In this document: positions 1 through 64,000 of the stretch, piece by piece | How positions within the stretch are numbered: the stretch's first letter is position 1 | How the letters are laid out: each line of letters opens with the position of its first letter | From: Dehalococcoidia bacterium | Lineage (GTDB): Bacteria > Chloroflexota > Dehalococcoidia > SZUA-161 > SpSt-899 | DNA length: 64,000 bases | Assembly (NCBI GenBank): GCA_046484125.1 | Contig: JAWOBX010000043.1 | Span: 3,047-67,046 of the forward strand | Direction of reading: 5' to 3' | Notes under the pieces: model-generated | Database searches by the model: none | Seen by the model: the letters and a program-made list of their open reading frames with translations, nothing else | Told to the model about the DNA's origin: nothing | Made by a program: the position numbers and the translations under genes

Positions 1-2073
1 TGTAGCTATCTCTCGCCGCCGCTCTAGAATGTTAACGGTTACAGTTGTGAAAACGATTGCCATGGCAAGACATGCACCGAAAAGCAGCATAATCCAGAGC
101 ATGGAAGTAGCGCTCCGCATCATTTCGTCGATACGGTCTCTGGTTTCTGAAACCAGTTCCACGGAGGCAGATGACTCAAGCGCGTAGGCTTTATCCCTTA
201 TCGATTCGCTGTATCCGGGTGATGATTTGACATACATACCACTGACGATATCATCGCCTCCTGCCAGAGACTGTCCCTGTTTCAGGTCGACATAACCAAA
301 GCTGCCCATAGGCTCCTTTACAAAGCCGATTACTTCCATGTCAACGGTGCCCAGGATAGTCTGTACCTGGAGGTTGTCGCCCTTGCCTACATCCAGGACG
401 CCTTCCAGTGCCTCGCTGAGCAGGATGCCTTTAGCGCTGGTTGACACCCGGTCTCCGGAAGGTGAATACAATCTTCTCAAACTCGAATCACTGGGAAGGG
501 CTACAGCCATGGTGGAGTAATCATTACCGGCGTATTCAAGCCTTGCGGGAATCTTCAGGAAAGGTTCGACTTCCTCAACATCTTCCCAGCCGCTGACTTG
601 GTCAAGAAGTCGCGAGGACTGAGGTTCGGTTAAATCGATTTTGGCATCATAGTGAGTTACATCGTCGAACATGAAGTCGATCAAGGCGTAAACGGAATCG
701 ATCATGGCGGAGGAGATCAATATCAGCGAAACGCCGAATGTAACGCCGATAACAGTGTAAAGGCTCCGGCGCCGGTTACGGAAGATATTTCTGAGCGGTA
801 TTTTCCACAGGGACGATAATCGCTTAAGGAATGGGAATATAGTTTCCAGAAGAAGTTTTCTACCGGCCACTGGTGGCTGTGGGCGCATAGCCTCAGCAGG
901 CCGGATTCTGGATGCGGACCACGCGGGTATGAATCCTGAGATCAAACAGGGTAGGAGTCCGAGCAGGAAACCCTCGCCCATGGCAAACCATCTGACCTGT
1001 GTGGTAGTAAATGGCAAATTGATCAGTTGGGCGTAGTAGCGGGTGAGTGCCTCGGAGAGGAAGTAACCGGCGATAACGCCCAGAACTGAACCGACCAGGC
1101 CAATGGCCAGAGCGAAACTGAGATAGTGTGTCATAACCCGCAGTCGTGAATAACCGAGGGCGCGCATGAGTCCTATTTGTGACCTCTGATTGTAGATGAT
1201 CCTGGTAAGCAGGATGTAAGTTGCCATTGCGCCCACTATTATGAACAGGATAGGGAAGATGTTCGAGAGTGTTGAGAACTGTTCCAGGTCCATTTGAAGA
1301 CCGGCGTTACTGGGCTGGTCTTCCTGGCGAATTAACTCCATTATCTGATAAGGTTCAAGAACAGTTTTAACCATAGAGATCACGTTTTCCAGGTCGGCTC
1401 CCTCGTTGACGAGAAAGCAGAATTCGTTGTCAGGCTCTCCAAATAGAGAATTAGCCAGTGTATCAGGAACAAAGACAACGCCCCAAATTTCCGGGGAGAT
1501 CATCACTTCCTGACGGCTCTTGGCGGGGAAGATGTATTCCGGGCTCTCAACTATTCCAGCGACTATGAATTCAGTCTTATTGCCCCTGATGTTCATCCAG
1601 ATATTCTGACCCGGACTCAGGTCATGGTGTTCGGCAAAGTTTCTTTCTAGCAAAAACGATTTACTGTTATTCTCTGAGAAGTAACTACCTTCATCAACGT
1701 GAACGTTGTTGACCATGCCGGCTCGGGCATCGGCGGAACCGGGAAGAGAGATGACTGTGGCCAGGACCCTCTTCTCCTTTGAACCGGGCAGGGTAAGCGC
1801 GAACTCGGCTTTCATTCTGGAGGTAACCTCATTCACTCCAGAGATGGATTCAAGTTTATCCTCAACTTCTGATGCGTCTTGAGATACCTTTACCGTGAAG
1901 TCGGCGAAGTTCAGTCTTTCGTAGGAATAGTTATAAGAACTATCCAGGTTCTTATAAGCCATATACATGGATCCGAAGAATGCCACCGCCAGCAGAACGA
2001 TAACGGTAACTGAGATAAAAAGCCCTTTAGATGAAAGCAGGTCGCGGATCAACTTGCGGTGCATGTTTCTCAT
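1..2073 (-). CDS. ABC transporter permease, FtsX/MacB-like with two FtsX domains; 3' end runs off the window (partial)
   Basis: The minus-strand frame has no in-frame stop from 2073 down to position 1. The ATG at 2071-2073 sits immediately after the ATPase stop. The translation contains two FtsX signatures (…RALGYSRLR… and …NILERRREIAT…) and hydrophobic spans. Confidence 0.7.
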   Translation of the reverse strand, partial: MRNMHRKLIRDLLSSKGLFISVTVIVLLAVAFFGSMYMAYKNLDSSYNYSYERLNFADFTVKVSQDASEVEDKLESISGVNEVTSRMKAEFALTLPGSKEKRVLATVISLPGSADARAGMVNNVHVDEGSYFSENNSKSFLLERNFAEHHDLSPGQNIWMNIRGNKTEFIVAGIVESPEYIFPAKSRQEVMISPEIWGVVFVPDTLANSLFGEPDNEFCFLVNEGADLENVISMVKTVLEPYQIMELIRQEDQPSNAGLQMDLEQFSTLSNIFPILFIIVGAMATYILLTRIIYNQRSQIGLMRALGYSRLRVMTHYLSFALAIGLVGSVLGVIAGYFLSEALTRYYAQLINLPFTTTQVRWFAMGEGFLLGLLPCLISGFIPAWSASRIRPAEAMRPQPPVAGRKLLLETIFPFLKRLSSLWKIPLRNIFRNRRRSLYTVIGVTFGVSLILISSAMIDSVYALIDFMFDDVTHYDAKIDLTEPQSSRLLDQVSGWEDVEEVEPFLKIPARLEYAGNDYSTMAVALPSDSSLRRLYSPSGDRVSTSAKGILLSEALEGVLDVGKGDNLQVQTILGTVDMEVIGFVKEPMGSFGYVDLKQGQSLAGGDDIVSGMYVKSSPGYSESIRDKAYALESSASVELVSETRDRIDEMMRSATSMLWIMLLFGACLAMAIVFTTVTVNILERRREIAT

Positions 2074-2076
2074 TGA

Positions 2077-2790
2077 CTACCACCTGAGTTCCTGCGGGTC
2101 GATTGGCGTCTCGTTAGTCCTTATCTCGGTTATTTGGGCACTTCTCATGCGAACAACATAGTCGGCTATATCACCAATCGCGGTATTGTGAGTTACGATT
2201 AGAACTGTTTTACCTCTCTCCCTGTTTATCCTTTTCATGGCTGAAAGAATGTTCTTGCCTGTATCGAAATCAAGGTCCCCGGTTGGCTCATCGGCCAGTA
2301 TAATCGGCGGGTCCTTCACCAGAGCCCTGGCAATGGCTACCCTTTGCTGTTCTCCACCGGATAACTCGCTGGGGTAATGCTCCCCCCGCGCCTCAAGCCC
2401 AACCTCGGCCAGAATCTCTGTTATGCCCCGAGGATTTTCAACCAGTTCTGCGGCGAATTCAACGTTCTCTCTCGCGGTAAGGGATGGAATTAGATTGAAA
2501 AACTGGAATATGAATCCAATATGGTTCCGCCGGTACCTGGTCAAGCCTTTTTCATCCAGTGATGTTATTTCAATTCCGTCCGATTTAATTTTGCCCGACG
2601 TGGGTTTATCAATACCGCCTATTAGATTAAGCAGCGTGGTTTTGCCCGAGCCGCTGGGGCCCAGTATCACCAGGAACTCGCCCCTGCGGACCTGAAGTGA
2701 TATATCGGATAAGGCTTCCACTTGAACCTCGCCCATCTGATAGACCCTTGAGACATTCTCAAGATTAATTAACAGGTTGTTCTCAGCCAT
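2077..2790 (-). CDS. ABC transporter ATP-binding protein (MacB/LolD-type)
   Basis: Walker A GPSGSGKTT, ABC signature LSGGEQQRVAIARAL and Walker B ILADEPTGDLD are present. The start was moved to MAENN (GGGGGAAG RBS), which avoids overlap with the upstream TetR gene. Confidence 0.85.
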   Translation of the reverse strand: MAENNLLINLENVSRVYQMGEVQVEALSDISLQVRRGEFLVILGPSGSGKTTLLNLIGGIDKPTSGKIKSDGIEITSLDEKGLTRYRRNHIGFIFQFFNLIPSLTARENVEFAAELVENPRGITEILAEVGLEARGEHYPSELSGGEQQRVAIARALVKDPPIILADEPTGDLDFDTGKNILSAMKRINRERGKTVLIVTHNTAIGDIADYVVRMRSAQITEIRTNETPIDPQELRW

Positions 2791-3373
2791 TATCTTCCCC
2801 CGCTGTGCAAAAGAATTTCTCTTCAAGGATTGAGATGGTTGATTCCTTGTCAAGCATGCCGGGCATCATTACGGCTATGCCCATTAAGGCGTCGAGCGCA
2901 AGGACACAAAATCTGGCTACCTGTTCCGGCCTGCTCTCACCAATCTGGGCGAAAAGCGGTGTAACACGTTCGATAAACGGATTTATCCATTCTCTATATC
3001 CTGATGTGAACATCTCTTCAAGTTCCGGCTGAGCCGCGAGTTGCCACCCGAAACGGATAACTTCCGGGTTAGCCTCAGCTGTTTCGACGCAATTCCATGC
3101 CAGCGCTCGAAGTTTTTCTTGAGGGGGCATTTCTTTATCAAGTATTTGCAGAAGCGGCTCAAACAGAGGGATGGTCAGGTGTTCGAACATCTGTCGGAAT
3201 ATCTCCTCTTTCGATCTGAAGTGCCAGTATAAATTTCCCTTGCTCACGCCAGCACTTCTGGCGATTTCATCTACACTCACACCATGATATCCGCTTTGAG
3301 AAAACAGTTCTGCCGCCGCCTCAATAATCTGATTTTTTCTCTGGACGGATTTCTGCTTGCGATTTGTCTTCAC
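2783..3373 (-). CDS. TetR/AcrR family transcriptional regulator
   Basis: An N-terminal HTH (…FSQSGYHGVSVDEIARSAGVSKGNLYWHF…) is typical of TetR. The gene lies directly upstream of the ABC ATPase and permease. Confidence 0.8.
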   Translation of the reverse strand: MKTNRKQKSVQRKNQIIEAAAELFSQSGYHGVSVDEIARSAGVSKGNLYWHFRSKEEIFRQMFEHLTIPLFEPLLQILDKEMPPQEKLRALAWNCVETAEANPEVIRFGWQLAAQPELEEMFTSGYREWINPFIERVTPLFAQIGESRPEQVARFCVLALDALMGIAVMMPGMLDKESTISILEEKFFCTAGEDNG

Positions 3374-3597
3374 TGCTTTTCACCTGTTAGTTGTGGAGCC
3401 TCAACCAATTTTACCGTGACTGCGATACATTACGATGGTAAAGGCAAAATTACGCTCACAGATAATGTAATATACCGACCGGTCGGTTTGTTGCGATTGT
3501 AAGCGCATATCTGAATAAAGTCAAGAGCATGGCTGGTATATAGTGACGCGGATTGTAACGGAGGTGTCCTGGTACCCTGTAATTTGCCGAGTGCAAT

Positions 3598-4359
3598 TCA
3601 CTCTTCCAAATTACATGGATCCCACTCTATCACCCGGCTTTTCAATGCCTCGGAAATGGCCTGTTTCAAATTGGATTGCTTAAGCTGTCTTATATTAAGC
3701 ACATTTTCGACCGTAATGGAGTCGAACCGCTCCAGAAAACGGCATTGCCTGCGAAATGAGAGAACAGTGGTTTTCTCACCACCATAGAAGAGGTATCGAA
3801 GCTCCCTGGAATAGGGTTGTAACTGGTTTATCGAATGATTGCAGACCCTGGAGAAGAATGTTTCCATCTGTTTTTCACGATGGCGCTTGAATCGACCCTC
3901 CGAAGATCCGCCTTTCTTGTGGCGTGAGTGTACCAGACCCGTGCCGACCTTGCTGGATACCATCTGTTCGCCATAGAATACGCCTATAGCGTAACTGCCC
4001 AGATGCAACAGTACAAGCGCTGTTGTATGATCCCGTTGAAGAAGCGAACGAATAGGTTCCGTCCAGGAGTGTTTTGAAAGAACCTGTTTTTCCAGAGGAA
4101 GCGGCGGCAGAATGAGAACCATATCACCACTCTCTCTCAAGAAGAGTGCTGCTCCGGTTTTGGAGCCATGAATAATATCGCCAGGTTCGGATGTGTTCTC
4201 CGGTGCGCCCTGCAGGTTTTGGAGAATTTCACGTATTGTGGCAATCGGCATTCCCGCTGGAAGGTAGAGCGAAAGCTCGATATTACCTGAGCTCTCTAGT
4301 TCGCTCAGAAGTTCAAGCACGCGGTTACGGGTCATTAGCTTGCTGGAATTAACCGACAT
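3598..4359 (-). CDS. eRF1 domain-2-like protein (eRF1/Pelota/Vms1-VLRF1 superfamily) with GGS in place of GGQ
   Basis: The segment LVHSRHKKGGSSEGRFKRHREKQMETFFSRV parallels the eRF1 GGQ loop ([28 protein letters not shown]). The gene is 82 bp downstream of mutS2 on the same strand. The family call is by eye only. Confidence 0.45.
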   Translation of the reverse strand: MSVNSSKLMTRNRVLELLSELESSGNIELSLYLPAGMPIATIREILQNLQGAPENTSEPGDIIHGSKTGAALFLRESGDMVLILPPLPLEKQVLSKHSWTEPIRSLLQRDHTTALVLLHLGSYAIGVFYGEQMVSSKVGTGLVHSRHKKGGSSEGRFKRHREKQMETFFSRVCNHSINQLQPYSRELRYLFYGGEKTTVLSFRRQCRFLERFDSITVENVLNIRQLKQSNLKQAISEALKSRVIEWDPCNLEE

Positions 4360-4440
4360 GATCTTTTAAAAATCTTAATTCATTTGTTGTATTTGCACTT
4401 CTTTTGGTGACTGAGTGAGAAAACGGGCTATCCAGAAAAT

Positions 4441-6819
4441 TCAGAGCATTGCTATGGTAACCCCATCCCCTCCCTCCTCCTGCTTCCCGCTCCTGAACGA
4501 ACGCACCAGAGGATGGGAAGCAAGCATATCTCTAACGACCTGCCTTGCCGTACCGGTACCGTATCCGTGAATTATACGCACCTGTTTGAAACCGGCGATT
4601 GAAACGTCGTTTAAATATGTGTCAAGTTCGGGCTCTATCTCATCAGCCCGTTTTCCGCGGAGGTCAAGCTCAAGAGACCGTGGCGTACTTTTCTCAGACT
4701 TCTTAACCGTGTATGACCGTTTAACCGGTGTTTCTGCTTCCTCTTCAATCCTTTCGACTTCATTCTCGTCCACCTTTATCATGGTACGACCGGCCTGGAC
4801 CTCAATCTGTCCCGTTTTGTCCGGCGGTGAGGTAACCGTGCCCCGTATGGTGGTATCAAGCACTCTGACCGAGTCACCAACGGATATTGACTGAGAATCG
4901 GGAGTTTTTTCAACCTCGCCTGAACGAGACGGCTGAGTGAGCCATCTGGTGGAATCGAGCTGCTCATGCGCGGTTTCCAGGGTGGATTTTGCCTCAGATA
5001 TGCTGTCTCTTGATTTCTCTTTCTTCAACATGGATGCAGCCTGCTGGATTTCCCTGCGCAATTGCGCTGCTTCTCTTATGATTCTCTCCTTTTCGTCCCT
5101 GAGCAGGATTTGTTGCTCTTCCTCCATATTTCGGATATCGAATTCTATGCGGTTTCTGAATTCTAACAACTGCTCTCTTTCTCGCTCCAGTTCCTCACGT
5201 ACCGAACGGATAGCTTCCTGCTCGCTTGCCATCCCGTCAAGCAATGATTCCATCTGAGAAGAACCGTGAGGCATCATCTCCCTTGCCTGGTCGATGATGG
5301 CAGCCGGCAGGCCCAGGTGCGAAGCAACCGCAAAGGCGTTGCTTCCCCCGGGAATACCCATAACCATGCGATAGGTTGGTGCCAGGGTAGCCGGATCGAA
5401 TTCCATCGAAGCGTTACTGAGCCCCGGTGTTGCGTGGGCGAACACTTTGAGTTCACTGTAGTGTGTGGTGGCTGCCACCAGCGCCCCCATAGAGAGAAAA
5501 TGCAGCATAATGGCCCGGGCCAGCGCCGACCCTTCAGCCGGATCGGTACTCGTTCCAAGTTCATCCAGCAATATAAGGCTCCGGTCAGTGGCGACCTGAA
5601 TTATGCGTATTATGTTTCCCATGTGCCAGCTGAAGCTGGAAACCGTTTCCTCTATGCTTTGTTCGTCGCCTATGTCGGCGTAGATACTGTCAAAAACAGG
5701 TAGTTTACTCCCCTCCGCCGCGGGGATGGGCACGCCCGATTGAGCCATGGCTACCATCAGTCCGATTGTTTTCAAAGATACTGTCTTGCCGCCGGTGTTG
5801 GGACCCGTGATTACCAGTCCGGAGAAATCGTCTCCAAGTTCCACAGTTAGGGGCACCGCCCTTTGACCCAGGAGAGGATGCCTGGCGCTTAGAAGCTGAA
5901 CGCCGCTTCGTTCCCTGCCTGTTCCCGTTCCGCCATTGACTATTTCAGGTTCAATGGCATTAACCGCCATGGCGTATCTTGCCTTTGCAAGGGCGAGATC
6001 CAGTTCCCCCATTGATGACAGGTTGTTTAAAATATCGGTGTGGTGCTCGGCAACCTGCTCGCTGAGGAACGTGAGCAGTCTCTGAATCTCGCGCTCCTCT
6101 TCAAGAGAAAGCTGGCGCAACTTGTTGCCCAGTTCGACGATGCTCATTGGCTCTATGAATACCGTCGCTCCGGTGTTGGATACATCGTGAATTATCCCCT
6201 TGATCTCCCTTTGATACTCGATCTTGAGAGGGATTACATATCTGCCAGACCTTTCGGTGATGAGTGATTCCTGTAAAAACGGCTGGATATCCTCTGATTT
6301 TATTAGATTTTCCAGGCGGTTAGTGAGGTTCCTCTTTGTATCTTTCAGCTCCCGGCGTATTCCCTCAAGCTCGGCGGTCGCGGTGTCAAGGATCTCCCCG
6401 GACGGATCGATACACTGGTCTATTATCTCTTCGAGATGGGGTAACGGCATAACGTTTTTAGCGATATCATAAAGCGCGGGGAAATCCAATGAAAGCTTTC
6501 TGAAACTGGAGTAAACACGGTTGGAAGCTGAAAGCACGGACCGTATTTCCAGCAGCGACATGGGCTCAAGTATTCTGGCGCGTGTGGACATATCCACTGT
6601 GTGGCGAACGTCGGTCAAATTGCTCAGTGTGAAGCCGGGCTCAACAGAAAGGAACCGGCGAGCCTCGGCCGACTGGGCCAATAGCAGAGATATATCTCCC
6701 GGGTTTGAAGAGGGAAACAGGGAATGAGCCAGTTCCTGGCCGAGGGGGAAGTCAGTGTAACTGGCAAGTATCTCCCTGATTCGGGGGAATTCAAGCATTT
6801 CCAGGCTTTTGATGTCCAT
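4441..6819 (-). CDS. mutS2: Endonuclease MutS2 (MutS paralogue with C-terminal Smr domain)
   Basis: It has a MutS ATPase core (Walker A GPNTGGKTV, DELGTSTDPAEG) and a C-terminal Smr domain (LDLRGKRADE…IIHGYGTG). The start was chosen at MDIKSLEMLEF (the ORF-track start at 6888 has no RBS). Confidence 0.85.
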   Translation of the reverse strand: MDIKSLEMLEFPRIREILASYTDFPLGQELAHSLFPSSNPGDISLLLAQSAEARRFLSVEPGFTLSNLTDVRHTVDMSTRARILEPMSLLEIRSVLSASNRVYSSFRKLSLDFPALYDIAKNVMPLPHLEEIIDQCIDPSGEILDTATAELEGIRRELKDTKRNLTNRLENLIKSEDIQPFLQESLITERSGRYVIPLKIEYQREIKGIIHDVSNTGATVFIEPMSIVELGNKLRQLSLEEEREIQRLLTFLSEQVAEHHTDILNNLSSMGELDLALAKARYAMAVNAIEPEIVNGGTGTGRERSGVQLLSARHPLLGQRAVPLTVELGDDFSGLVITGPNTGGKTVSLKTIGLMVAMAQSGVPIPAAEGSKLPVFDSIYADIGDEQSIEETVSSFSWHMGNIIRIIQVATDRSLILLDELGTSTDPAEGSALARAIMLHFLSMGALVAATTHYSELKVFAHATPGLSNASMEFDPATLAPTYRMVMGIPGGSNAFAVASHLGLPAAIIDQAREMMPHGSSQMESLLDGMASEQEAIRSVREELEREREQLLEFRNRIEFDIRNMEEEQQILLRDEKERIIREAAQLRREIQQAASMLKKEKSRDSISEAKSTLETAHEQLDSTRWLTQPSRSGEVEKTPDSQSISVGDSVRVLDTTIRGTVTSPPDKTGQIEVQAGRTMIKVDENEVERIEEEAETPVKRSYTVKKSEKSTPRSLELDLRGKRADEIEPELDTYLNDVSIAGFKQVRIIHGYGTGTARQVVRDMLASHPLVRSFRSGKQEEGGDGVTIAML

Positions 6820-6921
6820 TTGCTTTAACTGCTCTCCGTGTATAATTTTACGTATTTGTCGAATAGATTTCCACCCGGTGAATAACAACTGGTCTCAGCT
6901 TGAAAAAATGATATAATCTGG

Positions 6922-8286
6922 TTGATGCGATTCTCCAATTCTTCCAGTAACGACAGCGGGAACACCTCACCAGCCCCTTCCGGCTCCAGTTTTGTTCATC
7001 AGTGGATGGTTGTTGCCTGTTGTACTGTCCTCATCATGGTTTCAGTCGGTGTTTCTTACTCGTTCGGGTTCTTTTTCCTTTCACTGCAGAATGAGTTTGG
7101 CTGGGACAGGATGGATACTTCAGTGGTTTTTTCAGTATATATGGTCGTAGCAGGCCTGACTGGCGTGCTTGCGGTAGTGGCACTGAAGAGGTTTGGCGCA
7201 AGAACGGTCCTACTGATTATGGGAGCGACTGCAGGACTGAGCCTGTTCATCGCGTCCAAAATGGAATCGCAATGGCTGTTCTGCCTGGCTTACAGCGCAA
7301 TGCTGCCGCAGGGGATAGGAGGCATGTATCTGATCGCCATGATAACCGGAGCCCGGCGGTGGAAAGGAGGCGTGAATACCGCCTATCTGGTTATCGGAAC
7401 CGGAATTGGACTGGGCGGCATTGTCATGGCACCTGTCTGTGCCAGGCTGATCACCGCTTATGGATGGCGTGATGCGTACCTCATTCTAGGGATAATCACG
7501 GCGGCGGTTTTCCTGCTGATCGGGATGTATTTAAAGGATTCTGCCTTAACGTACCGCCGAAGTGAAACTCAAGCGCCGATTTCGGGTGGGACTGAAAACT
7601 ATTATGATGGCCGGAGCCGGGAATCGGGAAAAGGCGGTTCGGTCTCGCGCAATACCTGGCTGGTACCCATACTATGGCTTTCGTGTTCTTTCTCTCTGCA
7701 TATCGCGGTGGTACATATTATCCCCAGGATTTCCGATATGGGGTATTCTCTTGATGAGGCGGCCAGGGTCATCATCCTCATGGGGGTGGCTATGGTTTTA
7801 TCAAGGATATTCACCGCGAATATATCCGAATCGGTTGACCGGAAGTTTGTCGGGATCGCTTTCGCGCTGATAGGGTCGATAGCCATGTTCTGGCTGGTTG
7901 AAGTTAATGATATCTGGGGTGCCTGTTTATTCGCCGCCTTATGCGGTATGTCATGGGGTGGAATCGGCCCGGCTGTGATTAAATTTACCAGTGATCAATG
8001 GATAAGAGATGAAGACGGGGCCAGAGACAGAATGGCGTGGGCGGGGTGGATTGGCGGAGGCGCGCTTGGAGCTTTCTTCGGCGGCTGGGCCTTTGAGCTT
8101 GCTGACCACTATAAATTCGCCTTCTTTTGCGGTGCCGGGGCAATGATGCTCGCGACCGTATGCCTCTGGAATCTCAAGTTGACTGAAAACGAAGAGAAAC
8201 CGGATGCCGGAGTAATCCGATCAGGTTTTACAGGTGATAACAGCGTTCTAGACAGTGACGACAGAAGCGAGATTGCGGAAAAGTGA
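6922..8286 (+). CDS. MFS transporter
   Basis: The product is about 450 aa with around 12 predicted TM helices and a central loop, the usual MFS architecture. The N-terminal start is uncertain. Confidence 0.65.
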   Translation: MMRFSNSSSNDSGNTSPAPSGSSFVHQWMVVACCTVLIMVSVGVSYSFGFFFLSLQNEFGWDRMDTSVVFSVYMVVAGLTGVLAVVALKRFGARTVLLIMGATAGLSLFIASKMESQWLFCLAYSAMLPQGIGGMYLIAMITGARRWKGGVNTAYLVIGTGIGLGGIVMAPVCARLITAYGWRDAYLILGIITAAVFLLIGMYLKDSALTYRRSETQAPISGGTENYYDGRSRESGKGGSVSRNTWLVPILWLSCSFSLHIAVVHIIPRISDMGYSLDEAARVIILMGVAMVLSRIFTANISESVDRKFVGIAFALIGSIAMFWLVEVNDIWGACLFAALCGMSWGGIGPAVIKFTSDQWIRDEDGARDRMAWAGWIGGGALGAFFGGWAFELADHYKFAFFCGAGAMMLATVCLWNLKLTENEEKPDAGVIRSGFTGDNSVLDSDDRSEIAEK

Positions 8287-8317
8287 TACGTCATTCGGCC
8301 GGGAGGCTGTCTGAAAA

Positions 8318-8920
8318 TTGAACGAATTTTCCTTAAAAGATACGGGAGAAATGCTGATGGAGACAGGGTACACTCGTGAAAAAGCGCTTGATTTGCTTAA
8401 AGAGTACAATAGCAGTGAAAGTCTTCTCAAACACGCTTACGCTGTGGAGGCGGTGATGCGTTATATGGCTCGAAAATTCGGTGAGGATGAGGATAAGTGG
8501 GGGATAGTCGGTCTGCTCCACGACCTGGATTACGAGCGTTTTCCCGAAGAGCATTGTGACAAGACGCGGCAGATACTCGAGGATAAGGGGTGGCCGGAGG
8601 AGTACATCAGAGCTGTAGTATCACATGGTTGGGGGATGCATAATGATGTCGAGCCGAAAAGCCTGATGGAGAAAACGCTCTACGCTGTGGATGAACTGAC
8701 GGGGCTGGTTATAGCTGCGGCTCTGGTGAGGCCTTCCAGGAGTGTAATGGACCTTGAAGCGAAGTCGGTCATCAAGAAATGGAAGGATAAATCATTTGCC
8801 GCGGGAGTCAACCGCTCAGTGATTGAAACGGGAGTCGGGATGCTTGGTATGGATCTCAAAGAGGTGATAAACGATACTGTAATGGGAATGCGGGATGTGG
8901 CGGGCGTGATCGATTTATGA
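8318..8920 (+). CDS. HD-domain phosphohydrolase
   Basis: The H…HD motif (LKHAYAV…GLLHDLDYE) is present. Confidence 0.7.
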   Translation: MNEFSLKDTGEMLMETGYTREKALDLLKEYNSSESLLKHAYAVEAVMRYMARKFGEDEDKWGIVGLLHDLDYERFPEEHCDKTRQILEDKGWPEEYIRAVVSHGWGMHNDVEPKSLMEKTLYAVDELTGLVIAAALVRPSRSVMDLEAKSVIKKWKDKSFAAGVNRSVIETGVGMLGMDLKEVINDTVMGMRDVAGVIDL

Positions 8921-8929
8921 GGTTGGGAA

Positions 8930-9601
8930 TTGGCAAGAGCGCTGAAAGTAACCAGTGACATATACATGGTTGGGGATTCCAGCCTATCGCACCCCTACGA
9001 TTGCTCGGTTTATCTGGTTGATGCCGGCGAACTGGTGTTGATCGATTGTGGAGCGGGATTGAGCTATACCACTTTGATCGACAATATAAAAAGTACCGGG
9101 CGGGATATCCGAATGCTTAAAGCTATTCTGGTGACGCATGCCCACATTGACCACATAGGAGCCCTGAAAAGATTCAAGGATGAATTTGGAGTAGATATCA
9201 TAGCGCATCAGCTTGACGCGCAAGCCATCGAGACGGGAAGGGGTGTGGGAGCCGAAATGTACGGGGTTGATTATGAGCCGTGTCAGGTAAATACCAAAAT
9301 AGAGGGTGAAGAGCAAATCATCGCCGCCGGTGAGAAGGAAATAAGAGTATTGCATATTCCCGGACATACTCAGGGAAGTATTGCCGCGTACATTGATTCA
9401 CCTGAGGAAAGAATATTGTTCGGGCAGGATATTCACGGTCCGTACATTCCACAGTGGGGAGCCGATATCGAAAAGGCCCGCGAGTCACTCCAGAAGCTGA
9501 TAGACCTGAAAGCGGATACACTTTGCGAGGGACATTTCGGTATATACAGGCCGGCGAAATCGGTGGAAGAATATATTCGAGGGTATCTCAACAGCATATA
9601 G
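8930..9601 (+). CDS. MBL-fold metallo-hydrolase
   Basis: It carries the HxHxDH motif (THAHIDHIG) and downstream His/Asp ligands. Confidence 0.7.
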   Translation: MARALKVTSDIYMVGDSSLSHPYDCSVYLVDAGELVLIDCGAGLSYTTLIDNIKSTGRDIRMLKAILVTHAHIDHIGALKRFKDEFGVDIIAHQLDAQAIETGRGVGAEMYGVDYEPCQVNTKIEGEEQIIAAGEKEIRVLHIPGHTQGSIAAYIDSPEERILFGQDIHGPYIPQWGADIEKARESLQKLIDLKADTLCEGHFGIYRPAKSVEEYIRGYLNSI

Positions 9602-9645
9602 TCCGGTACCTCATGCAAATATCCAGAGCTTGTAATTCCCGCAAA

Positions 9646-10470
9646 ATGCCAGATCCTCTGAATAGATACGTCACAATAGATGGCCGTTCCATCCATTTCC
9701 TGGAATGGGGCAACAGCAGCGACCCCACGGTTATATTACTTCACGGCCTTTTCGGCAACGCTCATTACTGGGATTTCCTAGGGTACGAACTGAGCAGTCA
9801 ATATCATATTATCGCGATTGACCAGAGAGGACACGGTGACAGCCAGTGGTCAGGAAAATACGGGCCGGTCGATTATGTTTCTGACCTGGAGGAATTCGTT
9901 GAAGTGATGGGCTATACCAGGTTTGCCTTAATAGGGCACTCAATGGGAGGGATAACCGCGATACTCTATGCCTCGCGGCACCCGGAGAGGGTGTCAAGCC
10001 TGATGATAGTCGATATCGGTCCGCGTCTGGATACAGCGGGGACTGATAGAATGATTAGACAAATGGCCTCGGAACCGGAGTTCTTTGATTCCATGGAAGG
10101 TGCATTTCGCTATGTCAGGGATGTCGAGCCGTTCTGCAGCGATGCTTTTATCAGGCACCAGTTGAGAACGGCGTTGCGCTCTGGCGAAGATGGGAAACTA
10201 TACTTTAAATTCGATAAAGCTCTGCGCCAAATTCCTATTCGTTCTCCGGAATGGTTATGGGAACACCTGGTCTCCGTCTTGTGTCCGGCTCTTGTGATTC
10301 GTGGCCGGGAGAGCGACATTCTTTCGCGTGAAATGGCAAATGAAATGACGAAGCAGTTACCATATGGTTCGATGGTTGAGATAGAAAGAGCCGGACATGG
10401 TGTCCCGGCTGAAAATCCGGATGCATTTCTGGCTGAAGTGAAACGAATTCTTTGCACACAGAGAGAGTGA
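9646..10470 (+). CDS. Alpha/beta-fold hydrolase
   Basis: HGLFGN is followed by the nucleophile elbow GHSMGG. The start was chosen after the MBL stop (MPDPLNRYVTIDG); the ORF-track start at 9454 would overlap the upstream gene. Confidence 0.75.
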   Translation: MPDPLNRYVTIDGRSIHFLEWGNSSDPTVILLHGLFGNAHYWDFLGYELSSQYHIIAIDQRGHGDSQWSGKYGPVDYVSDLEEFVEVMGYTRFALIGHSMGGITAILYASRHPERVSSLMIVDIGPRLDTAGTDRMIRQMASEPEFFDSMEGAFRYVRDVEPFCSDAFIRHQLRTALRSGEDGKLYFKFDKALRQIPIRSPEWLWEHLVSVLCPALVIRGRESDILSREMANEMTKQLPYGSMVEIERAGHGVPAENPDAFLAEVKRILCTQRE

Positions 10471-10698
10471 AACAGGATAGGGATTGCCGCTGATGATTAA
10501 TCACCCCCAGTTGGTCTATATCTTGACTGACGGAACACCCACTCTGGCCCGCTAAACACATGTTAGGAGATGGGTGCCGAATCAATCCCTGTTTTACCGG
10601 TTGTGTCACCCAGCCTTGAGAAAGCCTTAAGACTTCGGGGGTACCTTAAGAGCCGTGAAGCCATCACTCATTGAAGAGGTTCTTCAGGGGTCATGAAA

Positions 10699-10735
10699 TA
10701 AATGAGGTGAGCTGAATCAGCTCACCTCATTTTAA
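10699..10735. terminator. Bidirectional intrinsic terminator between convergent genes
   Basis: AAATGAGGTGAGCTG…CAGCTCACCTCATTT is a roughly 14-bp perfect stem flanked by T/A runs on both strands. It lies between the convergent alpha/beta-hydrolase (+) and acyl-CoA synthetase (-) genes. Confidence 0.55.
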
Positions 10736-10768
10736 GTCCTGGAGATGATACCGCCACCGGTTTGAGTT

Positions 10769-12334
10769 CTAAGGCTGTCCGTATTTCTCGCGTAACACCT
10801 TTCGCTGCACTTTGCCGGTGGATGTGCGAGGCAGTTCATCTATAAAAACGATGCTGCGAGGTCTCTTGAAAGCGGATACTCTCTCTTTACAGAAATCGAT
10901 TATCTCCTGCTCAGTGGCAGTCTCACCCGGTTTGAGAACGAGACACGCGCGGGGTTGCTGGCCCCATTCAGGGTCCGGTACTCCAATCAAGGAAGCGTCA
11001 GCCACTTTCGGATGTTCGTAAAGTATGTTCTCGACCTCTTCGGGGGATATGTTCTCACCACCCCGGATTATCATATCGTCACCCCGGCCGGCCAGGAATA
11101 TATAACCCTCTTCATCCATGTAACCCTGGTCCCCGGTATGAAGCCAGCCGTCTTTCGTCAGTGTTTTCGACGTTTTCTCGTCATCCTTCCAGTATCCACT
11201 CATAATCCGTTCGCCTCTGGCCATAATCTCGCCTACCTGTCCGGGTGGCAGGGCATTGCCGTTTTCATCCCAGATCTGTATCTCAACGTCGGGCATGGCA
11301 CGACCGATTGAGTTGGCAATCCGGTTCAGTTTCTTTTCCTTTTCCTCCGGAGTTTCGTCTCCGGTAAAACGGTGATCCTCAGGCCCTAAAAAGGTAATCG
11401 TCGAAGCGGTTTCGGTCTGTCCAAAAGCATTGATGAACATCACATCGGGCATTAGTTCGATAGCCGTTTTGATTACCTCGTATGGCATTGAGGCCGCGCC
11501 ATAAGTGATAACCTTGAGGCTGGATAGATCCTTTTTATGGAAATCAGGGTGCTCGATCACCCATTTGAGCATGGTTGGCACCAGCATGGCGCGATTGGCC
11601 TTCTCGCGTTCGACAGTATCCAGCCATTCGCCTGTCTCAAACTGCCGCATCATGGCGATAGTCCGGCCACCATAGACAGCCGCCAGCATGGCCTGGATTC
11701 CCGCAACGTGATATAGAGGGACTGTCAGGATATTGGTCTCTTGGATTTCAGGATCGATCGGCGTTACGTTCTGAAGGGCGTATGAGACGAAGGCATTGTG
11801 ACGGAGGGGAACGCCCTTGGGCAGTCCGGTGGTGCCGGCTGTATACATCAATATGGTGACATCATCATCGCCGACCTCCACGAACGGCTCATCGGGAGAT
11901 GCATTGGCCAGAAGTTCATCGTAATTGGCTGCTCCCTCGACTTTGCTGTCAAGAGATACTATCTGAGGGGAAGAGGTAAGTTCGGGCTGCATCGATTTCA
12001 CCATATCGACGTAGCGATCTCCCACAAAGACAACTTTGCTCTCTGAATTATTGAGCATGTGGGCCAGTTCATCCTGTTTGGCCCTGAAATTCAGGGGAAC
12101 AAAAATCGCACCGATTTTAGCGGTGGCGAAATAGACCTCGACGAACTGATTGCAGTTGACTTGCAGGATTGCTACACGGTCGCCTTTCTGAACACCCATA
12201 TCAAGGAGTGCGTTGGCCAGCCGGTTGACTCTTTCGGCCACCTCGCCATAAGAATAGCGACTGTTCTCGAAAATGACACAGTCTCTCTCAGGGCAGATGG
12301 CACTGGCGATGGTGAGGAATTCCGTTGTATTCAT
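10769..12334 (-). CDS. AMP-forming acyl-CoA synthetase (fatty-acid--CoA ligase family)
   Basis: AMP-binding motifs are present (YTAGTTGLPKGV, the GEI…GYW region, and the C-terminal catalytic K in the PRTSTGKVQR context). The product is 521 aa. Confidence 0.8.
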   Translation of the reverse strand: MNTTEFLTIASAICPERDCVIFENSRYSYGEVAERVNRLANALLDMGVQKGDRVAILQVNCNQFVEVYFATAKIGAIFVPLNFRAKQDELAHMLNNSESKVVFVGDRYVDMVKSMQPELTSSPQIVSLDSKVEGAANYDELLANASPDEPFVEVGDDDVTILMYTAGTTGLPKGVPLRHNAFVSYALQNVTPIDPEIQETNILTVPLYHVAGIQAMLAAVYGGRTIAMMRQFETGEWLDTVEREKANRAMLVPTMLKWVIEHPDFHKKDLSSLKVITYGAASMPYEVIKTAIELMPDVMFINAFGQTETASTITFLGPEDHRFTGDETPEEKEKKLNRIANSIGRAMPDVEIQIWDENGNALPPGQVGEIMARGERIMSGYWKDDEKTSKTLTKDGWLHTGDQGYMDEEGYIFLAGRGDDMIIRGGENISPEEVENILYEHPKVADASLIGVPDPEWGQQPRACLVLKPGETATEQEIIDFCKERVSAFKRPRSIVFIDELPRTSTGKVQRKVLREKYGQP

Positions 12335-12483
12335 TTTTACATACTCCTTCCTGAATTAATAATTTCCGCTGGTTTCCCTCAATGAAATTTTCAATCGAGT
12401 TACAGCCTTCGTTAAACCCCCAAACCTGTGGGGTCTTTGAAACAGGGAACCCCCCACCTCCCCGCCCCGGATTTTTCAAAGAT

Positions 12484-13284
12484 TCACTGAGTCGACTGGA
12501 TTTTTTCTTTAACACGTTCCATTATCCTGATCATCGTATCACCAGCGCCCTCGTGAATACAAACCTGAGCCTGCCGGTCAAGATCAGTGCTGTCCCGGTT
12601 TATTATAACAAGACTGGCACCCGACTGCACAGCATAGCGCGGAATAAGGGCCGCGGGGTAGACGACTAACGACGAACCTATCACTATACAAAGGTCGCAC
12701 TCTCGAGCCCGGCGTTCCGCCTCACTCAACACCTTTTCAGGTAGTGCTTCACCGAAGAAAACGGCGTCAGGCTTCAGAAGGGCTCCACATTTATCACATT
12801 CCGGTACCTCTACGCCGCGGCTCATCAATCCCCTGATTTCATCCATGGGATATGTTTCACGGCATTCGATGCATATGGCTCGTTCCAGAGTGCCGTGGAG
12901 ATGAAAAACCAGGTCAGGAGTATTACCGGCCTCTTCATGCAGGCCGTCAACGTTTTGAGTAACCACGCACCCCAGCTTGCCCATTTTCTCCAGTTCAGCC
13001 CCGGCATAATGGGCAGCGTTCGGAGAGACGCCAGTATGCGGGATGAAGTCATCCTGAAGAAGAGCTTTCCAGTGAACTTTGCGGGCATCTTCGTCATAAA
13101 GAAATCTCTGCAAGGTGAACAAATCGGGATCGTATTTGCTCCAGATACCTCCGGGACTTCTGAAATCAGGTATACCGGATTCAGTGCTGACGCCCGCCCC
13201 TGTAAAGATTACTATCCTGTTTGAGTTGAAAACTAGTTCGGCTGCCTTTTCCACCAGAACTTCGAATGGTTCATCGCTCATCAC
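12484..13284 (-). CDS. cobB: NAD-dependent protein deacylase (Sir2 family)
   Basis: GAGVSTESGIPDFRS, GIW, the catalytic H (FHLHG) and a CxxC…CxxC Zn ribbon are present. Confidence 0.8.
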   Translation of the reverse strand: MMSDEPFEVLVEKAAELVFNSNRIVIFTGAGVSTESGIPDFRSPGGIWSKYDPDLFTLQRFLYDEDARKVHWKALLQDDFIPHTGVSPNAAHYAGAELEKMGKLGCVVTQNVDGLHEEAGNTPDLVFHLHGTLERAICIECRETYPMDEIRGLMSRGVEVPECDKCGALLKPDAVFFGEALPEKVLSEAERRARECDLCIVIGSSLVVYPAALIPRYAVQSGASLVIINRDSTDLDRQAQVCIHEGAGDTMIRIMERVKEKIQSTQ

Positions 13285-14015
13285 GTCACCCTCCTCTCGA
13301 CTGCCAGCATTTCAACCAGAAGTGTCTCCATTTCGAGCCCCTGGCTTAGAGTGAGGTCCAGCCCTCTGGTAATAGCGGCTTTGGCGTATTCGACCGCCTT
13401 CTGGTCTCTTAGCATTATCGTCCGGGCGATTGATTCCGCCACTTCAAGCAATTGATCCCTGGGCACAACACGGTTGACAAGTCCGATTCGCAGGGCCTCT
13501 CTGGCGTCGATTCTATCAGCGGTCAGGACGATTTCCGTTACTCTGCCGTGAAGCACAAGTCGAGGCATGGTCTGTGAGCCTCCTGCCGTTGGGACCATCC
13601 CGAGATTAGCCTCAGGCAAACCGAACTGAGAATCATCCGAGGCAACGCGGATATCACAACACATGGCCATTTCAATCCCTGCGCCCAGCGCGAATCCACC
13701 TATGGCGGCGATTATCGGCTTTTGCACACTTAAAAACATCCCCCATAGATCCCGCTCCCACCGCACCTCCCTGGCGATGATCATTGATGGTGTGGTTCCA
13801 AACTCGGATATATCAGCTCCAGCGGAAAAGGCCTTTTCCCCCGCCCCTTTTATAATAGCCACCCTTACTTGCGGGTCGTCTTTAACGGCGGGAAGAAGCT
13901 CATATAGCTCGTCTCGCATCCTTGTACTAACCGCGTTCAAAGCTTTGGGCCGGTTGAGTGTGATCCAGGCTATCCCGTCGTCCTTTTCATATATAATGGT
14001 TTCAAAGCCACTCAT
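13281..14015 (-). CDS. Enoyl-CoA hydratase/isomerase (crotonase fold)
   Basis: It shows crotonase signatures (AAIGGFALGAGIEMAMCCD). Its stop overlaps the cobB start by 4 nt. Confidence 0.8.
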   Translation of the reverse strand: MSGFETIIYEKDDGIAWITLNRPKALNAVSTRMRDELYELLPAVKDDPQVRVAIIKGAGEKAFSAGADISEFGTTPSMIIAREVRWERDLWGMFLSVQKPIIAAIGGFALGAGIEMAMCCDIRVASDDSQFGLPEANLGMVPTAGGSQTMPRLVLHGRVTEIVLTADRIDAREALRIGLVNRVVPRDQLLEVAESIARTIMLRDQKAVEYAKAAITRGLDLTLSQGLEMETLLVEMLAVERRVT

Positions 14016-14060
14016 GATATTCTCTTTAAGCTGATTATATAAGTACGGTTCATACGGAAT

Positions 14061-14801
14061 TCACTCACCCTTGAACTCTGGGGCTCGCTTTTGCAAAAAA
14101 GCCTCGATTCCTTCGGTGCGGTCTCGTGTGCTCTGGAGTATAAATGACAGGTCAGCTTCGAGCCTGAGTCCCTGACCGATGGTCATATCCATCCCCTTGC
14201 TGATTGCTTCCTTGGCATATCGTTCGGCTACAGGGCCTTTGGAAAGGAGCTTATTTGCCAGATTATCAGTCTCAGAGGGCAGTTCGGATGGACTGTAAAC
14301 CCGGTTTATCAATCCTATCTCCCAGGCCTGAGTGGAATCGATTATTTCACCTGTAAGGATCAATTCCAGGGCTTTACCCCTGCCCACAATACGTGGTAAA
14401 CGCTGCGTTCCCCCTCCAGAGGGGATTTTGCCGCTGGCGACTTCAGGGAAGCCGAGATGGGACTCTTTTAATGCGAGCCTGATATCGCAGGCCAGCGCCA
14501 GTTCGAGTCCTGACGATATCGCGTCACCGTTAAGCATGGCTATTACAGGGTATTTCAAGGAGGCAACCGCGCTTGACGCCATGGCGGAAGCAGTCTCATT
14601 CTCTGTCTCGCCAGACGAAAAGTAGTCCCCCTCGCCTGTAATCACCGCTACTCGCACATCGTCATCCTGGTTGATTTTCTGGCACACATCGGCCAGTTGT
14701 TCGGCCATAGCCCTGTTGATGGCATTTCTAGCTTCGGGGTGATTCAGCTTTATGTAGGCGATATGACCGGTCTTGTCGTAGGTTATATGCTTGGAAGCCA
14801 T
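14061..14801 (-). CDS. Enoyl-CoA hydratase/isomerase (crotonase fold)
   Basis: Crotonase signatures are present (AMLNGDAISSGLELALACD). Confidence 0.8.
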   Translation of the reverse strand: MASKHITYDKTGHIAYIKLNHPEARNAINRAMAEQLADVCQKINQDDDVRVAVITGEGDYFSSGETENETASAMASSAVASLKYPVIAMLNGDAISSGLELALACDIRLALKESHLGFPEVASGKIPSGGGTQRLPRIVGRGKALELILTGEIIDSTQAWEIGLINRVYSPSELPSETDNLANKLLSKGPVAERYAKEAISKGMDMTIGQGLRLEADLSFILQSTRDRTEGIEAFLQKRAPEFKGE

Positions 14802-14813
14802 TTCTGTTGCTCC

Positions 14814-15365
14814 TCACTGTATCTTGAACCTGGCGTAGCGTTCCCACTCACTGTATACACAGCCGCAGTACTTCTGAAGATAAAGTTCCATCTCTCTGGC
14901 CAATCTATGACTCTCTCTGAATCCATCCGAGAAATCGTGGTAATAGAATTCCACACCAGCCTCTTTTGCCGATGAGTTTCCTGTTTCTTCTATTAGTTGC
15001 TGGTCCTGATAGGGACTGATAAGCAGTGTGGTGGTAAACATGTCGAAGTTACGCTGGCTGGCTATCTCCGCCGTTCTTTCCATGCGCATTGTGTAACAAT
15101 CCGAGCACCGTTTGCCTTCATGCCCAACTACTCTCCGAAAATATTCGATCATATCATAGCCTTCGGTTTCAATCAGTGGAAGGCAAAGTTTTTCATTGAG
15201 TATCCTCATTGATTCAAGTCGCCTCTGGTGTTCCGTGTAGGGATGTATATTCGGATTATACCAGAGGGCAGTGACATCGAACTCTTGCTCTCTCAGATAT
15301 TTGACTGTGTATATGGCGCAGGAAGCGCAGCATGAATGAAGCAGAATAGAGGGCATTTTGAGCAT
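14814..15365 (-). CDS. queH: Epoxyqueuosine reductase QueH (DUF208)
   Basis: The N-terminal LLHSCCASCA Cys cluster and overall DUF208 pattern match QueH. The product is about 180 aa. Confidence 0.7.
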   Translation of the reverse strand: MLKMPSILLHSCCASCAIYTVKYLREQEFDVTALWYNPNIHPYTEHQRRLESMRILNEKLCLPLIETEGYDMIEYFRRVVGHEGKRCSDCYTMRMERTAEIASQRNFDMFTTTLLISPYQDQQLIEETGNSSAKEAGVEFYYHDFSDGFRESHRLAREMELYLQKYCGCVYSEWERYARFKIQ

Positions 15366-15610
15366 ATTATAACAGATGGACTTGTGTGTTGTGTATGGGT
15401 AAGAATACCCGCGAAACGCTATTCACATACAGAGAAATTCACCTGCCTGGTGGAAACTTTCCGCGGTGAGGGAAAACGGTTGTATGAGGCAATACGAATA
15501 TGCTTCCGAATTGACCACTGTTTTCGGAAAATCGGACGATAGAAGATTGCCTGAATGTTCCTGAACAATCTAAAATAAATGAGAATATTAAAATTAAGGA
15601 TGGTTTAACT

Positions 15611-16720
15611 ATGGTGGAGTTGTGGGATGTAATCGTTGTTGGCGCCGGACCGGGGGGAGCGATATCGGCCAGGGAATGCGCGGCCCATGGATTAAAGACG
15701 TTGCTTCTGGAAAAGAAAAAGATGCCGCGTGACAAGGTATGCTCCGGGATGGTGATGGGCGAATGGGCGCAAGACATCGTTAAGAATGGATTTGGCGAGA
15801 TACCCGAAGATGTATTGGCTGAACCGGGATACCTGCTTGGATATGCTGTCCATGTCCCGGGAGCGAAAGTACGCACACTTGATATAACCACACCCGTCGC
15901 GTGGAGGAAGGACCTCGATTACTGGATGTGTCAGCGGGCACAAGATGCCGGGGCGGAAATATGGGATGAAGTAAGGGTACTGGGGGCGAAATACGAGGAC
16001 GGAAAGTACAGAGTGCATTTGCGCCGGGGAGGGATGGATCGTGAATTGGCAGCGAATTATCTTGTAGGCGCTGACGGAGCCCGATCAGCCGTAAGGTCAG
16101 CTATATTTCCGGATCTAAAGACCACATACTGGCAATGTTTTCGTGAATGCTACGACGTAAGACTGGAGTTGCCGGAACGCCGGTTCAACTTCTTCTCCAC
16201 CGTGGAGACGGCGCCTTTTTATTTCTGTACACACGAAAAGGACGGAATGCTGTTGATGGAAGGTGGGGCTGCTTTAGGTAAGATCAGGGAGACGGCGGCA
16301 GAATCTCGACGCTACTTGATAGAGAACCACGGGCTTCCACCCGAAGCGAAGTCAATCTGGAGAGACGGATGTGTTGAACCGATACTGTACCGTGAACTTT
16401 TCACCGGGTCTTTTCGACCTGCCGATAAGAACGCTCTTCTTGTGGGTGACGCGGCGGGGTTGAACATGCCGGTAACCGGTGAAGGGGTCGGTACGGCTTT
16501 GAAAAGTGGAATGGATGCGGCCGGTGCGATCTTACAGGCTGCCGCGGGTGAGGGGTATGCTGCGGGAACCTACCTGCCAACCGTCGACGAAATAGTGGAA
16601 AAATATCAGGATATCTACAGTTTCTCCAGACGCATAAAGGAGGCGGCATCGACGGGTGAACCTGAGTCCCTGTCAGTTGCGCTGCTTCAGTCGTGGGACC
16701 ATGCGTTGAGATGTTTTTAA
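15611..16720 (+). CDS. FAD-dependent oxidoreductase, geranylgeranyl reductase family
   Basis: An N-terminal Rossmann motif VIVVGAGPGG and the GR-family layout are present. Confidence 0.7.
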   Translation: MVELWDVIVVGAGPGGAISARECAAHGLKTLLLEKKKMPRDKVCSGMVMGEWAQDIVKNGFGEIPEDVLAEPGYLLGYAVHVPGAKVRTLDITTPVAWRKDLDYWMCQRAQDAGAEIWDEVRVLGAKYEDGKYRVHLRRGGMDRELAANYLVGADGARSAVRSAIFPDLKTTYWQCFRECYDVRLELPERRFNFFSTVETAPFYFCTHEKDGMLLMEGGAALGKIRETAAESRRYLIENHGLPPEAKSIWRDGCVEPILYRELFTGSFRPADKNALLVGDAAGLNMPVTGEGVGTALKSGMDAAGAILQAAAGEGYAAGTYLPTVDEIVEKYQDIYSFSRRIKEAASTGEPESLSVALLQSWDHALRCF

Positions 16721-16803
16721 AGCTGTGCCCTGATGGTTCGGTAAAATAGTGAAGTAATGGGTTGACGCCGGAGAGTTGCGAAACACTGTGTACCGAAGGT
16801 ACA

Positions 16804-17718
16804 CTAACTTACCTCGAGCATACGATCCACAGAGGTGCGGGCTCTTACGCGTATATGTTCAGGCACCTTTACTTCAGGGGCCATAACTTCGAGTGATCGC
16901 AGGACTTTTTCAAGAGTAATCAGCTTCATATAGGGACAGACGGCCTGCTCGGAGATTGGGATGAACTTCTTCGCCGGATTCTCTTTACGAAGACGATGGA
17001 TAATGCCAATCTCAGTGCCTACGATAAGCTCTTTGACATTGTCGCGTGAGGCGTAGCGAATGATACCGCTGGTACTGCCTACTTCATCCGCCATTTCGAT
17101 TACTTCCGGTCTGCACTCGGGATGAACGACGACTTTCGCCTCAGGGTATTGCTCTCTCAGGCGGATGATATCTTCAGGACATATACGAGCGTGTGTAGGG
17201 CAGTATCCGTGCCAGGTGATGATGTTCCGGCCGGCCATGGATGCCGAATATTGGCCGAGGAACATATCCGGAACGAAGATAATCTCTTGACCTGCCGGAA
17301 AACTGGCAACGATCGTGGGGCCGTTGGCGGAAGTGCAACAGATATCGCTTTCCGCTTTGACCTCCGCAGAAGAGTTGACATAACACACAACCACGGAGCC
17401 CGGATGTTTTGCCTTTTCCTCTCGTAAATCATCCGCTGTGAGCATGTCGGCCATCAGGCAGCCTGAATTGATGTCCGGGAGTAGAACCACCTTATCGGGA
17501 CAAAGAATTGAGGCTGTCTCAGCCATAAAATGAACGCCACAGAAAACGATTACATCCGCGTCAGTTGAAGCGGCTTTCCGGCTGAGCTCCAGTGAATCTC
17601 CGGTAAAGTCAGCGATATCCTGTACCTCGCCCAACTGGTAATTATGTGCCACGATAATGGCGTTACGCTCGCGCCTTAAACGGTCTATCCGGTCTGTCAC
17701 GCTTTCAATAGAGGCCAT
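16804..17718 (-). CDS. nadA: Quinolinate synthase
   Basis: The NadA fold is conserved (…IVAHNYQ…, three Cys ligands, …HPEC…). Confidence 0.9.
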   Translation of the reverse strand: MASIESVTDRIDRLRRERNAIIVAHNYQLGEVQDIADFTGDSLELSRKAASTDADVIVFCGVHFMAETASILCPDKVVLLPDINSGCLMADMLTADDLREEKAKHPGSVVVCYVNSSAEVKAESDICCTSANGPTIVASFPAGQEIIFVPDMFLGQYSASMAGRNIITWHGYCPTHARICPEDIIRLREQYPEAKVVVHPECRPEVIEMADEVGSTSGIIRYASRDNVKELIVGTEIGIIHRLRKENPAKKFIPISEQAVCPYMKLITLEKVLRSLEVMAPEVKVPEHIRVRARTSVDRMLEVS

Positions 17719-17989
17719 TAACCGTTTCCTTACCTATTGACTTTGGCCTCGGCTCTCTTGTGCAGTTCAAATATCCCATGGTAACCTCCTCAACTGTATC
17801 TTTGGCCTGGAAAGGATGAATTCCATTCTTCATCAGCTCGTTGTACGCCTCGATGCCGAACCTGGCGGTTATTATCGCCTCGCGTCCCGAAATCAGGGCA
17901 ACGATGGCATTGATAGGGAGATATTTCGTTCCCTGACCGTTACCTGATCCGGAGCGTGGATTGTTGACCCTGGTTTCGTTTACTATCAT
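17705..17989 (-). CDS. Hypothetical small protein (uncertain)
   Basis: A 94-aa ORF overlaps the nadA start by 14 nt. No clear family was recognised and it may be spurious. Confidence 0.2.
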   Translation of the reverse strand: MIVNETRVNNPRSGSGNGQGTKYLPINAIVALISGREAIITARFGIEAYNELMKNGIHPFQAKDTVEEVTMGYLNCTREPRPKSIGKETVNGLY

Positions 17990-18070
17990 CGGTTACCTCA
18001 TGGATCAGGAACTGTGGTGCTTTCCCGAAAGTCCGGGCGACGGTTTAACCGTCGGTTCAAGCTACTGTTA

Positions 18071-18592
18071 CTAACATGTTTTATCCTCCGTCATAGTGCG
18101 CTCAAAAGGTTTCCCGTAAGATAGTATGCCATCAAGACTGAAAAGATGATAGTTTCTTCTCTGCAAAATCAGAAAAAGGCTGGCTATGAGAATAAAGGTA
18201 TCGAGTATGGTGGCATGCCAGACACCCATTGTGGTCAACTGGCCGAAACAGCTGCCGCAGTATGCCTCTCCCCTGATAATGGCAGTTGTATTGGCTACAA
18301 AAAAGCTGATACCCATAAGGAACGCTACAACAGCGCTGGGTTTGAGGAAAATCGCGAGTAACACATAGACTCCAGTGAAAAGTTCCACCCAGGGTAATGC
18401 CTGGGCGTAAGCTGATGCCACAAATCCCGGCAACAGGTCATAGTCTTTGACTACTTCTACAAATTCAGTATGATGAGGAAGCTTGGTAACTGCTGAGACG
18501 ATGAATGTGGCTCCGAGAAAAAGTCGCGCTCCGAGCGGGCAGTAATCATTTGAAATCAATCGGGCGGCAGTTAATCTATCAATTATTTTCAT
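18071..18592 (-). CDS. DoxX/MauE-family membrane protein
   Basis: It has four hydrophobic helices and a C-terminal CGSCFG. It is adjacent to the DsbA-like gene. Confidence 0.6.
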   Translation of the reverse strand: MKIIDRLTAARLISNDYCPLGARLFLGATFIVSAVTKLPHHTEFVEVVKDYDLLPGFVASAYAQALPWVELFTGVYVLLAIFLKPSAVVAFLMGISFFVANTTAIIRGEAYCGSCFGQLTTMGVWHATILDTFILIASLFLILQRRNYHLFSLDGILSYGKPFERTMTEDKTC

Positions 18593-18600
18593 CGGTTACC

Positions 18601-19206
18601 CTATTTATGAAGCTCTTTATCTATCATCCGGGCGAGATTCTCAATGTTGCCGGGATAGCCCTTATACTCTTTGCCGTTAACGAACATCCCCACGTATTCT
18701 ATTCCAGTAGCTTTTGCCTCTTCTTTCGCCTTTTCTACCTTTTCCCGATATTGTCCGCTTTCAAGAGCGAGGTTGAATTTTTCCATATCAAGTTCAATTT
18801 CTGAAGCAATCTGGTATAGGGAAGGGAGGTCGTCAGGGGTGTTGGTAACCAGCCTGTAATGTAACTCCCAGAACTTTCCCTGGTCGCCAGCCGCTTCCAG
18901 CGCCTCCGCGATTTTGTAGGAAAATTCTGAATTAGGGAAGTGGTGGAAATCCTGTAGAATTTGCCCCTCATATAATTCAATTGCGCGCGTCGCCAGAGCT
19001 TCTTTTTCCACGCAGAGATTGCATTCGAAGTCTGTGAAAGAGTCTATTACAACGGGCGCATCCTGTGGCCCGCGACACCAGCCGGAACAGTAATAGTCGT
19101 CATTATCAATAATCCTCTCCTCCTCGCTATTCCAGAGGAGGAACCCGAGGGCAGCGGTGAAAACGGTAATAGCGAGCACTGCAACAATGTATGTCCTGGT
19201 CAACAT
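18601..19206 (-). CDS. DsbA-like thioredoxin-fold protein (membrane-anchored)
   Basis: An N-terminal TM helix is followed by a thioredoxin CxxC (DFECNLC). The start was trimmed to MLTRTYIVAV to avoid overlap with the next gene. Confidence 0.55.
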   Translation of the reverse strand: MLTRTYIVAVLAITVFTAALGFLLWNSEEERIIDNDDYYCSGWCRGPQDAPVVIDSFTDFECNLCVEKEALATRAIELYEGQILQDFHHFPNSEFSYKIAEALEAAGDQGKFWELHYRLVTNTPDDLPSLYQIASEIELDMEKFNLALESGQYREKVEKAKEEAKATGIEYVGMFVNGKEYKGYPGNIENLARMIDKELHK

Positions 19207-19217
19207 ATATCTAGTTT

Positions 19218-19988
19218 CTAAACCTTTCGTGCACTTATAGTAGTACATATAACAGGAGCTATCTCCATCCCCTGACATCCAGCGAAGTCAAATTCGCTTA
19301 CAGACAGTGTTGCTATCTCCTGGAATCCCGCCTTTGTAAGACGCTCTGGGTATTCCTCCAGGCGCATTGCCCCGGCAATACAGTGAGTCCATGCCTGCGG
19401 ATTATATCTGAGTTTTTCCGGAAGTTCCCCGACAAGAGCTGTGTCAGAGATTACCAGTTTACCTCCGGGTTTGATAATTCTGAATATCTCCTCAAAAATA
19501 CGCGTTTTATCCACGGACAAATTGATAACGCAGTTACTCATAACCGTATCGAACGAATTGCCTGTCAATGGAATATTCTCTAAGTCACCCTGCGCAAATT
19601 CCACGTTTCTATAGCGATAGCGGGCCGCGGTGGTCCTCGATTTAATGACCATATACCTGGTGACATCTAGTCCAATGACCATACCTTCAGGGCCCACTTG
19701 CTTGGACGCGAGGAATACGTCGAGACCGCCGCCGGATCCAACATCCAGGACGATTTCGCCGGATTGCAACGCGGCACTGGCTACCGGATTGCCGCAACCC
19801 AGTCCCATCATCGCTTCCGCTGGCACGGATTCCAGTTCACTCAGGGAATAACCCATGGCCCTGGTTCTGGCATACGCGTTAATATCATTTTGAGAAGCGA
19901 AACAGTATGGATACCAGTCATCACTTTCGCTAGCACGTTCGGCGTACTCGTTGATAACCAGTGACTTCAATGCGCTTACCTGGTTCAT
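19218..19988 (-). CDS. SAM-dependent methyltransferase, ArsM-like
   Basis: A class I MTase motif VLDVGSGGG is present, with conserved Cys residues in ArsM-like positions (CGNP, NCVINL). Confidence 0.6.
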   Translation of the reverse strand: MNQVSALKSLVINEYAERASESDDWYPYCFASQNDINAYARTRAMGYSLSELESVPAEAMMGLGCGNPVASAALQSGEIVLDVGSGGGLDVFLASKQVGPEGMVIGLDVTRYMVIKSRTTAARYRYRNVEFAQGDLENIPLTGNSFDTVMSNCVINLSVDKTRIFEEIFRIIKPGGKLVISDTALVGELPEKLRYNPQAWTHCIAGAMRLEEYPERLTKAGFQEIATLSVSEFDFAGCQGMEIAPVICTTISARKV

Positions 19989-21022
19989 GCAATTATCCCT
20001 CCCCCCACCAGAGTGTCGCCCTGAAAGACCGCTGCTGCCTGGCCGGGCGTGATAGCCATTTGAGGTTCTTCGAATTGCACACCAATCTTGTCTTTTGTAA
20101 GGGGGGTTACCAATGCGCGTGCCTCATTGTGCTTGTTTCTTATTTTCACTTGTGCTCGAAATGGACTTGAAGGTGTTTCACACGCTATCCAGTTCATCGA
20201 GGTTGCGACAAGTTCCGTCCCAAAAACCTCATTCCTGGTACCGACGACTATCTCGTTTTGGGCTGGACGAATTGACAGCACGTAAATGGGCTCTCTGGAA
20301 GGAATCCCAATGCGGCGGCGCTGACCGATAGTGTAATTGATTATACCATCATGAGTGCCCAGTATCCTCCCCTGGCGGTCAACTATGGGACCTTCCGACC
20401 TGAGGGAAGGAAGTCTGGATGCCACAAACTCCCGGTAATCTCTATCGGGAATGAAACAGATTTCCTGGCTTTCCTTCTTTTCAGTTACCGGCAGGTTGAG
20501 CTCGATGGCTGTCTGACGAACATCTTTCTTGGTCCTGTTGCCAAGAGGAAATTGAAGATACTGAAGTTGCTTTTGAGTGAGAAGGCACAAAAAATACGAC
20601 TGGTCCTTGGCATAATCAAGGCCTTTTCTAATTGTGTACCTTGCCCCGTTTGTCCCTACTCGAACATAATGTCCAGTGGCCATCCAGTCAATTTCAAGCT
20701 CCATCGCTTTTTCGAGAAGGTATCCGAATTTGATCAGTTGATTACATCTGACACATGGATTAGGGGTCCTTCCACGGCTGTATTGCATACAGAAATCTTC
20801 AATGACCATTGATGCGAAAGCATCCCGCAGGTCAAAAACGTAATGGGGTATATTGAGCCACTCGCATATTTTCGCTGTGTCGGCCAGTTGCGCCGAATTG
20901 ACATCAATGGAAGGCAGGACCTGCATTGTCACGCCCAGAACTTGGTGCCCCTCTTGCTTCAAGAGGGCTGCGGTCACCGCGGAATCTACCCCGCCACTTA
21001 GCGCAACAGCAACTTTAACCAT
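19985..21022 (-). CDS. mnmA: tRNA 2-thiouridine(34) synthase
   Basis: The PP-loop SGGVDSAV is present, the catalytic Cys residues are conserved, and the 345-aa length matches MnmA. Confidence 0.9.
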   Translation of the reverse strand: MVKVAVALSGGVDSAVTAALLKQEGHQVLGVTMQVLPSIDVNSAQLADTAKICEWLNIPHYVFDLRDAFASMVIEDFCMQYSRGRTPNPCVRCNQLIKFGYLLEKAMELEIDWMATGHYVRVGTNGARYTIRKGLDYAKDQSYFLCLLTQKQLQYLQFPLGNRTKKDVRQTAIELNLPVTEKKESQEICFIPDRDYREFVASRLPSLRSEGPIVDRQGRILGTHDGIINYTIGQRRRIGIPSREPIYVLSIRPAQNEIVVGTRNEVFGTELVATSMNWIACETPSSPFRAQVKIRNKHNEARALVTPLTKDKIGVQFEEPQMAITPGQAAAVFQGDTLVGGGIIA

Positions 21023-21232
21023 AGGGTTTACATATAGAATCAGGATGGCAGACCAATACGAACAAATTCATTTTAACACAGCGTATTAAGGATAGCCTCT
21101 GGTCTGGTGGCCATGCTCACGCTGTAACAGAATCTTTCGATATTATGATTGTATAGCCGGCTTCTACGCGCGGCGCTTTTCTGGCCGCAATTCTGATATC
21201 AGGAATATCGGCGATTTAAAATAGGGGACATC

Positions 21233-21535
21233 CTATTTATCGAAGCATAAATTCTCAAGTACATCCTTTAAGCCATCAACGTATTCGAGGCAATGTTCCA
21301 TGGATATATCACGGCCATTGATATCAACAGCGCGGTTGCCATGTTTTGATGCTATGACTACCCCTGTAGCCTTTTTGGAGGCAAAGCATGTGACTGTGAG
21401 TTTACCGGTGCGGTAGCACCTCCGCTCATCCTGCTCAAGCGGTATTATGGTTACTCCACCTATTTGAGCGGGGTTGCCTGCATGGTTTCGAAGATTTCCG
21501 GGCATGCTGAACTCCTGTGGCTTTGACATGTTCAT
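21233..21535 (-). CDS. Hypothetical protein, divergent GerW/YtfJ-like N-terminal region
   Basis: The GGVTIIPL motif resembles the neighbouring YtfJ-family protein. Confidence is low. Confidence 0.35.
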   Translation of the reverse strand: MNMSKPQEFSMPGNLRNHAGNPAQIGGVTIIPLEQDERRCYRTGKLTVTCFASKKATGVVIASKHGNRAVDINGRDISMEHCLEYVDGLKDVLENLCFDK

Positions 21536-21641
21536 CCCCGGGAAGCCGTGTTCGGGTTCAGGTCAAGATGCTCGAGAACCCGTCTATTCCACCTTGGGGA
21601 AGCCGTAAAACTCTTCCTGTAGGTTCTACGTGTCTAAAGAG

Positions 21642-22031
21642 TCACTTCTCCTCACCTTTTTCATCTCTCTTTGTCACGATCTTTTCAACCGTCTCGCCAA
21701 TCTTCTCCAGAACTGATGTGGCTCCACCTTTGACCGGTTCAACCCTTACTCCTTCCTGGTTGATGATAATTACAGCGGTAGGCTTTATACCCCCTCCTCC
21801 AGCGGTGCCCTCGGCTCCCCCTTCGCCCGCCCCATCACCTGAGCGCCCCTTATCGCCTTTGCCGGAACCCTTGCCGGAGCCACCCCCCGCGGCGAACACA
21901 AAAGCTATGGACATCAGCGGGATAATCGTGTTCCCCTCTGATGTAACGGACTCGCCCACAACCGCCTTTGTATTCAATAGCTTTTCGATTTCACCCATTG
22001 ACGTAGCCACCAGCCTCTCAATGTTTTCCAT
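21642..22031 (-). CDS. GerW/YtfJ-family protein (Spore_YtfJ domain)
   Basis: …GNTIIPLMSIAFVFAAGGGSG…GGGGIKPTAVIIINQEG… matches the YtfJ pattern. A strong RBS (AGGAGG) is present. Confidence 0.65.
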   Translation of the reverse strand: MENIERLVATSMGEIEKLLNTKAVVGESVTSEGNTIIPLMSIAFVFAAGGGSGKGSGKGDKGRSGDGAGEGGAEGTAGGGGIKPTAVIIINQEGVRVEPVKGGATSVLEKIGETVEKIVTKRDEKGEEK

Positions 22032-22191
22032 AACTGCCTCCTGAAAAAAATCATTACGGTAAATGGTATACAGTCATGGAAAAGGTTTGTCAAATAATAA
22101 AAACATCCATGATGAGCTGGTGTACAGTCCCTAACGCTTCTGTACAAATGTTTCGCAATGTTCTTTTTAACTCATTGCTTCACTGGAAGGG

Positions 22192-22244
22192 TTTGTTACT
22201 CGGTGAGCGAACTCGCGTTCCGAGTTCGCTCACCGAGTAACAAC
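22192..22244. repeat. 23-bp perfect inverted repeat (hairpin, 5-nt loop)
   Basis: TTGTTACTCGGTGAGCGAACTCG-cgttc-CGAGTTCGCTCACCGAGTAACAA, read directly from the sequence. It lies in a low-coding region. Confidence 0.8.
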
Positions 22245-22393
22245 ACAGGGTGGCGGGGCGGGAAGTGTAATAAGTTATTAAATGATATTATCAGATAATC
22301 TAAAGTCCGGATATTTACAGGACGTTACACTAGCGATGCTGATTCAGACTGGCATGCCTGATGGGTTGCATTGTGAGGAAGGGAGTGGTACAA

Positions 22394-22822
22394 ATGAGGA
22401 AGGGAATGAAGCAACTGAAGCTGCCTCTGGAATGGATAGATTGCCGTTACTATAATGATTGTGATGCGCCTCTGTGCCCTCAGGATATCAATCTGGAACA
22501 GTGTCTCTGGTTCCCGAGAGAGCAGGTTTGCCGGCTGAGGAACGCGCCGGACTGGGTAAAGAAGCAACGGAAAATCTCCAGAATAAAGAATATCGATGAA
22601 GAGGCGTATTTCACAGTTACGATGCTGCAAAAGATAGGCGAGATAACATCTGATATCCGAGGGGCCGATCCTGAGTCAGTTGATGGAGAAAGGGAATGGC
22701 TTTCGAGGTGGCCGCGCAGAAAGCGCAAGAAAAAATCAGACACGCCCGTCGATACAGAAAACGAAGGCGAGCGAAAACAGCCTGGTACGTATCGGATGTT
22801 TGATGATTTAGGGAGCCTCTGA
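22394..22822 (+). CDS. Hypothetical Cys-rich basic small protein (orphan)
   Basis: The start has a GGAAGGGAG RBS. The product has five Cys in the first 50 aa (C…C…C…C…C) and a basic RWPRRKRKKK tract. A hairpin follows immediately downstream. It may not be a real gene. Confidence 0.35.
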   Translation: MRKGMKQLKLPLEWIDCRYYNDCDAPLCPQDINLEQCLWFPREQVCRLRNAPDWVKKQRKISRIKNIDEEAYFTVTMLQKIGEITSDIRGADPESVDGEREWLSRWPRRKRKKKSDTPVDTENEGERKQPGTYRMFDDLGSL

Positions 22823-22835
22823 TAAACTTCGTAAA

Positions 22836-22915
22836 TCCCCCAATCATGGGGGCTTTTAATGCTGTGGGACAACCCCAGCCCCCTGAAGTCACCTCTTACT
22901 GAAAAGGTTCTTTAG
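22836..22915 (-). repeat. GC-hairpin intergenic repeat, copy H (minus orientation)
   Basis: Its reverse complement matches copy D near 59300 (…TTCAGTAAGAGGTGACTTCAGGGGGCTGGGG…GCCCCCATGATTGGGGGATT). Confidence 0.5.
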
Positions 22916-23020
22916 AGTGACCGGTTGTGAAACCGGTATCACGGAGCGGGGAAGTGGTTGGGGTGTTTAGTAGCGTGATTTCAGAGGAAGCGCCCACTAA
23001 AGTTCCCCTAAAAGCGTTTC

Positions 23021-23060
23021 GACGAAAAAGGGCGATGTTAATTCATCGCCCTTTTTCGTC
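23021..23060 (-). terminator. Intrinsic terminator downstream of the acs operon
   Basis: A 17-bp perfect stem (GACGAAAAAGGGCGATG…CATCGCCCTTTTTCGTC) with loop TTAATT and a T-tract on the minus strand lies 20 nt after the acsC stop. Confidence 0.65.
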
Positions 23061-23079
23061 TTATCAGCTTTATTAGCGT

Positions 23080-24426
23080 CTAATTCCAGTTGGCTTTAAA
23101 CCATCTCCCGATGTCCATCGCCTCCATGGAGCCAATCATTATTTGCCAGTCCGGCATCTCGTCTTCGAGTTCACCTCTGAGTATAGCGACTTTGCCCGGG
23201 AGTATGATCTTCTGGTGACTGACTTTACTGGAAGCGTCCTGTTCCTTGGCTGTCTTGGCGATTTTCTCCGCGTCAAATTTGCCTGCGGACCACGCGGTGA
23301 GGACCGATAGCCCTTCGGTATCGCAGACCATAAGCCAGGCGGGAATTCCGGTCGCCTCAATCTCGCCGGCAATGGTGAAATAGGTGAGCGAGAAGTTGGT
23401 GGTAACACAGAAAGGACTTTCCGCGGTGGGATTGCCGATTGGGTATATCCCTGCCGCCATTTGAATAGGCTTTTGAGGGTCCGTATAGATATTTAATCTC
23501 AGGGTTATCAACGGATAAACCATAGCCGGTGAGAAATGATCGAGTACAATTATACTGCCGTATTTGGCGATGAATTGTGCCGCCAGTACCGCTTCCTCAT
23601 TGAGTGATGAAGCCTCTTCCCCCGGAAATGTGATGGTTGGGAAGCCCATCGGACGAAAGCCCTTCTTTATGGCTAAACGTCGCATCTGAGTGAGAGCGAT
23701 CAGGGAGTCACTGGGACCTCTCGTTCCGGGGTCCAGGAATAAATCCTCAAGGCCGGCGCTTTCTGCCTTCTCTGAAAGTTCGGCGAGTTCATCCAGTCCA
23801 TCACCCCGAATGCCCAGGGCAACGCCGTTACTTTTTGCGATCTCGACCATTTGATCGATGTTGTCTTTGTTGGCGCCATAGATCGCGGGCTTGGCGTCGG
23901 CGACTTTTTCCATAGCGGCAATTATAGCTGATGGGTCAGTGGATATCAGGATCATCGGAAGGTCCGTTTTACTTCTTACGGCTTCAACACAGGCAGCGAA
24001 TTTTCCAGCATCTCCTGAATCGTTCTGAACAGCTATGCCATCCATGCCGAAGGTCATTCCCACGCGCTCTACCTGGTAGCTGGTGACTTCTTCGACTGTC
24101 TTGCCTATCTCATCATCAGACTGCGTATCCTTTACCCTGACTACCAGTGCGGCTGGATTGAAAAATGTTTTGTCATGGCGAAACATGACCGTTTCACCGC
24201 CGACTTTCATTTGCTTATCGCCTTCTCCTATGGTAACCAGGCGCATTGGAGGGCGTGAGGCTGCCTCGAGCGCTTCCTTCGCCTCGTCGCTCACGTAGGG
24301 ACATTTCGAAAGCTCGGCTTGACCCTGGGCCAGTTTCATAGCGAATGCCAGACATGTTGGGAAGCCACACTCTTTGCAATTGGTCTGCGGTAGATACTTG
24401 TAGATTTGTATACCAGTCAAAGCCAT
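23080..24426 (-). CDS. acsC: Corrinoid iron-sulfur protein large subunit (CODH/ACS gamma)
   Basis: It has the N-terminal [4Fe-4S] Cys motif (CKECGFPTCLAFAMKL…CPY) followed by a TIM-barrel region. The product is 448 aa. Confidence 0.85.
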   Translation of the reverse strand: MALTGIQIYKYLPQTNCKECGFPTCLAFAMKLAQGQAELSKCPYVSDEAKEALEAASRPPMRLVTIGEGDKQMKVGGETVMFRHDKTFFNPAALVVRVKDTQSDDEIGKTVEEVTSYQVERVGMTFGMDGIAVQNDSGDAGKFAACVEAVRSKTDLPMILISTDPSAIIAAMEKVADAKPAIYGANKDNIDQMVEIAKSNGVALGIRGDGLDELAELSEKAESAGLEDLFLDPGTRGPSDSLIALTQMRRLAIKKGFRPMGFPTITFPGEEASSLNEEAVLAAQFIAKYGSIIVLDHFSPAMVYPLITLRLNIYTDPQKPIQMAAGIYPIGNPTAESPFCVTTNFSLTYFTIAGEIEATGIPAWLMVCDTEGLSVLTAWSAGKFDAEKIAKTAKEQDASSKVSHQKIILPGKVAILRGELEDEMPDWQIMIGSMEAMDIGRWFKANWN

Positions 24427-24440
24427 TTTTCATATCTCCT

Positions 24441-25382
24441 TTACGCGCTGAGTTTGTTAATAGTTTCCTTGATTACCTCTACCGCTTTGGGGTGAGACAT
24501 AACAAGCAGGTCGGCACCGCTGTAGATCGAAGCCGTAGCGGTGAGTTCCTCCCATATTACAGCACGCTCATCGAGGCTGCCCCACTCGTCCGGTACACCT
24601 TCAGCGGCCTTGGCTTCTTTCTGGCGCCATGATTCCGGCCCGACGTGATTGAGTATTGGCATCTGGCACATACTGTCGCCCATCAGGGCGGCCAGTCTAA
24701 CACGCTCGTTTATGGAATAACCATATTCTATGCCATAACCAAGGGCACCGGTGTCAGGGTCCATTATTATCGACTCAAGCGGAACGCCAACATCAGATAC
24801 AAGTACATTTAGCTGTTTTGCCAGATTGATATCAAGGGGCGTCTTCGCTATGGCTATGTGTCCGTCAGACATGCAGACGGCCGCTACCGTTTTGTAGTTC
24901 TTTTCCTCGCAGTTCCCCAAAGCTATTCGCTGTCCCTTGGCCACCTCTGAAGCGGCCATTAAAACCTCATTATCCTTCTCCGGCACGCCGGGTCCCAGGA
25001 CTATAAGAGGCACATCTACTGCGGAAAGAACTTTATCTACAGTGGCCTTCGCCTCTGCCGCGCCGGTGTTGCCTGCCTCCGGATGAGCACTTACAAGTCT
25101 CAAACAAATTATATCCGCCCCTATCTCTACGGCCTTTTTGGCCCAGTTTACCGGATCTTTGATCACATCACCCCAGGCGGAAACCAGCACCGGTGACGCG
25201 TCTGCCGGTTCGGAATCGCGTACCTCGATCGCTATTCTGGTTGGGTTGGGGGTATCACCCTCGAACTTCAGAAATGGAAGGGTAGTGGCTCCTCCCAGAG
25301 TGACTTCCTTGCGACCGCCGCCACCAAGCTTGACTTCCCTGATCTTTCCAGTCCATTTTTCCATGGGGATTTCGACAGCCAT
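24441..25382 (-). CDS. acsD: Corrinoid iron-sulfur protein small subunit (CODH/ACS delta)
   Basis: It aligns by eye with Moorella AcsD (MAV…, …GNCEEKNYK…, …GYGIEYGYSINERVRL…). The product is 313 aa. Confidence 0.8.
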   Translation of the reverse strand: MAVEIPMEKWTGKIREVKLGGGGRKEVTLGGATTLPFLKFEGDTPNPTRIAIEVRDSEPADASPVLVSAWGDVIKDPVNWAKKAVEIGADIICLRLVSAHPEAGNTGAAEAKATVDKVLSAVDVPLIVLGPGVPEKDNEVLMAASEVAKGQRIALGNCEEKNYKTVAAVCMSDGHIAIAKTPLDINLAKQLNVLVSDVGVPLESIIMDPDTGALGYGIEYGYSINERVRLAALMGDSMCQMPILNHVGPESWRQKEAKAAEGVPDEWGSLDERAVIWEELTATASIYSGADLLVMSHPKAVEVIKETINKLSA

Positions 25383-25438
25383 TGAAGGGCCTCCTTCTTC
25401 TTAATTAAATTTCAGGCAATATATTTTTTCTGCCCAGT

Positions 25439-27661
25439 CTACATCATTGGTTCCATGGAAAGTGCCGGATGCCCCTTTTCCTCCAGGAAAGCGAGTAATC
25501 CATCGGAATCCTGTGCGATGTCCCCGTCGCAAATCTTATCCATTAAGTCGGGCTCGCCAGCCATCTCGCATGCGGCCTTCAGATCTTCAGCAAACTCCTC
25601 TTTGAGGTTCTTGGAGAGCCAGACCAGTCGTTTTATTCCTCCATCCGCTGAGATAAACTTGTTGCTGGTAATATACGTTTTGCCGTGTCCCATCATGCCC
25701 GGCGTTTGCTGTCCGCCTCCCATAACACCCATTAACTGAGTGAACGTCATGCCTGCTGGTGTATTGCTGTAATCATCTCGTGAAACAACCATCACCCCGT
25801 TCGCTTCCGGTACAATGGACATTACGCACTCACAGCATCCACAAGTGGTCATGGGCGCGTCCATTACAGAATAAATGGTAAATCTTTCAATAGCCTGCTG
25901 AGAATTCTGGTATACGAAGTCATTTACTCCCTGCCATTCGCCCTTCTCCTCGGAAAGGCAGCTCCCCTTATTTACAGGCTGGTTTGCTCCGTTTGGATTG
26001 ATTTCATATGCCGCTCTACAGTCGAGCCAGCTGTATGCTCCGCAGAGTCCTACCCGTTCAGGATTGATAATACAAACGTGCGTAGGGGCGAATGACTGGC
26101 AGAGTGTGCAACTGTAGTATACATCGACCGCGCTGTCCGTCATGCCCGAGACTCGCTCATTTCTCTCTTTGTATACTTCTCGCGCCTGTTCGATCAGTTC
26201 ATCAACCTTGGCAGGATCGGTATAGATAGTAGTCTGAACTTTATCTACGATTGCACCATAATGGTTATGGAAGTTTGCGTGGAGGATAATTCCGATATCC
26301 TTTGCCCGGAAACCCTTATCTACCGCATTTTTATGAATACGGATCCAGGTGATATCCCGCTGGCCCTGGTGCTGTACACCCTCGGCACCATTGATGAAGT
26401 GGTGTATCTGCCGTTCCAGTACTCCCTCGAAATCCTTCTGCATTTTACGCCCGGCGACATCCACCACGATTGCCATGGGGATCTTGGCTCCTACATCAGC
26501 GGAATCCAGATCCGGCCCCACAAGATCGACTTTCCCGTCCTCAACCTCATCGACATCCTTCATTCGAAGCCATTCGAAGCAGGTACCTCCCTTTCCTCCC
26601 ATCTCAACCCTGAGATCGGCCTTGCGAACAACTTCACCCTCAAAGGCCGGGCCATAAGAAACAGGAATCGGTACCTTGGTTACTTTGATCTTGATGCCGC
26701 GGACTTCAATACATTTCTCGACAAGGCGCTCGACCCGTTCCATATCGTCTTTGCCCGGAATATCATCAAATGGCATGCTGACGACATGCTCGTATTGAGT
26801 GATTCCGACCGGCAATATGTTTGGAATCAGGGTATCGGCGACAACCGGGAATCCATAGTTGATGGCACCGGCTGCAGTAGCGTATTTCAGCTCGTCAATG
26901 GGTCCAAGTGCCAGCGCAAAAGCGAAGCATCTGAATTTGTTATATAGAAGGTTTCGTCTGGCGTCACCCGCTTCGTATCCACCGAAACTGATGGCCGCGC
27001 GAGTGGCGTAACCCAGGGCATATATTATGGATTCAGTATCACTGCCGAACGGTATGGTGAATGTGTCGTATCCCAGGTCAACCCCCTGGTTTAACAACTG
27101 GCCTGTAAGGGTTGTGCCGTTGTTATCGCCGGCCATGAAAACAAGAAGGCCTTTGGACTGGAGCTCGCGGATCAGTTTAACCGCTACATCTTCGTTCTTG
27201 GCCGCACCAAGTATGGCCGCGAAGCCTGGCATGGTCCCATCGACCATAGCCACACCCCAGGACCTGACCTGAACATCATCAACAGCACCGTTCCATGTAA
27301 AACCGTTACTTACCTCGGGCTGCTGCCCTCTGGCATACTCAATTCCTTTAATACCCTCTTCCGCGAAAAGGGTTGCCATACCCGCATCCAGAGTTTCTCC
27401 CAGGTAAGGAAGCCAAATATTATCTGATGGAGGTGGGGGGAGAAGTGATTTGCTGTATTCCAGTACTGGTTGAAGATCGCTGACCTTCTCAACCTTTTGG
27501 CCTGTCAGCCCATAGATTACAGGGAGATAATACACGGTATTCGGTAGTTTGATCGGAGCGTCGCCCCCGGGGTCCTTCATTGCATCATTAAGTAAATCCT
27601 CGAACTTCTTAACCTCTGCGTTTGCGCCTTTAATTGCTGCTGTTGCGATAAATCTGGACAT
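25439..27661 (-). CDS. acsB: Acetyl-CoA synthase catalytic subunit (A-cluster protein)
   Basis: The product is 740 aa and has the AcsB-type N-terminus (…TVYYLPVIYGLTG…) and the C-terminal A-cluster Cys motif region (…CTLCQSFAPTHVCII…CGA…). Confidence 0.85.
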   Translation of the reverse strand: MSRFIATAAIKGANAEVKKFEDLLNDAMKDPGGDAPIKLPNTVYYLPVIYGLTGQKVEKVSDLQPVLEYSKSLLPPPPSDNIWLPYLGETLDAGMATLFAEEGIKGIEYARGQQPEVSNGFTWNGAVDDVQVRSWGVAMVDGTMPGFAAILGAAKNEDVAVKLIRELQSKGLLVFMAGDNNGTTLTGQLLNQGVDLGYDTFTIPFGSDTESIIYALGYATRAAISFGGYEAGDARRNLLYNKFRCFAFALALGPIDELKYATAAGAINYGFPVVADTLIPNILPVGITQYEHVVSMPFDDIPGKDDMERVERLVEKCIEVRGIKIKVTKVPIPVSYGPAFEGEVVRKADLRVEMGGKGGTCFEWLRMKDVDEVEDGKVDLVGPDLDSADVGAKIPMAIVVDVAGRKMQKDFEGVLERQIHHFINGAEGVQHQGQRDITWIRIHKNAVDKGFRAKDIGIILHANFHNHYGAIVDKVQTTIYTDPAKVDELIEQAREVYKERNERVSGMTDSAVDVYYSCTLCQSFAPTHVCIINPERVGLCGAYSWLDCRAAYEINPNGANQPVNKGSCLSEEKGEWQGVNDFVYQNSQQAIERFTIYSVMDAPMTTCGCCECVMSIVPEANGVMVVSRDDYSNTPAGMTFTQLMGVMGGGQQTPGMMGHGKTYITSNKFISADGGIKRLVWLSKNLKEEFAEDLKAACEMAGEPDLMDKICDGDIAQDSDGLLAFLEEKGHPALSMEPMM

Positions 27662-27696
27662 AATTCTCCTTCCTTAAAATTCCCTGATATTCACGG

Positions 27697-28071
27697 TTAG
27701 TATTTACGGAAGTCTCCGGTCATGGCGGCGTCGATTGGATTGGTGCCGGCCATCCTGGGCGCTCTGGTGAATCCCGGACTCGATGCCCACTGGGCCGGCC
27801 TTTCGGTCAGTTCTTCGAAACCGGCCGAAATCAGAACTTTGTTTACTTCTTCAGCTTTCTGTTCATCGGCATCAACTCTCACGATCTTTCCGCCGACGGC
27901 CAGGCCGATTTTGTAGTAATTTAAAGCCTGTTCCGGAAGATCGAGCCCTTCCAGCTCATTTTCTCCACCTTGGTCAATGACTTTGGCTTCGTACCCCCTT
28001 GATTTGAGTTCGGAAACCGCGGTTTCCGCGTCCTCCGGGCGTTTGAACAGCTTTGTTACGGCTTTTGCCAT
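27697..28071 (-). CDS. Hypothetical protein, first gene of the acs operon
   Basis: A 124-aa ORF sits directly upstream of acsB on the same strand. It has a charged N-terminus, no family was assigned, and a promoter lies about 70 nt upstream. Confidence 0.4.
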   Translation of the reverse strand: MAKAVTKLFKRPEDAETAVSELKSRGYEAKVIDQGGENELEGLDLPEQALNYYKIGLAVGGKIVRVDADEQKAEEVNKVLISAGFEELTERPAQWASSPGFTRAPRMAGTNPIDAAMTGDFRKY

Positions 28072-28150
28072 ATCGCGAAACCCTCCTGTTAATCATTACG
28101 TTGTTTGCTTTATCTGAATACCGACTACAAATAAAAGCACCCAAGGAATT

Positions 28151-28179
28151 ATTTTAGCCTTGACGTGAACGGAAGTCAA
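28151..28179 (-). promoter_or_regulatory. Sigma70-like promoter for the acs operon, with a palindrome over the -35
   Basis: The minus strand reads TTGACT-17 nt-TAAAAT. The inverted repeat TTGACgtgaacggaaGTCAA overlaps the -35 hexamer. Confidence 0.4.
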
Positions 28180-28436
28180 CCTTACATAATAACCCCAAAC
28201 AGCGATTGATTCCGGGTTATATTTGCGTCATGTCGTCACCCTGTTTCACTAAACGATAACAGGAATGAGTTATAGGACATATTTTTCATCAGGTAAAGAA
28301 GGGTTTCCCGGATTATGAAAAATAAAAAAAGGTGCGAGGTTATTACTCTCCTTAAAGGGTGAAAGCATTTGAAATTCTATTTTCGGCATAAACCGGGAGT
28401 TAAAAAGTGACTGCTGTTCGAGAGAGTTAACCGATC

Positions 28437-29189
28437 CTATTGTGAGCGATATTGGTCAAGGGTCTCATCCGAGAAATCGGCGTTGGTGTATACCTGCTGG
28501 ACGCCATCAATTTCCTCGAGTTTGTCTATCAACTTGAGTGTTTGAAGAGCGGACTTATCCTCCAGTTTGACCATGTTCTGTGGAATCAACGCTATGTCGG
28601 CAGATGCTATAGTAAGCCCGCTATCCTCGAGGAATTTCCTTACCTTCTCCAGGTCACCCGGTGTGCTGTATATCTCGATGATATCGCCTTCCGCTTTAAT
28701 GTCGTCGGCACCCGCATCAATGGCGGCAAGCTCAAGTTCCTCGGAGTAGTGGCTATCTGATTCCATGGTTATAATGCCCTTGGCCTCGAATATCCAGGTG
28801 ACGCAACCCGCCTCGCCAAGGCTGGCATTGTGCTTGGTGAAAGTGCTGCGGACCTCTGAAAGAGTTCTGTTACGATTGTCAGTCAATATCTGGAGAAGCA
28901 AAGCCGCACCGCCCGGACTGTAACCCTCAAGGGTCATCTCCTCCAGCGCTCCCGATTCCTTGCTCTCCACTGCCCGTTTGATGGCGCGTTCTATATTGTC
29001 GACGGGCATGTTATTGTCTTTAGCTTTCTGTACTGCAAGGCGAAGCGTGGGGTTGGAATCGGGATCTCCACCGCCGTTTCGGGCGGCTACGGTGATCTCG
29101 CGGCCCAGTTTGGTAAATAACTGTCCCCTTTTTGCGTCCGCCGCGCCTTTTTGACGTTTGATTGTAGACCACTTGGAGTGACCGGACAT
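28437..29189 (-). CDS. yebC: YebC/PmpR-family DNA-binding regulator
   Basis: The N-terminus MSGHSKWSTIKRQKGAADAKRG is characteristic of YebC. The product is 250 aa. Confidence 0.9.
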   Translation of the reverse strand: MSGHSKWSTIKRQKGAADAKRGQLFTKLGREITVAARNGGGDPDSNPTLRLAVQKAKDNNMPVDNIERAIKRAVESKESGALEEMTLEGYSPGGAALLLQILTDNRNRTLSEVRSTFTKHNASLGEAGCVTWIFEAKGIITMESDSHYSEELELAAIDAGADDIKAEGDIIEIYSTPGDLEKVRKFLEDSGLTIASADIALIPQNMVKLEDKSALQTLKLIDKLEEIDGVQQVYTNADFSDETLDQYRSQ

Positions 29190-29201
29190 TTTATTCCTCT
29201 A

Positions 29202-29609
29202 TCAATTTCTATCCGCGATCGCCTTCATAACGTACTCGACGATTTCAGATGTGGGTGTTCCCGGCCCGAAGATCTCGTTGACCCCGATTTTCCTCATTTG
29301 CTGATGGTCATCCTCGGGAATGATACCACCGGCTATGACCATGACATCAGTCAGGCCTCTCTTGTTAAGCTCTTCCATGATCAATGGGAATAGCTCGGTG
29401 TGAGCGCCGGAAAGAATGCTGAGACCCACTACATCAACATCTTCTTGCATGGCGGATTCGGCGATCATCTCCGGCGTCTGTCTTATGCCGGTGTAGATCA
29501 CTTCCATCCCCGCGTCCCTGAAGGCGCGGGCTACTACCTTGGCTCCTCTATCATGGCCATCAAGGCCCGGTTTGGCAACAAGAACTCTGACAGTGGGTTT
29601 ATCAGCCAT
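29202..29609 (-). CDS. Methylmalonyl-CoA mutase B12-binding domain protein (stand-alone)
   Basis: It has the DxHxxG B12-binding motif ([12 protein letters not shown]) and is 135 aa. No large subunit is present in the window. Confidence 0.8.
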
Positions 29610-29797
29610 TTATCAGATACTCCTTATGATGTCGTTTCGTCAGGTGTATTCCTATTGATTATCGCTATCGCTATTATCAGTTTCTTGAGAAACCTCTTAT
29701 ATCCCTCATTTGTGTCCCCAACACGGGTGGGATTGAAGATCCGGGTTATACCCCATTACATCTTAAGCCACTACTTACATTCCAGGAGCTACCGCAA

Positions 29798-30202
29798 TCA
29801 TTCCCGGGTTTTCTGAGCCAGCTCAATGAGGACTCCGTTGACTGACTTTGGATGAATGAATCCGATTTTACCGGCCAGGCCTTTCCTGCCCTGTTTATCG
29901 ATAAGCTTTGCCCCTTTGGCTTCAAGGCGTGTCAGCTCTTCGTCGGTGTCATCAACTTCAATACAGATGTGATGAATGCCTTCCCCTTTATTTTCGATAA
30001 ATTTGGCGACTCCGCTTTCCGGATCGACCGGTTCAATTAATTCTAACTCAGTATCTCCGATATGAATCATAGCCGCCTTGACTCCCTGATCCGGAACCTC
30101 CTCGATTTTGGAGGGCTTTAGGCCGAAAAGGTTTTCGAAAGTACTCACGGCACTATCGAGGTTTTTTACTGCAACGGCGACGTGGTCAATCCTTTTGAGC
30201 AT
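29798..30202 (-). CDS. Methylmalonyl-CoA epimerase (VOC superfamily)
   Basis: MLKRIDHVAVAV…HICIEVDD is present. The start was set at the internal ATG with an AGGAGG RBS; the upstream 94 codons of the track ORF are non-homologous. Confidence 0.8.
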   Translation of the reverse strand: MLKRIDHVAVAVKNLDSAVSTFENLFGLKPSKIEEVPDQGVKAAMIHIGDTELELIEPVDPESGVAKFIENKGEGIHHICIEVDDTDEELTRLEAKGAKLIDKQGRKGLAGKIGFIHPKSVNGVLIELAQKTRE

Positions 30203-30585
30203 ATAATCCTCCTGTCTGTCATGTAAGGGGAGTAGATTAAAATAGGTGCACTCAAGGCTGAATATACAATAATTGCGCAATGGTGTCAATTTTGTCACAA
30301 TCCGTTTAGATACCGAAAAACAGCGCTCAAAGGCAAATGCGTCCACACTTCGAGTGAGTAATTGTGCCGTGGCTGGAGGCTTTCTATATTTGAGGAAATT
30401 TACACGGGGCGTAACAACTCCTCGTCCAGGGGAACCAAAAGCTGAGAGGGTGAAAACATGCATCAGAATAAAAGCTGTTTTCAACGTTGCCTGCTATATT
30501 TCCCACACAAAATATCGATGTGATACAATAGCTACATAAATATGGCGCCGCCGAGGAAAACATCTTTGATGATGGTGTTAAAAGT

Positions 30586-31398
30586 ATGAAGAACGTTGTT
30601 TTACACAGGAGTCCAAGGGTAAAAAAGCCCGTCATGCTGGCTGTATGGCCCGGAGTAAGCGACGTTGCTCTGGAAGTAGGCAACTATCTGCTGGACAGGC
30701 TGGATGCCGCGGAGTTCGCCGAGATCGAGCCGTTGAACTTTTTTACCCCGGTCGGGATAACGGTTCATGATAACGTATTACAGGCACCTGTTTTCCCTGA
30801 GAACAAGTTCTACCTGATAAAAAGACCGGAAGCCAAAAATGATTTAATAATATTCTACGCGGAGGCTCAGCCGGATCAAAATCACTACGATCTGGCAAAG
30901 GTTGTTCTGGACGTGGCGGAGAGGTTCAGGGTGAAGCGGATATATACTTGTGCCGCTGCCCTGGTACAGCACAACGTCGAGAAGTCGCGAGTTCTGGCGG
31001 CGGCTACGGATGCGAAGCTGATTGAAGAAGTGAAAAAGTACGATGTTTCACTGGTGGGTGAATTTCAGATCAGGGGTCTTAACGGATTACTGCTTGGGGC
31101 TGCCAGGGAGAGGGGTATTGAGGGAATTTGCATTCTTGGAGAAACGGCGCAATATGCAGCGGAGCTTCCCAATCCCATTGCCGCCAGTGCCATTCTCAAA
31201 ACACTTACACGGATTTTTAATCTGCAAATAGATCTCTCTGAAATAGAGAGAGATGCCAGGCAGATGGCAGAGGAGATTAAAACGCTATCCCAGGAATTCA
31301 TGGCGAAATACATCAGCCATTTTACTCAGCCCATTTGGGAACGTAATCCGCGAAACGAATATGAAGATGATGATGAAGACGATGATGAAGATGAATAG
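30586..31398 (+). CDS. PAC2-family (proteasome-assembly-chaperone-like) protein with a poly-acidic C-terminal tail
   Basis: The overall pattern resembles PAC2/COG1938 proteins; this assignment is tentative. The C-terminus is EYEDDDEDDDEDE. Confidence 0.4.
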   Translation: MKNVVLHRSPRVKKPVMLAVWPGVSDVALEVGNYLLDRLDAAEFAEIEPLNFFTPVGITVHDNVLQAPVFPENKFYLIKRPEAKNDLIIFYAEAQPDQNHYDLAKVVLDVAERFRVKRIYTCAAALVQHNVEKSRVLAAATDAKLIEEVKKYDVSLVGEFQIRGLNGLLLGAARERGIEGICILGETAQYAAELPNPIAASAILKTLTRIFNLQIDLSEIERDARQMAEEIKTLSQEFMAKYISHFTQPIWERNPRNEYEDDDEDDDEDE

Positions 31399-31424
31399 GT
31401 GGGATGTAAAAGAGGAGGTGGAGA

Positions 31425-32825
31425 ATGGCCAGATCGCCGGGCGGGCCCGGAACTGAGTTTTCATGGGAAGAGATATGGGAAAGACTAACCGGTAAATACT
31501 CCACTTCAGGCAAGAAACCATTCAGAAAAGGGCCTGTCCTTGGGGCGTTGGCAGGAATAGCAATTGCCATATGGTTACTAACTGGAATATACACGGTTAG
31601 CCCCGGCGAAGTGGCGGTGGTTAAACGGTTCGGAAGCCATATTAGAACCGATGGGCCGGGACTTCACTATCACTTAAGAGGAATCGAATCGTATAATCGG
31701 GTAAACCAGGAGCAAATTCGCACTGCCGAAATTGGTTTTCGAACTGTGAGCAGTGATGAGTTCCGGATAATCCAACCGGAAGCTCGTGTCCTGACCAGTG
31801 ATGAGAATATTGTTGAGGTTCAGTTAGTAGTCCAGTACAGGGTAAGTGATGCGGATGATTACGTGTTCAACGTGATTGACCCTGAGACAGCTCTTCATGA
31901 TGCCGCTGAGGTGGCGATGAGGAGCGTGGTTGGGGATCATACGATAGACTACGTCATGATCGAAGGAAGAGGTGTGTGGCCGTCAGAGGCAATGACTTAC
32001 CTTCAGCAATTGCTCGATGATTATGGTTCAGGGTTGCTGGTTACCAACCTGAAACTGCAATACGCGGGACCGCCAGATGATGTCAGGGATGCATTCGATG
32101 AGGTGCAGGCGGCAAGGGAGGACAAACAGACGTTAATAAGACAGGCTGAGGGTTATGCGGCTGACATTGTTCCAAGGGCGCGGGGTGAGGCGCAGAAAAT
32201 CGTGCTGCAGGCAAACGCTTATAAAGAGCAAAGGGTTCTGAAGGCGGAGGGCGACGCCGCGAAATTCCTTTCGGTTTTAAAGGCACACGAAGTTACCGCG
32301 GCCTTCCAGGCTCTGGCCGGGGGTGGAATTACCGAAGCCGAAGAGGCACTCTCCCAAGTCGGGATATTTGAGGTAACCTCTGGCGATATGTCGACTGATA
32401 TAGCGGTTGAAGAGATTATCGAGGAGGTTATAAAGGAAGGGACTGAGAACGGGGTGAGCATAGAGGTGGATGAGGTTTCGACTATGACCAGGGATAACCT
32501 GTATTTAATCATGAAGGATCTCGGTGTTACCGACGGCATATCAGAGGCAGCCGAATTGACGGGGAAGAAGCTTATCTCCGCTCTGGATAAGTTGAATCTG
32601 GCCGAGGAGTATCAGGAAGCTTACGACGAAGCGATCAAGTTGACAAAGGAAAGGTTGTACCTCGAAACCATGCAGGAGGTGTTGCCGGCAACCGAGAAAT
32701 ACATACTTGATTCCAGTACCACCGGCAGCATCCTGCCCTTCCTGCCTCTCGGTGAAATGGTCAATATACCGGAGCTGAACAGCGTTGCCAGCGGAACAGG
32801 GCAGGCATCGGAGGGGCGGCAATGA
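31425..32825 (+). CDS. hflK: SPFH/band-7 protein HflK with an extended acidic C-terminal region
   Basis: It has an N-terminal TM helix then an SPFH domain (…VSPGEVAVVKRFG…). The RBS is AGAGGAGG. The C-terminal extension is about 170 aa. Confidence 0.8.
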   Translation: MARSPGGPGTEFSWEEIWERLTGKYSTSGKKPFRKGPVLGALAGIAIAIWLLTGIYTVSPGEVAVVKRFGSHIRTDGPGLHYHLRGIESYNRVNQEQIRTAEIGFRTVSSDEFRIIQPEARVLTSDENIVEVQLVVQYRVSDADDYVFNVIDPETALHDAAEVAMRSVVGDHTIDYVMIEGRGVWPSEAMTYLQQLLDDYGSGLLVTNLKLQYAGPPDDVRDAFDEVQAAREDKQTLIRQAEGYAADIVPRARGEAQKIVLQANAYKEQRVLKAEGDAAKFLSVLKAHEVTAAFQALAGGGITEAEEALSQVGIFEVTSGDMSTDIAVEEIIEEVIKEGTENGVSIEVDEVSTMTRDNLYLIMKDLGVTDGISEAAELTGKKLISALDKLNLAEEYQEAYDEAIKLTKERLYLETMQEVLPATEKYILDSSTTGSILPFLPLGEMVNIPELNSVASGTGQASEGRQ

Positions 32826-33691
32826 AAAAGATAGCAGTCATCGCGGCCGTTGCGATATTCCTTCTCGTGGTCCTTTTCCAGAGCTTCTATACGGTCGATG
32901 AGACGGAGCAGGTAATAATTTTACAGATGGGTGAGTATAAGAAAACCGTGGATAAGCCCGGTCTTCATGCAAAGTTACCTTTCGTTCAGACCCCGAAAAG
33001 CCTTGACAAGAGGGTCATTAAGAGCGACGCTCCGTCGACAGGCTATTTGACGCTGGATAAAAAGAACGTGGAAATCGATCACCTCACCAGATGGAGAATC
33101 ACCGAACCAGTTACTTTCTATAAAAGCATAGGGAGTGAGGAACAAAAGGCGCATCAGAGAATAAACGCGGTCGTTGTTTCTGAGCTCAGGGATGAGCTCG
33201 CCTCGTTCGACCTGGTAGACATAATCTCTATACATCGAGAGGCGATTATGGACGAGGTGACCGAGCGCACCGCACAGAAGGTAATTGAGTTTGGGGTTGA
33301 CGTGATCGATGTCAGAATAAAGCGGACGGAATTACCTGAGAACGTAGAGGATAATGTATTCGCGCGGATGAGGGCGGAACGTGAGAGAGAGGCTAAAAAG
33401 TACAGGGCTGAGGGTGAAGAGCTGGCCCTGGAAACGGAGGCCGAAGCTGACAGGCAGGCCACCGTAATAATGGCCCAGGCTTACAGGCATGAGCAATCGC
33501 TGAAAGGGCAGGGGGATGGCATGGCTGCTTCGGTGTACGCTGCCGCTTATGAGCAGGCACCATCTTTTTACAGCTTGATGCGGGCTCTCGAAGTCTACAC
33601 CGCTATAATGGATGAGCAGACAACCCTGGTGCTCAGCACGCAGTCTGATTTACTGAAATATCTTACGGATATTGAACCGGAAGAGGAATAG
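32822..33691 (+). CDS. hflC: SPFH/band-7 protein HflC
   Basis: An N-terminal TM helix, an SPFH domain and a coiled coil are present. The ATGA start/stop overlaps hflK. Confidence 0.8.
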   Translation: MKKIAVIAAVAIFLLVVLFQSFYTVDETEQVIILQMGEYKKTVDKPGLHAKLPFVQTPKSLDKRVIKSDAPSTGYLTLDKKNVEIDHLTRWRITEPVTFYKSIGSEEQKAHQRINAVVVSELRDELASFDLVDIISIHREAIMDEVTERTAQKVIEFGVDVIDVRIKRTELPENVEDNVFARMRAEREREAKKYRAEGEELALETEAEADRQATVIMAQAYRHEQSLKGQGDGMAASVYAAAYEQAPSFYSLMRALEVYTAIMDEQTTLVLSTQSDLLKYLTDIEPEEE

Positions 33692-33711
33692 GGGCCCGTC
33701 GCGATGTGCTC

Positions 33712-34557
33712 CTACTTCACTTTTATCTGCAGGTAAAGGTCTCCTGGCTGGAGGCCGGATTTACCCATACCTGTCAGCCTGATCTTTTTACCGGGCGACA
33801 TACCTGGCGGGATTATGACCTCGATTGTTTTGGTTCCTTTGCCACTGTTGTAACGAATACGTTTGGAGCATCCCAGTTTCACCTCATCAGCGCTGATCTC
33901 GACGGTCTTGTATATATCCTCACCCTTCGATGGCATATCGAGGTCGATGCCGAAGGCCTTCTTCAAGGTGAATTTGCCAAGCTTCCGTACGGCTTTTGCC
34001 AGCAACCTTTCGGCGAAATTCGGTTTTCGCACTGTTACTTGAGCGCCGGTAGAGCCGGGACGCCCTTGCGCTCTCCCGGCATTACGGCTGGAAAAATCGG
34101 GCTTTTTCGCGCCACCAGTACTACTGCCGGTCCGGTAAAAGCGTGCTTCGCCGTAAGAGTATTTACCTGAAAACAGGTCGCTGAACAAATCATCGTCAAA
34201 GCGGAGGCCCATATGGCCGAACATGCGCTCCAGGTCGGCAAATAACTGCCTCGCCAAGTCAGGGTCGACATACGCCTCATTGAAGGAATAAGCTCCGGCA
34301 CGGCCATATCGGTTTCCAAAACCGAAGCCGGTTTGAGAATAATCCCCTCGGATAAAGGCGTCGTACTCCTGCCTGTGCTTCGGATCGCAGAGGACGCTGT
34401 AAGCCTCGTTTATCTGTTTGAACTTCTCAGACGCTTCACTCTCATTTCCGGGGTTGCGGTCCGGATGATGCTTAAAGGCAAGCTTCCTGAAGGAACTGCG
34501 AATTTCCTCCGCGCTGGCGTCACGGCTGACTCCCAGTATATCGTAATAATCTCTCAT
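33712..34557 (-). CDS. J-domain protein (DnaJ-like, no Zn-finger repeat)
   Basis: The N-terminal J domain carries HPD (YYDILGV…KHHPDRN) and the C-terminus resembles a DnaJ CTD-like beta domain. Confidence 0.75.
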
Positions 34558-34559
34558 TT

Positions 34560-36254
34560 TTAGGATTCCTCTTCACGCAGCCGGTTGACGATGTAACGTA
34601 TCTCCTGCGAATCCAAACCGAAGCGATGAAGCGTATGGCGAACAATTTCAAGTCCGGCCTCTACATCCGGATGAACCAGTTGGGCGGCGCCCATTTCCTT
34701 CAGCGTGATTCTGGCTTCTTCCCCGTGCACACGAGCCAGTATATCAAGTCTGTGGTTAATCTCAAGCGCGTTCCTTATCACCAGGCTGGCCGACATAAGG
34801 TCGGGGAATGCTATAACGAGGATCCGAGCCTTCTCGAGTCTGGCCGCCGCCAGAACCTCAGGCTGGCTGGCGTCACCGAAGATGCAGGGGGTCCCCTTCT
34901 TGCGAGCTTCGCCTATCACCAGCGGATCGATGTCAATTATCACGTATGAAAATCCGCGTTGCTGAAGGACTATCCCCAGTTTTCTCGCTGTGTCACCATA
35001 TCCGCAGATAACCACATGATTAGAAAGCTTCCCGTCTCCATGGGCCGATTCCTGATCCTCTTCACCGGTTAAAAGCGGGACGACTCTCTTGCCGCTCGTC
35101 ATCCGATAATAGCTCCATGAAGTCAGCCCTATGGCAAAGGGCGTCAATAATATTGTGATAAAAGCGACACTTAGTGTCAAAGAATAAAGCTCGTTGGAGA
35201 TCAGGGATTCTTCCAGGGCAAGGGCGGCCAGAATGAAACTGAACTCACCTATCTGGAACAGCCCACTGCCGACAAACAAATTGGTTTTGGCGGTATTGCC
35301 GAAAGCCCGGGGGACAATAGCCGAGATGAGGAACTTGCCGACGACAACCACCGAAACAGCTATACCGACTTTCTCAGGGTTTTCCAGTATAAATTCAGGA
35401 TCTGCCAGCATGCCCAGAGAGGCGAAGAAAAGTACCGCGAATATATCGCGAAGGGGGCGTATATCAGCCATTGTCTGGTATGAGAATTCCGATTCGCTCA
35501 CGAGTAGACCGGCCAGGAACGCGCCGAGCGCTATTGAAAGTCCGAACTGGTCTGCTGCGTAGCTGGCTCCGAAAATCAGCGACACAACAGCAATGAGGAA
35601 CAGCTCCCGCGAGCGCCCTCCGGCGACTGTTTTCATGAACCAGGGAAAGCCCCACAAACCCAGAACAACGGTGACTCCGAGAAATACTATCGCTTTAAGA
35701 ATTGCCCATCCAACCCCCTCCATTAGTTCCGAGCCGCTACTGCCCAGAGCAGGGAGTATGGCCATCATGGGTACTACGCTGAGGTCCTGAACAAGAAGTA
35801 TTCCCGTCATTATCTTGCCGTGGGGGCTGCCGAGCTCACCTCGGTCCATAAGGGATTTCAGCACGATAATGGTGCTGCTTAATGAGATGAAGAAGGCAAA
35901 TATAACTGCTTCATTGGAAGGATAATGGAGCCCCCACGCCAGTAAGTATCCAATTATTCCAGTACCGATTATCTGCAGGATGCCACCGCCGGTGGCTACC
36001 AGACCGATTTTTTTCAGCGTGCGGAAGGAAAACTCGATACCAAGGGTGAACATCAGGAACACAACCCCGATGGTGGCCAGAGTTTCAACCTCTTCAGTAT
36101 CGGCAACCAGTCCTGTGACGTTGGGACCGATAATGATCCCGGTGAGAAGATAGCCGAGGATTACAGGCAGTTTCAGGCGCTGGGCGATTATCCCGCCAAC
36201 GAGGGCGATGCCCAGAACGACCGCCATGCTGGTGATGAGTGAAATATCTTCCAT
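34560..36254 (-). CDS. Monovalent cation:proton antiporter-2 (Kef-type) with a C-terminal RCK/TrkA-N domain
   Basis: A multi-TM Na_H exchanger core is followed by a Rossmann GxGxxG ([14 protein letters not shown]). The start was trimmed to MEDISLITS because the ORF-track extension runs into a repeat element. Confidence 0.8.
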
Positions 36255-36404
36255 TTTTTTAAATTGTCTGCTCAAATTATAAGATATCTGCACTCTATAA
36301 GTACAGTGAAGCATGTCCCAAAAAACAGCGATTGGAACCTTCGTGGGGTTGCCTCCTGTCAATCTCCGTTTCCCGTCTCCGGATGGCCTTACTGTAAAAA
36401 GGTG

Positions 36405-36500
36405 CAGGAGATGACTCCTGCCGGGGGTTTTGGGGGTGGCCCCCAACACAAACTTCCCCCAAGATTGGGGGATCAAAGGGGGTTGATTTGAGGTTTTTTG
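36405..36500 (+). repeat. GC-hairpin intergenic repeat, copy E
   Basis: …GATGACTCCTGCCGGGGGTTTTGGGGGTGGCCCCCAACACAAACTTCCCCCAAGATTGGGGGATCAAAGGGGGTTGATTTGAGG… has the same two-hairpin architecture as copies A, B and D. Confidence 0.45.
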
Positions 36501-36568
36501 CAGGAACACCAGTTACTATTGGCAGTGTTAATTGACCATAACTGATCCGGATTGCTATAATTCCAGCG

Positions 36569-37408
36569 ATGATAGTTGACTTCCACACTCATATTGTCCC
36601 TCCTCAGATGAAAGAGCGGCGCGATGAATTGATACACCAGGATACCTGCCTGGGTGCCCTGTATGCCGATCCGAGAGTAAGTATGGCAACGGCGGATGAG
36701 CTTATCGAGAGCATGGATCGTGATGGAATTGATATATCGGTGGCGGTAAATATGGGGTGGTCGAGCCTTGAGCTTTGCAGGCGAACCAATGATTATATCA
36801 TCGAATCGACTAGCAAGTATCGGGGAAGGATACTTGGATTCTGCATGGTCAATCCAAAATGGAAAGAGGCCGCGGCCGAGATTGAGCGATGCGCCTCCGG
36901 TGGCATTCTTGGTATTGGCGAACTTATGCCTCATCTCCAGGAATTTGATATTGGAGACAGGGATGTGATGGAACCGGTTATGGAGACGGCCCGCGCCAGA
37001 AACTTGATGGTTATGACCCATTCGTCGGAGCCGGTGGGACATGTTTATGCCGGCAAGGGCGATGTTGTGCCGGGCGCGCTCTACAGGCTGATCGATGGTT
37101 TTCAGGATATCAGGATCGTGTGTGCTCATTGGGGTGGGGGGTTACCCTTTTACGCGTTAATGCCGGAGGTTGAGAGGGCGATGCAGAACGTATATTTCGA
37201 TACGGCGGCCTCACCCTTCCTCTATAAGTATCAGATTTTCCAGCATGTTTCCGAGATATTCGGGGATGAAAAAATACTTTTTGGAAGCGACTTTCCCCTG
37301 ATCACCCAGCGGAGAATAATCGAAGGCCTGGATAAAGTCCATCTGGACCCCGATGGAAAGCGGCGAATTCTGGGTGAGAACGCGTGCAGACTACTTGGTA
37401 TATCCTGA
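36569..37408 (+). CDS. Amidohydrolase-2 family TIM-barrel metal-dependent hydrolase
   Basis: The N-terminus HTH (MIVDFHTHIVP), HxH and a distal His/Asp are present. The product is 279 aa. Confidence 0.7.
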   Translation: MIVDFHTHIVPPQMKERRDELIHQDTCLGALYADPRVSMATADELIESMDRDGIDISVAVNMGWSSLELCRRTNDYIIESTSKYRGRILGFCMVNPKWKEAAAEIERCASGGILGIGELMPHLQEFDIGDRDVMEPVMETARARNLMVMTHSSEPVGHVYAGKGDVVPGALYRLIDGFQDIRIVCAHWGGGLPFYALMPEVERAMQNVYFDTAASPFLYKYQIFQHVSEIFGDEKILFGSDFPLITQRRIIEGLDKVHLDPDGKRRILGENACRLLGIS

Positions 37409-37992
37409 TGGCTGAAATACGTTCTTTCATAGCAATTGATATACCGGACGAGGTCAAAAGCGAGATGGCGCGCTTGATTGACGCGATTAGACCGGGAAGG
37501 GAAAAGGATGTGAAGTGGGTGGATCCGAAGAACAGCCACTTGACGCTGAAATTCCTGGGCAATATCCAGGAGGACCTGATTGTAGAGTTAATAACGGTGC
37601 TGCAACACAGCGCACGCGATGTTAAACCTTTCCATCTGGAGCTGGCTGGATTGGGGGCTTTTCCCGGCCTGAAATCCCCACGTGTTGCCTGGGTTGGTGT
37701 CGGAGGTGATCTGGATGAGCTGAAAAGGCTGCAAAAGGGGATCGAGGTAAATCTGATGCCACTGGGCTTCAGTGAAGAACGGAAGGCGTTTTCCGCACAT
37801 ATTACGCTGGGAAGAACACGTGATAGAATAACTTCCAGCGGGCGTGCTGAGTTAGGCGAAGCTATATCGAAAGCAGGTTACCAGCGCGGTGTGCCGTTTA
37901 CAATCGACAGCTTCGGTCTTTTCAAAAGTACCCTCACTAAAACAGGGCCGATATATGAAAAAATGGGAACAATTGTCCTTGACACAGGATGA
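37408..37992 (+). CDS. thpR: RNA 2',3'-cyclic phosphodiesterase (2H/LigT family)
   Basis: Two HxT/S motifs are present (HLTLKFLG and HITLGR). The TGATG start/stop overlaps the upstream gene. Confidence 0.75.
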   Translation: MAEIRSFIAIDIPDEVKSEMARLIDAIRPGREKDVKWVDPKNSHLTLKFLGNIQEDLIVELITVLQHSARDVKPFHLELAGLGAFPGLKSPRVAWVGVGGDLDELKRLQKGIEVNLMPLGFSEERKAFSAHITLGRTRDRITSSGRAELGEAISKAGYQRGVPFTIDSFGLFKSTLTKTGPIYEKMGTIVLDTG

Positions 37993-38074
37993 AAAATGGT
38001 GATAAATTATTTTTAGCAGTCTTGATAATAGAGTGCTAAGGTATTTTCCATAACGAGTTAGAGGTGAAATAGAG

Positions 38075-38359
38075 ATGCCGATATACGAGTACAGATGTAC
38101 TGCCTGTGAATCGTGTTTCGAGATGAAACAGAGTTTTGATGCCGAACCGGTATGCAGTTGTCCGAAGTGCAATAGTGAGGCCAGGCGGCAGTTCAGGCCG
38201 GCCCCGATAATATTCAAGGGAAGTGGTTTCTACGTAACAGATTACGCGCAGGGTTCCTCCGCCACACTCTCAGGCAAATCCGAGGAGACGAAATCGGAGC
38301 CTGTTGTTTCGGCGGCAAAGGAAGCCAAGACGGAGACACAAGCTACGCCGGACGAATAA
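38075..38359 (+). CDS. FmdB-family zinc-ribbon protein
   Basis: MPIYEYRCTAC…CPKC fits the FmdB family. Confidence 0.7.
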   Translation: MPIYEYRCTACESCFEMKQSFDAEPVCSCPKCNSEARRQFRPAPIIFKGSGFYVTDYAQGSSATLSGKSEETKSEPVVSAAKEAKTETQATPDE

Positions 38360-38823
38360 TGGAAGCCTTGATACAGCGCGTTTCTAAAGCCTCGGTCGAA
38401 GTAGAAGGTAGTTTGATAGGAAGAATTGGACCGGGGCTTTTGCTTTTTATTGGGGTAGGAAGTAACGATACAATTGAAGACGTTCGCTACATCGCGGATA
38501 AGGTTACCGGATTGCGTATATTTTCCGACAAAGAGGGGAAATTCAACCTGTCTGTTCTTGATACAGGTGGCGAGGTTCTGGTTGTCAGTCAGTTTACCTT
38601 ACTGGCGGACACCAGAAAGGGCCGCCGCCCTGGTTTCACCAGTGCCGCGCCCCCGGAGCTGGCGGAGAGCCTGATAGACACATTAACAGGCTTGATACGT
38701 GATAATGGTGTGAGAGTTGAGACAGGTAAATTTCAGGCTCACATGATGCTCGAGATACACAATGACGGCCCTGTTACCATTCCCATACACAGCTCAGATC
38801 GATTAAGACCCCGAAAGACCTGA
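38359..38823 (+). CDS. dtd: D-aminoacyl-tRNA deacylase
   Basis: SQFTL and NDGPVT motifs are present and the protein aligns along its whole length with E. coli Dtd. Confidence 0.85.
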   Translation: MEALIQRVSKASVEVEGSLIGRIGPGLLLFIGVGSNDTIEDVRYIADKVTGLRIFSDKEGKFNLSVLDTGGEVLVVSQFTLLADTRKGRRPGFTSAAPPELAESLIDTLTGLIRDNGVRVETGKFQAHMMLEIHNDGPVTIPIHSSDRLRPRKT

Positions 38824-38847
38824 AAGTCATAAGGAATCTTTTGAGGC

Positions 38848-38945
38848 AGGTGGTGACTCCGGGGGTCTGGGGGTGCCTCCAGATTCAAATTCCCCTGTGT
38901 TTGGGTAATTAAAAGGGGTTGATCGGGGTTACCATAAGCAAAATA
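38848..38945 (+). repeat. GC-hairpin intergenic repeat, copy A
   Basis: GGTGGTGACTCCGGGGGTCTGGGGGTGCCTCCAGATTCAAATTCCCCTGTGTTTGGGTAATTAAAAGGGGTTGATCGGGG… lies about 110 nt upstream of fur. Confidence 0.5.
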
Positions 38946-39049
38946 TTCCGCTCCATACTTTTCATCAGCACAGTTTGAACATAATGGTGTAGTGTGATAA
39001 TATTGCTAATGGTAATCATTTGCAATATTATGGTTAAGGGATACTTAAA

Positions 39050-39460
39050 ATGACGTCCAGACTTTCAGGACATCGCATGACCACACAGAGAAGATTGCTG
39101 CTCGATCTGATTCGTGATTCGGGGGAGCACCTGGACGCTGATGATCTATACAGGCGTGCGAAGGAAAAGGACGCCAGAATAAGCCTCTCTACCGTTTACC
39201 GAAATCTGAGCCTTTTGAAGGAACTGGGGGTGGTGGTGGAGAGGAGCCTGGGAGAGGATCACCATTACTACGAAGTCAATACTGAACCCGAACATCATCA
39301 TCTGGTGTGCCTTGGTTGCGGTGAGATTTTTGAATTTTCCTCTACATTAACAGAACAAATGAAATCATCTGTGGAGAAAGCGAGCCGCTTCGAGATCACC
39401 AGGGTAGAGATTAACATGCAGGGCTACTGCCCGGACTGCCAGGAGAAGTATCGGCAATGA
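39050..39460 (+). CDS. fur: Fur-family transcriptional regulator
   Basis: A winged helix is followed by HHHLVCLGCG…CPDC metal sites. Confidence 0.8.
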   Translation: MTSRLSGHRMTTQRRLLLDLIRDSGEHLDADDLYRRAKEKDARISLSTVYRNLSLLKELGVVVERSLGEDHHYYEVNTEPEHHHLVCLGCGEIFEFSSTLTEQMKSSVEKASRFEITRVEINMQGYCPDCQEKYRQ

Positions 39461-39699
39461 CCAGGAAGAAGCAAAGCACGATAGCCCGGATGAAAACCGG
39501 CCAGAGCGGAGTGGTGATTGAGGTAGGCCCGGGACTTGGAATGAGAAGACTGGAGGTCATGGGATTGCGTCCGGGGAAGAGGGTGACCAAGATAAGCGGC
39601 ATGTTCGCCCGAGGCCCGGTCGTGGTTCAGGTTGATGGCTTCCGCTTGGCACTGGGATTCGGCATGGCCAAGAAGATAATGGTCGAGGTGGAAATATAA
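39457..39699 (+). CDS. feoA: Ferrous iron transport protein A
   Basis: It is a small SH3-like FeoA (…GQSGVVIEV…LGLRPGKRV…). A 4-nt overlap with the fur stop indicates translational coupling. Confidence 0.7.
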   Translation: MTRKKQSTIARMKTGQSGVVIEVGPGLGMRRLEVMGLRPGKRVTKISGMFARGPVVVQVDGFRLALGFGMAKKIMVEVEI

Positions 39700-41409
39700 T
39701 TGAAGATACTACTGGCGGGCAACCCGAATGTCGGGAAGAGCGCGTTTTTCTCCCGGCTCACCGGCGTCAGGGTTACCGCGTCAAACTATCCTGGTACGAC
39801 GGTATCATTTACCAGGGGATACCTGAAGGTAGGTGAAGAAACAGAGGAAGTTATTGACGTACCCGGCATATATACCCTCGACCCCACTTGTAAGGCTGAA
39901 GAGGTCGCCACCGAAATGCTCAAGGATGGCGACCTTATTATTAATGTCGTAGACGCAACCAATCTCGAAAGAAATCTTTTTTTAACCTTGCAGCTGGCCA
40001 GAACCGGCCTTCCGATGCTAATTGCCCTCAATATGTGGGATGACACCAGGCACAGGGGTATAGACATTGACATCGAGAAGCTGGAGGCGTTGCTCGGTGT
40101 TCCGGTCGTACCAACTGTGGCGGTTACCGGGCAGGGAATAAAGGAACTCGTAGAGAGAATTCCCGAGGCAAAACCATCACCTGTCAGTGCCCAAACACAC
40201 GATGAACTGTGGACCACGGTGGGTAGAATAGTTGGGCAGGTTCAGACCGTTATACATCGCCATCACACATGGCGGGAGCGGTTGAGCGACGCGACGATTC
40301 ATTCCTTTACCGGAATTCCCATTGCTCTGGTGATTCTCCTCGCCTCGTTCTGGATAATAAGGCTGATAGGGGAGAGTCTGATAGGTTATGTCTTCGAGCC
40401 CCTGTTCGAAGAAGCATGGGAACCGGTCATAATGAGGTTGAGTGACGCCATGGGCTCAGGCGGGTTCTGGCATGATGTTCTGATAGGCGAGTTGATCGAC
40501 GGAGAGATAGATTTTGTTGAATCATTTGGAATGCTGACTACAGGACTGTTCATTCCCTTCGGGGCGGTTTTACCTTATGTTATCGCCTTTTATCTGGTTC
40601 TTGGAATACTGGAGGACGTGGGATACTTACCCCGTCTGGCCGTGCTGCTGGATAATCTGCTTCACAAGATGGGCATTCACGGTTACTCCATCATCCCAAC
40701 GTTGCTCGGTCTTGGATGCAACGTCCCGGGTATACTGGCCACACGAATACTGGAAAGCCGACGTGAGAGGTTCATTGTCGCCACGCTTATATCCATCGCT
40801 GTACCGTGTGCTGCGTTGCAGGCAATGGTGATCGGTCTGGTGGGCGACGAGGGTATCCAGTACGTAGTAATTGTGTATGCAACTCTATTCGCGGTATGGC
40901 TGGTTCTTGGACTTATATTGAATCGTCTGATAAAGGGATTCACCCCGGAGCTGCTTATAGAAATACCCCCCTACCGCCTCCCGCCAACCCGCATTGTTGC
41001 TACCAAGCTATGGATGAGAACCATTGGATTCCTGAGAGAGGCGATCCCCATCCTGATGGCGGGGATCTTTGTAATAACAGTACTGTACGCGTTAGATGTT
41101 TTCAAGCATATCGCTGAATTCGTGAAACCGGTTGTAAGCGGGCTTTTCGGATTGCCCGAAGATGCCGCCGCGGCACTGGCTATCGGGTTCCTTCGTAAGG
41201 ATATGGCAATCGGTATGCTTGGGGGGCTGGATTTAACGGCAGGACAGCTTGTAGTAGGGAGCGTTGTGCTGGCGATGTTCTTCCCGTGTATCGCCAGCTT
41301 TGTCGTTCTTGCAAGGGAACTGGGTGCGAGGGGGTTGCTGGGAGCTACTGTAATCATGCTCATGGTCTCCCTGGTTGTTGGCAGCCTGTTAAATCTGGGC
41401 CTTTCATAG
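39700..41409 (+). CDS. feoB: Ferrous iron transport protein B
   Basis: The N-terminal G domain (GNPNVGKS, DVPG) is followed by a polytopic membrane domain. The product is 569 aa. Confidence 0.85.
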   Translation: MKILLAGNPNVGKSAFFSRLTGVRVTASNYPGTTVSFTRGYLKVGEETEEVIDVPGIYTLDPTCKAEEVATEMLKDGDLIINVVDATNLERNLFLTLQLARTGLPMLIALNMWDDTRHRGIDIDIEKLEALLGVPVVPTVAVTGQGIKELVERIPEAKPSPVSAQTHDELWTTVGRIVGQVQTVIHRHHTWRERLSDATIHSFTGIPIALVILLASFWIIRLIGESLIGYVFEPLFEEAWEPVIMRLSDAMGSGGFWHDVLIGELIDGEIDFVESFGMLTTGLFIPFGAVLPYVIAFYLVLGILEDVGYLPRLAVLLDNLLHKMGIHGYSIIPTLLGLGCNVPGILATRILESRRERFIVATLISIAVPCAALQAMVIGLVGDEGIQYVVIVYATLFAVWLVLGLILNRLIKGFTPELLIEIPPYRLPPTRIVATKLWMRTIGFLREAIPILMAGIFVITVLYALDVFKHIAEFVKPVVSGLFGLPEDAAAALAIGFLRKDMAIGMLGGLDLTAGQLVVGSVVLAMFFPCIASFVVLARELGARGLLGATVIMLMVSLVVGSLLNLGLS

Positions 41410-41630
41410 TAACATATATTTACAAAACATGAGAGGCTCTGGCGCGCGACTTGAATAATCATACAGGTAACGTTGACAATTCAGGGAGCGAAGTTGCTAT
41501 GAATACCGGATGAAATATTGCCGGAAACCAGTATTGTATCCGGCCTGACTCTCTGGTATACTCTCTTTATCCAGGCAGGGAGACGCCATTACCGGAATAT
41601 GCTGTTAGCAATATATAAAAAGGAGATATC

Positions 41631-41867
41631 ATGACCGAGCCAGTATTTTTGCTAACTGATGGGGAGATAAAGGAGGTAGCCGAGACAGACAACGAGATAT
41701 ATAGCGGTGTGCTTGATATACACAGAGCGGTGGCCAAAGCGCAGTTGCGAAAAATATGGGATAGACTAACGGAGCCATGCAAAGAGCACCCGACAAATGT
41801 GGACCTTCTGATGGAAAGGCAACGATGCCCTGAGTGTATGAGAGAGTTCAAAGAAGAGCTGGATTAA
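41631..41867 (+). CDS. Hypothetical small protein (C-terminal CPEC motif)
   Basis: A strong RBS (AAAAGGAGAT) is 5 nt upstream of the ATG. The product is 78 aa and ends …CKEHP…CPEC…. Confidence 0.45.
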   Translation: MTEPVFLLTDGEIKEVAETDNEIYSGVLDIHRAVAKAQLRKIWDRLTEPCKEHPTNVDLLMERQRCPECMREFKEELD

Positions 41868-41937
41868 ACATAAATTCGTGCTGGTGTCTGTTTTAAATGG
41901 TTGAGACTTCTGATACAATCAATATGCATCCCAAAAC

Positions 41938-42013
41938 GGCTCCATCGTCTAGGGGACTAGGACATCGGCCTTTCAAGCCGAAAACAGGGATTCGAATTCC
42001 CTTGGAGCCACCA
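41938..42013 (+). tRNA. tRNA-Glu (anticodon UUC), CCA encoded
   Basis: A manual cloverleaf gives acceptor GGCTCCA/TGGAGCC, anticodon stem TCGGC/GCCGA with loop CTTTCAA, and T-arm AGGGA-TTCGAAT-TCCCT. The 3' end is ACCA. It is near-identical in layout to E. coli tRNA-Glu. Confidence 0.9.
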
Positions 42014-42225
42014 CTTTATCGAGAGGAAGCTCTTTACGGGCTTTTTCATACAAGTTCAGAGCCTGTGATAATAACCGGGCCAATCGAGCGAGAACTGGCG
42101 GAAGAAATGGCTCCGGGCAATGGAATTCTCCCAGATCAGCAGTTCAAGCCGGGAGAGATATCTTATGGTTAGAGCTGAGTTTTGTAAAAAGATCGGTACC
42201 GGGATACATTTTTCGGGAGGGAGAT

Positions 42226-42573
42226 ATGCACCTTTATGAGGTACTTCAAGACATGAGTGGGAGTGAGGTCGAACTGTTTGAGAATAGAAACACCGGCCGG
42301 CTGGAGATCCGCCCGGCAGCGGAGGGCAGAAAGACAAGCATCTCCGGCCGGTACATCGGGGACGTCGGTGAAGATTATGTTGTAATTGAAGTGAAAACTG
42401 TCGGCGGTACTCATTTTGACGCGTATCCTTTCAGCCAGATAGTACTGCGAGACTGGGACGACAGGCTGGCCGGTGGGAGGCCTTCGAGAAAAAAGGCGGC
42501 ACAGCCGGAGACCGGAACCGGGGGGCAGTCTCAGGGTCCAAGTCGGCAGCGAGACCAGGAATGGCTTAAATAG
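42226..42573 (+). CDS. Hypothetical protein
   Basis: The RBS is GGGAGGGAG. The product is 115 aa with a low-complexity C-terminus. No family was assigned. Confidence 0.4.
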   Translation: MHLYEVLQDMSGSEVELFENRNTGRLEIRPAAEGRKTSISGRYIGDVGEDYVVIEVKTVGGTHFDAYPFSQIVLRDWDDRLAGGRPSRKKAAQPETGTGGQSQGPSRQRDQEWLK

Positions 42574-42857
42574 ACTGCCCATATAGTAAGGCGGTTGACG
42601 GGAAAAGGATGTGGCTAGTGGATGCCGCTGACCACAAGGCCTGAATCGGCCAACGCGGCTCATATAAAATACCCGGTTTCGTGAGATATCGCGGAGAAAC
42701 CGGTAAGATATATCTGCAGGAAATCCCCCATACCCTCAGGAATTTAAAGCGCTTCAGATGCAATCCATTCACCCTGATTAAGCCGAAAAAGGCAATATGT
42801 AAGGCGATCACTTTACATAAAGCGCGGGTGATGTAAATACTGGTGAGGTACCAATAA

Positions 42858-43763
42858 GTGGAAGAACAGATCGAACTGATCGTGGAGGAGACGGGCGGAC
42901 GGCTTGATAGATACATTGCTTCTCATACGGAACTATCAAGGGGATATGTTCAAAAGCTGATAAGGGAGGGGATGGTGCTGGTGGGGGGGAGAACCGCAAG
43001 GCCAAAGCGTAGTATCACGGTGAATGAGAGGATTCATATATCCATTCCTGAGCCTGAAGAAACCGAGCTGGCCGCTGAAAACATATCCCTTAATATTGTA
43101 TTTGAGGATGCCGATGTATTAGTTGTAGATAAACCTGCCGGATTGACGGTACACCCTGGTGCCGGTAAGAAAACGGGGACACTGGTCAACGCGATCCTGG
43201 CCTATTGCCCCGACCTGAGCGGGATAAAAGGTACCGTACGGCCGGGAATAGTCCACCGTCTTGACAAGGATACCTCAGGACTGGTGATGGTTGCTAAAAA
43301 CGACCGTTCCCAGGCAAGTCTCTCTGAACAGGTTAAAAAGCGCGAAATTGAAAAGGGGTACCTCTCGCTCGTATCCGGCGAGCTTTCGCCAGCTGAAGGA
43401 GCGATAGAGGGACCCGTGGGACGCCATCCCGGTGATCGTAAAAAGATGGCAATCGTCTCAGGGGGCAGAGAGGCGGTTACCCACTACAAAGTAGTGGAAC
43501 ATATCGGAAAATACACATTTCTGGAGGTTAGACCGGAAACGGGACGTACACACCAGATTAGAGTCCATTTCTCTTCAATTGGCTATCCGCTGGTGGGAGA
43601 CGCTGTTTATGGTGGTGATACCAGACTGATCAAGAGGCAATTCCTCCACGCGCACCGGCTCGGGTTTCGGTTGCCGGGCAGTGGTGCCTACAGGGTATTT
43701 ACCTCGAACCTGCCGGAGGAGCTGAGTCAGGTGCTGAAAGACATAGCCTTCAATAACGTGTAA
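42858..43763 (+). CDS. rluD: 23S rRNA pseudouridine synthase, RluA family with N-terminal S4 domain
   Basis: HRLDKDTSGL with catalytic Asp is present. The product is 301 aa and the start codon is GTG. Confidence 0.85.
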   Translation: MEEQIELIVEETGGRLDRYIASHTELSRGYVQKLIREGMVLVGGRTARPKRSITVNERIHISIPEPEETELAAENISLNIVFEDADVLVVDKPAGLTVHPGAGKKTGTLVNAILAYCPDLSGIKGTVRPGIVHRLDKDTSGLVMVAKNDRSQASLSEQVKKREIEKGYLSLVSGELSPAEGAIEGPVGRHPGDRKKMAIVSGGREAVTHYKVVEHIGKYTFLEVRPETGRTHQIRVHFSSIGYPLVGDAVYGGDTRLIKRQFLHAHRLGFRLPGSGAYRVFTSNLPEELSQVLKDIAFNNV

Positions 43764-43860
43764 AATGCCGCGTGGTTTGGGAAAACCAGCAGTTAACGAT
43801 GCCGGTCCGAAATTGAGGGTTATACCGGTTCGGCTGATTTCTGTCACAGGCCACTTCAAT

Positions 43861-43890
43861 TTGCTCTGATTAATTCCACTGTGCTATATT
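43861..43890 (+). promoter_or_regulatory. Candidate sigma70 promoter for the crotonase-hbd-thiolase operon
   Basis: TTGCTC-18 nt-TATATT lies about 70 nt upstream of the crotonase gene's start. Confidence 0.3.
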
Positions 43891-43957
43891 ACCCCTTGGG
43901 GTTGGGTTGAGGAGGCTACTACTAATGACGCTCATTCCACTGATTAAGGGGTGTTCG

Positions 43958-44725
43958 ATGGCAGAAGGAGTAATCTACGAGAAAACTGATAGAATCGTAA
44001 CCATAACCTTTAATGATCCCAGGGGCTTTCACTCGATGAGTCCGGAATTGTTCAAAGCCTTCAGCGATGCGTTGATTCAGTTCAGGGACGATGACGACGC
44101 GCTGGTCGCGATCGTTACCGGAAACGGGAAAAAGGCCTTTTGCGCCGGAGCCGATGTAAAGAGTATGATACCAGCCCTGAGGGATAAAGACTACGTGCTG
44201 CCGCCTCTGATAACACGGGGACTTAACATCATGAAACCCGTAATAGCCGCGATCAATGGGCTGGCGCTGGGAGGCGGACTTGAGATCTGTATGGCCTGTG
44301 ATATACGAATCGCCTCTGATAACGCGAGGTTCGGACAGCCGGAGGTCAACCTGGGACTGATGGCGGGGTGGGGAGGGACACAGAGACTGGCCCGGCTTGT
44401 GGGCCCGGGACTCGCATCGGAATTACTCTTCACGGGAGAGCCGATAGATGCGAAGGAGGCGTTACGGATTGGACTGGTGAATAAAGTGGTTGCGCAGGAT
44501 GACTTAATGGCCACTGCCAGGGAGATGGCGGAAAAGATATGCACGAAAGCTCCCCTTGGTATACGGGCTACTAAAGAGGCCATCTATCGCGGACTGAATA
44601 TGGACCTTGAAGACGGGCTATATATGGAAAAGGCCCTGTTCGACTATATCCTGACAACCGAAGATTCATATGAGGGCATAAGCGCTTTTCTGGAGAAACG
44701 TCAGGCCGATTTCAAAAAGAGATAA
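43958..44725 (+). CDS. Enoyl-CoA hydratase (crotonase)
   Basis: Crotonase motifs are present (AINGLALGGGLEICMACD). The start was set at MAEGVIYE, which has an AAGGGG RBS. Confidence 0.8.
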   Translation: MAEGVIYEKTDRIVTITFNDPRGFHSMSPELFKAFSDALIQFRDDDDALVAIVTGNGKKAFCAGADVKSMIPALRDKDYVLPPLITRGLNIMKPVIAAINGLALGGGLEICMACDIRIASDNARFGQPEVNLGLMAGWGGTQRLARLVGPGLASELLFTGEPIDAKEALRIGLVNKVVAQDDLMATAREMAEKICTKAPLGIRATKEAIYRGLNMDLEDGLYMEKALFDYILTTEDSYEGISAFLEKRQADFKKR

Positions 44726-44760
44726 GCTCCGGCATTAGGTAAAAGCCTTAAGGAGGATAG

Positions 44761-45612
44761 ATGGAGATTAAAAAGGTAGGGGTTGTTGGGTGTGGAATAA
44801 TGGGTGGTGGTATTGCTCAGGTTTGCGCTGAATCGGGCTATGAGACGATTGCCCGTGAGATTAATGATGATCTACTGAATAAGGGCATGAAGGTCATCGA
44901 AGGCAACTGGAAAAAGAGTGTCTCTAAAGGCAAGATGACTGAGGATGAGCAAAAGGCTGCAAGAGCAAGGCTTCATGGTACTACAGATATGAAGGATTTC
45001 GCCGGGTGTGACCTGGTAATAGAGGCGGTGGTCGAGCTGATGGACCTTAAAAAAGAGGTTTTTACCGAGCTGGATAAGATAGTTCCTGAAAACGCCATAC
45101 TCGCCAGCAATACATCCTGCCTCTCTATAATTGAGATGGCTTCAGTGACCTCAAAACCTGACAGATTCATGGGCATCCACTTTTTCAACCCTGTGCCGGT
45201 AATGAAGCCTGTGGAGCTGGTAAAAACCATAACTACCTCCGATGAAACGGTAGAAAAGGCCCGGGCATTTACAGGGTCGCTTGGAAAAGAGCCGATTATT
45301 GCCAAAGATACCCCCGGGTTCATAGTAAACCTGTTTCTGATACCGTATCTCCTGCACGCAATCCAGGCATATCAGGATGGACTGGCCACACGTGAGGATA
45401 TTGACAAGGGAGTGAAGCTTGGCTTGAATCATCCGATGGGACCTTTAACTCTGGCTGATTTTGTTGGACTTGACACGACTTATCACATAGCGTGCGCAAT
45501 GTATGAGGAAACGAGAGACCCACGGTTTGTTCCGCCAACACTGCTCAAGCAGATGGTAACAGCCGGATGGATGGGGCGAAAATCGGGAAAGGGTTTCTAC
45601 GATTACAGTTAG
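44761..45612 (+). CDS. hbd: 3-hydroxybutyryl-CoA dehydrogenase
   Basis: An N-terminal Rossmann motif VGVVGCGIMGGGIA and a 3HCDH C-terminal domain are present. Confidence 0.85.
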   Translation: MEIKKVGVVGCGIMGGGIAQVCAESGYETIAREINDDLLNKGMKVIEGNWKKSVSKGKMTEDEQKAARARLHGTTDMKDFAGCDLVIEAVVELMDLKKEVFTELDKIVPENAILASNTSCLSIIEMASVTSKPDRFMGIHFFNPVPVMKPVELVKTITTSDETVEKARAFTGSLGKEPIIAKDTPGFIVNLFLIPYLLHAIQAYQDGLATREDIDKGVKLGLNHPMGPLTLADFVGLDTTYHIACAMYEETRDPRFVPPTLLKQMVTAGWMGRKSGKGFYDYS

Positions 45613-45627
45613 GACGGAGCCGGTGAT

Positions 45628-46920
45628 ATGGAAAGAGAAGTAGTTATTGTAAGCGGGGCACGTACGGCTGTTGGAGCGTTCGGCGGGTCACTGAAAGAGG
45701 TGTCCGCGATTAAGCTTGGAAGTATAGTTATTCGTGACGCTATGCTGCGGGCGGGTCTGAGTCCTGAGCCTTCGAAGGAATGCCTGGAGTGCGGCCCGGA
45801 TATTCTTAAAGGAGAAGGGCCCTGTCAGCTGGAACGGGATTATCACGTATGGAACCAGTCACTGACCCCGGTTCATGTAGATGAAGTGATAATGGGTAAT
45901 GTGTTGCAGGCGGGTCAGGGCCAGAATCCAGCGAGGCAGGCGAGCATATATGCGGGTATGCCAAAGGAATGCCCGGCGTTTACCCTGAACAAAGTTTGCG
46001 CTTCGGGTATGAAAGCAATAATTGCCGGGACACAGGCGATAAAGGCTGGAGACGCGGATGTGATCCTGGCCGGCGGAATGGAGTCAATGAGCAACGCGCC
46101 GTACGCTCTGCCGAAGGCCAGATGGGGCTATAGAATGGATGTCTCATCAAAAGGGGACCTGTATGACCTTATGGTACTCGACGGGCTGTGGGAGATATTC
46201 TACGGGTATCATATGGGTAATACCGCGGAAAACATAGCAAAAAAGTACAATATCGGAAGGGAAGAACAGGATGAGATAGGGCTGCTGAGTCATCAGCGTG
46301 CTCTATCGGCAATAGAAAAAGGGTATTTTGATGAGGAGATTGTTCCGGTTAAAATACCACAGAAGAAAGGCGATGACAAAATCGTAGATAAGGACGAGCG
46401 TCCCATGGAGACGTCGATGGAGAAGATGGCCAGGTTAGCTCCCGCGTTTCGAAAAGATGGAACGGTTACCGCGGGTAACGCGTCCGGGATAAATGATGCT
46501 TCAGCGGCCGTAGTGCTCATGGCCAGGGAAAAGGCGAGGGAAATGGGGATAGAACCATTCGCCTCCGTCAGATCGTATGCGTCGGGAGGGATTGATCCCG
46601 CTTACATGGGTTTAGGCCCAATCCCCGCCACAAGAATGGCTCTCAAGAAGGCGGGCCTGACTATGAATGACATGGACCTGCTGGAGATAAACGAGGCATT
46701 CGCTTCGCAGGCAATAGCTTGTATGAGAGAGTTGGACATAGCAAAAAATGAGGTCAATCTGAATGGCAGCGGTATTTCCCTTGGCCATCCAATCGGTGCA
46801 AGTGGCGCCAGGATGATTGTCAGCGCAATGTATGAGATGAAAAGAAGAGATCTCAAGCTGGGACTGCTAACCATGTGTATTGGAGGTGGACAGGGTTGCG
46901 CGATTGTTCTGGAGAGGTGA
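45628..46920 (+). CDS. Acetyl-CoA C-acetyltransferase (thiolase II) with a roughly 37-aa Cys-containing insertion
   Basis: It aligns along its full length with ThlA (active-site Cys in …NKVCASGM…, …GHPIGASGAR…, …CIGGGQG…) but has an extra CLECGPDILKGEGPC segment after residue 43. Confidence 0.85.
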   Translation: MEREVVIVSGARTAVGAFGGSLKEVSAIKLGSIVIRDAMLRAGLSPEPSKECLECGPDILKGEGPCQLERDYHVWNQSLTPVHVDEVIMGNVLQAGQGQNPARQASIYAGMPKECPAFTLNKVCASGMKAIIAGTQAIKAGDADVILAGGMESMSNAPYALPKARWGYRMDVSSKGDLYDLMVLDGLWEIFYGYHMGNTAENIAKKYNIGREEQDEIGLLSHQRALSAIEKGYFDEEIVPVKIPQKKGDDKIVDKDERPMETSMEKMARLAPAFRKDGTVTAGNASGINDASAAVVLMAREKAREMGIEPFASVRSYASGGIDPAYMGLGPIPATRMALKKAGLTMNDMDLLEINEAFASQAIACMRELDIAKNEVNLNGSGISLGHPIGASGARMIVSAMYEMKRRDLKLGLLTMCIGGGQGCAIVLER

Positions 46921-46939
46921 CCGGCTTAAACAACCTCCG

Positions 46940-47030
46940 ATAAAGTGGTGACCTCTGGGGTCCGCGGCTTTCCTCCCGGATTTACAATCCCCCTTGGGAT
47001 TTGGTGGGAATAATAAGGGTTGGTCAGCTT
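46940..47030 (+). repeat. GC-hairpin intergenic repeat, degenerate copy F
   Basis: AAGTGGTGACCTCTGGGGTCC… shares the 5' core of the family. Confidence 0.35.
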
Positions 47031-47299
47031 TCCTTATTTTGTGACCAAACTCAATGCCGTCCAAATCTGAACCCTTAAACTTCGAGCGGTCCCGGTAGAT
47101 CTTTCTCATGGCGTCGAAGTGGAGCTGGTTGATTAAAAGCCCGGTTTTCCGCTGACTCTCATAGTTGTCAGCTTGTAATCCGCTTGTGTTCTCCTGCGCC
47201 TGAGGAAAGAATAGCGTTATGACAGTGACTGCTGTTAAACTTTACTTTAACATTAAAGAGTGACATTTTGGCAGTCGAACAGCATAATCTAAGGAGACT

Positions 47300-47508
47300 C
47301 TTTTAGTAAGTGGCGACTTCGGGGATCTGGTGGTGTCCGCCAGCTTCAGATTTCCCCCGGGACCGGGGGATTAAAAGGGGTTGATCAGAGGCTCATTAAG
47401 GAATCTCTCAATAAGAGATGACTTCGGGGGTCTGGGGGTGTTCCCCAGCTTCATAAGTCCCCGGGACCGGGGACTTAAAAGAGGTTGATCAGAGGCTCAT
47501 TAAGCAAA
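47300..47508 (+). repeat. Tandem pair of GC-hairpin intergenic repeats (copies B1 and B2) abutting the ispG start codon
   Basis: Two units of about 95 nt are present: AGTAAGTGGCGACTTCGGGGATCTGG…CCCCCGGGACCGGGGGATTAAAAGGGGTTGATCAGAGGCTCATTAAGG and GACTTCGGGGGTCTGGGGGTGTTCCCCAGCTTCATAAGTCCCCGGGACCGGGGACTTAAAAGAGGTTGATCAGAGGCTCATTAAGCAAA-ATG. Confidence 0.6.
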
Positions 47509-48558
47509 ATGATCAAGAGGCGAATATCGCGACCCATAAATGTCGGTGGGGTAAAGGTCGGGGGGGGAGCCCGCGTGGTGATCCAGTCAATGACGAAGAC
47601 TGATACTCGCGACGTTTCCGCCACTCTTAATCAGATTAACCGGCTGGCGGAGTGCGGGTGCGGAATAGTACGTCTTGCCGTTCCCGATATGGACGCCGCC
47701 GACTCACTTGGAAGGATTAAGAAATCTTCACCAATACCATTGATAGCTGATATACATTTCGATCATAGACTGGCGGTTGCTTCCATAAATAGTGGCGTTG
47801 ATCAAGTCAGGTTCAATCCGGGCAATATCAGGGGAGACGAAAAAATCGCTGAGATCGTCAGGTGTGCCAGCGAAAGATCTCTGCCACTTAGAATAGGCGT
47901 AAATGCCGGAAGTCTGGCGCACAAGCGGGATGAGGCGGAGCTCGCCACCTTGATGGCCGAAGCGGCATTGGACCAGGTGCGGCTGCTGGAAGATATGAAC
48001 TATGATTTGATCGAAATATCCCTGAAGGCATCGGATGTGATGACCACAATCGAGGCGAACAAGCTGATCGCATTGAAAACGCCGTATCCGTTGCATATTG
48101 GAATTACCGAGGCCGGGTTGCCGGGTCCCGGCAGCATACGCAGCGCGGTGGGACTGGGGGTTTTGCTCTATGAGGGACTGGGTGACAGCTTGAGAGTTTC
48201 ACTCACTACGCCGGATCCGTGTGAAGAGGTGCTGGCTGGCCTGGATATCCTTCATTCACTGGAACTGATGGACAGTACTCCCAGACTCATAAGCTGCCCC
48301 ACATGCGGGCGTTGTGAGGCGGAAGGATTCTTCGAACTGGCAGGAGCGATCGAAAAGGAATTGAGGAAGCTGGAGAAACCGGTAACGGTGGCGGTGATGG
48401 GTTGTGTGGTCAATGGCCCCGGGGAGGCGCGAGACGCTGATGTTGGTCTGGCCTGCGGCAGGGGGAGAGGTGTGATCTTTAAAAAGGGTGAAAAGGTCGC
48501 TACTGTTGAAGAAACCGAGTTCTTTAGCGCCCTGATGAAGGAAATAAGTGTGTTGTAG
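47509..48558 (+). CDS. ispG: 4-hydroxy-3-methylbut-2-en-1-yl diphosphate synthase (flavodoxin)
   Basis: The TIM-barrel region and the C-terminal CPTCGRC [4Fe-4S] motif are conserved. The ATG sits at the end of repeat B2. Confidence 0.85.
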   Translation: MIKRRISRPINVGGVKVGGGARVVIQSMTKTDTRDVSATLNQINRLAECGCGIVRLAVPDMDAADSLGRIKKSSPIPLIADIHFDHRLAVASINSGVDQVRFNPGNIRGDEKIAEIVRCASERSLPLRIGVNAGSLAHKRDEAELATLMAEAALDQVRLLEDMNYDLIEISLKASDVMTTIEANKLIALKTPYPLHIGITEAGLPGPGSIRSAVGLGVLLYEGLGDSLRVSLTTPDPCEEVLAGLDILHSLELMDSTPRLISCPTCGRCEAEGFFELAGAIEKELRKLEKPVTVAVMGCVVNGPGEARDADVGLACGRGRGVIFKKGEKVATVEETEFFSALMKEISVL

Positions 48559-48644
48559 CGGATCATATGGTCCGGAAATCGTCATCATCGAAAATTGCTT
48601 GTGAGGACTGATGATCAAACCTTAGGTAAGCTGAAAATCAAGCA

Positions 48645-48700
48645 ACCTTTCAGAGTAAGTGGTGACTCCGGGGGATCCGGTCGGTCAGAGGTTTCAGACG
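48645..48700 (+). repeat. GC-hairpin intergenic repeat, truncated copy C
   Basis: CCTTTCAGAGTAAGTGGTGACTCCGGGGGATCCGG… has the 5' core only. Confidence 0.35.
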
Positions 48701-48727
48701 ATTTCCATGTAATTAGAGGGAAAGGAA

Positions 48728-49639
48728 TTGACTCACATATCAATATCCACAATGTGGAGTGAGAGATTTACGAACATCGCTGAGTTCATACAGGATGCCA
48801 GGGGCACGGGTTTTACGCATCTGGAACTTAACAGCATATTATCACCAGAACGTCTAAAAGAACTCCTTTCGGTCAATGATCTCGGGATATCCAGTGTCCA
48901 CGCTCCATCGCCCAATACGGAAACAGCCGCGGGAATGGCCAACCGTCTTTCTCTGGGATCGCTGAATGAAAATGAGAGACGGGCGGCCATAGAGGTTACC
49001 GTATCCACGATCAACCTCGCTTCAGAGGTGGGCGCCCGGGTAGTTGTTGTACATGCGGGGTACGCCGATATGAATCCGGATATGGAAAAAGATCTGCGAA
49101 GAATGTATTTGGACGGTCTGGGGGAGAGCGACGAGTTTGAAAGATTGCGATGCAGTATAGTTGAGTTACGGTCGTTTAACGCCTGTCCGCACGTTGACGC
49201 GGCAAAAGAGAGCCTCAGGGAGCTCGCCGATTACGCTAGGAAAAAAGGGATTCAGATTGCCCTTGAGAATAGAGTCAACTATCACGAGATTCCCAGCATA
49301 GACGAGATGGTAGACATAATGAGTGAGTTTCAGCCGGAGGTGGTAGGGTACTGGCATGATGTTGGTCACGCAGAGATTCAGTCCCGAACAGGTTTCACTC
49401 CTCATATGGACTGGTTTAAAGCACTTGAGGATCGAATGGTGGGTGTTCACTTACACGATCTCCGGGGGCTGAAGGATCATTATGCCCCGGGGTCTGGAGA
49501 CATCAACTGGCGGTTGCTGGCTGACAAGCTGGCCGGGAACATAGTCCGGGTTTGTGAAATAGCAGCATGGAATGAGCCTGAGGATGCCGGCGGGGCCATA
49601 AGCTTCCTGAAGGAGACGGGGGTACTCAGTCATTCTTGA
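48728..49639 (+). CDS. Sugar-phosphate isomerase/epimerase (xylose-isomerase-like TIM barrel)
   Basis: The AP_endonuc_2/XylA-like fold (…HAPS…, …VVHAGY…, …LENR…, …HD…) is recognisable. It starts with TTG and a GAGGGAAAGGA RBS. Confidence 0.6.
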   Translation: MTHISISTMWSERFTNIAEFIQDARGTGFTHLELNSILSPERLKELLSVNDLGISSVHAPSPNTETAAGMANRLSLGSLNENERRAAIEVTVSTINLASEVGARVVVVHAGYADMNPDMEKDLRRMYLDGLGESDEFERLRCSIVELRSFNACPHVDAAKESLRELADYARKKGIQIALENRVNYHEIPSIDEMVDIMSEFQPEVVGYWHDVGHAEIQSRTGFTPHMDWFKALEDRMVGVHLHDLRGLKDHYAPGSGDINWRLLADKLAGNIVRVCEIAAWNEPEDAGGAISFLKETGVLSHS

Positions 49640-49735
49640 AAACCAGCCGAATATCATGTGCACTAATACCGGGGCTGGAAGATGCCCGCTGATTGATTGA
49701 TCACAGAATGATATTGAGCATGGTCCGGAGAAAAA

Positions 49736-50692
49736 ATGCGCGCCGTTGTTTTTGACAGAGAATTACGTTTCGTCCGTGATTATCCGGTCCCCTCGCGTGA
49801 ACCCGGATGGGCCATGATTCGGGTCAGTCTGGCAGGTATCTGCAAGACTGATATAGAGATCACCAAAGGATATATGGGGTTTTCCGGGGTCGTGGGGCAT
49901 GAATTCGTGGGTATTGTCGATGAAGCCGAGGATCCCGTTTTGGTCGGTAAGAGGGTGGTCGGGGAGATAAACGCGGCTTGCGGTAAATGTCAAATATGTG
50001 ATATAGGATTGGGACGGCACTGCCCTCACCGGTCTACTTTGGGGATCGACAAGCTCGATGGTTGTATGGCGGATTACTGTGTATTACCGGTGAGCAATCT
50101 GGTAAGGGTTCCCGATGGAATTTCCGACGAAAGGGCTGTCTTTATTGAGCCACTCTCCGCCGCGTGTGAAATACTTCAGCAGCTAAGGCCGGAGCTCTGG
50201 GAACGCGCGGTGGTGCTGGGGGATGGGAGGCTGGGGATACTGTGTTCCTGGGTACTTTGTACCGTACTTTCCGACGTAACTCTGGCAGGCCATCATCCAG
50301 AGAAGCTTGGTATCGCGCAATGGCGAGGATTGAAGACGACGAGAGATGCCGGCAAATCGGTAACGAACGCCGACATCGTCGTGGAGGCGACCGGCTCACC
50401 GGATGGATTAAGGGAGGCTATGGAGATCTGCGGGCCCAGGGGCAGGATAGTACTAAAGTCAACGATCGCGGCACACACTGATTTGAACCTTTCGCCGCTG
50501 GTGATAAACGAGCAGACTTTGATAGGGTCGCGTTGTGGTCGGTTTCAAGACGGACTTCGAATCCTGGAATCTTATCCGGATATGCCAATCGAAAGAATGA
50601 TCACAGGTCGGTACTCGATCGAAGAGTCATTAGCCGCGTTCGACCGGGCGGTAAAACCGGATGCGCTTAAAATACTGATAAAGGTAGACTGA
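49736..50692 (+). CDS. Zinc-dependent alcohol dehydrogenase (MDR family)
   Basis: The catalytic Zn site GICKTDIEI…GHEFVG and the structural Zn site CGKCQIC…C are present. Confidence 0.8.
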   Translation: MRAVVFDRELRFVRDYPVPSREPGWAMIRVSLAGICKTDIEITKGYMGFSGVVGHEFVGIVDEAEDPVLVGKRVVGEINAACGKCQICDIGLGRHCPHRSTLGIDKLDGCMADYCVLPVSNLVRVPDGISDERAVFIEPLSAACEILQQLRPELWERAVVLGDGRLGILCSWVLCTVLSDVTLAGHHPEKLGIAQWRGLKTTRDAGKSVTNADIVVEATGSPDGLREAMEICGPRGRIVLKSTIAAHTDLNLSPLVINEQTLIGSRCGRFQDGLRILESYPDMPIERMITGRYSIEESLAAFDRAVKPDALKILIKVD

Positions 50693-50738
50693 TTAAACAA
50701 CCCGGGTCTACTATAAACGAAGGCTGGTACTCGATACT

Positions 50739-51782
50739 ATGAAGATAAAACCGATAGAATGGCAAGATGGAAAGATTATACTTTTAGATCAGACCCGCCT
50801 ACCGAGGGAGGAAGTATTCCTTGAAATACCGGGTGTCGATGGAATTTGTGAGGCAATCAAGGCGCTCCGGATTCGAGGCGCTCCGGCTATTGGTGTCGCC
50901 GCGGCTTATGGGTTGGTGCTGGGCGCGCGGGAAATCATGGAAGAATCGAGAGAAGACTTCCTGTCGCAGTTAAAGAGGATATCCGACACCATTTTGGAGA
51001 CACGCCCTACAGCGGTGAACATATTCTGGGCGCTGGAGAGAATGAAGCGGACCGCCAGCGGCTTCTCAGATACTGAGGAGATTAAATCTGCTCTGGAGGG
51101 AGAAGCCCGCGCCATTGAGAGAGAGACGGCTGAGGATGACCGCAGGTTGAGTGAATACGGGGCCGAACTGATACATGACGGTTCCACCATACTCACTCAT
51201 TGCAATGCCGGATCCCTTGCCACATCCGGTTATGGTACAGCACTGGGCATGATCGGCGCGGCTTTCGAGCGGGGCAAACGAATCCAGGTGTTTGCCGATG
51301 AGACGAGACCGTTACTGCAGGGAGCTAGACTTACTACCTGGGAGTTGATGAGGGCTGGAATACCGGTGACTCTCATCACCGATAATATGGCGGGCCATTT
51401 CATGAAGCAGGGGAAAATAGACTGTGTAGTAGTGGGAGCCGACAGGATCGCAGCTAACGGGGATGTAGCGAACAAGATCGGCACATACAGCGTAGCGGTA
51501 CTGGCTCACGAGCACGAAATCCCGTTTTACGTCTGTGCCCCTGTTAGCACAATAGATTTTTCGATCCAATCCGGTAGCGAAATCCCTATAGAGGAGAGAG
51601 ACGCGCGTGAAGTCACTGAGATACTTGGAGTCCGTATAGCCCCTGAGGGTGTACATGTATTGAATCCGGCATTCGATATCACGCCTCACAGCTATGTTTC
51701 TGCTATAATTACGGAAGAGGGTGTGGCCAGAGCGCCTTATCTGGACAGTCTGGGGAAAATGCGTAAAGGAGAGAGGTATTGA
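50739..51782 (+). CDS. mtnA: S-methyl-5-thioribose-1-phosphate isomerase (eIF-2B family)
   Basis: …[17 protein letters not shown]…[12 protein letters not shown]…[18 protein letters not shown]…. Confidence 0.8.
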
Positions 51783-52645
51783 CTAAGGGAGCAAAGATCG
51801 GAGTGATAGGGGGAACCGGCCTGTATGAGATAGAGGGGATGGTGGGCCTGGAGGAGGTTAAGGTTCATACTCCTTTTGGTGACCCCAGTGACGTGATCGG
51901 CATTGGAAGCCTCGAAGGGGTCAACATCGCGTTTCTGCCAAGACATGGAAAGGGGCATCGTATAGCTCCGAATGAGTTACCGCAAAGGGCCAACATCTGG
52001 GCGCTGAAATCCCTTGGCGTGGAATGGATCATAGCCGTCAACTCCGCTGGAAGCTTTAAACAGGAGGTCAGGCCGCGGGAACTGGTTATTCCCGACCAGG
52101 TCATAGATCGAACCAGGGGAAGAATAAATACGTTTTTTGGTAACGGTGTGGTTGCTCACCTGACATACGCCAAGCCCTTCTGCCCGGTGCTCAGCGGGAT
52201 ACTCTTTCAGGCCGCACAGGAAGCGGGAGCCAGAGTGCACAAGGGCGGTACGTTTGTTGCTATGGAGGGACCGCAGTTTTCCACTGTGGCGGAATCACGA
52301 CTGTATAAGTCGTGGGGGGCCGATATTATAGGTATGACGGTCCTCCCTGAGGCGAAGCTGGCACGCGAGGCTGAAATATGTTATGCCACGGTGGCGTGTG
52401 TTACCGATTATGATTCCTGGCATGATGATCTGGGAGAGGTGAGGATAGAGGAGATTATAGAGATACTCTCTCAGAACGTGGACAGGGCCAAACAGATAAT
52501 CAGGATAGCTGCCATGAATGTCCCTGAGATCCGAGAATGTAATTGTATCAACGCGCTTGAAAACGCTATTGTTACCGATCCGGCGGCGATACCGGACGAG
52601 GTCAGACGTGACCTGGACATTATTATCGGGAAATATATCAAGTGA
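51779..52645 (+). CDS. mtnP: S-methyl-5'-thioadenosine phosphorylase
   Basis: It has the MTAP/PNP-I fold (IGVIGGTGL…FGDPS…LPRHGKGH…). A 4-nt overlap with mtnA indicates translational coupling. Confidence 0.85.
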
Positions 52646-52655
52646 GGCGGCCAAA

Positions 52656-53705
52656 TTGAATAATAATGATTTCAAACTAAACCTCGCGGGTCTGGCTACG
52701 GCTATCGGCAGCATGCCCCATACCGATCCGGCTAAAGCGTGTGAAGTGGTAAGAGAATATCTACCCGACATCCCGGTATGGCCGCAACTGCCCAACAGGT
52801 CGTTTCTGGAGAATATGTATGTTCAGTACAGCGAAGGTCTGCCTGGCATCGTACTGAGTGAAGAAAGAATTCATATCGACCGCACCGTAGACCTCTCGGA
52901 TCAGATGGAAGCGCTGTACGCGGCTTATATAGAGAATGATCTGGACCGATATGCCGTTTCCAGAGAATATGCTCTGGGCCTGCATGAATTCTTAAATATG
53001 AAGCTGGATTCGGCGAGGGCGGTTAAGGGTCAGGTGACCGGCCCTGTCAGCTTTGGCCTGACGGTTACCGATCAGGATCGCCGTCCCACACTGTATGATG
53101 AGACGCTGGCGGACGCAATAGCCTTTCATCTCCGCCTGAAAGCGGCGTGGATGGAAAGGGAGCTGGCTAAGTTATCGCCGAATACAATCGTTTTTCTCGA
53201 TGAGCCGTATCTGGCGTCTCTGGGTTCCGCCTTCGTAGCAATCGACAATGAAATTGTCATCAGGCTCACCAACGAAGCGTTGGGTGGTATACGGGGCCTG
53301 AAGGGGATGCATTGTTGCGGCAACACCGACTGGTCTGTTCTGATGGCAACCGAAATAGATATACTCAATTTCGACGCGTATACTCATGGTGAGGCACTGG
53401 TGCTCTATCCCTCCGCAGTGCGGGAATTTCTTGATCGTGGTGGCATACTGGCATGGGGTATAGTTCCCAGTGACGAAACAGAGGTGGCCGGGGTTACTGC
53501 AAGTGGCCTGATAGACAGGTTGTCGGAATTGATGGATTACCTGACTGGAAAGGGTGTCGACCGTGAGGCGCTCGCGAAGCAGTGCCTGATAACTCCGTCA
53601 TGTGGTGCTGGTTCTCTTTCGGAGGGGGCCGCAGAGTCGGTGTTGAAGCTGACTGAGGAGGTCTCCTCTCAATTCAGAAATTCAAAAAGACTTGGTGGCG
53701 GATAA
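52656..53705 (+). CDS. MetE-like (cobalamin-independent methionine synthase C-terminal / UroD-like fold) protein
   Basis: FLDEPYL resembles the MetE IQIDEP motif and MHCCGNTD resembles the Zn-ligand HMCY motif. The start was set at TTG (TGAGG RBS) just after the mtnP stop, because the track ORF start would overlap mtnP by 128 nt. Confidence 0.5.
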   Translation: MNNNDFKLNLAGLATAIGSMPHTDPAKACEVVREYLPDIPVWPQLPNRSFLENMYVQYSEGLPGIVLSEERIHIDRTVDLSDQMEALYAAYIENDLDRYAVSREYALGLHEFLNMKLDSARAVKGQVTGPVSFGLTVTDQDRRPTLYDETLADAIAFHLRLKAAWMERELAKLSPNTIVFLDEPYLASLGSAFVAIDNEIVIRLTNEALGGIRGLKGMHCCGNTDWSVLMATEIDILNFDAYTHGEALVLYPSAVREFLDRGGILAWGIVPSDETEVAGVTASGLIDRLSELMDYLTGKGVDREALAKQCLITPSCGAGSLSEGAAESVLKLTEEVSSQFRNSKRLGGG

Positions 53706-53706
53706 A

Positions 53707-55347
53707 ATGGACCTTGATATCATCGGAATAGGCTCGGCTTTAGTAGACATAACTATTGAAGTTGATGATAAATTCCTGGATGCTGAGGGATTACCCAAGG
53801 GCGGGATGACTCTGGTTGAAGCGGATCGGTCAAAGGAATTACAGCAAAAGCTTAAAGGTATGACCAGAGAGATCTCGCCGGGCGGGGCTACAGCCAATGT
53901 CATGGCCTCGTTTGCCCATTGTGGGGGAAGGGCGGGATTTATTGGCAAGGTTGGCCGCGATGAGATGGGAGCGTATTTCGAGCAGGAGACGGAGGCGGTC
54001 GGGGTGAAGTTTGTGAAGCTGGTATCGGAAAGCTCGCCTACAGGTATCGGCCTGACACTGATAACTCCCGATAGGCAGCGGACGTTTGCCACCAATCTCG
54101 GGGCGGCCGTAGAGCTTTCACCGGCTGACCTTTCAGAAGAACTTCTAAATCAGGCGCACATTCTGCACCTGGAGGCGTACCTGGTTTTTAACCGGGAGCT
54201 TATGGATTTCATTCTGAGTACGGCCAGGGCAAATGGCCAGAGGATCTCTATGGACCTATCCTCATTTGATACGGTGAAAGAAAATCTGGAATACCTGGAG
54301 AGGATAGTAAAAGATCATCTCGATATAGTTTTTGCCAACGAGGATGAGAGCCTCGCCTTTACAGGGCTCGCGACGAGGGAATCACTTGGTGTCCTTTCCC
54401 GCCTGTGTGAGATCGCTGTTGTCAAGGAGGGGGCTCTGGGTTCCCATATAGCCAATGGTGCGCATCGTGTTTTTCTACCCGCGGAAAAGGCATGGGTTGT
54501 AGATACCAACGGGGCTGGAGACGCCTATGCGGGAGCGGTTTTATATGGGTTGAGTCAGGGTATGAGCGTATCAACCTGTGGGCGTATTGGTACCAGAGCG
54601 GGTGGGCTGATTGTTGGCCAGAGAGGAGCAAGGTCGACGCCTGATAACGCCAGGTTCCTGCGTGACTTTGCTGAAGAACTGGGTATGCTGATGTTGAGAC
54701 GGCTTCAGTCGGGAAGCCTCACACCAGAGCTAGTGGTGGGGGTGGGGGAGGAAATCGCCTCTTTTCATGAGAAGGCGGCTGTATGTGAGGAACCGGACAA
54801 ATATGGTAGCCCCGAATGGGTCGGAGCGGCTGTGGCGGAGGTTTTCAGCGAGTTAGAAGATTATGTGGGAAAAACCATTGAAGAGGAGCAGTACAGCGCG
54901 TTGAGGAGCTACATGGAGGGGTTCCTGGAAGATAAAGACCGTCTAATGGAGAGCCGGGTTGAGCAGGGGAGAATAATCTCCTGCCACGGTGAATTGCATA
55001 CCGAACATATCTGTCTGGGAGATTCGGTTACCATCCTTGACTGCCTGGAGTTCGACGATCGATTCAGCTACAGTGATCCGGCTTACGATCTGGGTTTACT
55101 GACAATGGAACTCGGTTTCCATGGCCGTTCGGACTTGGAAGAGGTGCTGGAAAGGTCGTATGTAGAGAGTTCGGACGATAGACAGATTATAGAGATGTTG
55201 CCGTTCTATAAAATATATCATGCTCTGGTCAGGGGCAAATATACCAGTTTCCGCCTTGAAGATGAGGATATATCGAAGGAAGAGAGGGAGACTGTTATTG
55301 ATACTTCAAGGCACTATTTCGAACTGGCTTGTTCTTATCTGCCCTGA
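53707..55347 (+). CDS. PfkB-family sugar/nucleoside kinase fused to a C-terminal aminoglycoside-phosphotransferase-like (MtnK-like) kinase lobe
   Basis: The N-terminal 330 aa is a ribokinase fold (…DTNGAGDAYAGAVLYG…). The C-terminal roughly 220 aa carries a Brenner-like HGELHTEHI and ILDCLEFDD…SDPAYDLG, matching APH/choline-kinase catalytic and activation segments. Confidence 0.6.
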   Translation: MDLDIIGIGSALVDITIEVDDKFLDAEGLPKGGMTLVEADRSKELQQKLKGMTREISPGGATANVMASFAHCGGRAGFIGKVGRDEMGAYFEQETEAVGVKFVKLVSESSPTGIGLTLITPDRQRTFATNLGAAVELSPADLSEELLNQAHILHLEAYLVFNRELMDFILSTARANGQRISMDLSSFDTVKENLEYLERIVKDHLDIVFANEDESLAFTGLATRESLGVLSRLCEIAVVKEGALGSHIANGAHRVFLPAEKAWVVDTNGAGDAYAGAVLYGLSQGMSVSTCGRIGTRAGGLIVGQRGARSTPDNARFLRDFAEELGMLMLRRLQSGSLTPELVVGVGEEIASFHEKAAVCEEPDKYGSPEWVGAAVAEVFSELEDYVGKTIEEEQYSALRSYMEGFLEDKDRLMESRVEQGRIISCHGELHTEHICLGDSVTILDCLEFDDRFSYSDPAYDLGLLTMELGFHGRSDLEEVLERSYVESSDDRQIIEMLPFYKIYHALVRGKYTSFRLEDEDISKEERETVIDTSRHYFELACSYLP

Positions 55348-55434
55348 GCAGGCATGTTGAACAGGCCTCATGTTTTGTTGCGCCATGAAAACGGTAGGAG
55401 ATTCAGGCCGCTTAAGATCACAAGGGGGAAGTCA

Positions 55435-56139
55435 GTGAAAAGGTTGATTTTAATTATTGCTGTTTGTATAGCCCTGGTGCTGGCGTTGCCGGGTTGCGGC
55501 GACGACGATGACTCGGACGGTTCGGGGTTTGAAATAGCGGCTTCCGGGGCAGTAGCACTCATCGATTCACATATCAGTAGTGTGATTAGCGACATGGAAG
55601 TGGTCGCAATGACAAGCGAGATCAAATCGGGCGACTGGGAGCGCATGGAGCCGCTGCTTGCCGAATTGAAGCAGGACGAAATTCCGGCTGTGTTGTGGTT
55701 TGTGCTACCGGACGGTTCATACTTTACTGTAGAAAAAGGTAAGGTGGACGAGAACCTCTCGGACCGATCATATTTTCCCGGCCTGATGGATGGCAGGAAC
55801 CAGATAAGCGGGCTTTTGACTAGTAAATCGACGGGTAAGAAGATGTTTGTTGCTGCCGTTCCGGTATGGTCCGATGGGGAGGTTATCGGGGGGTTGGGTG
55901 CCTCTGTTCTCTTGGACGGTTTGAGCGGGGTCTTGACCAGTGAGCTGCAACTGCCGTCCGACATGTTTTTCTATGTAACAGACGAAAGCGGTAAGGTGGC
56001 CCTGCATTCAAATACGGCTTTGATTATGGAAGAAAGTTCTGATATAGAAAATGGCCGTGTTGTGGCCACAAAAAAATCAGAGCTGATGGGCTGGAATTTC
56101 GCGCTGGCTTATATGACGGAAGACGCCAGCCTGGATTGA
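55435..56139 (+). CDS. Lipoprotein with a Cache/PDC-like periplasmic sensor fold
   Basis: A GTG start with an AAGGGGGAAG RBS is followed by a signal peptide and lipobox LPGCG, then a mixed alpha/beta region. Confidence 0.45.
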   Translation: MKRLILIIAVCIALVLALPGCGDDDDSDGSGFEIAASGAVALIDSHISSVISDMEVVAMTSEIKSGDWERMEPLLAELKQDEIPAVLWFVLPDGSYFTVEKGKVDENLSDRSYFPGLMDGRNQISGLLTSKSTGKKMFVAAVPVWSDGEVIGGLGASVLLDGLSGVLTSELQLPSDMFFYVTDESGKVALHSNTALIMEESSDIENGRVVATKKSELMGWNFALAYMTEDASLD

Positions 56140-56240
56140 AGTAAAACTCTGGTTGTTTCGGGTATCGGAGTGAGTATTTCCTGAATTGGGCACTTGAGAG
56201 TGCCTGTAGTTGTAACCCTTTTCACCCGGTTTTGTCAGGT

Positions 56241-57104
56241 ATGAGGATTGATCTACACATACACACGGGAACCGGATCGGATGGAAACCTCTCGGTGGAA
56301 GAGGTTCTGGCCGAGGCAGCTCGTAGAGGTATTGATTTACTGTCAGTAACCGATCATGATTCCATTGATTGCCAGGAAACGGCTTCGCGGCTGGCAGAAG
56401 AATACGGTATAGTATACATAACCGGCGTCGAATTAAATGTCTCCTTCGAGTATCCGGGAAGAAAGCTGGTCTCGCTGGATTTCCTGGGTTACAATTTCGA
56501 TCATGACAACCAGGAATTGAAAGAGAAGCTCGAGGAGATACGCCGGCATCGCCAGTCAAGGGCTCTCAGGATTATGGAGAACTTGAATGCCGAATTTAAC
56601 TCTGAATGGCTTGAAGAGTTAACCGGAGAGGATATGGAAGCGATTCAGGCCAGCGTGGATGGTTCATTCGGCCGGCCGCATATCGCCGATTACCTTATCA
56701 CCAGAGGCATCGTACAGAATAGACAGGAGGCTTTCGATAAGTATCTGGTCAAGTGCGATGTGCCCAAATATCCGCTCAGGCTGTCCGAGGCTTCAAGGTT
56801 GATCAGGGGTGCTGGTGGGGTGATCGTGCTTGCCCATCCCAATGATCCCGGCGGGACTTCGCTTGTGAACATAACGTCCCGCCTGGAAGAACAGGGAAAA
56901 ATAATCGAGGAATATATGCTGGAATATATAGACGGTGTAGAATGCTGGCATCCCCGTCATGATGGAAAAACTGTTGAATACTATGTGGATTTTTGCAAAA
57001 GACATAAGCTCCTGATGACGGGTGGCAGCGATTGTCATCAGAAACCGATCATTATGGGAACTATGCCTGTACCGGATTATGTCGCCGAGATTTTACCGGT
57101 ATGA
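56241..57104 (+). CDS. PHP-domain metal-dependent phosphoesterase
   Basis: MRIDLHIHTGTGSDG…SVTDHD is present. Confidence 0.75.
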   Translation: MRIDLHIHTGTGSDGNLSVEEVLAEAARRGIDLLSVTDHDSIDCQETASRLAEEYGIVYITGVELNVSFEYPGRKLVSLDFLGYNFDHDNQELKEKLEEIRRHRQSRALRIMENLNAEFNSEWLEELTGEDMEAIQASVDGSFGRPHIADYLITRGIVQNRQEAFDKYLVKCDVPKYPLRLSEASRLIRGAGGVIVLAHPNDPGGTSLVNITSRLEEQGKIIEEYMLEYIDGVECWHPRHDGKTVEYYVDFCKRHKLLMTGGSDCHQKPIIMGTMPVPDYVAEILPV

Positions 57105-57108
57105 GAAG

Positions 57109-58023
57109 ATGAAACTCACGCTTGACAGGAAGACGAAAACAATCGAGTACACGGAGAGGCATCCTTCCATTGAAGTAAAGCGGCTTACCAGCAGGGGAGA
57201 GATGTTGTCGTATATTGAGACAAATCGTTGCCATGCGGTGACCGCTTTTGCTCATCTGGATGCGAGCTTTCCGGAGATAGCGAGATGGCATGCCGCTACT
57301 GATGGAGAGCGGTTCGCGCTCTGTCTTATAGCCAAAGGGCTCTTTCCGACTTATATATTCACCATGGGCGACGCTGAGATGCTGGGGCTTCTGGTCGAAT
57401 CAATAGGAATGCCGGGCAGGGCTTTTTTCACCTGTGAGGCGGAACACCTGGAGACCTTGAGGAACATCTACCAAATAGAGTGGCATCTCTCTATGAAAAG
57501 GATGATGGTTACCGAGGGTGAATTTACGCCGGTGGCAGAAAAAGCAACAAGATTGCGGCCGGCTCAGGTGGCGGAGATCAATGCCCTTTACGCTCAGGAG
57601 AAGGCCAGCAATTTTACCTCGGCTCAAATCAGGAGAGGAGCGTTTCATGGTATCTGGCGGGATGGTCAATTGGTTGCGGTTGCCGGTACTCATTTCATTG
57701 TTCCTACTTACGGTATCGCCTATTTAGGGAATGTTTTGACCCACCCGCAGTATCGAAACCAGGGGCTCGCTACCACATGTGTCAGTTCGGTTACCACGGA
57801 GCTTCTAAAAACCTGCTCGGAGGTAGTATTGAATGTTGAGCCGTATAATCTGCCTGCGATAAGAACCTATACGGGCCTGGGATATAGGGATAAAGGTCAA
57901 GTGGTAGAAGGCTCGGGGCATCGAAAGAGCTTCGTAAGTGTTATAATAAGCAACATGTGTCGAAAATTTGGGTTGTTACCAAAATACGAGGAAAGGATGG
58001 AACCAGATGGAGAAAGCGCGTGA
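57109..58023 (+). CDS. GNAT-family N-acetyltransferase
   Basis: The C-terminal acetyl-CoA binding motif (…[14 protein letters not shown]…) is present. Confidence 0.65.
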
Positions 58024-59272
58024 ATATGATGTAAAGGACATGGCTCTCGCCGATGAGGGAATGTCAAATATCGAGTGGGCGGCTAACGAGATGCCGGTAC
58101 TCCGGTTGATAAGGAGCCGATTCGAGCAGGAAAAGCCACTCAAAGGCGTGAGAATTGCCGGCTGCCTGCATATTACGACTGAGACGGCTAACCTCGCTTT
58201 GACATTGCAGGCCGGTGGGGCCGAAGTGGCTTTGTGCGCGTCGAATCCGTTGAGCACTCAGGATACCGCGGCGGCGGCGCTGGTTAAGGCTGGAGTGCCG
58301 ACGTTTGCCATTAAAGGCGAGGATGACCAGATCTACTATAACCACATTAACGCGAACCTTGATCGAAAACCCCATATCACCATGGATGACGGATGTGACC
58401 TGGTGGCCACTGTTCACAAGAACCGCAGGGAATGCCTGGATGACATAGTGGGAGGCACTGAAGAGACAACCACAGGGGTAATCCGCCTGAGAAGCATGGA
58501 GAATCAGGGGAAACTGATGTATCCCATAGTCGCTGTGAATGATGCCAATACCAAGCATCTGTTCGATAACAGGTATGGTACGGGACAAAGCACCGTGGAT
58601 GGCATTACCAGGGCGACAAATATTCTCTGGGCGGGGAAAAAGGTGATTGTAGTGGGATATGGCTGGTGTGGACGTGGAATTGCCATGCGTGCCAGGGGAA
58701 TGGGCGCGCATGTAGTGGTAACAGAAGTGGACCCGATTCGAGCTCTGGAGGCCGTGCTGGATGGTTATGAGGTGATGACTATCATGGAGGCCGCAAGGCT
58801 CGGAGATATATTCATAACGGTTACCGGTGACTGGCACTGCCTGGATAAACAGCATTTCGATGTTATGAAAGACGGGGCGATCGTGGCGAACAGCGGCCAC
58901 TTCAATGTGGAGATTGATATACCGGCTCTGGAATCCATGGCGAAGGAGAAGAGGAAACCGCGGCAATTCGTGGATGAGTATGTTTTGCCCGACGGCCGCC
59001 GATTGATGCTGCTTGGTGAGGGAAGGCTTATAAACCTGGCGGCGGCAGAGGGGCACCCCGCAAGCGTTATGGATATGAGCTTCGCCAATCAGGCGCTGTG
59101 TGCCGAGTACATGGTGAAGAATAGCAAGGACCTTCAGAAAAAGGTCTATGGCGTTCCTGAAGACATAGATAAAGAAGTCGGCCGGTTGAAGTTGCAGGCG
59201 ATGGGAATTAAGATCGATACGCTTACCGTGGAGCAGGAGGAATATCTGGGAAGCTGGGAAAGCGGCACATAG
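58007..59272 (+). CDS. ahcY: Adenosylhomocysteinase
   Basis: The NAD Rossmann motif ([11 protein letters not shown]) and substrate-domain motifs are present. The product is 421 aa from MEKAREYD. Confidence 0.9.
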
Positions 59273-59299
59273 CTCAGAGGGCCTGCAAAAAGGTGGGTT

Positions 59300-59400
59300 A
59301 AGTAACCTCTTCAGTAAGAGGTTACTTTGGGGGATGTCCCCCAGCTTTAAAGGTCCCCATGATTGGGGGACTTAGGGAGTTGATCAGAGGTTCCTTAAGA
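59300..59400 (+). repeat. GC-hairpin intergenic repeat, copy D
   Basis: GTAACCTCTTCAGTAAGAGGTTAC (a 10-bp hairpin) is followed by TTTGGGGGATGTCCCCCAGCTTTAAAGGTCCCCATGATTGGGGGACTTAGGGAGTTGATCAGAGGTTCCTTAAG. It lies upstream of gatC. Confidence 0.5.
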
Positions 59401-59484
59401 ACAAAACTGCCGGCGGGCAGGTAGCGTAGGTTCAATGTAACCTGCGCTATTCATATAACTGATTATAGACAGCGGAGTGTTGAA

Positions 59485-59772
59485 ATGATGCTCGATCGTC
59501 AAGAAGTGGAAAGAATCGCGCTGCTCGCCCGATTGGGAATCAGTGAAGAGGAGGCGGAAAGGTTTCGTGAGCAGCTTTCCGATATCCTGGAGAATTTCGA
59601 GGTTCTCAGAGAGGTTAATACAACCAGCGTCTTGCCGACATCCCAGGCAACAGGATTGGAAAATGTGGTTAGTGAGGACAGATGTCAATCATCCCTGTTA
59701 CAGGACGAGATACTGGCAAATGCGCCCCAGGTGGAAGAAGGTTTCTTACGCATAAAAGCGGTTATGGAGTGA
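59485..59772 (+). CDS. gatC: Asp-tRNA(Asn)/Glu-tRNA(Gln) amidotransferase subunit C
   Basis: MMLDRQEVERIALLARLGISEEE…. Confidence 0.8.
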   Translation: MMLDRQEVERIALLARLGISEEEAERFREQLSDILENFEVLREVNTTSVLPTSQATGLENVVSEDRCQSSLLQDEILANAPQVEEGFLRIKAVME

Positions 59773-59787
59773 TTGGCGGGGTGACCG

Positions 59788-61275
59788 ATGAGGACAGCAG
59801 AACAGGTTAAGAATAGTACAATAGAGCGGCTCGATTACCTCTTTAATCCACGCTCAGTGGCCGTCATTGGCGCGTCAAATACATTCGGAAAGTGGGGCTT
59901 CAATATCTTCAATCATGTTTTGGCCTCGGCTCCGGAACGGCGTGTGTACCCGGTTAATGTCAGCGCGTCTGAGGTCATTGGTTTTAAGGCTTCGGCGCAT
60001 ATTACCGATATCCATGATGAGATAGACCTCGCGGTAGTGACTGTTCCGCCGGAACAGGTTATAGATGCGTTGAGAGAGTGCGTCGCAAAAGGTGTAAAGG
60101 TAGCTGAGGTGATAACGGCGGGATTCGAAGAAACAGGGGCTGATGGTGAACGCCTGCAAAAACAGATGCTGGAGATTGCGGGCAGCGGAGGTATGCGGCT
60201 GGTTGGCCCCAACTCCATGGGCCACCTGAGTACTCAGTTCGATTTCTACACTACGCCATGGATTACAGGAACTCCAAAAGGGGGAATCGGGCTCATTTCT
60301 CAGAGCGGGAACTTCGGTATAAATATCGTCCGGAAGGGCATGGAGACGCAGCTGGGATTCAGCAAGTTCATTTCGTCGGGAAACGAGGCCGATTTGACGC
60401 TGGAGGATTACCTCGAATATCTGGGCCAGGATGACGATACAGAAGTGATAATTGCCTATATTGAGGGGCTGCGTCGGGGGAGAAGGTTTTTCGAGCTGTC
60501 CAGGGAGATAACAAAACACAAGCCGATAGTTGTTCTGAAGGCGGGAAGGACAGCATCGGGAGCAAGAGCGGTTAAATCCCACACCGCGGCGCTTTCCGGA
60601 TCGGACAGGATATATGAGGCGGCGTTTAGACAGGCCGGTGTAATCAGGGTAAACGAGGTTGATGAGATGCTCGATGTGGCCGGAGCACTGATACGCCAGC
60701 CTTTGCCGAAGGGGAGGCGTGTAGGAATACTGACGGGGGGAGGGGGGCCGGGGGTAATCGCCACTGACGCATGCGAAAGACTGGGCCTGGAGATAGCCGC
60801 CGTTTCAGAAGGGACATTACAAAAGCTGGATTCGATACTGCCTCCCCGCTGGCCACGCACGAATCCGGTTGATATGGTCGGAGAAACCAATCTCACGTAC
60901 CCCTGCCTTCTGGCGCTGATGGAAGATGATAATGTTGACGCGGTGATTTCACTGGCTGTGGGCTTCGCTGACGCCATTAAAACAATCGTAATGGGATACA
61001 TGCAAACAGATGTCTATACTGAGGTAGACCAATTCATAGAGCAGGAGGGTAGACGCGAACTGGAACAGCTTAAACGAGTCATCGAGCTTATGGATACACT
61101 TCACAAACCTGTTTTCTTCTTCCCTCCCTCTGGTATAGAGGAATTCCGTACTTTACAGTTTCTCCGGGAGAACGGGGTGCTTACTTATCCAAGTACGGAG
61201 AGAGGTGTGAGGGCTCTGGCTCGACTGGTTGAATACAGTGATTACCTTGGTGGATTGGAGGGGTCGGAACAGTGA
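59788..61275 (+). CDS. ADP-forming acyl-CoA synthetase alpha-like protein (CoA-binding plus CoA-ligase domains)
   Basis: …[11 protein letters not shown]…GKWG…, …EVITAGF…, …VGPNSMG… are present. It lies between gatC and gatA, with a 4-nt overlap with gatA. Confidence 0.6.
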
Positions 61276-62726
61276 ATCTCAACGAACTGACCATTCATGA
61301 AGCGCACCGTATGCTCAAGTCAGGAGAGATTTCCTCAGTAGAACTGACGGGAGCCGTACTTGACCGAATCGCTCAAGTTGACGAGAAAGTTGACGCCCTG
61401 GTAACGGTGATCGATGAGCAGGCTATGACGCAGGCAAAGGCGGCGGATGAGCGGTTCAAGAAAGGGGATTATTCCGCGCTTACAGGTATCCCGGTGATAG
61501 TCAAGGATAATATGTGTACAAGCGGGATACGTACGACCTGTTCCTCCAGAATGCTGGAGAGCTTCATTCCGCCCTATGACGCAACGGTGATGGAAAAGCT
61601 GAAAGTGCATGGTACTGTAATGGTGGGTAAATCCAATATGGACGAGTTCGCCATGGGTTCATCAAACGAGAACTCCGCGTTTTATCCCACGCGGAATCCA
61701 TGGGGACTGGACCGTGTTCCCGGCGGATCCAGTGGCGGCTCGGCTGTCGCGGTGGCAACCGATGAGACGGTTTTTGCCCTTGGTTCCGATACCGGTGGAA
61801 GTATACGCCAGCCAGCTGGCTTCTGCAGCATTGTAGGGTTCAAACCGACCTATGGAAGGGTTAGCCGTTATGGACTGGTGGCGTTCGCCAGTTCGCTCGA
61901 TCAGATAGGTCCCCTGACCAAAGATGTCACCGATGCCGCGCTGGTAATGAACGCGATTGCCGGCCATGATCCGAGGGACTCAACCTCGGTTCCCCATCCG
62001 GTACCTGACTACACAGGGGCATTGATACCCGATATAAAAGGACTTCGACTGGGTGTGCCCGGTGAATACTTTGTGGAAGGCATGGAAGAAGGGGTCAAGC
62101 AGTCGGTTCAATCCGCGATAGATAAACTCAGGGAGCTTGGAGCCATCGTTGAGGAGATGTCACTGCCCAGCAGTAAATACGCGCTTTCTGTATACTATAT
62201 CATTGCCCCGTCGGAGGCCTCAGCCAATCTGGCCAGATACAATGGTGTAAAGTATGGATACTCTTTCCGGGATACCAACAGTATGTGGGAAGCGATGGAA
62301 AAGACCCGCCAGTACGGGTTCGGGCCGGAGGTGAAACGCCGCATTATGCTGGGCACTTATGCCCTGTCGGCCGGCTACTACGACGCATATTATTTAAAGG
62401 CGCAGAAGGTTCGTACGTTGATACGGCAGGAGTTCGCCGAAGCTTTCCGGCGTTTTGATGCCCTTGTCACTCCCACATCCCCGACCGTTCCTTTCAAGAT
62501 CGGTGAGAGAGTGGAGGATCCGATGCAGATGTATCTTGCTGACGTCTGCACTCTTCCAGTAAACATCGCGGGCATTCCGGGCATTTCAGTCCCGGCCGGG
62601 TTTTCCGAAGGGTTTCCTGTGGGTATGCAGATTCTGGCCGAACCATTCGCGGAAGAAACCCTGCTTCGAGTAGCGTACGCGTTTGAGCAGGCGACCGATT
62701 GGAACAGGCATAAAGCGGCAGTTTGA
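61272..62726 (+). CDS. gatA: Glutamyl-tRNA(Gln) amidotransferase subunit A
   Basis: The amidase signature [12 protein letters not shown] and the Ser-cisSer-Lys triad region are present. The product is 484 aa. Confidence 0.9.
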
Positions 62727-62827
62727 ATTGGTGAAGGGAAAAGCATACCCTTTGCCGGTATGTCGGTGTTGACTAGCGTGGACCGATGGCGGATGATCGG
62801 TTGAACATAAACCGAGGGAGGAGTAAC

Positions 62828-63307
62828 ATGGAGGAGATACTGAAGGTACTCGAGGATGATGCTCGGACCAGTCCCGAACAGATTGCAACCATGCTTGGCC
62901 GGGATGTCGCTGAAGTCGAGCAGTCGATAAAGAAGGCTGAGAAAGACGGAATAATAGTCAAGTACAAGACAATGGTCAACTGGGAAAAGAAGGGTCGGGA
63001 GGAGGTGTGGGCTCTTATCGAAGTCAGGCTCCATCCTCAACGGGATGTCGGATTTGATGGCGTTGCCGAGAGGATCTACAAATTCCCTGAAGTTCGTTCC
63101 GCGTATCTGGTTTCGGGTGCTTATGACCTGGCTGTATTGGTCACCGGAAAAACGATGCAGGAAGTAGCCGGATTTGTTTCAAGGAAGCTGGCTACGCTGG
63201 AGATGGTACAGGGCACAGTGACGCACTTTCTCCTGAAGCGTTACAAGGAAGACGGTGAAATTCTCGATGGAGAAGGGGGCCCTAAAAGACAGCCGGTGAC
63301 TCTGTAA
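62828..63307 (+). CDS. Lrp/AsnC-family transcriptional regulator
   Basis: An HTH is followed by a RAM domain. The RBS is GGGAGGAG. Confidence 0.8.
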   Translation: MEEILKVLEDDARTSPEQIATMLGRDVAEVEQSIKKAEKDGIIVKYKTMVNWEKKGREEVWALIEVRLHPQRDVGFDGVAERIYKFPEVRSAYLVSGAYDLAVLVTGKTMQEVAGFVSRKLATLEMVQGTVTHFLLKRYKEDGEILDGEGGPKRQPVTL

Positions 63308-63312
63308 AATCC

Positions 63313-63341
63313 CTTGACAACAATTTGTGACTGTGATAGTA
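63313..63341 (+). promoter_or_regulatory. Consensus sigma70 promoter, probable 23S rRNA promoter
   Basis: TTGACA-17 nt-TAGTAT starts 6 nt after the lrp stop, about 190 nt upstream of the 23S 5' region. Confidence 0.5.
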
Positions 63342-63532
63342 TTCATCAGTGCGGAGAAAATAATCCTGGGAGCTGATCAAAACGAAAGCAGATAACAAAG
63401 CAATCTGAGTGAAAACTCTAGGCGTGGTGAAAGACCGAGTAGCGGTTTGGGGCAATCACCAGGCCGCTACTTTTTTGTTTAGCTCACCGTACTACAGCAC
63501 CTTAACAAGTGAATAAAGTTTCTGTTTGGATC

Positions 63533-64000
63533 CTGTCAAAAGCTACTAAGGGCACGTGGAGGATGCCTTGGTGCCAAGAGCCGATGAAGGGCGTGGCTAG
63601 GCTGCGATAAGCCTCGGTTAGCTGCCAAGTAAGCCAAGCCGGGGATTCCCGAATGAGGTAACTCATCCGCCCGAAAGGCGGATACTCCTGGCTGAACACA
63701 TAGGCCAGGCAGGGGGAACCGGGGGAACTGAAACATCTTAGTACCCCGAGGAAAAGAGATTATTCCCTGAGTAGCGGCGAGCGAAAGGGGAGAAGCCCAA
63801 ACCCTGATGACCAAACGGTCCTGGAACCTGAGTCATCGGGGGGTTGTAAGACACGGCAAGCTCCGACCAGGTAGGAGCAGGGAGTTACAAACCGTAACCC
63901 TAGTTGAAGGACTCTGGAATGAGCCACCATAGAGGGTGAAAGTCCCGTAGGCGAAAGGGGGAGGCTCCCGGGCCGTGTTCTTGAGTACCACGGGGCACGG
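63533..64000 (+). rRNA. rrl: 23S ribosomal RNA, 5' portion (continues beyond the window)
   Basis: It shows conserved 23S 5'-domain strings (GGATGCCTTGG, GATGAAGGGCGTGG, CTGCGATAAGCC, GGGGGAACCGGGGGAACTGAAACATCTTAGTACCCCGAGGAAAAGA, GAGTAGCGGCGAGCGAAAGGGGA). Confidence 0.9.

What the first reader, a model, noticed from the sequence alone, without database searches (positions are those of the whole stretch)
3598..6888. mutS2 followed on the same strand by an eRF1-domain-2-like gene: a candidate two-gene ribosome-rescue module
Seen in sequence: a complete mutS2 (ATPase core plus C-terminal Smr domain) lies 82 bp upstream, on the same strand, of a 253-aa ORF. That ORF's central loop (HSRHKKGGSSEGRFKRHREKQ) mirrors the eRF1 catalytic GGQ loop ([20 protein letters not shown]) but has GGS, so the catalytic Gln is missing. 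Established: Bacillus subtilis MutS2 senses collided ribosomes and splits them to feed ribosome-associated quality control. eRF1, Pelota and Vms1 (VLRF1) family proteins bind the A site of stalled ribosomes, and their GGQ loop is what reaches into the peptidyl-transferase centre. Inference: the pair may be a collision sensor plus a release-factor-like effector. The GGQ to GGS change hints at a Pelota-like role without hydrolysis, or at a nuclease-type role as in Vms1/ANKZF1, rather than canonical peptide release. Bacterial eRF1-like proteins are essentially uncharacterised experimentally.
Basis: partly seen in the sequence, partly recalled or inferred. Interest (0 to 1): 0.72.

Follow-up and report, generated by a model that had tools for sequence, protein, structure and literature searches.

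The report
Conserved MutS2 plus Vms1-like gene pair
In this Dehalococcoidia genome the ribosome-collision ATPase gene mutS2 sits next to a bacterial relative of the eukaryotic Vms1/eRF1 release factor, and the same pairing recurs in three gene orders across many related genomes, which points to a bacterial ribosome-rescue pathway with its own release-type factor, although this copy lacks the usual catalytic glutamine.

Summary
Both genes are on the minus strand. mutS2 is 4441-6888 (likely start ATG 6819), the gap is 81 bp, and the 253-aa gene is 3598-4359.

The small protein belongs to a named but experimentally untested family, Pfam PF18859 acVLRF1. NCBI labels it 'Vms1/Ankzf1 family peptidyl-tRNA hydrolase'. 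A confident AlphaFold model matches aRF1/eRF1 best, then Balon, Dom34 and Vms1.

The new result is the linkage:
- mutS2 lies just upstream on the same strand in 59 of 80 species-level Dehalococcoidia/Chloroflexota genomes, while the other flanking genes differ.
- A second, distant clade has the reverse order (acVLRF1 then mutS2).
- One locus has the two genes divergent.
- I found no paper describing this link. The 2019 paper that defined the family calls prokaryotic members standalone.

The loop reads GGSSE where the family motif is GGxSQ. That position switches among Q, A, S and E at least 20 times in this clade, while the residues around it are invariant.

Best reading: MutS2 splits collided ribosomes and acVLRF1 then acts on the 50S-peptidyl-tRNA product. 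Its chemistry is unknown and cannot rely on a Gln side chain.

Verdict: a new variant of a known kind. Interest about 0.7.

The parts
4441..6888 (-). mutS2 ORF (815 codons from TTG 6888). The likely true start is ATG at 6819, giving 792 aa.
   Evidence: TIGR01069 mutS2 scores 827 bits against a cutoff of 400. Pfam finds MutS_V, MSSS and Smr. Homologue alignments start at residues 24-27. Walker A GPNTGGKT and Walker B LLDELG can be read in the translation.
5272..5817 (-). MutS2 ABC-type ATPase domain (MutS domain V, residues 358-539 of the ORF)
   Evidence: Pfam PF00488 E 5.3e-34
4756..4881 (-). MutS2 MSSS / KOW-like SH3 domain (residues 670-711)
   Evidence: Pfam PF20297 scores 30.8 bits against a cutoff of 26.8. 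In B. subtilis MutS2 the KOW domain binds uS10 on collided ribosomes (PMC10897456).
4444..4668 (-). MutS2 Smr domain (residues 741-815). It carries DLR rather than DxH, plus HGYG.
   Evidence: Pfam PF01713 E 5.8e-22. The motifs are read from the translation. B. subtilis MutS2 has the same DLR/HGxG pattern, binds collisions and splits ribosomes without cleaving mRNA (PMC10897456).
6845..6873 (-). Weak sigma-70-like promoter match upstream of the likely mutS2 start
   Evidence: Consensus scan, 9 of 12 matches. The total number of such sites in the region is no higher than in shuffled sequence, so this is only suggestive.
4360..4440 (-). 81-bp intergenic spacer between mutS2 and the acVLRF1 gene
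   Evidence: No promoter-like or terminator-like site falls in it. As RNA it is less structured than shuffled sequence, z = +2.57. In 46 related loci where the two genes are direct neighbours the median gap is 38.5 bp, and 37 gaps are at most 100 bp.
3598..4359 (-). acVLRF1-family gene (253 aa; NCBI annotates 245 aa from M9)
   Evidence: Pfam PF18859 scores 78.3 bits against a cutoff of 27.1. A 100%-identical database entry is named 'Vms1/Ankzf1 family peptidyl-tRNA hydrolase [Dehalococcoidia bacterium]'. AlphaFold2 model pLDDT 89.8.
3631..4026 (-). [quoted passage not shown]
3868..3930 (-). Catalytic-type loop and start of the following helix, HSRHKKGGSSEGRFKRHREKQ (residues 144-164)
   Evidence: This is the most conserved stretch of the protein. 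Mean column entropy over residues 137-166, leaving out positions 154-155, is 0.48 bits, against 1.73 for the whole protein. G141, H144, G150, G151, S153, R156, R159, R161 and Q164 are invariant in 73 sequences.
3898..3912 (-). GGSSE (residues 150-154): the family's GGxSQ motif with Glu in place of Gln
   Evidence: The motif definition comes from PMC6514570. Position 154 across 73 Dehalococcoidia-clade sequences: A 33, Q 24, S 14, E 2. At least 20 state changes are needed on an NJ tree.

Best explanation
The region is a two-gene unit, probably a bicistronic operon. It encodes MutS2 and an acVLRF1-family protein, a bacterial member of the Vms1-like branch of the archaeo-eukaryotic release-factor (aeRF1) superfamily.

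**Proposed mechanism.**
1. MutS2 has an intact ATPase, a KOW-like domain and a DLR/HGxG Smr domain like the B. subtilis enzyme. It recognises collided ribosomes and splits the stalled one using ATP.
2. acVLRF1 has no C-terminal GTPase-binding domain and no NIKS-type codon reader. It then docks in the vacated A-site/peptidyl-transferase region of the 50S-peptidyl-tRNA product and inserts its invariant Gly-Gly loop.
3. This resolves the trapped peptidyl-tRNA, either by ester hydrolysis or by cutting the tRNA 3' end. The role matches that of Vms1/ANKZF1 in eukaryotic ribosome-associated quality control.

**What is shown.** Gene identities, fold, the strong conservation of the pairing, and strong purifying selection on the loop.

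**What is inferred.** Co-transcription, ribosome binding, order of action and chemistry. This protein has GGSSE, and about two thirds of its Dehalococcoidia relatives have A, S or E at that site. The chemistry therefore cannot depend on the Gln side chain. It would have to rely on the loop backbone, on other invariant residues (R146, H147, S153, R156), or on being non-catalytic.
For: **Identities.**
- MutS2 scores 827 bits on TIGR01069, and acVLRF1 scores E 7.9e-22 on PF18859.
- AlphaFold2 model pLDDT 89.8.
- Foldseek: aRF1/eRF1 E 1e-10, Balon 1e-6, Pelota 1e-5, Vms1-60S 6r84 2e-5.

**Linkage in the Dehalococcoidia clade.**
- A one-genome-per-species scan returned 80 Dehalococcoidia/Chloroflexota loci.
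- 59 of them have mutS2 upstream on the same strand.
- De novo clustering of all flanking ORFs put mutS2 at position -1 in 48 loci. It was at position -2 in 10 more, behind inserted IS200-like or DUF2779 genes.
- Every other flanking position is dominated by rare clusters: no other cluster occurs in more than 9 of the 81 regions compared (80 loci plus the window).
- Gaps are operon-like, with a median of 38.5 bp.
- The window's 81-bp gap has no predicted terminator or promoter and is unstructured.

**Linkage survives rearrangement.**
- A distant clade has MutS2 only 34-38% identical to the window's and an invariant loop Q.
- That clade has acVLRF1 followed by mutS2 in L084 (91 bp), L088 (4-bp overlap), L094 (a HicB gene between) and L086 (a 2.8-kb toxin-antitoxin insert).
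- Metagenome loci L097, L098, L100, L102 and L104 show the same order, and L105 has a weak partial match (44 bits) to the MutS2 N-terminus at its contig end.
- L093 has the two genes divergent, 194 bp apart.
- Remote aeRF1 relatives L106-L137 (L137 gave no confirmed hit) have no mutS2 nearby, which serves as a negative control.

**Selection.** The loop is the most conserved part of the protein in both Q and non-Q members.

**Literature.**
- MutS2 splits collided ribosomes (PMC10897456).
- Vms1 releases nascent chains from 60S and needs G292, Q295 and R288 (PMC5989216).
- No dedicated bacterial RQC termination factor was known in 2024 (PMC11317155).

**Not a known defence system.** Neither protein matches a PADLOC defence model.
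Against: - There are no expression, binding or activity data.
- The Vms1-defining glutamine is absent here (E154) and is not conserved in the clade. In Vms1, Q295L impairs release (PMC5989216), so a Vms1-type catalytic mechanism is not simply transferable.
- About a quarter of related loci lack mutS2 within 6 kb, as do L085, L089, L091 and L096.
- The family also occurs in Actinobacteria by its Pfam definition. A survey found 0 of 3,213 actinobacterial genomes with mutS2 or rqcH (PMC11633108). The protein can therefore work without MutS2.
- RqcH was not found among the large ORFs of this window. Its presence elsewhere in the genome could not be tested.
- All linked genomes may belong to one phylum. 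The taxonomy of the second clade is unknown, so some of the conservation could reflect shared ancestry.
Confidence: 0.6

Rival explanations
1. Pelota/ABCE1-like co-splitting. acVLRF1 binds the empty or stalled A site of the intact 70S and helps the ABC-type ATPase MutS2 pry the subunits apart. It acts before or during splitting and performs no chemistry on peptidyl-tRNA, much as non-catalytic Dom34/Pelota works with ABCE1.
For: - There is no Gln at any candidate catalytic position here, and that position varies freely in the clade, as in Gln-less Pelota.
- The tight gene pairing with a splitting ATPase fits a factor that works together with it.
- PMC10897456 itself draws the parallel between inactive Smr domains and inactive eRF1-family splitters.
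Against: - acVLRF1 lacks the C-terminal domain through which eRF1 and Pelota contact their GTPase and ABCE1 (253 aa).
- The invariant Gly-Gly loop with flanking arginines is the feature that reaches the peptidyl-transferase centre in catalytic members. Pelota does not keep it.
- The second mutS2-linked clade keeps an invariant Gln, which suggests an ancestral catalytic role.
- B. subtilis MutS2 splits disomes in vitro without such a partner (PMC10897456).
Confidence: 0.18
2. No functional link. The adjacency is inherited synteny within Chloroflexota, and acVLRF1 is a standalone rescue or release factor, as proposed for prokaryotic VLRF-1 proteins in 2019.
For: - PMC6514570 describes prokaryotic VLRF-1 members as standalone.
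- About a quarter of loci lack mutS2 nearby.
- Actinobacteria are reported to lack mutS2 entirely (PMC11633108) yet are part of the family's definition.
Against: - The flanking genes on both sides are not conserved while the pair is.
- The pair persists in three orientations and across MutS2 divergence down to 34% identity.
- It survives insertions of mobile or toxin-antitoxin genes between the two.
- Gaps are short and in some cases the genes overlap.
Confidence: 0.1
3. Balon-like ribosome hibernation or A-site parking factor. acVLRF1 occupies the A site of idle ribosomes without catalysis.
Against: - The Balon chains matched here are about 360-375 residues, roughly 100 longer than the 253-aa acVLRF1. 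From my own recollection Balon is a three-domain protein that works with EF-Tu, and acVLRF1 lacks that C-terminal domain.
- aRF1, eRF1 and the Pfam acVLRF1 model match better.
- A hibernation role gives no reason for conserved pairing with a collision-sensing splitting ATPase.
Confidence: 0.05
4. DNA-directed role. MutS2 acts as the recombination-suppressing nicking endonuclease first described for it, and the RNase H-fold partner is a nucleic-acid-processing accessory.
For: - From my own knowledge, MutS2 was first assigned to suppression of recombination in Helicobacter and Thermus.
Against: - The Smr domain has DLR rather than the catalytic DxH.
- The partner's best matches, by a wide margin, are ribosome-binding release-factor family proteins, and it keeps their Gly-Gly loop and arginine-rich helix rather than RNase H acidic catalytic residues.
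Confidence: 0.03

Closest known systems
acVLRF-1 family (Pfam PF18859; Burroughs & Aravind 2019, PMC6514570)
   Same: - The profile match is well above the Pfam threshold.
- The size is similar, about 250 aa.
- It has an RNase H-fold release-factor domain, a short N-terminal module and no C-terminal domain.
- It comes from the Chloroflexota lineage.
- Its loop has the form GGxS-.
   Different: - The family motif GGxSQ reads GGSSE here, and Q is replaced by A, S or E in about two thirds of the Dehalococcoidia clade.
- The score is below the NCBIfam acVLRF1 cutoff (92.8 against 125).
- The family was described as standalone. Here it is tightly linked to mutS2.
Vms1 / ANKZF1 (eukaryotic RQC release factor)
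   Same: - It belongs to the same VLRF-1 branch of the aeRF1 superfamily.
- There is no stop-codon reader.
- Like Vms1, it is associated with a pathway that starts with splitting of collided ribosomes.
   Different: - It has none of the Rei1-type zinc finger, ankyrin repeats or VIM motif that Burroughs & Aravind (PMC6514570) list for eukaryotic Vms1-type proteins.
- The invariant Gln that Vms1 needs (Q295) is absent.
- Its genetic partner is MutS2, not an Rqc2/Ltn1/Cdc48 set.
- Its activity is untested.
aRF1 / eRF1 class-I release factors
   Different: The GGQ Gln is Ser. The NIKS-bearing part of the N domain and the whole C domain (the eRF3/aEF1A and ABCE1 interface) are missing, so it is not a stop-codon-dependent terminator.
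Bacillus subtilis RQC pathway (MutS2, RqcH, RqcP/YlmH, Pth)
   Same: The MutS2 domain set is the same, and so is the DLR/HGxG Smr signature. The proposed logic is also the same: a collision sensor and splitter followed by resolution of 50S-peptidyl-tRNA.
   Different: In B. subtilis the release step is assigned to the general enzyme Pth, and no dedicated factor is known (PMC11317155). Here a release-factor-fold protein is genetically coupled to MutS2. Whether RqcH or RqcP exist in this genome is unknown.
Dom34/Pelota with ABCE1
   Same: An aeRF1-fold protein without a catalytic Gln is paired with an ABC-family ATPase that splits ribosomes.
   Different: - Pelota has three domains and works with a GTPase.
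- MutS2 is a MutS-clade ATPase, not an ABCE-clade one.
- acVLRF1 keeps the Gly-Gly loop, which Pelota lacks.

Membership tests
MutS2 (TIGR01069) | Full-length match to the equivalog model above its cutoff | tested here: met
   827.1 bits against a cutoff of 400, covering residues 27-815
MutS2 (TIGR01069) | Domain set of the ribosome-splitting enzyme: MutS ATPase with Walker A/B, a KOW-like domain and a C-terminal Smr, without the MutS I/II mismatch domains | tested here: met
   Pfam finds MutS_V, MSSS and Smr only. GPNTGGKT and LLDELG can be read in the translation. The architecture is as described in PMC10897456.
MutS2 (TIGR01069) | ATP-dependent splitting of collided ribosomes | not testable with these tools
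   Requires biochemistry
acVLRF-1 (Pfam PF18859) | Profile match above the Pfam gathering score | tested here: met
   78.3 bits against 27.1, covering residues 112-243 of the protein and positions 2-129 of the 130-position model
acVLRF-1 (Pfam PF18859) | NCBIfam NF041024 acVLRF1 model cutoff | tested here: not met
   92.8 bits against a cutoff of 125. NCBI nevertheless names the identical protein 'Vms1/Ankzf1 family peptidyl-tRNA hydrolase'.
acVLRF-1 (Pfam PF18859) | GGxSQ loop motif with conserved Gln (PMC6514570) | tested here: not met
   The loop is GGSSE. In 73 clade members the position is A 33, Q 24, S 14, E 2. In the top 150 family representatives it is Q 95, A 28, S 15.
acVLRF-1 (Pfam PF18859) | Two-part architecture: a short N-terminal module plus the release-factor domain, with no C-terminal Pelota-type domain | tested here: met
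   253 aa. The AlphaFold2 model has two domains. Pfam finds nothing else.
Vms1/ANKZF1 (eVLRF-1) | Invariant Gln of the GxxQ motif, required for release (Q295 in yeast) | tested here: not met
   There is no Gln at residues 152-154. The requirement in Vms1 comes from PMC5989216.
Vms1/ANKZF1 (eVLRF-1) | Accessory domains listed for eukaryotic Vms1-type proteins by Burroughs & Aravind (Rei1-type zinc finger, ankyrin repeats, VIM) | tested here: not met
   Pfam hits are limited to acVLRF1, baeRF_family10 and eRF1_2
Vms1/ANKZF1 (eVLRF-1) | Release of the nascent chain or cleavage of the tRNA CCA end on the isolated large subunit | not testable with these tools
   Requires in vitro assays
aRF1/eRF1 class-I release factors | GGQ tripeptide | tested here: not met
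   The profile alignment to 3agk puts the GGQ Gln on S152
aRF1/eRF1 class-I release factors | Three domains, including the NIKS stop-codon reader and the C domain | tested here: not met
   TIGR03676 scores only 56.5 bits against a cutoff of 234.7, matching model positions 63-259 of 403. The protein is 253 aa.
Bacterial RQC system (MutS2-RqcH-RqcP-Pth) | RqcH (NFACT) encoded in the same genome | not testable with these tools
   Pfam found no NFACT/RqcH domain in any of the 10 largest ORFs between 12 and 64 kb of the window. The rest of the genome is not available. Chloroflexota overall: 26 of 41 genomes have rqcH and 35 of 41 have mutS2 (PMC11633108).
Known anti-phage defence systems (PADLOC) | Match to any defence-system protein model | tested here: not met
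   No hits for either protein at E up to 0.01

The most novel reading that the evidence does not exclude
Many Chloroflexota run a ribosome-associated quality-control pathway in which a Vms1-type factor, genetically wired to the collision sensor and splitter MutS2, is the dedicated factor that clears peptidyl-tRNA from split 50S subunits. This would be the first dedicated bacterial RQC termination factor and a prokaryotic counterpart of the eukaryotic Vms1 step. In the Dehalococcoidia branch it would work without the 'catalytic' glutamine, which implies release or cleavage chemistry that does not use that side chain.
Probability: 0.45. Interest if true: 0.82.

Novelty: new variant of a known kind. 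Interest (0 to 1): 0.7.

Why it matters
Release of the nascent chain is described as the least understood step of bacterial ribosome-associated quality control. As of 2024 no dedicated bacterial termination factor was known, and the general enzyme Pth was assigned the job (PMC11317155).

A release-factor-fold protein of the Vms1 branch, held next to mutS2 through gene-order changes in dozens of species, gives a concrete and cheap-to-test candidate for that step. It also suggests that the pairing of 'split the ribosome, then release with a Vms1-type factor' exists outside eukaryotes.

The repeated replacement of the supposedly catalytic glutamine, inside an otherwise invariant loop, is a natural experiment on what that residue does. 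It bears on the dispute over whether Vms1-type proteins act as hydrolases or as tRNA nucleases.

Tried and rejected
1. I looked for RqcH or other RQC genes in the window. Pfam on the large ORFs gave only metabolic and transport genes. A YebC/TACO1 gene lies 24 kb away and is not linked.
2. I tested whether the Q/A/S/E state tracks mutS2 adjacency. It does not.
3. I asked whether genes inserted between mutS2 and acVLRF1, or replacing mutS2, might be extra pathway parts. They are a weak IS200-like gene, DUF2779, a GNAT, HemN-like, a peptidase, cysteine synthase and a radical-SAM gene, with no pattern.
4. I tried to reach actinobacterial family members to see their neighbours. The third homologue search, with P0240, gave only 7 hits. 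The cluster look-up gave almost no organism names. The taxonomy of the second clade and the actinobacterial contexts therefore remain unknown.
5. I searched the supplement of PMC11633108 for Dehalococcoidia rqcH/mutS2 calls. The stored file is truncated and has no such rows.
6. The afdb50 fold library was unavailable.
7. Shaw & Green 2007 and Verma 2018 are not held. The statement that bacterial release factors tolerate Gln substitutions rests on my own recollection plus the summary in PMC5799190 that the Gln side chain has a 'packing role'.
8. Defence-system reading: no PADLOC hits.
9. Terminator or structured element in the 81-bp gap: none.

Full report
**1. What is in the sequence**

The region holds two ORFs on the minus strand: an 815-codon ORF at 4441-6888 and a 253-codon ORF at 3598-4359, with 81 bp between them.

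The long ORF is MutS2.
- NCBIfam TIGR01069 scores 827 bits against a cutoff of 400.
- Pfam finds MutS domain V, the MSSS/KOW-like SH3 domain and a C-terminal Smr domain.
- The translation shows Walker A (GPNTGGKT) and Walker B (LLDELG).
- The Smr domain has DLR plus HGYG. B. subtilis MutS2 has the same DLR/HGxG pattern, binds collided ribosomes and splits them without cutting mRNA (PMC10897456).
- Alignments to homologues and to TIGR01069 start at residues 24-27, so the real start is probably ATG 6819.

The window comes from a Dehalococcoidia metagenome-assembled genome. A 100%-identical database protein carries that label.

**2. The 253-aa protein**

It matches Pfam PF18859 'Actinobacteria/chloroflexi VLRF1 release factor' at E 7.9e-22. 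Weaker matches are baeRF_family10 and eRF1 domain 2. NCBI names the identical protein 'Vms1/Ankzf1 family peptidyl-tRNA hydrolase', although the NCBIfam model scores below its cutoff.

A 25-sequence alignment (A1) gave an AlphaFold2 model with mean pLDDT 89.8. Structural matches:

| Search | Match | Score |
|---|---|---|
| Foldseek, PDB | aRF1/eRF1 | E about 1e-10 |
| Foldseek, PDB | Balon | E about 1e-6 |
| Foldseek, PDB | Pelota | E about 1e-5 |
| Foldseek, PDB | Vms1 on the 60S (6r84) | E 2e-5 |

A profile search of PDB sequences aligns residues 5-185 to Aeropyrum aRF1 residues 8-216 (E 3.7e-17). The fold assignment is therefore secure. The refutation test 'unrelated fold' fails.

**3. The loop**

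The family was defined by Burroughs & Aravind (PMC6514570). They give its loop motif as GGxSQ and treat that Q as the catalytic glutamine. The window protein has GGSSE.

The profile alignment to aRF1 (KMGGQSQRRY against KKGGSSEGRF) puts the canonical GGQ glutamine on S152, which is near-invariant (S in 71 of 73 sequences, T in 2). No candidate position holds Gln.

How position 154 behaves:
- Across 73 clade members it is A 33, Q 24, S 14, E 2.
- An NJ tree needs at least 20 changes at that site.
- Among the 150 best family representatives at 50% clustering it is Q 95, A 28, S 15.
- The surrounding loop is the most conserved part of the protein. Its mean entropy is 0.48 bits against 1.73 overall, and G141, H144, G150, G151, S153, R156, R159, R161 and Q164 are invariant.

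The loop is therefore under strong selection, but the Gln side chain is dispensable in this clade.

For comparison, Vms1 needs G292, Q295 and R288 (PMC5989216). In bacterial release factors the glycines are essential, while the Gln side chain is described as having a packing and water-positioning role (PMC5799190). My recollection that Gln-to-Ala release factors keep substantial activity could not be checked here.

**4. Is the pairing conserved?**

A scan of one genome per GTDB species returned 80 loci, all Dehalococcoidia/Chloroflexota.
- tblastn with the window MutS2 finds mutS2 upstream on the same strand in 59 of them.
- Eleven loci with full 6-kb flanks lack it.
- I called ORFs in all loci and clustered them de novo. 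mutS2 is at position -1 in 48 loci and at position -2 in 10 more.
- In those 10, a weak IS200-like gene or a DUF2779 gene has been inserted between the two.
- Every other flanking position is dominated by rare clusters, and no other cluster occurs in more than 9 of the 81 regions compared (80 loci plus the window).
- In the window the neighbours are a TetR/ABC pair downstream and a divergent MFS transporter upstream. These are not conserved elsewhere.
- Gaps between direct neighbours have a median of 38.5 bp, and 37 of 46 are at most 100 bp.
- The window's gap has no promoter-like or terminator-like site and folds worse than shuffled sequence.

**5. The pairing survives rearrangement**

Look-ups of more distant family members and a metagenome scan gave the following.

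| Arrangement | Loci |
|---|---|
| mutS2 then acVLRF1 | L081 (7-bp gap) |
| acVLRF1 then mutS2 | L084 (91 bp), L088 (4-bp overlap), L094 (HicB gene between), L086 (2.8-kb toxin-antitoxin insert), L097, L098, L100, L102, L104; L105 only a weak partial match at the contig end |
| Divergent | L093 (194 bp apart) |
| No mutS2 nearby | L085, L089, L091, L096, L099, L103 |

The MutS2 proteins of the reversed-order clade are only 34-38% identical to the window's. That clade keeps an invariant Gln in the loop (A2). Remote aeRF1 relatives picked up by the same scan (L106-L137; L137 gave no confirmed hit) have no mutS2 nearby.

A pair that is retained in three orientations, across deep divergence, with unconserved flanks, is the classic signature of functional coupling.

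**6. Known or new?**

The two families are known. The link appears not to be.
[quoted passage not shown] It never mentions MutS2 or Smr.
- Searches for MutS2 with Vms1 or VLRF1, or with gene neighbourhoods, returned no paper describing the pairing.
- PMC10897456 has no neighbourhood analysis of this kind.
- PMC11633108 reports mutS2 in 35 of 41 Chloroflexota genomes and rqcH in 26 of 41, and neither gene in 3,213 Actinobacteriota. acVLRF1 must therefore also be able to work without MutS2.

**7. Mechanism**

Best reading (confidence about 0.6): MutS2 senses and splits collided ribosomes, and acVLRF1 then enters the A-site/peptidyl-transferase region of the 50S-peptidyl-tRNA product and resolves it. 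This parallels the step Vms1 performs after splitting in eukaryotes.

Shown here: identities, fold, linkage and selection on the loop. Inferred: co-transcription, ribosome binding, order of action and chemistry.

The Gln-free loop means one of three things:
- backbone-driven hydrolysis
- a nuclease-type reaction using other invariant residues
- a non-catalytic role

Rivals:
- a Pelota/ABCE1-like co-splitting role (0.18)
- inherited synteny with no functional link (0.10)
- a Balon-like hibernation role (0.05)
- a DNA-directed role (0.03)

**8. Verdict**

The protein is a member of the acVLRF1 family by profile but fails that family's Gln motif, and it is not a Vms1 or eRF1 orthologue by their defining features. 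I rate it a new variant of a known kind, with interest 0.7.

Noticed in passing
L001, L003, L006, L008, L013, L018, L029 (e.g. L018:5428-5991); L027 and L055 (e.g. L027:4463-5983): In several Dehalococcoidia genomes an extra gene sits on the same strand between mutS2 and the acVLRF1 gene. It is either a roughly 190-aa gene with a weak IS200-like Y1 transposase match or a roughly 505-aa DUF2779 gene. In L003 and L008 the IS200-like gene lies upstream of acVLRF1 but no mutS2 is visible on the contig. This spot seems to be a recurrent insertion site that does not break up the pair.
   Followed up: partly
L094:6070-6282; L086:5916-8365: In the reversed-order clade, toxin-antitoxin-type genes (HicB-like; Zeta/AAA_33, HTH_3, PIN, MazE/PrlF) are inserted between acVLRF1 and mutS2.
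   Followed up: no
[not shown]
   Followed up: partly
L096:4107-5750; L085:1428-2707: Where mutS2 is absent, acVLRF1 can directly follow rsmI (16S rRNA methyltransferase, 3-bp gap) or scpB (5-bp gap). The rsmI case is another translation-related neighbour.
   Followed up: no
window 28437-29189 (-): A YebC/TACO1-family gene is present. From my own recollection, this family has recently been tied to relief of ribosome stalling. It lies 24 kb from the pair and is not linked to it.
   Followed up: no
window 30586-31398 (+): A PAC2-family protein (proteasome assembly chaperone 2-like; Pfam E 4.9e-34) is encoded in a bacterial genome.
   Followed up: no
window 23080-27661 (-): An acetyl-CoA synthase/CO dehydrogenase gene cluster (CdhC/ACS beta and two CdhD-like genes) indicates Wood-Ljungdahl-type metabolism.
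   Followed up: no
window 63536-64000 (+): The 5' end of a 23S rRNA gene starts here. Protein-coding ORFs run up to about 63.3 kb and no 16S rRNA gene lies upstream in the window, so the rRNA genes appear to be unlinked.
   Followed up: no
window about 28000-31000: GC skew switches from negative to persistently positive near 30 kb. Gene orientation switches at the same place, from mostly minus to almost entirely plus. This is an origin-like or inversion-boundary signature. No dnaA was looked for.
   Followed up: no
window 8930-9601 (+) and 9454-10470 (+): The metallo-beta-lactamase-fold ORF and the alpha/beta-hydrolase ORF overlap by about 150 nt as listed. The Pfam match of the second begins at residue 91, so its true start is probably further downstream.
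   Followed up: no

Follow-up and report, generated by a model that had tools for sequence, protein, structure and literature searches.

IS5 of Escherichia coli is an autonomous element of 1195 bp. Its target duplication, measured in E. coli mutation-accumulation lines, is the tetranucleotide YTAR, which is two-fold enriched in non-coding DNA (PMC5009759). Non-autonomous transposons (MITEs) with ends of the IS5 family are known from Porphyromonas gingivalis, in which BrickBuilt, MITE239, MITE700 and MITEPgRS were described, and from Neisseria meningitidis, in which the element ATR has ISNme1 as its parent. The elements of this group are short, non-coding, multi-copy and intergenic, their IS5-family inverted repeats enclose cores unrelated to a transposase gene, and nesting or clustering occurs in some of them (PMC4596501). 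The Correia or NEMIS elements of Neisseria are MITEs of 100-155 bp which contain hairpins, often lie just 5’ of genes, are co-transcribed and can supply promoters or processing sites; for MITEs near genes, effects by promoters, IHF sites and RNA processing have been reviewed (PMC10969869).

A family of GC-rich repeats was analyzed in 64,000 nt of a Dehalococcoidia genome (contig JAWOBX010000043.1, positions 3,047 to 67,046), referred to as the window. The unit is about 100 nt long (93-105 nt between the target duplications) and consists of GGAACCTCTGAATAAG, two GC hairpins and GTTGATCAGAGGTTCC. It is very probably a MITE of the IS5 family (IS5 group). With the BrickBuilt/ATR group it shares all of the properties given above, whereas its ends (GGAACCTCTGA… as opposed to GAGACC…), its core and its host (Dehalococcoidia instead of Bacteroidota and Neisseria) differ, and its YTAR duplication of 4 nt is clean, while BrickBuilt duplications are often unclear. 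Compared with E. coli IS5, the left end GGAACCTCTGAATAAG agrees with the IS5 end GGAAGGTGCGAATAAG in 12 of its 16 nucleotides, the YTAR duplication is the same and transposases of full-length elements with the MITE ends are 44% identical to InsH, but the window element is only about 100 nt long and non-coding, with an unrelated hairpin core. Size, hairpins and the position 5’ of genes recall the Correia elements; those have ends of 26 bp and a TA duplication, and no parent IS5 element is known for them. Of the two, it is Correia for which functions as promoter, IHF site and RNase III site have been shown experimentally. REP/BIME repeats are likewise GC-rich intergenic hairpins present in many copies; REPs, however, are single palindromes of 20-40 nt without terminal inverted repeats or target duplications and are mobilised by RAYT, whereas the window element possesses both inverted ends and a target duplication.

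Seven copies in the window are full-length and one has an internal deletion, to which one or two decayed relics can be added; the copy count according to the covariance model is 8-10. An HMM trained solely on copies from other genomes and then run on the window recovered seven copies with E-values from 5e-21 to 2e-9. The window was also scanned with the covariance model with filters off, which added the copy at 48638-48699 (E 1.3e-5) absent from the training set. The core motif GGTGACTTCGGGGG (≤ 2 mismatches) was matched seven times in the window compared to 0.54 expected matches, and the tail GTTGATCAGAGGTTCC (≤ 3 mismatches) six times compared to 0.58. Repeat finding tied the tandem pair upstream of ispG to the copies near 36.4, 38.9, 48.6 and 59.3 kb and to the one at about 22.8 kb, which is reversed. 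The repeat family is confirmed as real, with a copy number far above chance, and all eight copies listed in the preliminary description were present near the places given there. That description had the core of the element right and missed the ends; the element begins some 20 nt 5’ of the start it gives.

Copy 1 of the tandem pair spans 47289-47399 on the plus strand (covariance model 100 bits; HMM E 2.7e-18, match 47290-47399) and comprises a left CTAA at 47289-47292, the element at 47293-47395 and a right TTAA at 47396-47399, which it has in common with copy 2. The latter (47396-47503, plus strand; HMM E 6e-20, match 47397-47503, also found by the covariance model) continues with the element at 47400-47499 and ends with a further TTAA at 47500-47503. 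Upstream of this pair, a decayed copy at 46926-47038 (plus strand; HMM E 2e-9, match 46927-47027; covariance model 58 bits) lies 6 nt past the stop codon of a thiolase gene and is flanked by TTAA and TTAT. The only full copy on the minus strand, 22808-22915, has CTAA on both sides, lies downstream of the gene for the gamma subunit of acetyl-CoA synthase and was detected by HMM (E 5e-21), covariance model and motif matches. On the plus strand, the copy at 36394-36501 has a degraded left end (HMM E 2e-13 for model positions 20-102, match 36408-36495; covariance model 69 bits) and is followed 68 nt downstream by the start of an amidohydrolase gene. The copy at 38829-38937 (plus strand; HMM E 1.8e-12, match 38830-38936; covariance model), flanked by ATAA on both sides, begins 6 nt past the dtd stop codon and has fur 113 nt downstream. 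Hairpin 1 is shortened in the copy at 59298-59398 (plus strand; HMM E 1e-18, match 59299-59398, right end with 0 mismatches; covariance model), which is flanked by TTAA on both sides and precedes gatC by 87 nt.

The copy at 48638-48699 (plus strand; also supported by motif matches) is an internally deleted relic, in which both ends are present (GCAACCTTTCAGAGTAAGTGGTGACTCCGGGGG … GTCGGTCAGAGGTTTC) and the hairpins are gone. The relic proper covers about 48642-48694; the adjoining sequence as far as 48745 is native to the intergenic region and is conserved in relatives. A degenerate trace suspected earlier at 10590-10690 was found as a strongly decayed relic at 10578-10687 between convergent genes (covariance model E 0.01, HMM E 0.004, and by-eye reading), yet on the minus strand. 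One more relic at 12388-12498, also on the minus strand, is doubtful (covariance model E 0.09, HMM E 0.003). Mismatches in the ends and one internal deletion mark the window copies as old and in part decayed. No ORF of ≥ 80 AA is wholly contained in any copy, and the listed ORFs overlapping a copy run past its ends.

The terminal inverted repeats are 11-16 nt long, with the left end GGAACCTCTGA and the right end TCAGAGGTTCC. In an alignment of 23 copies from four genomes these two sequences delimit the element, the 11 end pairs are 85% complementary and the outer 4 nt co-vary between left and right. The flanks of the 23 copies are mostly CTAA/CTAA, with five cases of TTAA/TTAA, one of ATAA/ATAA (window positions 38829 and 38934) and one of CAAA/CAAA; in the window, the target duplications are CTAA, ATAA and, twice, TTAA. 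Taking the listed loci of other genomes and the window together, the 4-nt flanks were identical in 40 of 75 end pairs, compared to 14.4 by permutation (maximum 27 in 10,000 permutations). In these 75 pairs, the combination CTAA/CTAA occurred 14 times and TTAG/TTAG 10 times, whereas CTAA/TTAG did not occur. The flanks are therefore direct and not inverted repeats, i.e. duplications which are not part of the terminal inverted repeat. The four common flanks TTAA, CTAA, TTAG and CTAG correspond to YTAR. Exceptions are one intact copy with unlike flanks (CTAA/TTAA) and the ATAA duplication, which departs from YTAR.

Hairpin 1 (CUGGGGG…CCCCCAG) and hairpin 2 (UCCCCCA…UGGGGGA) are 86-96% paired across the copies, with about 95% of the alignment cells paired. 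The covariation check proposed in the preliminary description did reveal compensated changes in these hairpins, but few: alignment positions 46-67 changed from CG to UA in one subfamily, 83-92 from AU to GC in the tandem pair, 77-98 from UA to GC once, and 54-63 also once. Most of them are single inherited events within subfamilies and thus no evidence for a dedicated RNA function. The conservation of the hairpins nevertheless exceeds what might be expected of neutral stuffer and hints at some structural constraint beyond a plain MITE model. Foldability of the core could matter, as weakly indicated by this pairing, either for transposition or, in transcribed elements, for tolerance or stabilisation. 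Two further structures were considered and discarded. The local 5’ hairpin formed by the left end with AAGAGG is confined to the window copies and is not a family trait, as 16 of 21 copies lack pair 12-24. The closing stem GGTGACTTC/GGGGTTGATC proposed by RNAalifold is 96% paired; however, no pair has changed on both sides, hence the stem is uninformative.

For the distribution of the ends, the tail GTTGATCAGAGGYTCNYTAA was scanned against 185,579 species-representative genomes, which resulted in at least 112 loci; the number of chance matches was estimated at about 17. Among the matches listed, many are situated at the ends of contigs, and it is common for one genome to have several. A BLAST comparison of the window with the 112 loci listed gave no long match, which places its own genome outside this set. 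When the matches are aligned, the tail proves to be an arm of a terminal inverted repeat: the listed matches read YTAA followed by GGAACCTCTGA(A/T)(T/C)AA… on the left and …GTTGATCAGAGGTTCC followed by YTAA on the right, and the interior depends on the lineage (Thiotrichaceae, Hyphomicrobium, Marinospirillum, Thermomonas and others). The element of the window itself, including its GC hairpins, was present in at least 11 loci from at least three other Dehalococcoidia/Chloroflexi MAGs, which among the matches listed are PPR_0295, SI047_bin16 and binchicken_co334_59; PPR_0295 has at least 17 copies within six loci of 8 kb. The neighbouring genes in these three genomes are unrelated to those of the window and encode VTC, Usp, a class-V aminotransferase, a PAS histidine kinase, TPR, NrpR and TetR proteins.

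Many of the listed matches belong to lineage-specific MITEs of 56-400 nt, which have the same IS5-type ends and YTAR duplications around unrelated cores (L002, L013, L040, L075, L018, L017, L068, L103 and others); Limnobacter, Synechococcus and a Peribacteria MAG are also among the hosts. The location of many of them at contig ends suggests that such MITEs break assemblies. Abutting copies with one common TTAA, as in the window at 47396-47399, were also seen in a Thiotrichaceae MAG (L013, 2001-2184; L046; L107), which suggests that new insertions can take place at the target that an older copy has duplicated.

The same ends and flanks are carried by about a dozen elements of 1.04-1.25 kb among the loci listed. 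Transposase-coding elements with the MITE ends and YTAR duplications measure 1132-1254 bp and come from other phyla; among the listed loci, three full-length elements contain intact transposase ORFs of 313-326 AA. The transposases associated with these ends in L050, L004, L043, L112 and L036 match NCBIfam NF033581 (‘IS5 family transposase’, cut-off 140) with up to 337 bits, the highest values being 337 bits for L050 and 324 bits for L043. The L004 transposase is 91% identical to that of L050; for the latter, full-length identity with E. coli InsH amounts to 44%. L112, although frameshifted, contains the Pfam domains DUF772 and DDE_Tnp_1. Frameshifted transposase genes were noticed in several long-read MAGs (L036, 3878-5012; L112, 1399-2541; L047; L053); the frameshifts in full-length IS5 copies could indicate pseudogenes or sequencing errors in homopolymers.

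No IS5 transposase was detected in the 64 kb of the window, and no intact one in the sampled Dehalococcoidia loci. The latter contain one C-terminal remnant of an IS5 transposase, on an SI047_bin16 contig (L074) about 1.1 kb downstream of a MITE copy. This remnant terminates with TCAGAGCTTCC followed by CTAA (also read as TTGATCAGAGCTTCC followed by CTAA) and has the same C-to-G end variant as the left ends of the SI047_bin16 MITEs, GGAAGCTCTGA. ORFs beside the MITE clusters in L003 and L077 were considered as transposases and rejected, one being rhomboid-like and the others without a match.

The terminal inverted repeats, the YTAR duplication and the ends of the IS5 family support and specify the MITE part of what had been described as a dispersed REP/MITE-like element. 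The window repeats are ordinary selfish DNA rather than a dedicated regulatory RNA, and represent a fresh family of a known element type. Since inverted ends and YTAR duplications are common to these repeats and to IS5 elements, they account for the dispersal. We infer that an IS5-family DDE transposase acting in trans binds the ends of the element and inserts it at a YTAR tetranucleotide, which would be duplicated in the process. Intergenic copies would persist because selection purges insertions in genes and YTAR is commoner between genes, and a new insertion that reuses the TTAA or CTAA beside an older copy would produce a tandem pair. Effects on neighbouring genes would be by-products of insertion, and any regulatory effect on ispG is probably incidental.

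The neighbourhood of ispG deserves a separate account. The gene is located at 47509-48558 on the plus strand (NF001540, 417 bits), and its proximal 5’ region consists of MITE sequence. As had been noted before, the second copy of the tandem pair abuts ispG: the element ends at 47499, i.e. 9 nt 5’ of the ATG at 47509, with TTAA at 47500-47503 in between, and a GAGG is found at -17 to -14, 13 nt before the ATG. In the protein collection searched, apart from an identical entry of a Dehalococcoidia MAG, the nearest IspG is 74% identical. In relatives from three lineages (70-74% IspG identity), ispG is the last gene of the operon rpsB-tsf-pyrH-frr-acd-uppS-cdsA-dxr-rseP-ispG, with an rseP-ispG spacer of 21-63 nt. 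The ispG loci of these relatives (L113, L115, L116 and L117) contain no MITE copy over stretches of up to 17 kb, and the element is absent from their rseP-ispG and ispG-isomerase spacers; at 70-74% identity, none of these is a strain-level relative, and the collections searched contain no such relative. The window retains the downstream gene order, i.e. ispG, a sugar-phosphate isomerase-like gene, ADH, IF-2B-like, PNP … PHP (47509-57086), and none of the operon genes located upstream of ispG in the relatives is present in its 64 kb. Their place is taken by the thiolase gene and 590 nt in which three MITE copies and the remnant of a truncated ORF are found. The point at which the conserved gene order is interrupted coincides exactly with the MITE cluster (46926-47508), which therefore marks a rearrangement breakpoint. 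The ORF remnant, at 47040-47240 on the minus strand (…LTAVTVITLFFPQAQENTSGLQADNYESQRKTGLLINQLHFDAMRKIYRDRSKFKGSDLDGIEFGHK), lies between MITE copies and has no Pfam match; its signal-peptide-like part (47199-47225) resembles 9401-9427.

A promoter-like site, GTGACA-17 nt-CATAAT, was identified at 47260-47288 on the plus strand by consensus match only (10 of 12 consensus positions, 0.3 expected by chance). It abuts the left CTAA of the tandem pair. Without the two insertions, the -10 box would sit 9 nt from the ispG ATG; as it is, the two copies fill the approximately 215 nt between the promoter-like site and the start of ispG, so that the leader of ispG and its GAGG would derive from the element. 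For this leader of about 215 nt, a fold of -98 kcal/mol is predicted (z -3.4). At 47485-47516, a pairing is predicted between UUGAUC in the right end and GAUCAA within codons 1-3 of ispG, which would enclose GAGG and AUG in a small stem-loop.

In the preliminary description, the repeats were alternatively regarded as a cis-regulatory RNA or protein-binding module. A structured RNA of this kind (leader, riboswitch or protein-binding 5’ UTR module) upstream of selected genes would fit the orientation of the window copies, seven of eight of which share the direction of the downstream gene, with one abutting the ispG ATG, as well as the nearly complete pairing of the two hairpins with some compensated changes, and the low folding energy of the ispG leader. 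However, no relevant Rfam family reached the gathering threshold, and matches over the cluster with E-values up to 10 were noise only. The downstream genes are functionally diverse, as had been pointed out already, and unrelated to each other both in the window and in the three other genomes. The rule that seven of eight copies lie in the same orientation within 0-200 nt upstream of a gene stands for the orientation in the window, but the copy at 46926-47038 is 471 nt away from ispG, and the orientation was not reproduced in the other three genomes, where, on crude gene maps, about six copies are co-directional with both neighbours and about five are opposed. The window copies, which are co-directional with their neighbouring genes, are equally near to the upstream stop codon (6-80 nt) and to the start of the downstream gene, and the orientation bias in the window is best read as a small-sample effect. 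Moreover, the relic at 10578-10687 sits between convergent genes, ispG of the relatives does without the element, most compensated changes were inherited as single events inside subfamilies, and inverted ends with YTAR duplications, as found in IS5 elements, already explain the dispersal. No terminator-like site was found in the cluster upstream of ispG in a search for intrinsic terminators. We thus consider a cis-regulatory function of the family very improbable. Even less probable is a palindromic repeat of the REP/BIME type, spread by the IS200/IS605-like tyrosine transposase RAYT: the element is indeed short, GC-rich, hairpin-forming, intergenic and at times tandem, but inverted ends of 11-16 nt and direct duplications of 4 nt are present, the ends are identical with those of DDE-type IS5 elements, and no RAYT was observed. 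The repeat is IS-associated, with mixed orientation in other genomes, an outcome which the preliminary description had named beforehand as refuting its proposal.

The MITE identity leaves room for a later use of single copies. The copies at ispG, and perhaps others, might have been retained as domesticated MITEs because they provide the promoter-proximal leader, the Shine-Dalgarno-like GAGG or a structure which stabilises the mRNA or gates translation. This appears unlikely, even though the GAGG 13 nt before the ispG ATG is supplied by the right end, the promoter-like site adjoins the left end of the tandem pair and the ancestral operon setting of ispG has been lost here; in addition, the left-end CCTCT of the window copies can pair with a nearby AGAGG or with the AGAGG of the right end, and the right-end UUGAUC can pair with GAUCAA of the first three ispG codons. 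These points consist of consensus matches and energy predictions only, the local 5’ hairpin is not family-wide, and the proximity to a start codon is adequate in just one of about nine copies. Translation initiation carried or modulated by the element might apply to the ispG copy only.

If such a co-option took place, the insertions would have occurred between the promoter (-10 box CATAAT ending at 47288) and the ATG of an ispG gene severed from the dxr-rseP-ispG operon, and would have converted a near-leaderless ispG into a gene with a structured leader of 215 nt. Access to the GAGG might then be set by the left-end CCUCU, depending on whether its partner is the AGAGG nearby or the distal one, and UUGAUC might pair with GAUCAA over the start codon, which would also set the accessibility of the GAGG. 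A joint reading, in which the MITE pair was co-opted as ispG leader and the GC-hairpin core may be retained in Dehalococcoidia more widely because it stabilises or gates neighbouring mRNAs, is quite unlikely.

Recognition of the repeats as IS5-type MITEs guards against annotating them as a small RNA or riboswitch of a new kind. Assembly breaks and local rearrangements in genomes of Dehalococcoidia, e.g. the broken dxr-rseP-ispG operon, are explained by it as well, and ispG is a handy natural example of leader rewiring by MITE insertion. The ends in combination with the YTAR duplication provide a simple marker for cataloguing lineage-specific MITEs with one IS5-type end in many phyla. A search of the available literature library found no paper on MITEs in Dehalococcoidia, and for the end sequence GGAACCTCTGA it gave unrelated primer matches only; the family is therefore a modest addition to the catalogue of mobile elements and opens no new category of biology.

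Further features of the window comprise a tRNA gene at 41938-42010 and the 5’ end of a 23S rRNA gene at 63536-64000, both according to Rfam. Unrelated to the MITE, an inverted repeat of 33 nt with 85% complementarity connects 13809-13854 with 44126-44158; the site at 13809-13854 is itself palindromic (AAAAGGCCTTTT core).

Follow-up and report, generated by a model that had tools for sequence, protein, structure and literature searches.

Gene content and organisation of the locus

The window, a 64-kb stretch of genomic DNA from a Dehalococcoidia bacterium, carries six forward-strand genes at 48728-55347, all of which were present at these coordinates in a check of the open reading frames (ORFs). 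An earlier note, made from the sequence alone, had described them as six co-directional genes of named families, a description borne out by the ORF coordinates and by Pfam and NCBIfam searches. The first (48728-49639) encodes a TIM-barrel protein with an AP_endonuc_2 domain (PF01261, 92.5 bits) and the second (49736-50692) a Zn-dependent medium-chain dehydrogenase (ADH) with ADH_N, Glu_dehyd_C and ADH_zinc_N domains. These are followed by mtnA (50739-51782), encoding S-methyl-5-thioribose-1-phosphate isomerase (TIGR00512, 449 bits against a cutoff of 279), and mtnP (51779-52645), encoding 5'-methylthioadenosine phosphorylase (TIGR01694, 310 bits against a cutoff of 274.85); with both scores over the NCBIfam cutoff, the MtnP and MtnA step of canonical methionine salvage is present. 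A MetE-like gene (52656-53705) and a kinase gene (53692-55347), the latter with a PfkB domain (PF00294, 161 bits) and an APH-like C-terminal stretch (E 0.0018), complete the set.

The spacing of these genes is looser than the several 4-nt overlaps that had been claimed, as mtnA and mtnP alone overlap by 4 nt. Gaps of 96 nt, 46 nt and 10 nt separate the TIM-barrel gene from ADH, ADH from mtnA and mtnP from the MetE-like gene, respectively, and at the junction with the kinase gene the choice of kinase start codon gives a 14-nt overlap or a 1-nt gap.

Upstream, on the same strand, lies ispG (47485-48558; GcpE Pfam domain), with 71% identity in the syntenic locus L001. Downstream, the same-strand run goes on past 55347 with a dCache-domain lipoprotein-like gene (55354-56139; Pfam dCache_1), a lineage-specific insertion with no match in related loci, and a PHP-family phosphoesterase gene (56232-57104), assigned by Pfam and synteny and a conserved member of its block. 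Next come a GNAT acetyltransferase gene (57109-58023; Pfam and synteny), whose probable start is the ATG at 57109 in an ORF listed from 57022, ahcY, encoding S-adenosylhomocysteine hydrolase (58007-59272; TIGR00936, 657 bits; ORF listed from 57968), and GatC. Between 47000 and 60000, a promoter and terminator scan found sites no more numerous than in shuffled sequence, and Rfam returned no riboswitch or other RNA family between 47000 and 59500.

The MetE-like protein and the fusion kinase

The most likely start of the MetE-like gene is the TTG at 52656, the listed ORF start at 52518 being too early, and the resulting 349 aa match the length of its homologues, which number more than 7000 (341-352 aa) and are named methionine synthase in Dehalococcoidia. 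The protein is a single domain related to the C-terminus of MetE, without the folate-binding N-terminal domain; it has no Pfam match (Meth_synt_1 and Meth_synt_2 are absent) and a weak NCBIfam match to PRK00957 (7.7e-8). A sequence search of the PDB matched only the repeats of designed PPR proteins, which we regard as spurious. Its zinc ligands H219, C221, D240 and C316 are invariant in the family alignment, and their spacing (2, 19, 76) is identical to that of the ligands of DET0516 at positions 214, 216, 235 and 311 (PMC7857596). Judged by its homologues, its zinc-ligand spacing and the type of operon in which it sits, the gene is assigned as mesB (core-metE), the folate-independent, methylcorrinoid:homocysteine methionine synthase of Dehalococcoidia.

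MesB/core-MetE has been shown biochemically to act as a methylcobalamin:homocysteine methyltransferase (PMC7005905, PMC7857596) and is defined by Price et al. by a score of at least 173 bits to DET0516 using phmmer, and the corrinoid iron-sulfur protein (CoFeSP)/acetyl-CoA synthase system has been proposed as its physiological methyl donor (PMC7857596). The genes of this system are encoded 25 kb upstream of mesB on the opposite strand, as acsC (23080-24426), acsD (24441-25382) and acsB (25439-27661), across which a Pfam search found CdhD, FeS, CdhC and ACS_CODH_B_C domains. The assignment does not support the part given to the MetE-like protein in the earlier note, that of handing back the methylthio group.

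Residues 1 to about 330 of the kinase form an adenosine-kinase-like PfkB domain, with top PDB matches to adenosine kinase (3ubo, 1.7e-53) and also to 4e3a, and no NCBIfam equivalog over its cutoff. Similarity and gene context suggest that this domain is an adenosine kinase producing AMP, a reading which fits the presence of ahcY in the same block. Residues of about 333-551 correspond to the last two thirds of an APH-like protein, sharing 41% identity with residues 116-333 of a stand-alone APH in locus L087. The usual partner of this APH-like family is an AAA_33 domain, and the catalytic motif HGD reads HGE in the kinase lobe. The fusion to this lobe is genuine and conserved, and the same PfkB-APH arrangement occurs in P0361 at 63% identity and free of gaps.

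A probable junction of two conserved blocks and the place of the TIM-barrel gene

The six genes are probably the junction of two conserved Dehalococcoidia blocks and not one pathway. The first would be a lipid and isoprenoid block, uppS-cdsA-dxr-rseP-ispG-TIM, in which ispG is the last gene of the conserved part and the TIM-barrel gene the end. The second would be a class-wide block for S-adenosylmethionine recycling, mtnA-mtnP-mesB...PHP-ahcY(-metK), and the order mtnA-mtnP-mesB...PHP-ahcY-metK is found in related loci. Among 82 MesB-centred loci, with denominators that differ by gene, mtnP lies directly upstream of mesB in 38 of 55, mtnA is located at most 5 kb upstream in 24 of 30, ahcY at most 8 kb downstream in 15 of 19 and metK at most 9.5 kb downstream in 14 of 18, and mtnP and mesB are closely coupled throughout the class. 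By the same survey, ADH occurs within 6 kb upstream of mesB in 1/26 loci and the TIM-barrel gene within 7 kb upstream in 1/24. The Zn-ADH and PfkB genes are additions particular to the window's clade.

The TIM-barrel gene goes with ispG and not with the mtn genes. Its family is Chloroflexota-wide (516 relatives were found in genomes); orthologues follow ispG in 11 surveyed loci on several deep branches, five of which have a ProS-like gene next (named from its N-terminal sequence), and ispG and the TIM-barrel gene overlap by 4 nt in locus L172. The copies adjacent to mtn genes form one shallow clade, and locus L171 has the mtn block and no TIM-barrel gene. An apparent IspG-TIM fusion ORF in L020 was rejected as an artefact of a masked N run at the junction. 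A second context is found in 51 genomes among the surveyed loci, including other Dehalococcoidia, where the orthologue lies between ino1, encoding inositol-3-phosphate synthase (TIGR03450, 523 bits), and a CDP-alcohol transferase gene whose product scores 152.7 bits on the phosphatidylinositol-phosphate (PIP) synthase model NF045883.

The family alignment has H58, E180, H210, D211, H214, H241, H243, D250, H251 and E277 invariant and H109 near-invariant, so that many invariant His and Asp residues are present in addition to the E-D-H-E set of sugar isomerases and epimerases. From a reading of the motifs and an alignment with MJ1311, this His/Asp/Glu set looks like the metal site of endonuclease IV; aligned by hhalign against an approximate E. 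coli endonuclease IV sequence, the region of H109 alone was matched, and not significantly (E 0.36). Among solved structures the best match is Methanocaldococcus jannaschii MJ1311 (PDB 3wqo), described as a D-tagatose 3-epimerase-like protein (profile 2.9e-15, Foldseek rank 1). It shares the HPG, LEN, D-x-G-H-A, H-x-H-D and D-(E)-H motifs with the TIM-barrel protein, but at about 21% identity and in another genomic context. The MJ1311 structure described by Uechi et al. in Acta Cryst F in 2014 reportedly conserves the nine zinc ligands of endonuclease IV.

The structure-based annotation that the earlier note had called for placed MJ1311 at the top; the PDB matches of the AF2 model (pLDDT 95.7), led by ketose 3-epimerases at a TM of about 0.68, are at a generic superfamily level that is not diagnostic. 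No characterised isomerase or epimerase equivalog of NCBIfam was matched, the best being IolO with 40.5 bits against a cutoff of 300, and an assignment of the TIM-barrel, ADH and PfkB proteins to inositol catabolism as IolO, IolM and IolC was rejected as generic superfamily similarity, with all scores far under the NCBIfam cutoffs. Context and residues make it more likely that the protein is a metal-dependent, lipid-linked phosphoesterase than a sugar isomerase. Because its orthologue sits between ino1 and the PIP-synthase-like gene in other Dehalococcoidia, it is a candidate PIP phosphatase for the bacterial phosphatidylinositol route (Ino1, PIP synthase, PIP phosphatase), although the copy in the window differs in following ispG with no ino1 in view. 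A literature search for a PIP phosphatase with a TIM barrel returned nothing relevant. The family offers a modest, testable lead toward lipid head-group metabolism.

S-adenosylmethionine by-products and competing explanations

The earlier note's view that the cluster concerns S-adenosylmethionine by-products holds, with mtnA, mtnP, mesB and ahcY in one conserved block. AhcY would convert S-adenosylhomocysteine to homocysteine and adenosine, MesB would methylate the homocysteine to methionine, its methyl-corrinoid donor probably being the CoFeSP encoded at 23080-25382, and the PfkB domain may turn the adenosine into AMP. Methyltransferase activity has been shown for the D. mccartyi MesB orthologue, while CoFeSP as donor is a proposal from the literature (PMC7005905, PMC7857596). 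As established for their families, MtnP and MtnA would convert methylthioadenosine, and probably also 5'-deoxyadenosine, to adenine and (methylthio/deoxy)ribulose-1-phosphate, and the step that follows is not encoded in the window.

The earlier note was also right that the usual downstream enzymes are missing near mtnA and mtnP. The window encodes no MtnB, MtnC (or MtnW and MtnX) or MtnD, and no RuBisCO-like protein or cupin methylsulfurylase of the MTA-isoprenoid shunt, with about 30 ORFs covered by Pfam and the remainder by eye; the neighbouring ispG belongs to the usual dxr-rseP-ispG block. Aldolase_II was not matched among the ORFs scanned by Pfam, and tblastn with an approximate FucA query, a weak test, found no FucA-like match (E<=0.01) in the window and the 82 MesB-centred loci. 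Literature searches combining Dehalococcoides or Dehalococcoidia with methylthioadenosine (phosphorylase) or mtnA, and the DHAP shunt with Chloroflexi, yielded nothing relevant.

The first alternative to the two-block reading is a partial DHAP shunt, in which the product of MtnP and MtnA passes to an aldolase that is encoded elsewhere or unrecognised and the Zn-ADH reduces 2-(methylthio)acetaldehyde or acetaldehyde, leaving the roles of the TIM-barrel protein, MesB and PfkB unchanged. The DHAP shunt proceeds through MtnP, or MtnN and MtnK, then MtnA, the Ald2 aldolase and finally an alcohol dehydrogenase (PMC10986504), and the window likewise has MtnP and MtnA adjacent with an alcohol dehydrogenase beside them. 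ADH immediately precedes mtnA not only in the window but also in nine other loci (L001-L003, L006, L008, L009, L092, L171 and L172), with a 4-nt gap in L171 and a 4-nt overlap in L172, and it remains with mtnA in L171, where ispG-TIM is absent. However, neither the window nor the related loci examined, about 170 by the same weak tblastn test, contain Ald2, the class II aldolase which defines the shunt. Furthermore, the mtn block of Dehalococcoidia is mostly without ADH, as the single occurrence counted above demonstrates, and ADH orthologues with 63-66% identity in Syntrophales, Smithellaceae and another Chloroflexota lie in unrelated contexts with no mtn neighbours. Orthologues at 60-70% identity extend across several phyla, all NCBIfam matches are under the equivalog cutoffs and the best PDB match, RspB, reaches 100 bits only. 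We consider this alternative unlikely. The linkage of ADH to mtnA is confined to the window's clade and stable there, and given this stable placement, ADH may take part in S-adenosylmethionine by-product metabolism, e.g., acting on a by-product-derived aldehyde.

Since mtnA-mtnP is conserved with no MtnB, Ald2 or RuBisCO-like gene in more than 80 Dehalococcoidia neighbourhoods, an enzyme of an unrecognised type may dispose of (methylthio/deoxy)ribulose-1-phosphate. This reading, in which the translationally coupled Zn-ADH of the window's clade would take part in that route and, separately, the TIM-barrel family could be a PIP phosphatase, is improbable.

The undescribed salvage variant of the earlier note, in which the TIM-barrel protein and ADH stand in for the aldolase, the methylthio or methyl group goes back to methionine through the MetE-like protein and the kinase acts on methylthioribose or 5-deoxyribose, has the adjacency and shared direction of the six genes and the absence of known downstream enzymes from the window and related loci in its favour, but is contradicted by the gene contexts and very improbable: the TIM-barrel gene has ispG or ino1 and a PIP-synthase-like gene as partners and is dispensable for the mtn block, an isomerase and a dehydrogenase cannot alone cleave a C-C bond, the MetE-like protein corresponds to MesB, whose activity has been characterised, and the nearest solved relatives of the PfkB domain are adenosine kinases, a methylthioribose kinase being redundant because MtnP is present. 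A false lead is removed by the two-block reading, as the apparent six-gene pathway becomes a junction of two ordinary blocks and the MetE-like gene has a function that was already characterised.

The closest known system is the operon of D. mccartyi, of the same class as the window's organism, where core-MetE (cbdbA481/DET0516) shares one operon with metK (cbdbA476) and ahcY (cbdbA477) (PMC7005905, PMC7857596). The two are alike in the single-domain relative of the MetE C-terminus of about 345 aa with its H-x-C...D...C zinc site, in the clustering of mesB with ahcY (joined by metK in relatives) and in the presence of CoFeSP genes in the genome. The window differs in the Zn-ADH added upstream of mtnA, in metK lying outside it, in the adjoining ispG-TIM and in the PfkB-APH C-lobe fusion that stands in place of an APH and AAA_33 pair. 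Many uncultured Dehalococcoidia have the genes for methylthioadenosine phosphorolysis, methionine synthesis and S-adenosylhomocysteine hydrolysis in one conserved block, which shows lineage-specific swaps such as the replacement of that pair by an adenosine-kinase-like PfkB gene.

The methionine and S-adenosylmethionine block around mesB

The region between 48728 and 55347 is a further case of the known Dehalococcoidia methionine and S-adenosylmethionine (SAM) block, here adjoining an ispG-TIM block. All six + strand ORFs claimed in the earlier note are present and belong to the families described (Pfam, NCBIfam): a TIM barrel protein (48728-49639; AP_endonuc_2, 92.5 bits), a Zn-dependent dehydrogenase with medium-chain Zn-ADH domains (ADH; 49736-50692), MtnA (50739-51782; TIGR00512, 449 bits), MtnP (51779-52645; TIGR01694, 310 bits; both scores exceed the model cutoffs), a MetE-like protein (52656-53705; no Pfam match, and a weak match to the PRK00957 methionine synthase model) and a kinase (53692-55347; PfkB, with residues 407-489 weakly matching APH). 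The several 4-nt overlaps claimed between them come down to one, that of mtnA and mtnP. ispG is the immediate upstream neighbour of the TIM gene, and downstream of the kinase the run goes on with genes for a dCache lipoprotein, PHP, GNAT, AhcY (TIGR00936, 657 bits) and GatC. The dCache-domain lipoprotein-like gene (55354-56139), between the kinase and PHP genes, has a counterpart in none of the related loci surveyed. No riboswitch was found in 47000-59500 (Rfam), and a scan of 47000-60000 for promoter and terminator signals gave nothing informative.

The window's proteins were used in tblastn surveys of 82 MesB-centred loci, gathered by scanning metagenome contigs and adding two loci from genomes, and each gene was counted over the loci long enough to score. 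The usual gene order was (APRT-adenine deaminase)-mtnA-mtnP-mesB-(APH-like, AAA_33)-PHP-ahcY-metK. Directly upstream of mesB, mtnP was found in 38 of 55 loci, and mtnA lay within 5 kb upstream in 24 of 30, while ahcY (15/19, within 8 kb) and metK (14/18, within 9.5 kb) followed downstream. The ADH was found within 6 kb upstream of mesB in one of 26 loci, TIM within 7 kb upstream in one of 24, and PfkB directly downstream in one of 56. These counts identify the core of the finding as a class-wide SAM recycling block, in which the TIM barrel and the ADH are both dispensable. In many Dehalococcoidia (e.g., 1487-3707 of the related locus L087), the genes immediately upstream of mtnA encode adenine phosphoribosyltransferase (APRT) and adenine deaminase, which would take care of the adenine that MtnP sets free; the window has neither gene at that position.

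MesB and its possible methyl donor

On its sequence, the MetE-like protein is assigned to MesB/core-MetE. Its gene most likely starts at the TTG at 52656, preceded by a GAGG motif, giving a 349-aa product that matches its homologues in length; these number more than 7000, and those from Dehalococcoidia are named 'methionine synthase' by NCBI. Deobald et al., looking in the operon with metK (cbdbA476) and ahcY (cbdbA477) of Dehalococcoides mccartyi, found and purified cbdbA481 (343 aa), which used methylcobalamin, but not methyl-THF, to methylate homocysteine (PMC7005905). The family was named MesB by Price et al., who give the Zn ligands of the D. mccartyi protein DET0516 as residues 214, 216, 235 and 311 (H, C, D, C; PMC7857596). 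H219, C221, D240 and C316 of the window protein have identical spacing, S19 and D182 are also present, and all six residues are invariant in an alignment of 23 homologues.

Genes for AcsC, AcsD and AcsB (23080-27661, - strand; Pfam), i.e., the corrinoid iron-sulfur protein (CoFeSP) and acetyl-CoA synthase, are also present in the window, 25 kb upstream of mesB. Their presence fits the proposal that CoFeSP is the methyl donor to MesB.

The PfkB kinase and its APH-like lobe

The best PDB match of kinase residues 8-320 was adenosine kinase 3ubo (1.7e-53), followed by 4e3a. Both products of AhcY, homocysteine and adenosine, need removal, and an adenosine-kinase-like PfkB therefore fits as a partner of AhcY. 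Residues 333-551 align without gaps, at 41% identity, with positions 116-333 of an APH-like protein that stands alone in the same mesB block of L087. This lobe (54690-55347) has 5913 relatives in a library of 1.84 billion proteins, most of them of ~520-540 aa, in which an AAA_33 P-loop domain comes after the APH-like part. The same fusion occurs in the 551-aa protein P0361, with 63% identity over 544 ungapped residues, so the PfkB-APH fusion is real and under selection. In both proteins HGE replaces the usual HGD motif, and closer relatives have a PfkB protein of 326-335 aa lacking the lobe.

In most Dehalococcoidia the place of the PfkB gene, between mesB and PHP-ahcY-metK, is held by a conserved pair encoding an APH-like protein (~333 aa) and an AAA_33 P-loop protein (L087 14164-17096). 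The occupation of this slot by an adenosine-kinase-like PfkB gene in the window's clade may represent non-orthologous displacement of a kinase.

The TIM barrel, the dehydrogenase and the proposed salvage route

The TIM barrel belongs outside the mtn/SAM block, in contexts with ispG or with ino1 and a PIP-synthase-like gene. Its family is nearly limited to Dehalococcoidia and other Chloroflexota (516 confirmed matches in one-genome-per-species contigs). In 51 surveyed genomes the TIM gene is flanked by genes for inositol-3-phosphate synthase (TIGR03450, 523 bits) and a CDP-alcohol phosphatidyltransferase, then purA; the transferase scores 152.7 bits with the PIP synthase model and 151.3 with that of archaetidylinositol-phosphate synthase, both just below cutoff. 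In 11 other genomes, spread over several deep branches of the TIM tree, the gene follows cdsA-dxr-rseP-ispG, and in five of these 11 the next gene is ProS-like, judged by its N-terminal sequence. Only in one shallow clade of nine sequences, the window included, does the ADH or mtnA come after TIM. Among related loci, L172 has a 4-nt overlap of ispG with TIM, mtnA directly follows TIM without the ADH in L011, and L171 has ADH-mtnA-mtnP-mesB-pfkB-PHP with no ispG or TIM upstream. Some close relatives (L001-L003, L006 and L009; in L001 at 10955-11224) carry a small DUF4404 gene between TIM and ADH, which the window and L008 lack. An apparent ispG-TIM fusion in L020 (671-aa ORF) was rejected as an artefact of a masked run of N at 2744-2840 in the public record.

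The AF2 model of the TIM protein has a pLDDT of 95.7, and both profile search and Foldseek gave MJ1311 (3wqo) as the closest solved relative. H58, E180, H210, D211, H214, H241, H243, D250, H251 and E277 are invariant in the family and H109 nearly so, giving the pattern H...H...E...D-x-x-H...H-x-H-D...D-H...E. This pattern suggests a multi-metal phosphoesterase site of the endonuclease IV type rather than the E-D-H-E site of ketose epimerases. A profile alignment of TIM with endonuclease IV was not significant; MJ1311 reportedly has all nine endonuclease IV ligands. Our best guess, held with low confidence, is a candidate phosphoesterase in lipid head-group synthesis, acting for example on phosphatidylinositol phosphate, possibly as a PIP phosphatase. 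The family is seen at 48728-49639 of the window, L004 8816-11576 and L172 4036-5993.

Orthologues of the ADH (60-70% identity) occur in Syntrophales, Desulfobacterales, Lentisphaerae and Chloroflexota, and the surroundings of three of them (63-65% identity) are unrelated and contain no mtn genes. NCBIfam offered no characterised equivalog for the ADH and the PDB no closely related structure, its best match there being RspB (100 bits). Within the window's clade the ADH is constantly upstream of mtnA, with a 4-nt gap in L171 and a 4-nt overlap in L172; in L091 it lies beside mesB on the opposite strand. That the ADH acts on an aldehyde derived from methylthioadenosine or 5'-deoxyadenosine is conceivable, the one argument for it being this clade-level linkage.

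The earlier note combined the TIM barrel, ADH, MetE-like protein and kinase into an undescribed salvage variant, which is not supported, since the SAM block needs neither TIM nor ADH; the MetE-like protein, taken as a piece of that route, falls in a biochemically characterised family. Its statement that genes for a class II aldolase, a RuBisCO-like protein and MtnB/C/D are missing here was borne out within the 64-kb window (Pfam on part of the ORFs, the rest by eye). With an approximate sequence of E. coli FucA as query, tblastn gave no FucA-like match at E ≤ 0.01 in either the window or any of the 82 loci. A class II aldolase is the defining enzyme of the DHAP shunt (PMC10986504), and locally the shunt thus lacks it. 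Elsewhere in the window there is a tRNA gene (41938-42010), and an AsnC-type regulator gene is immediately followed by a 23S rRNA gene (63536-64000, with its start at 63536); no 16S rRNA precedes the latter in the window.
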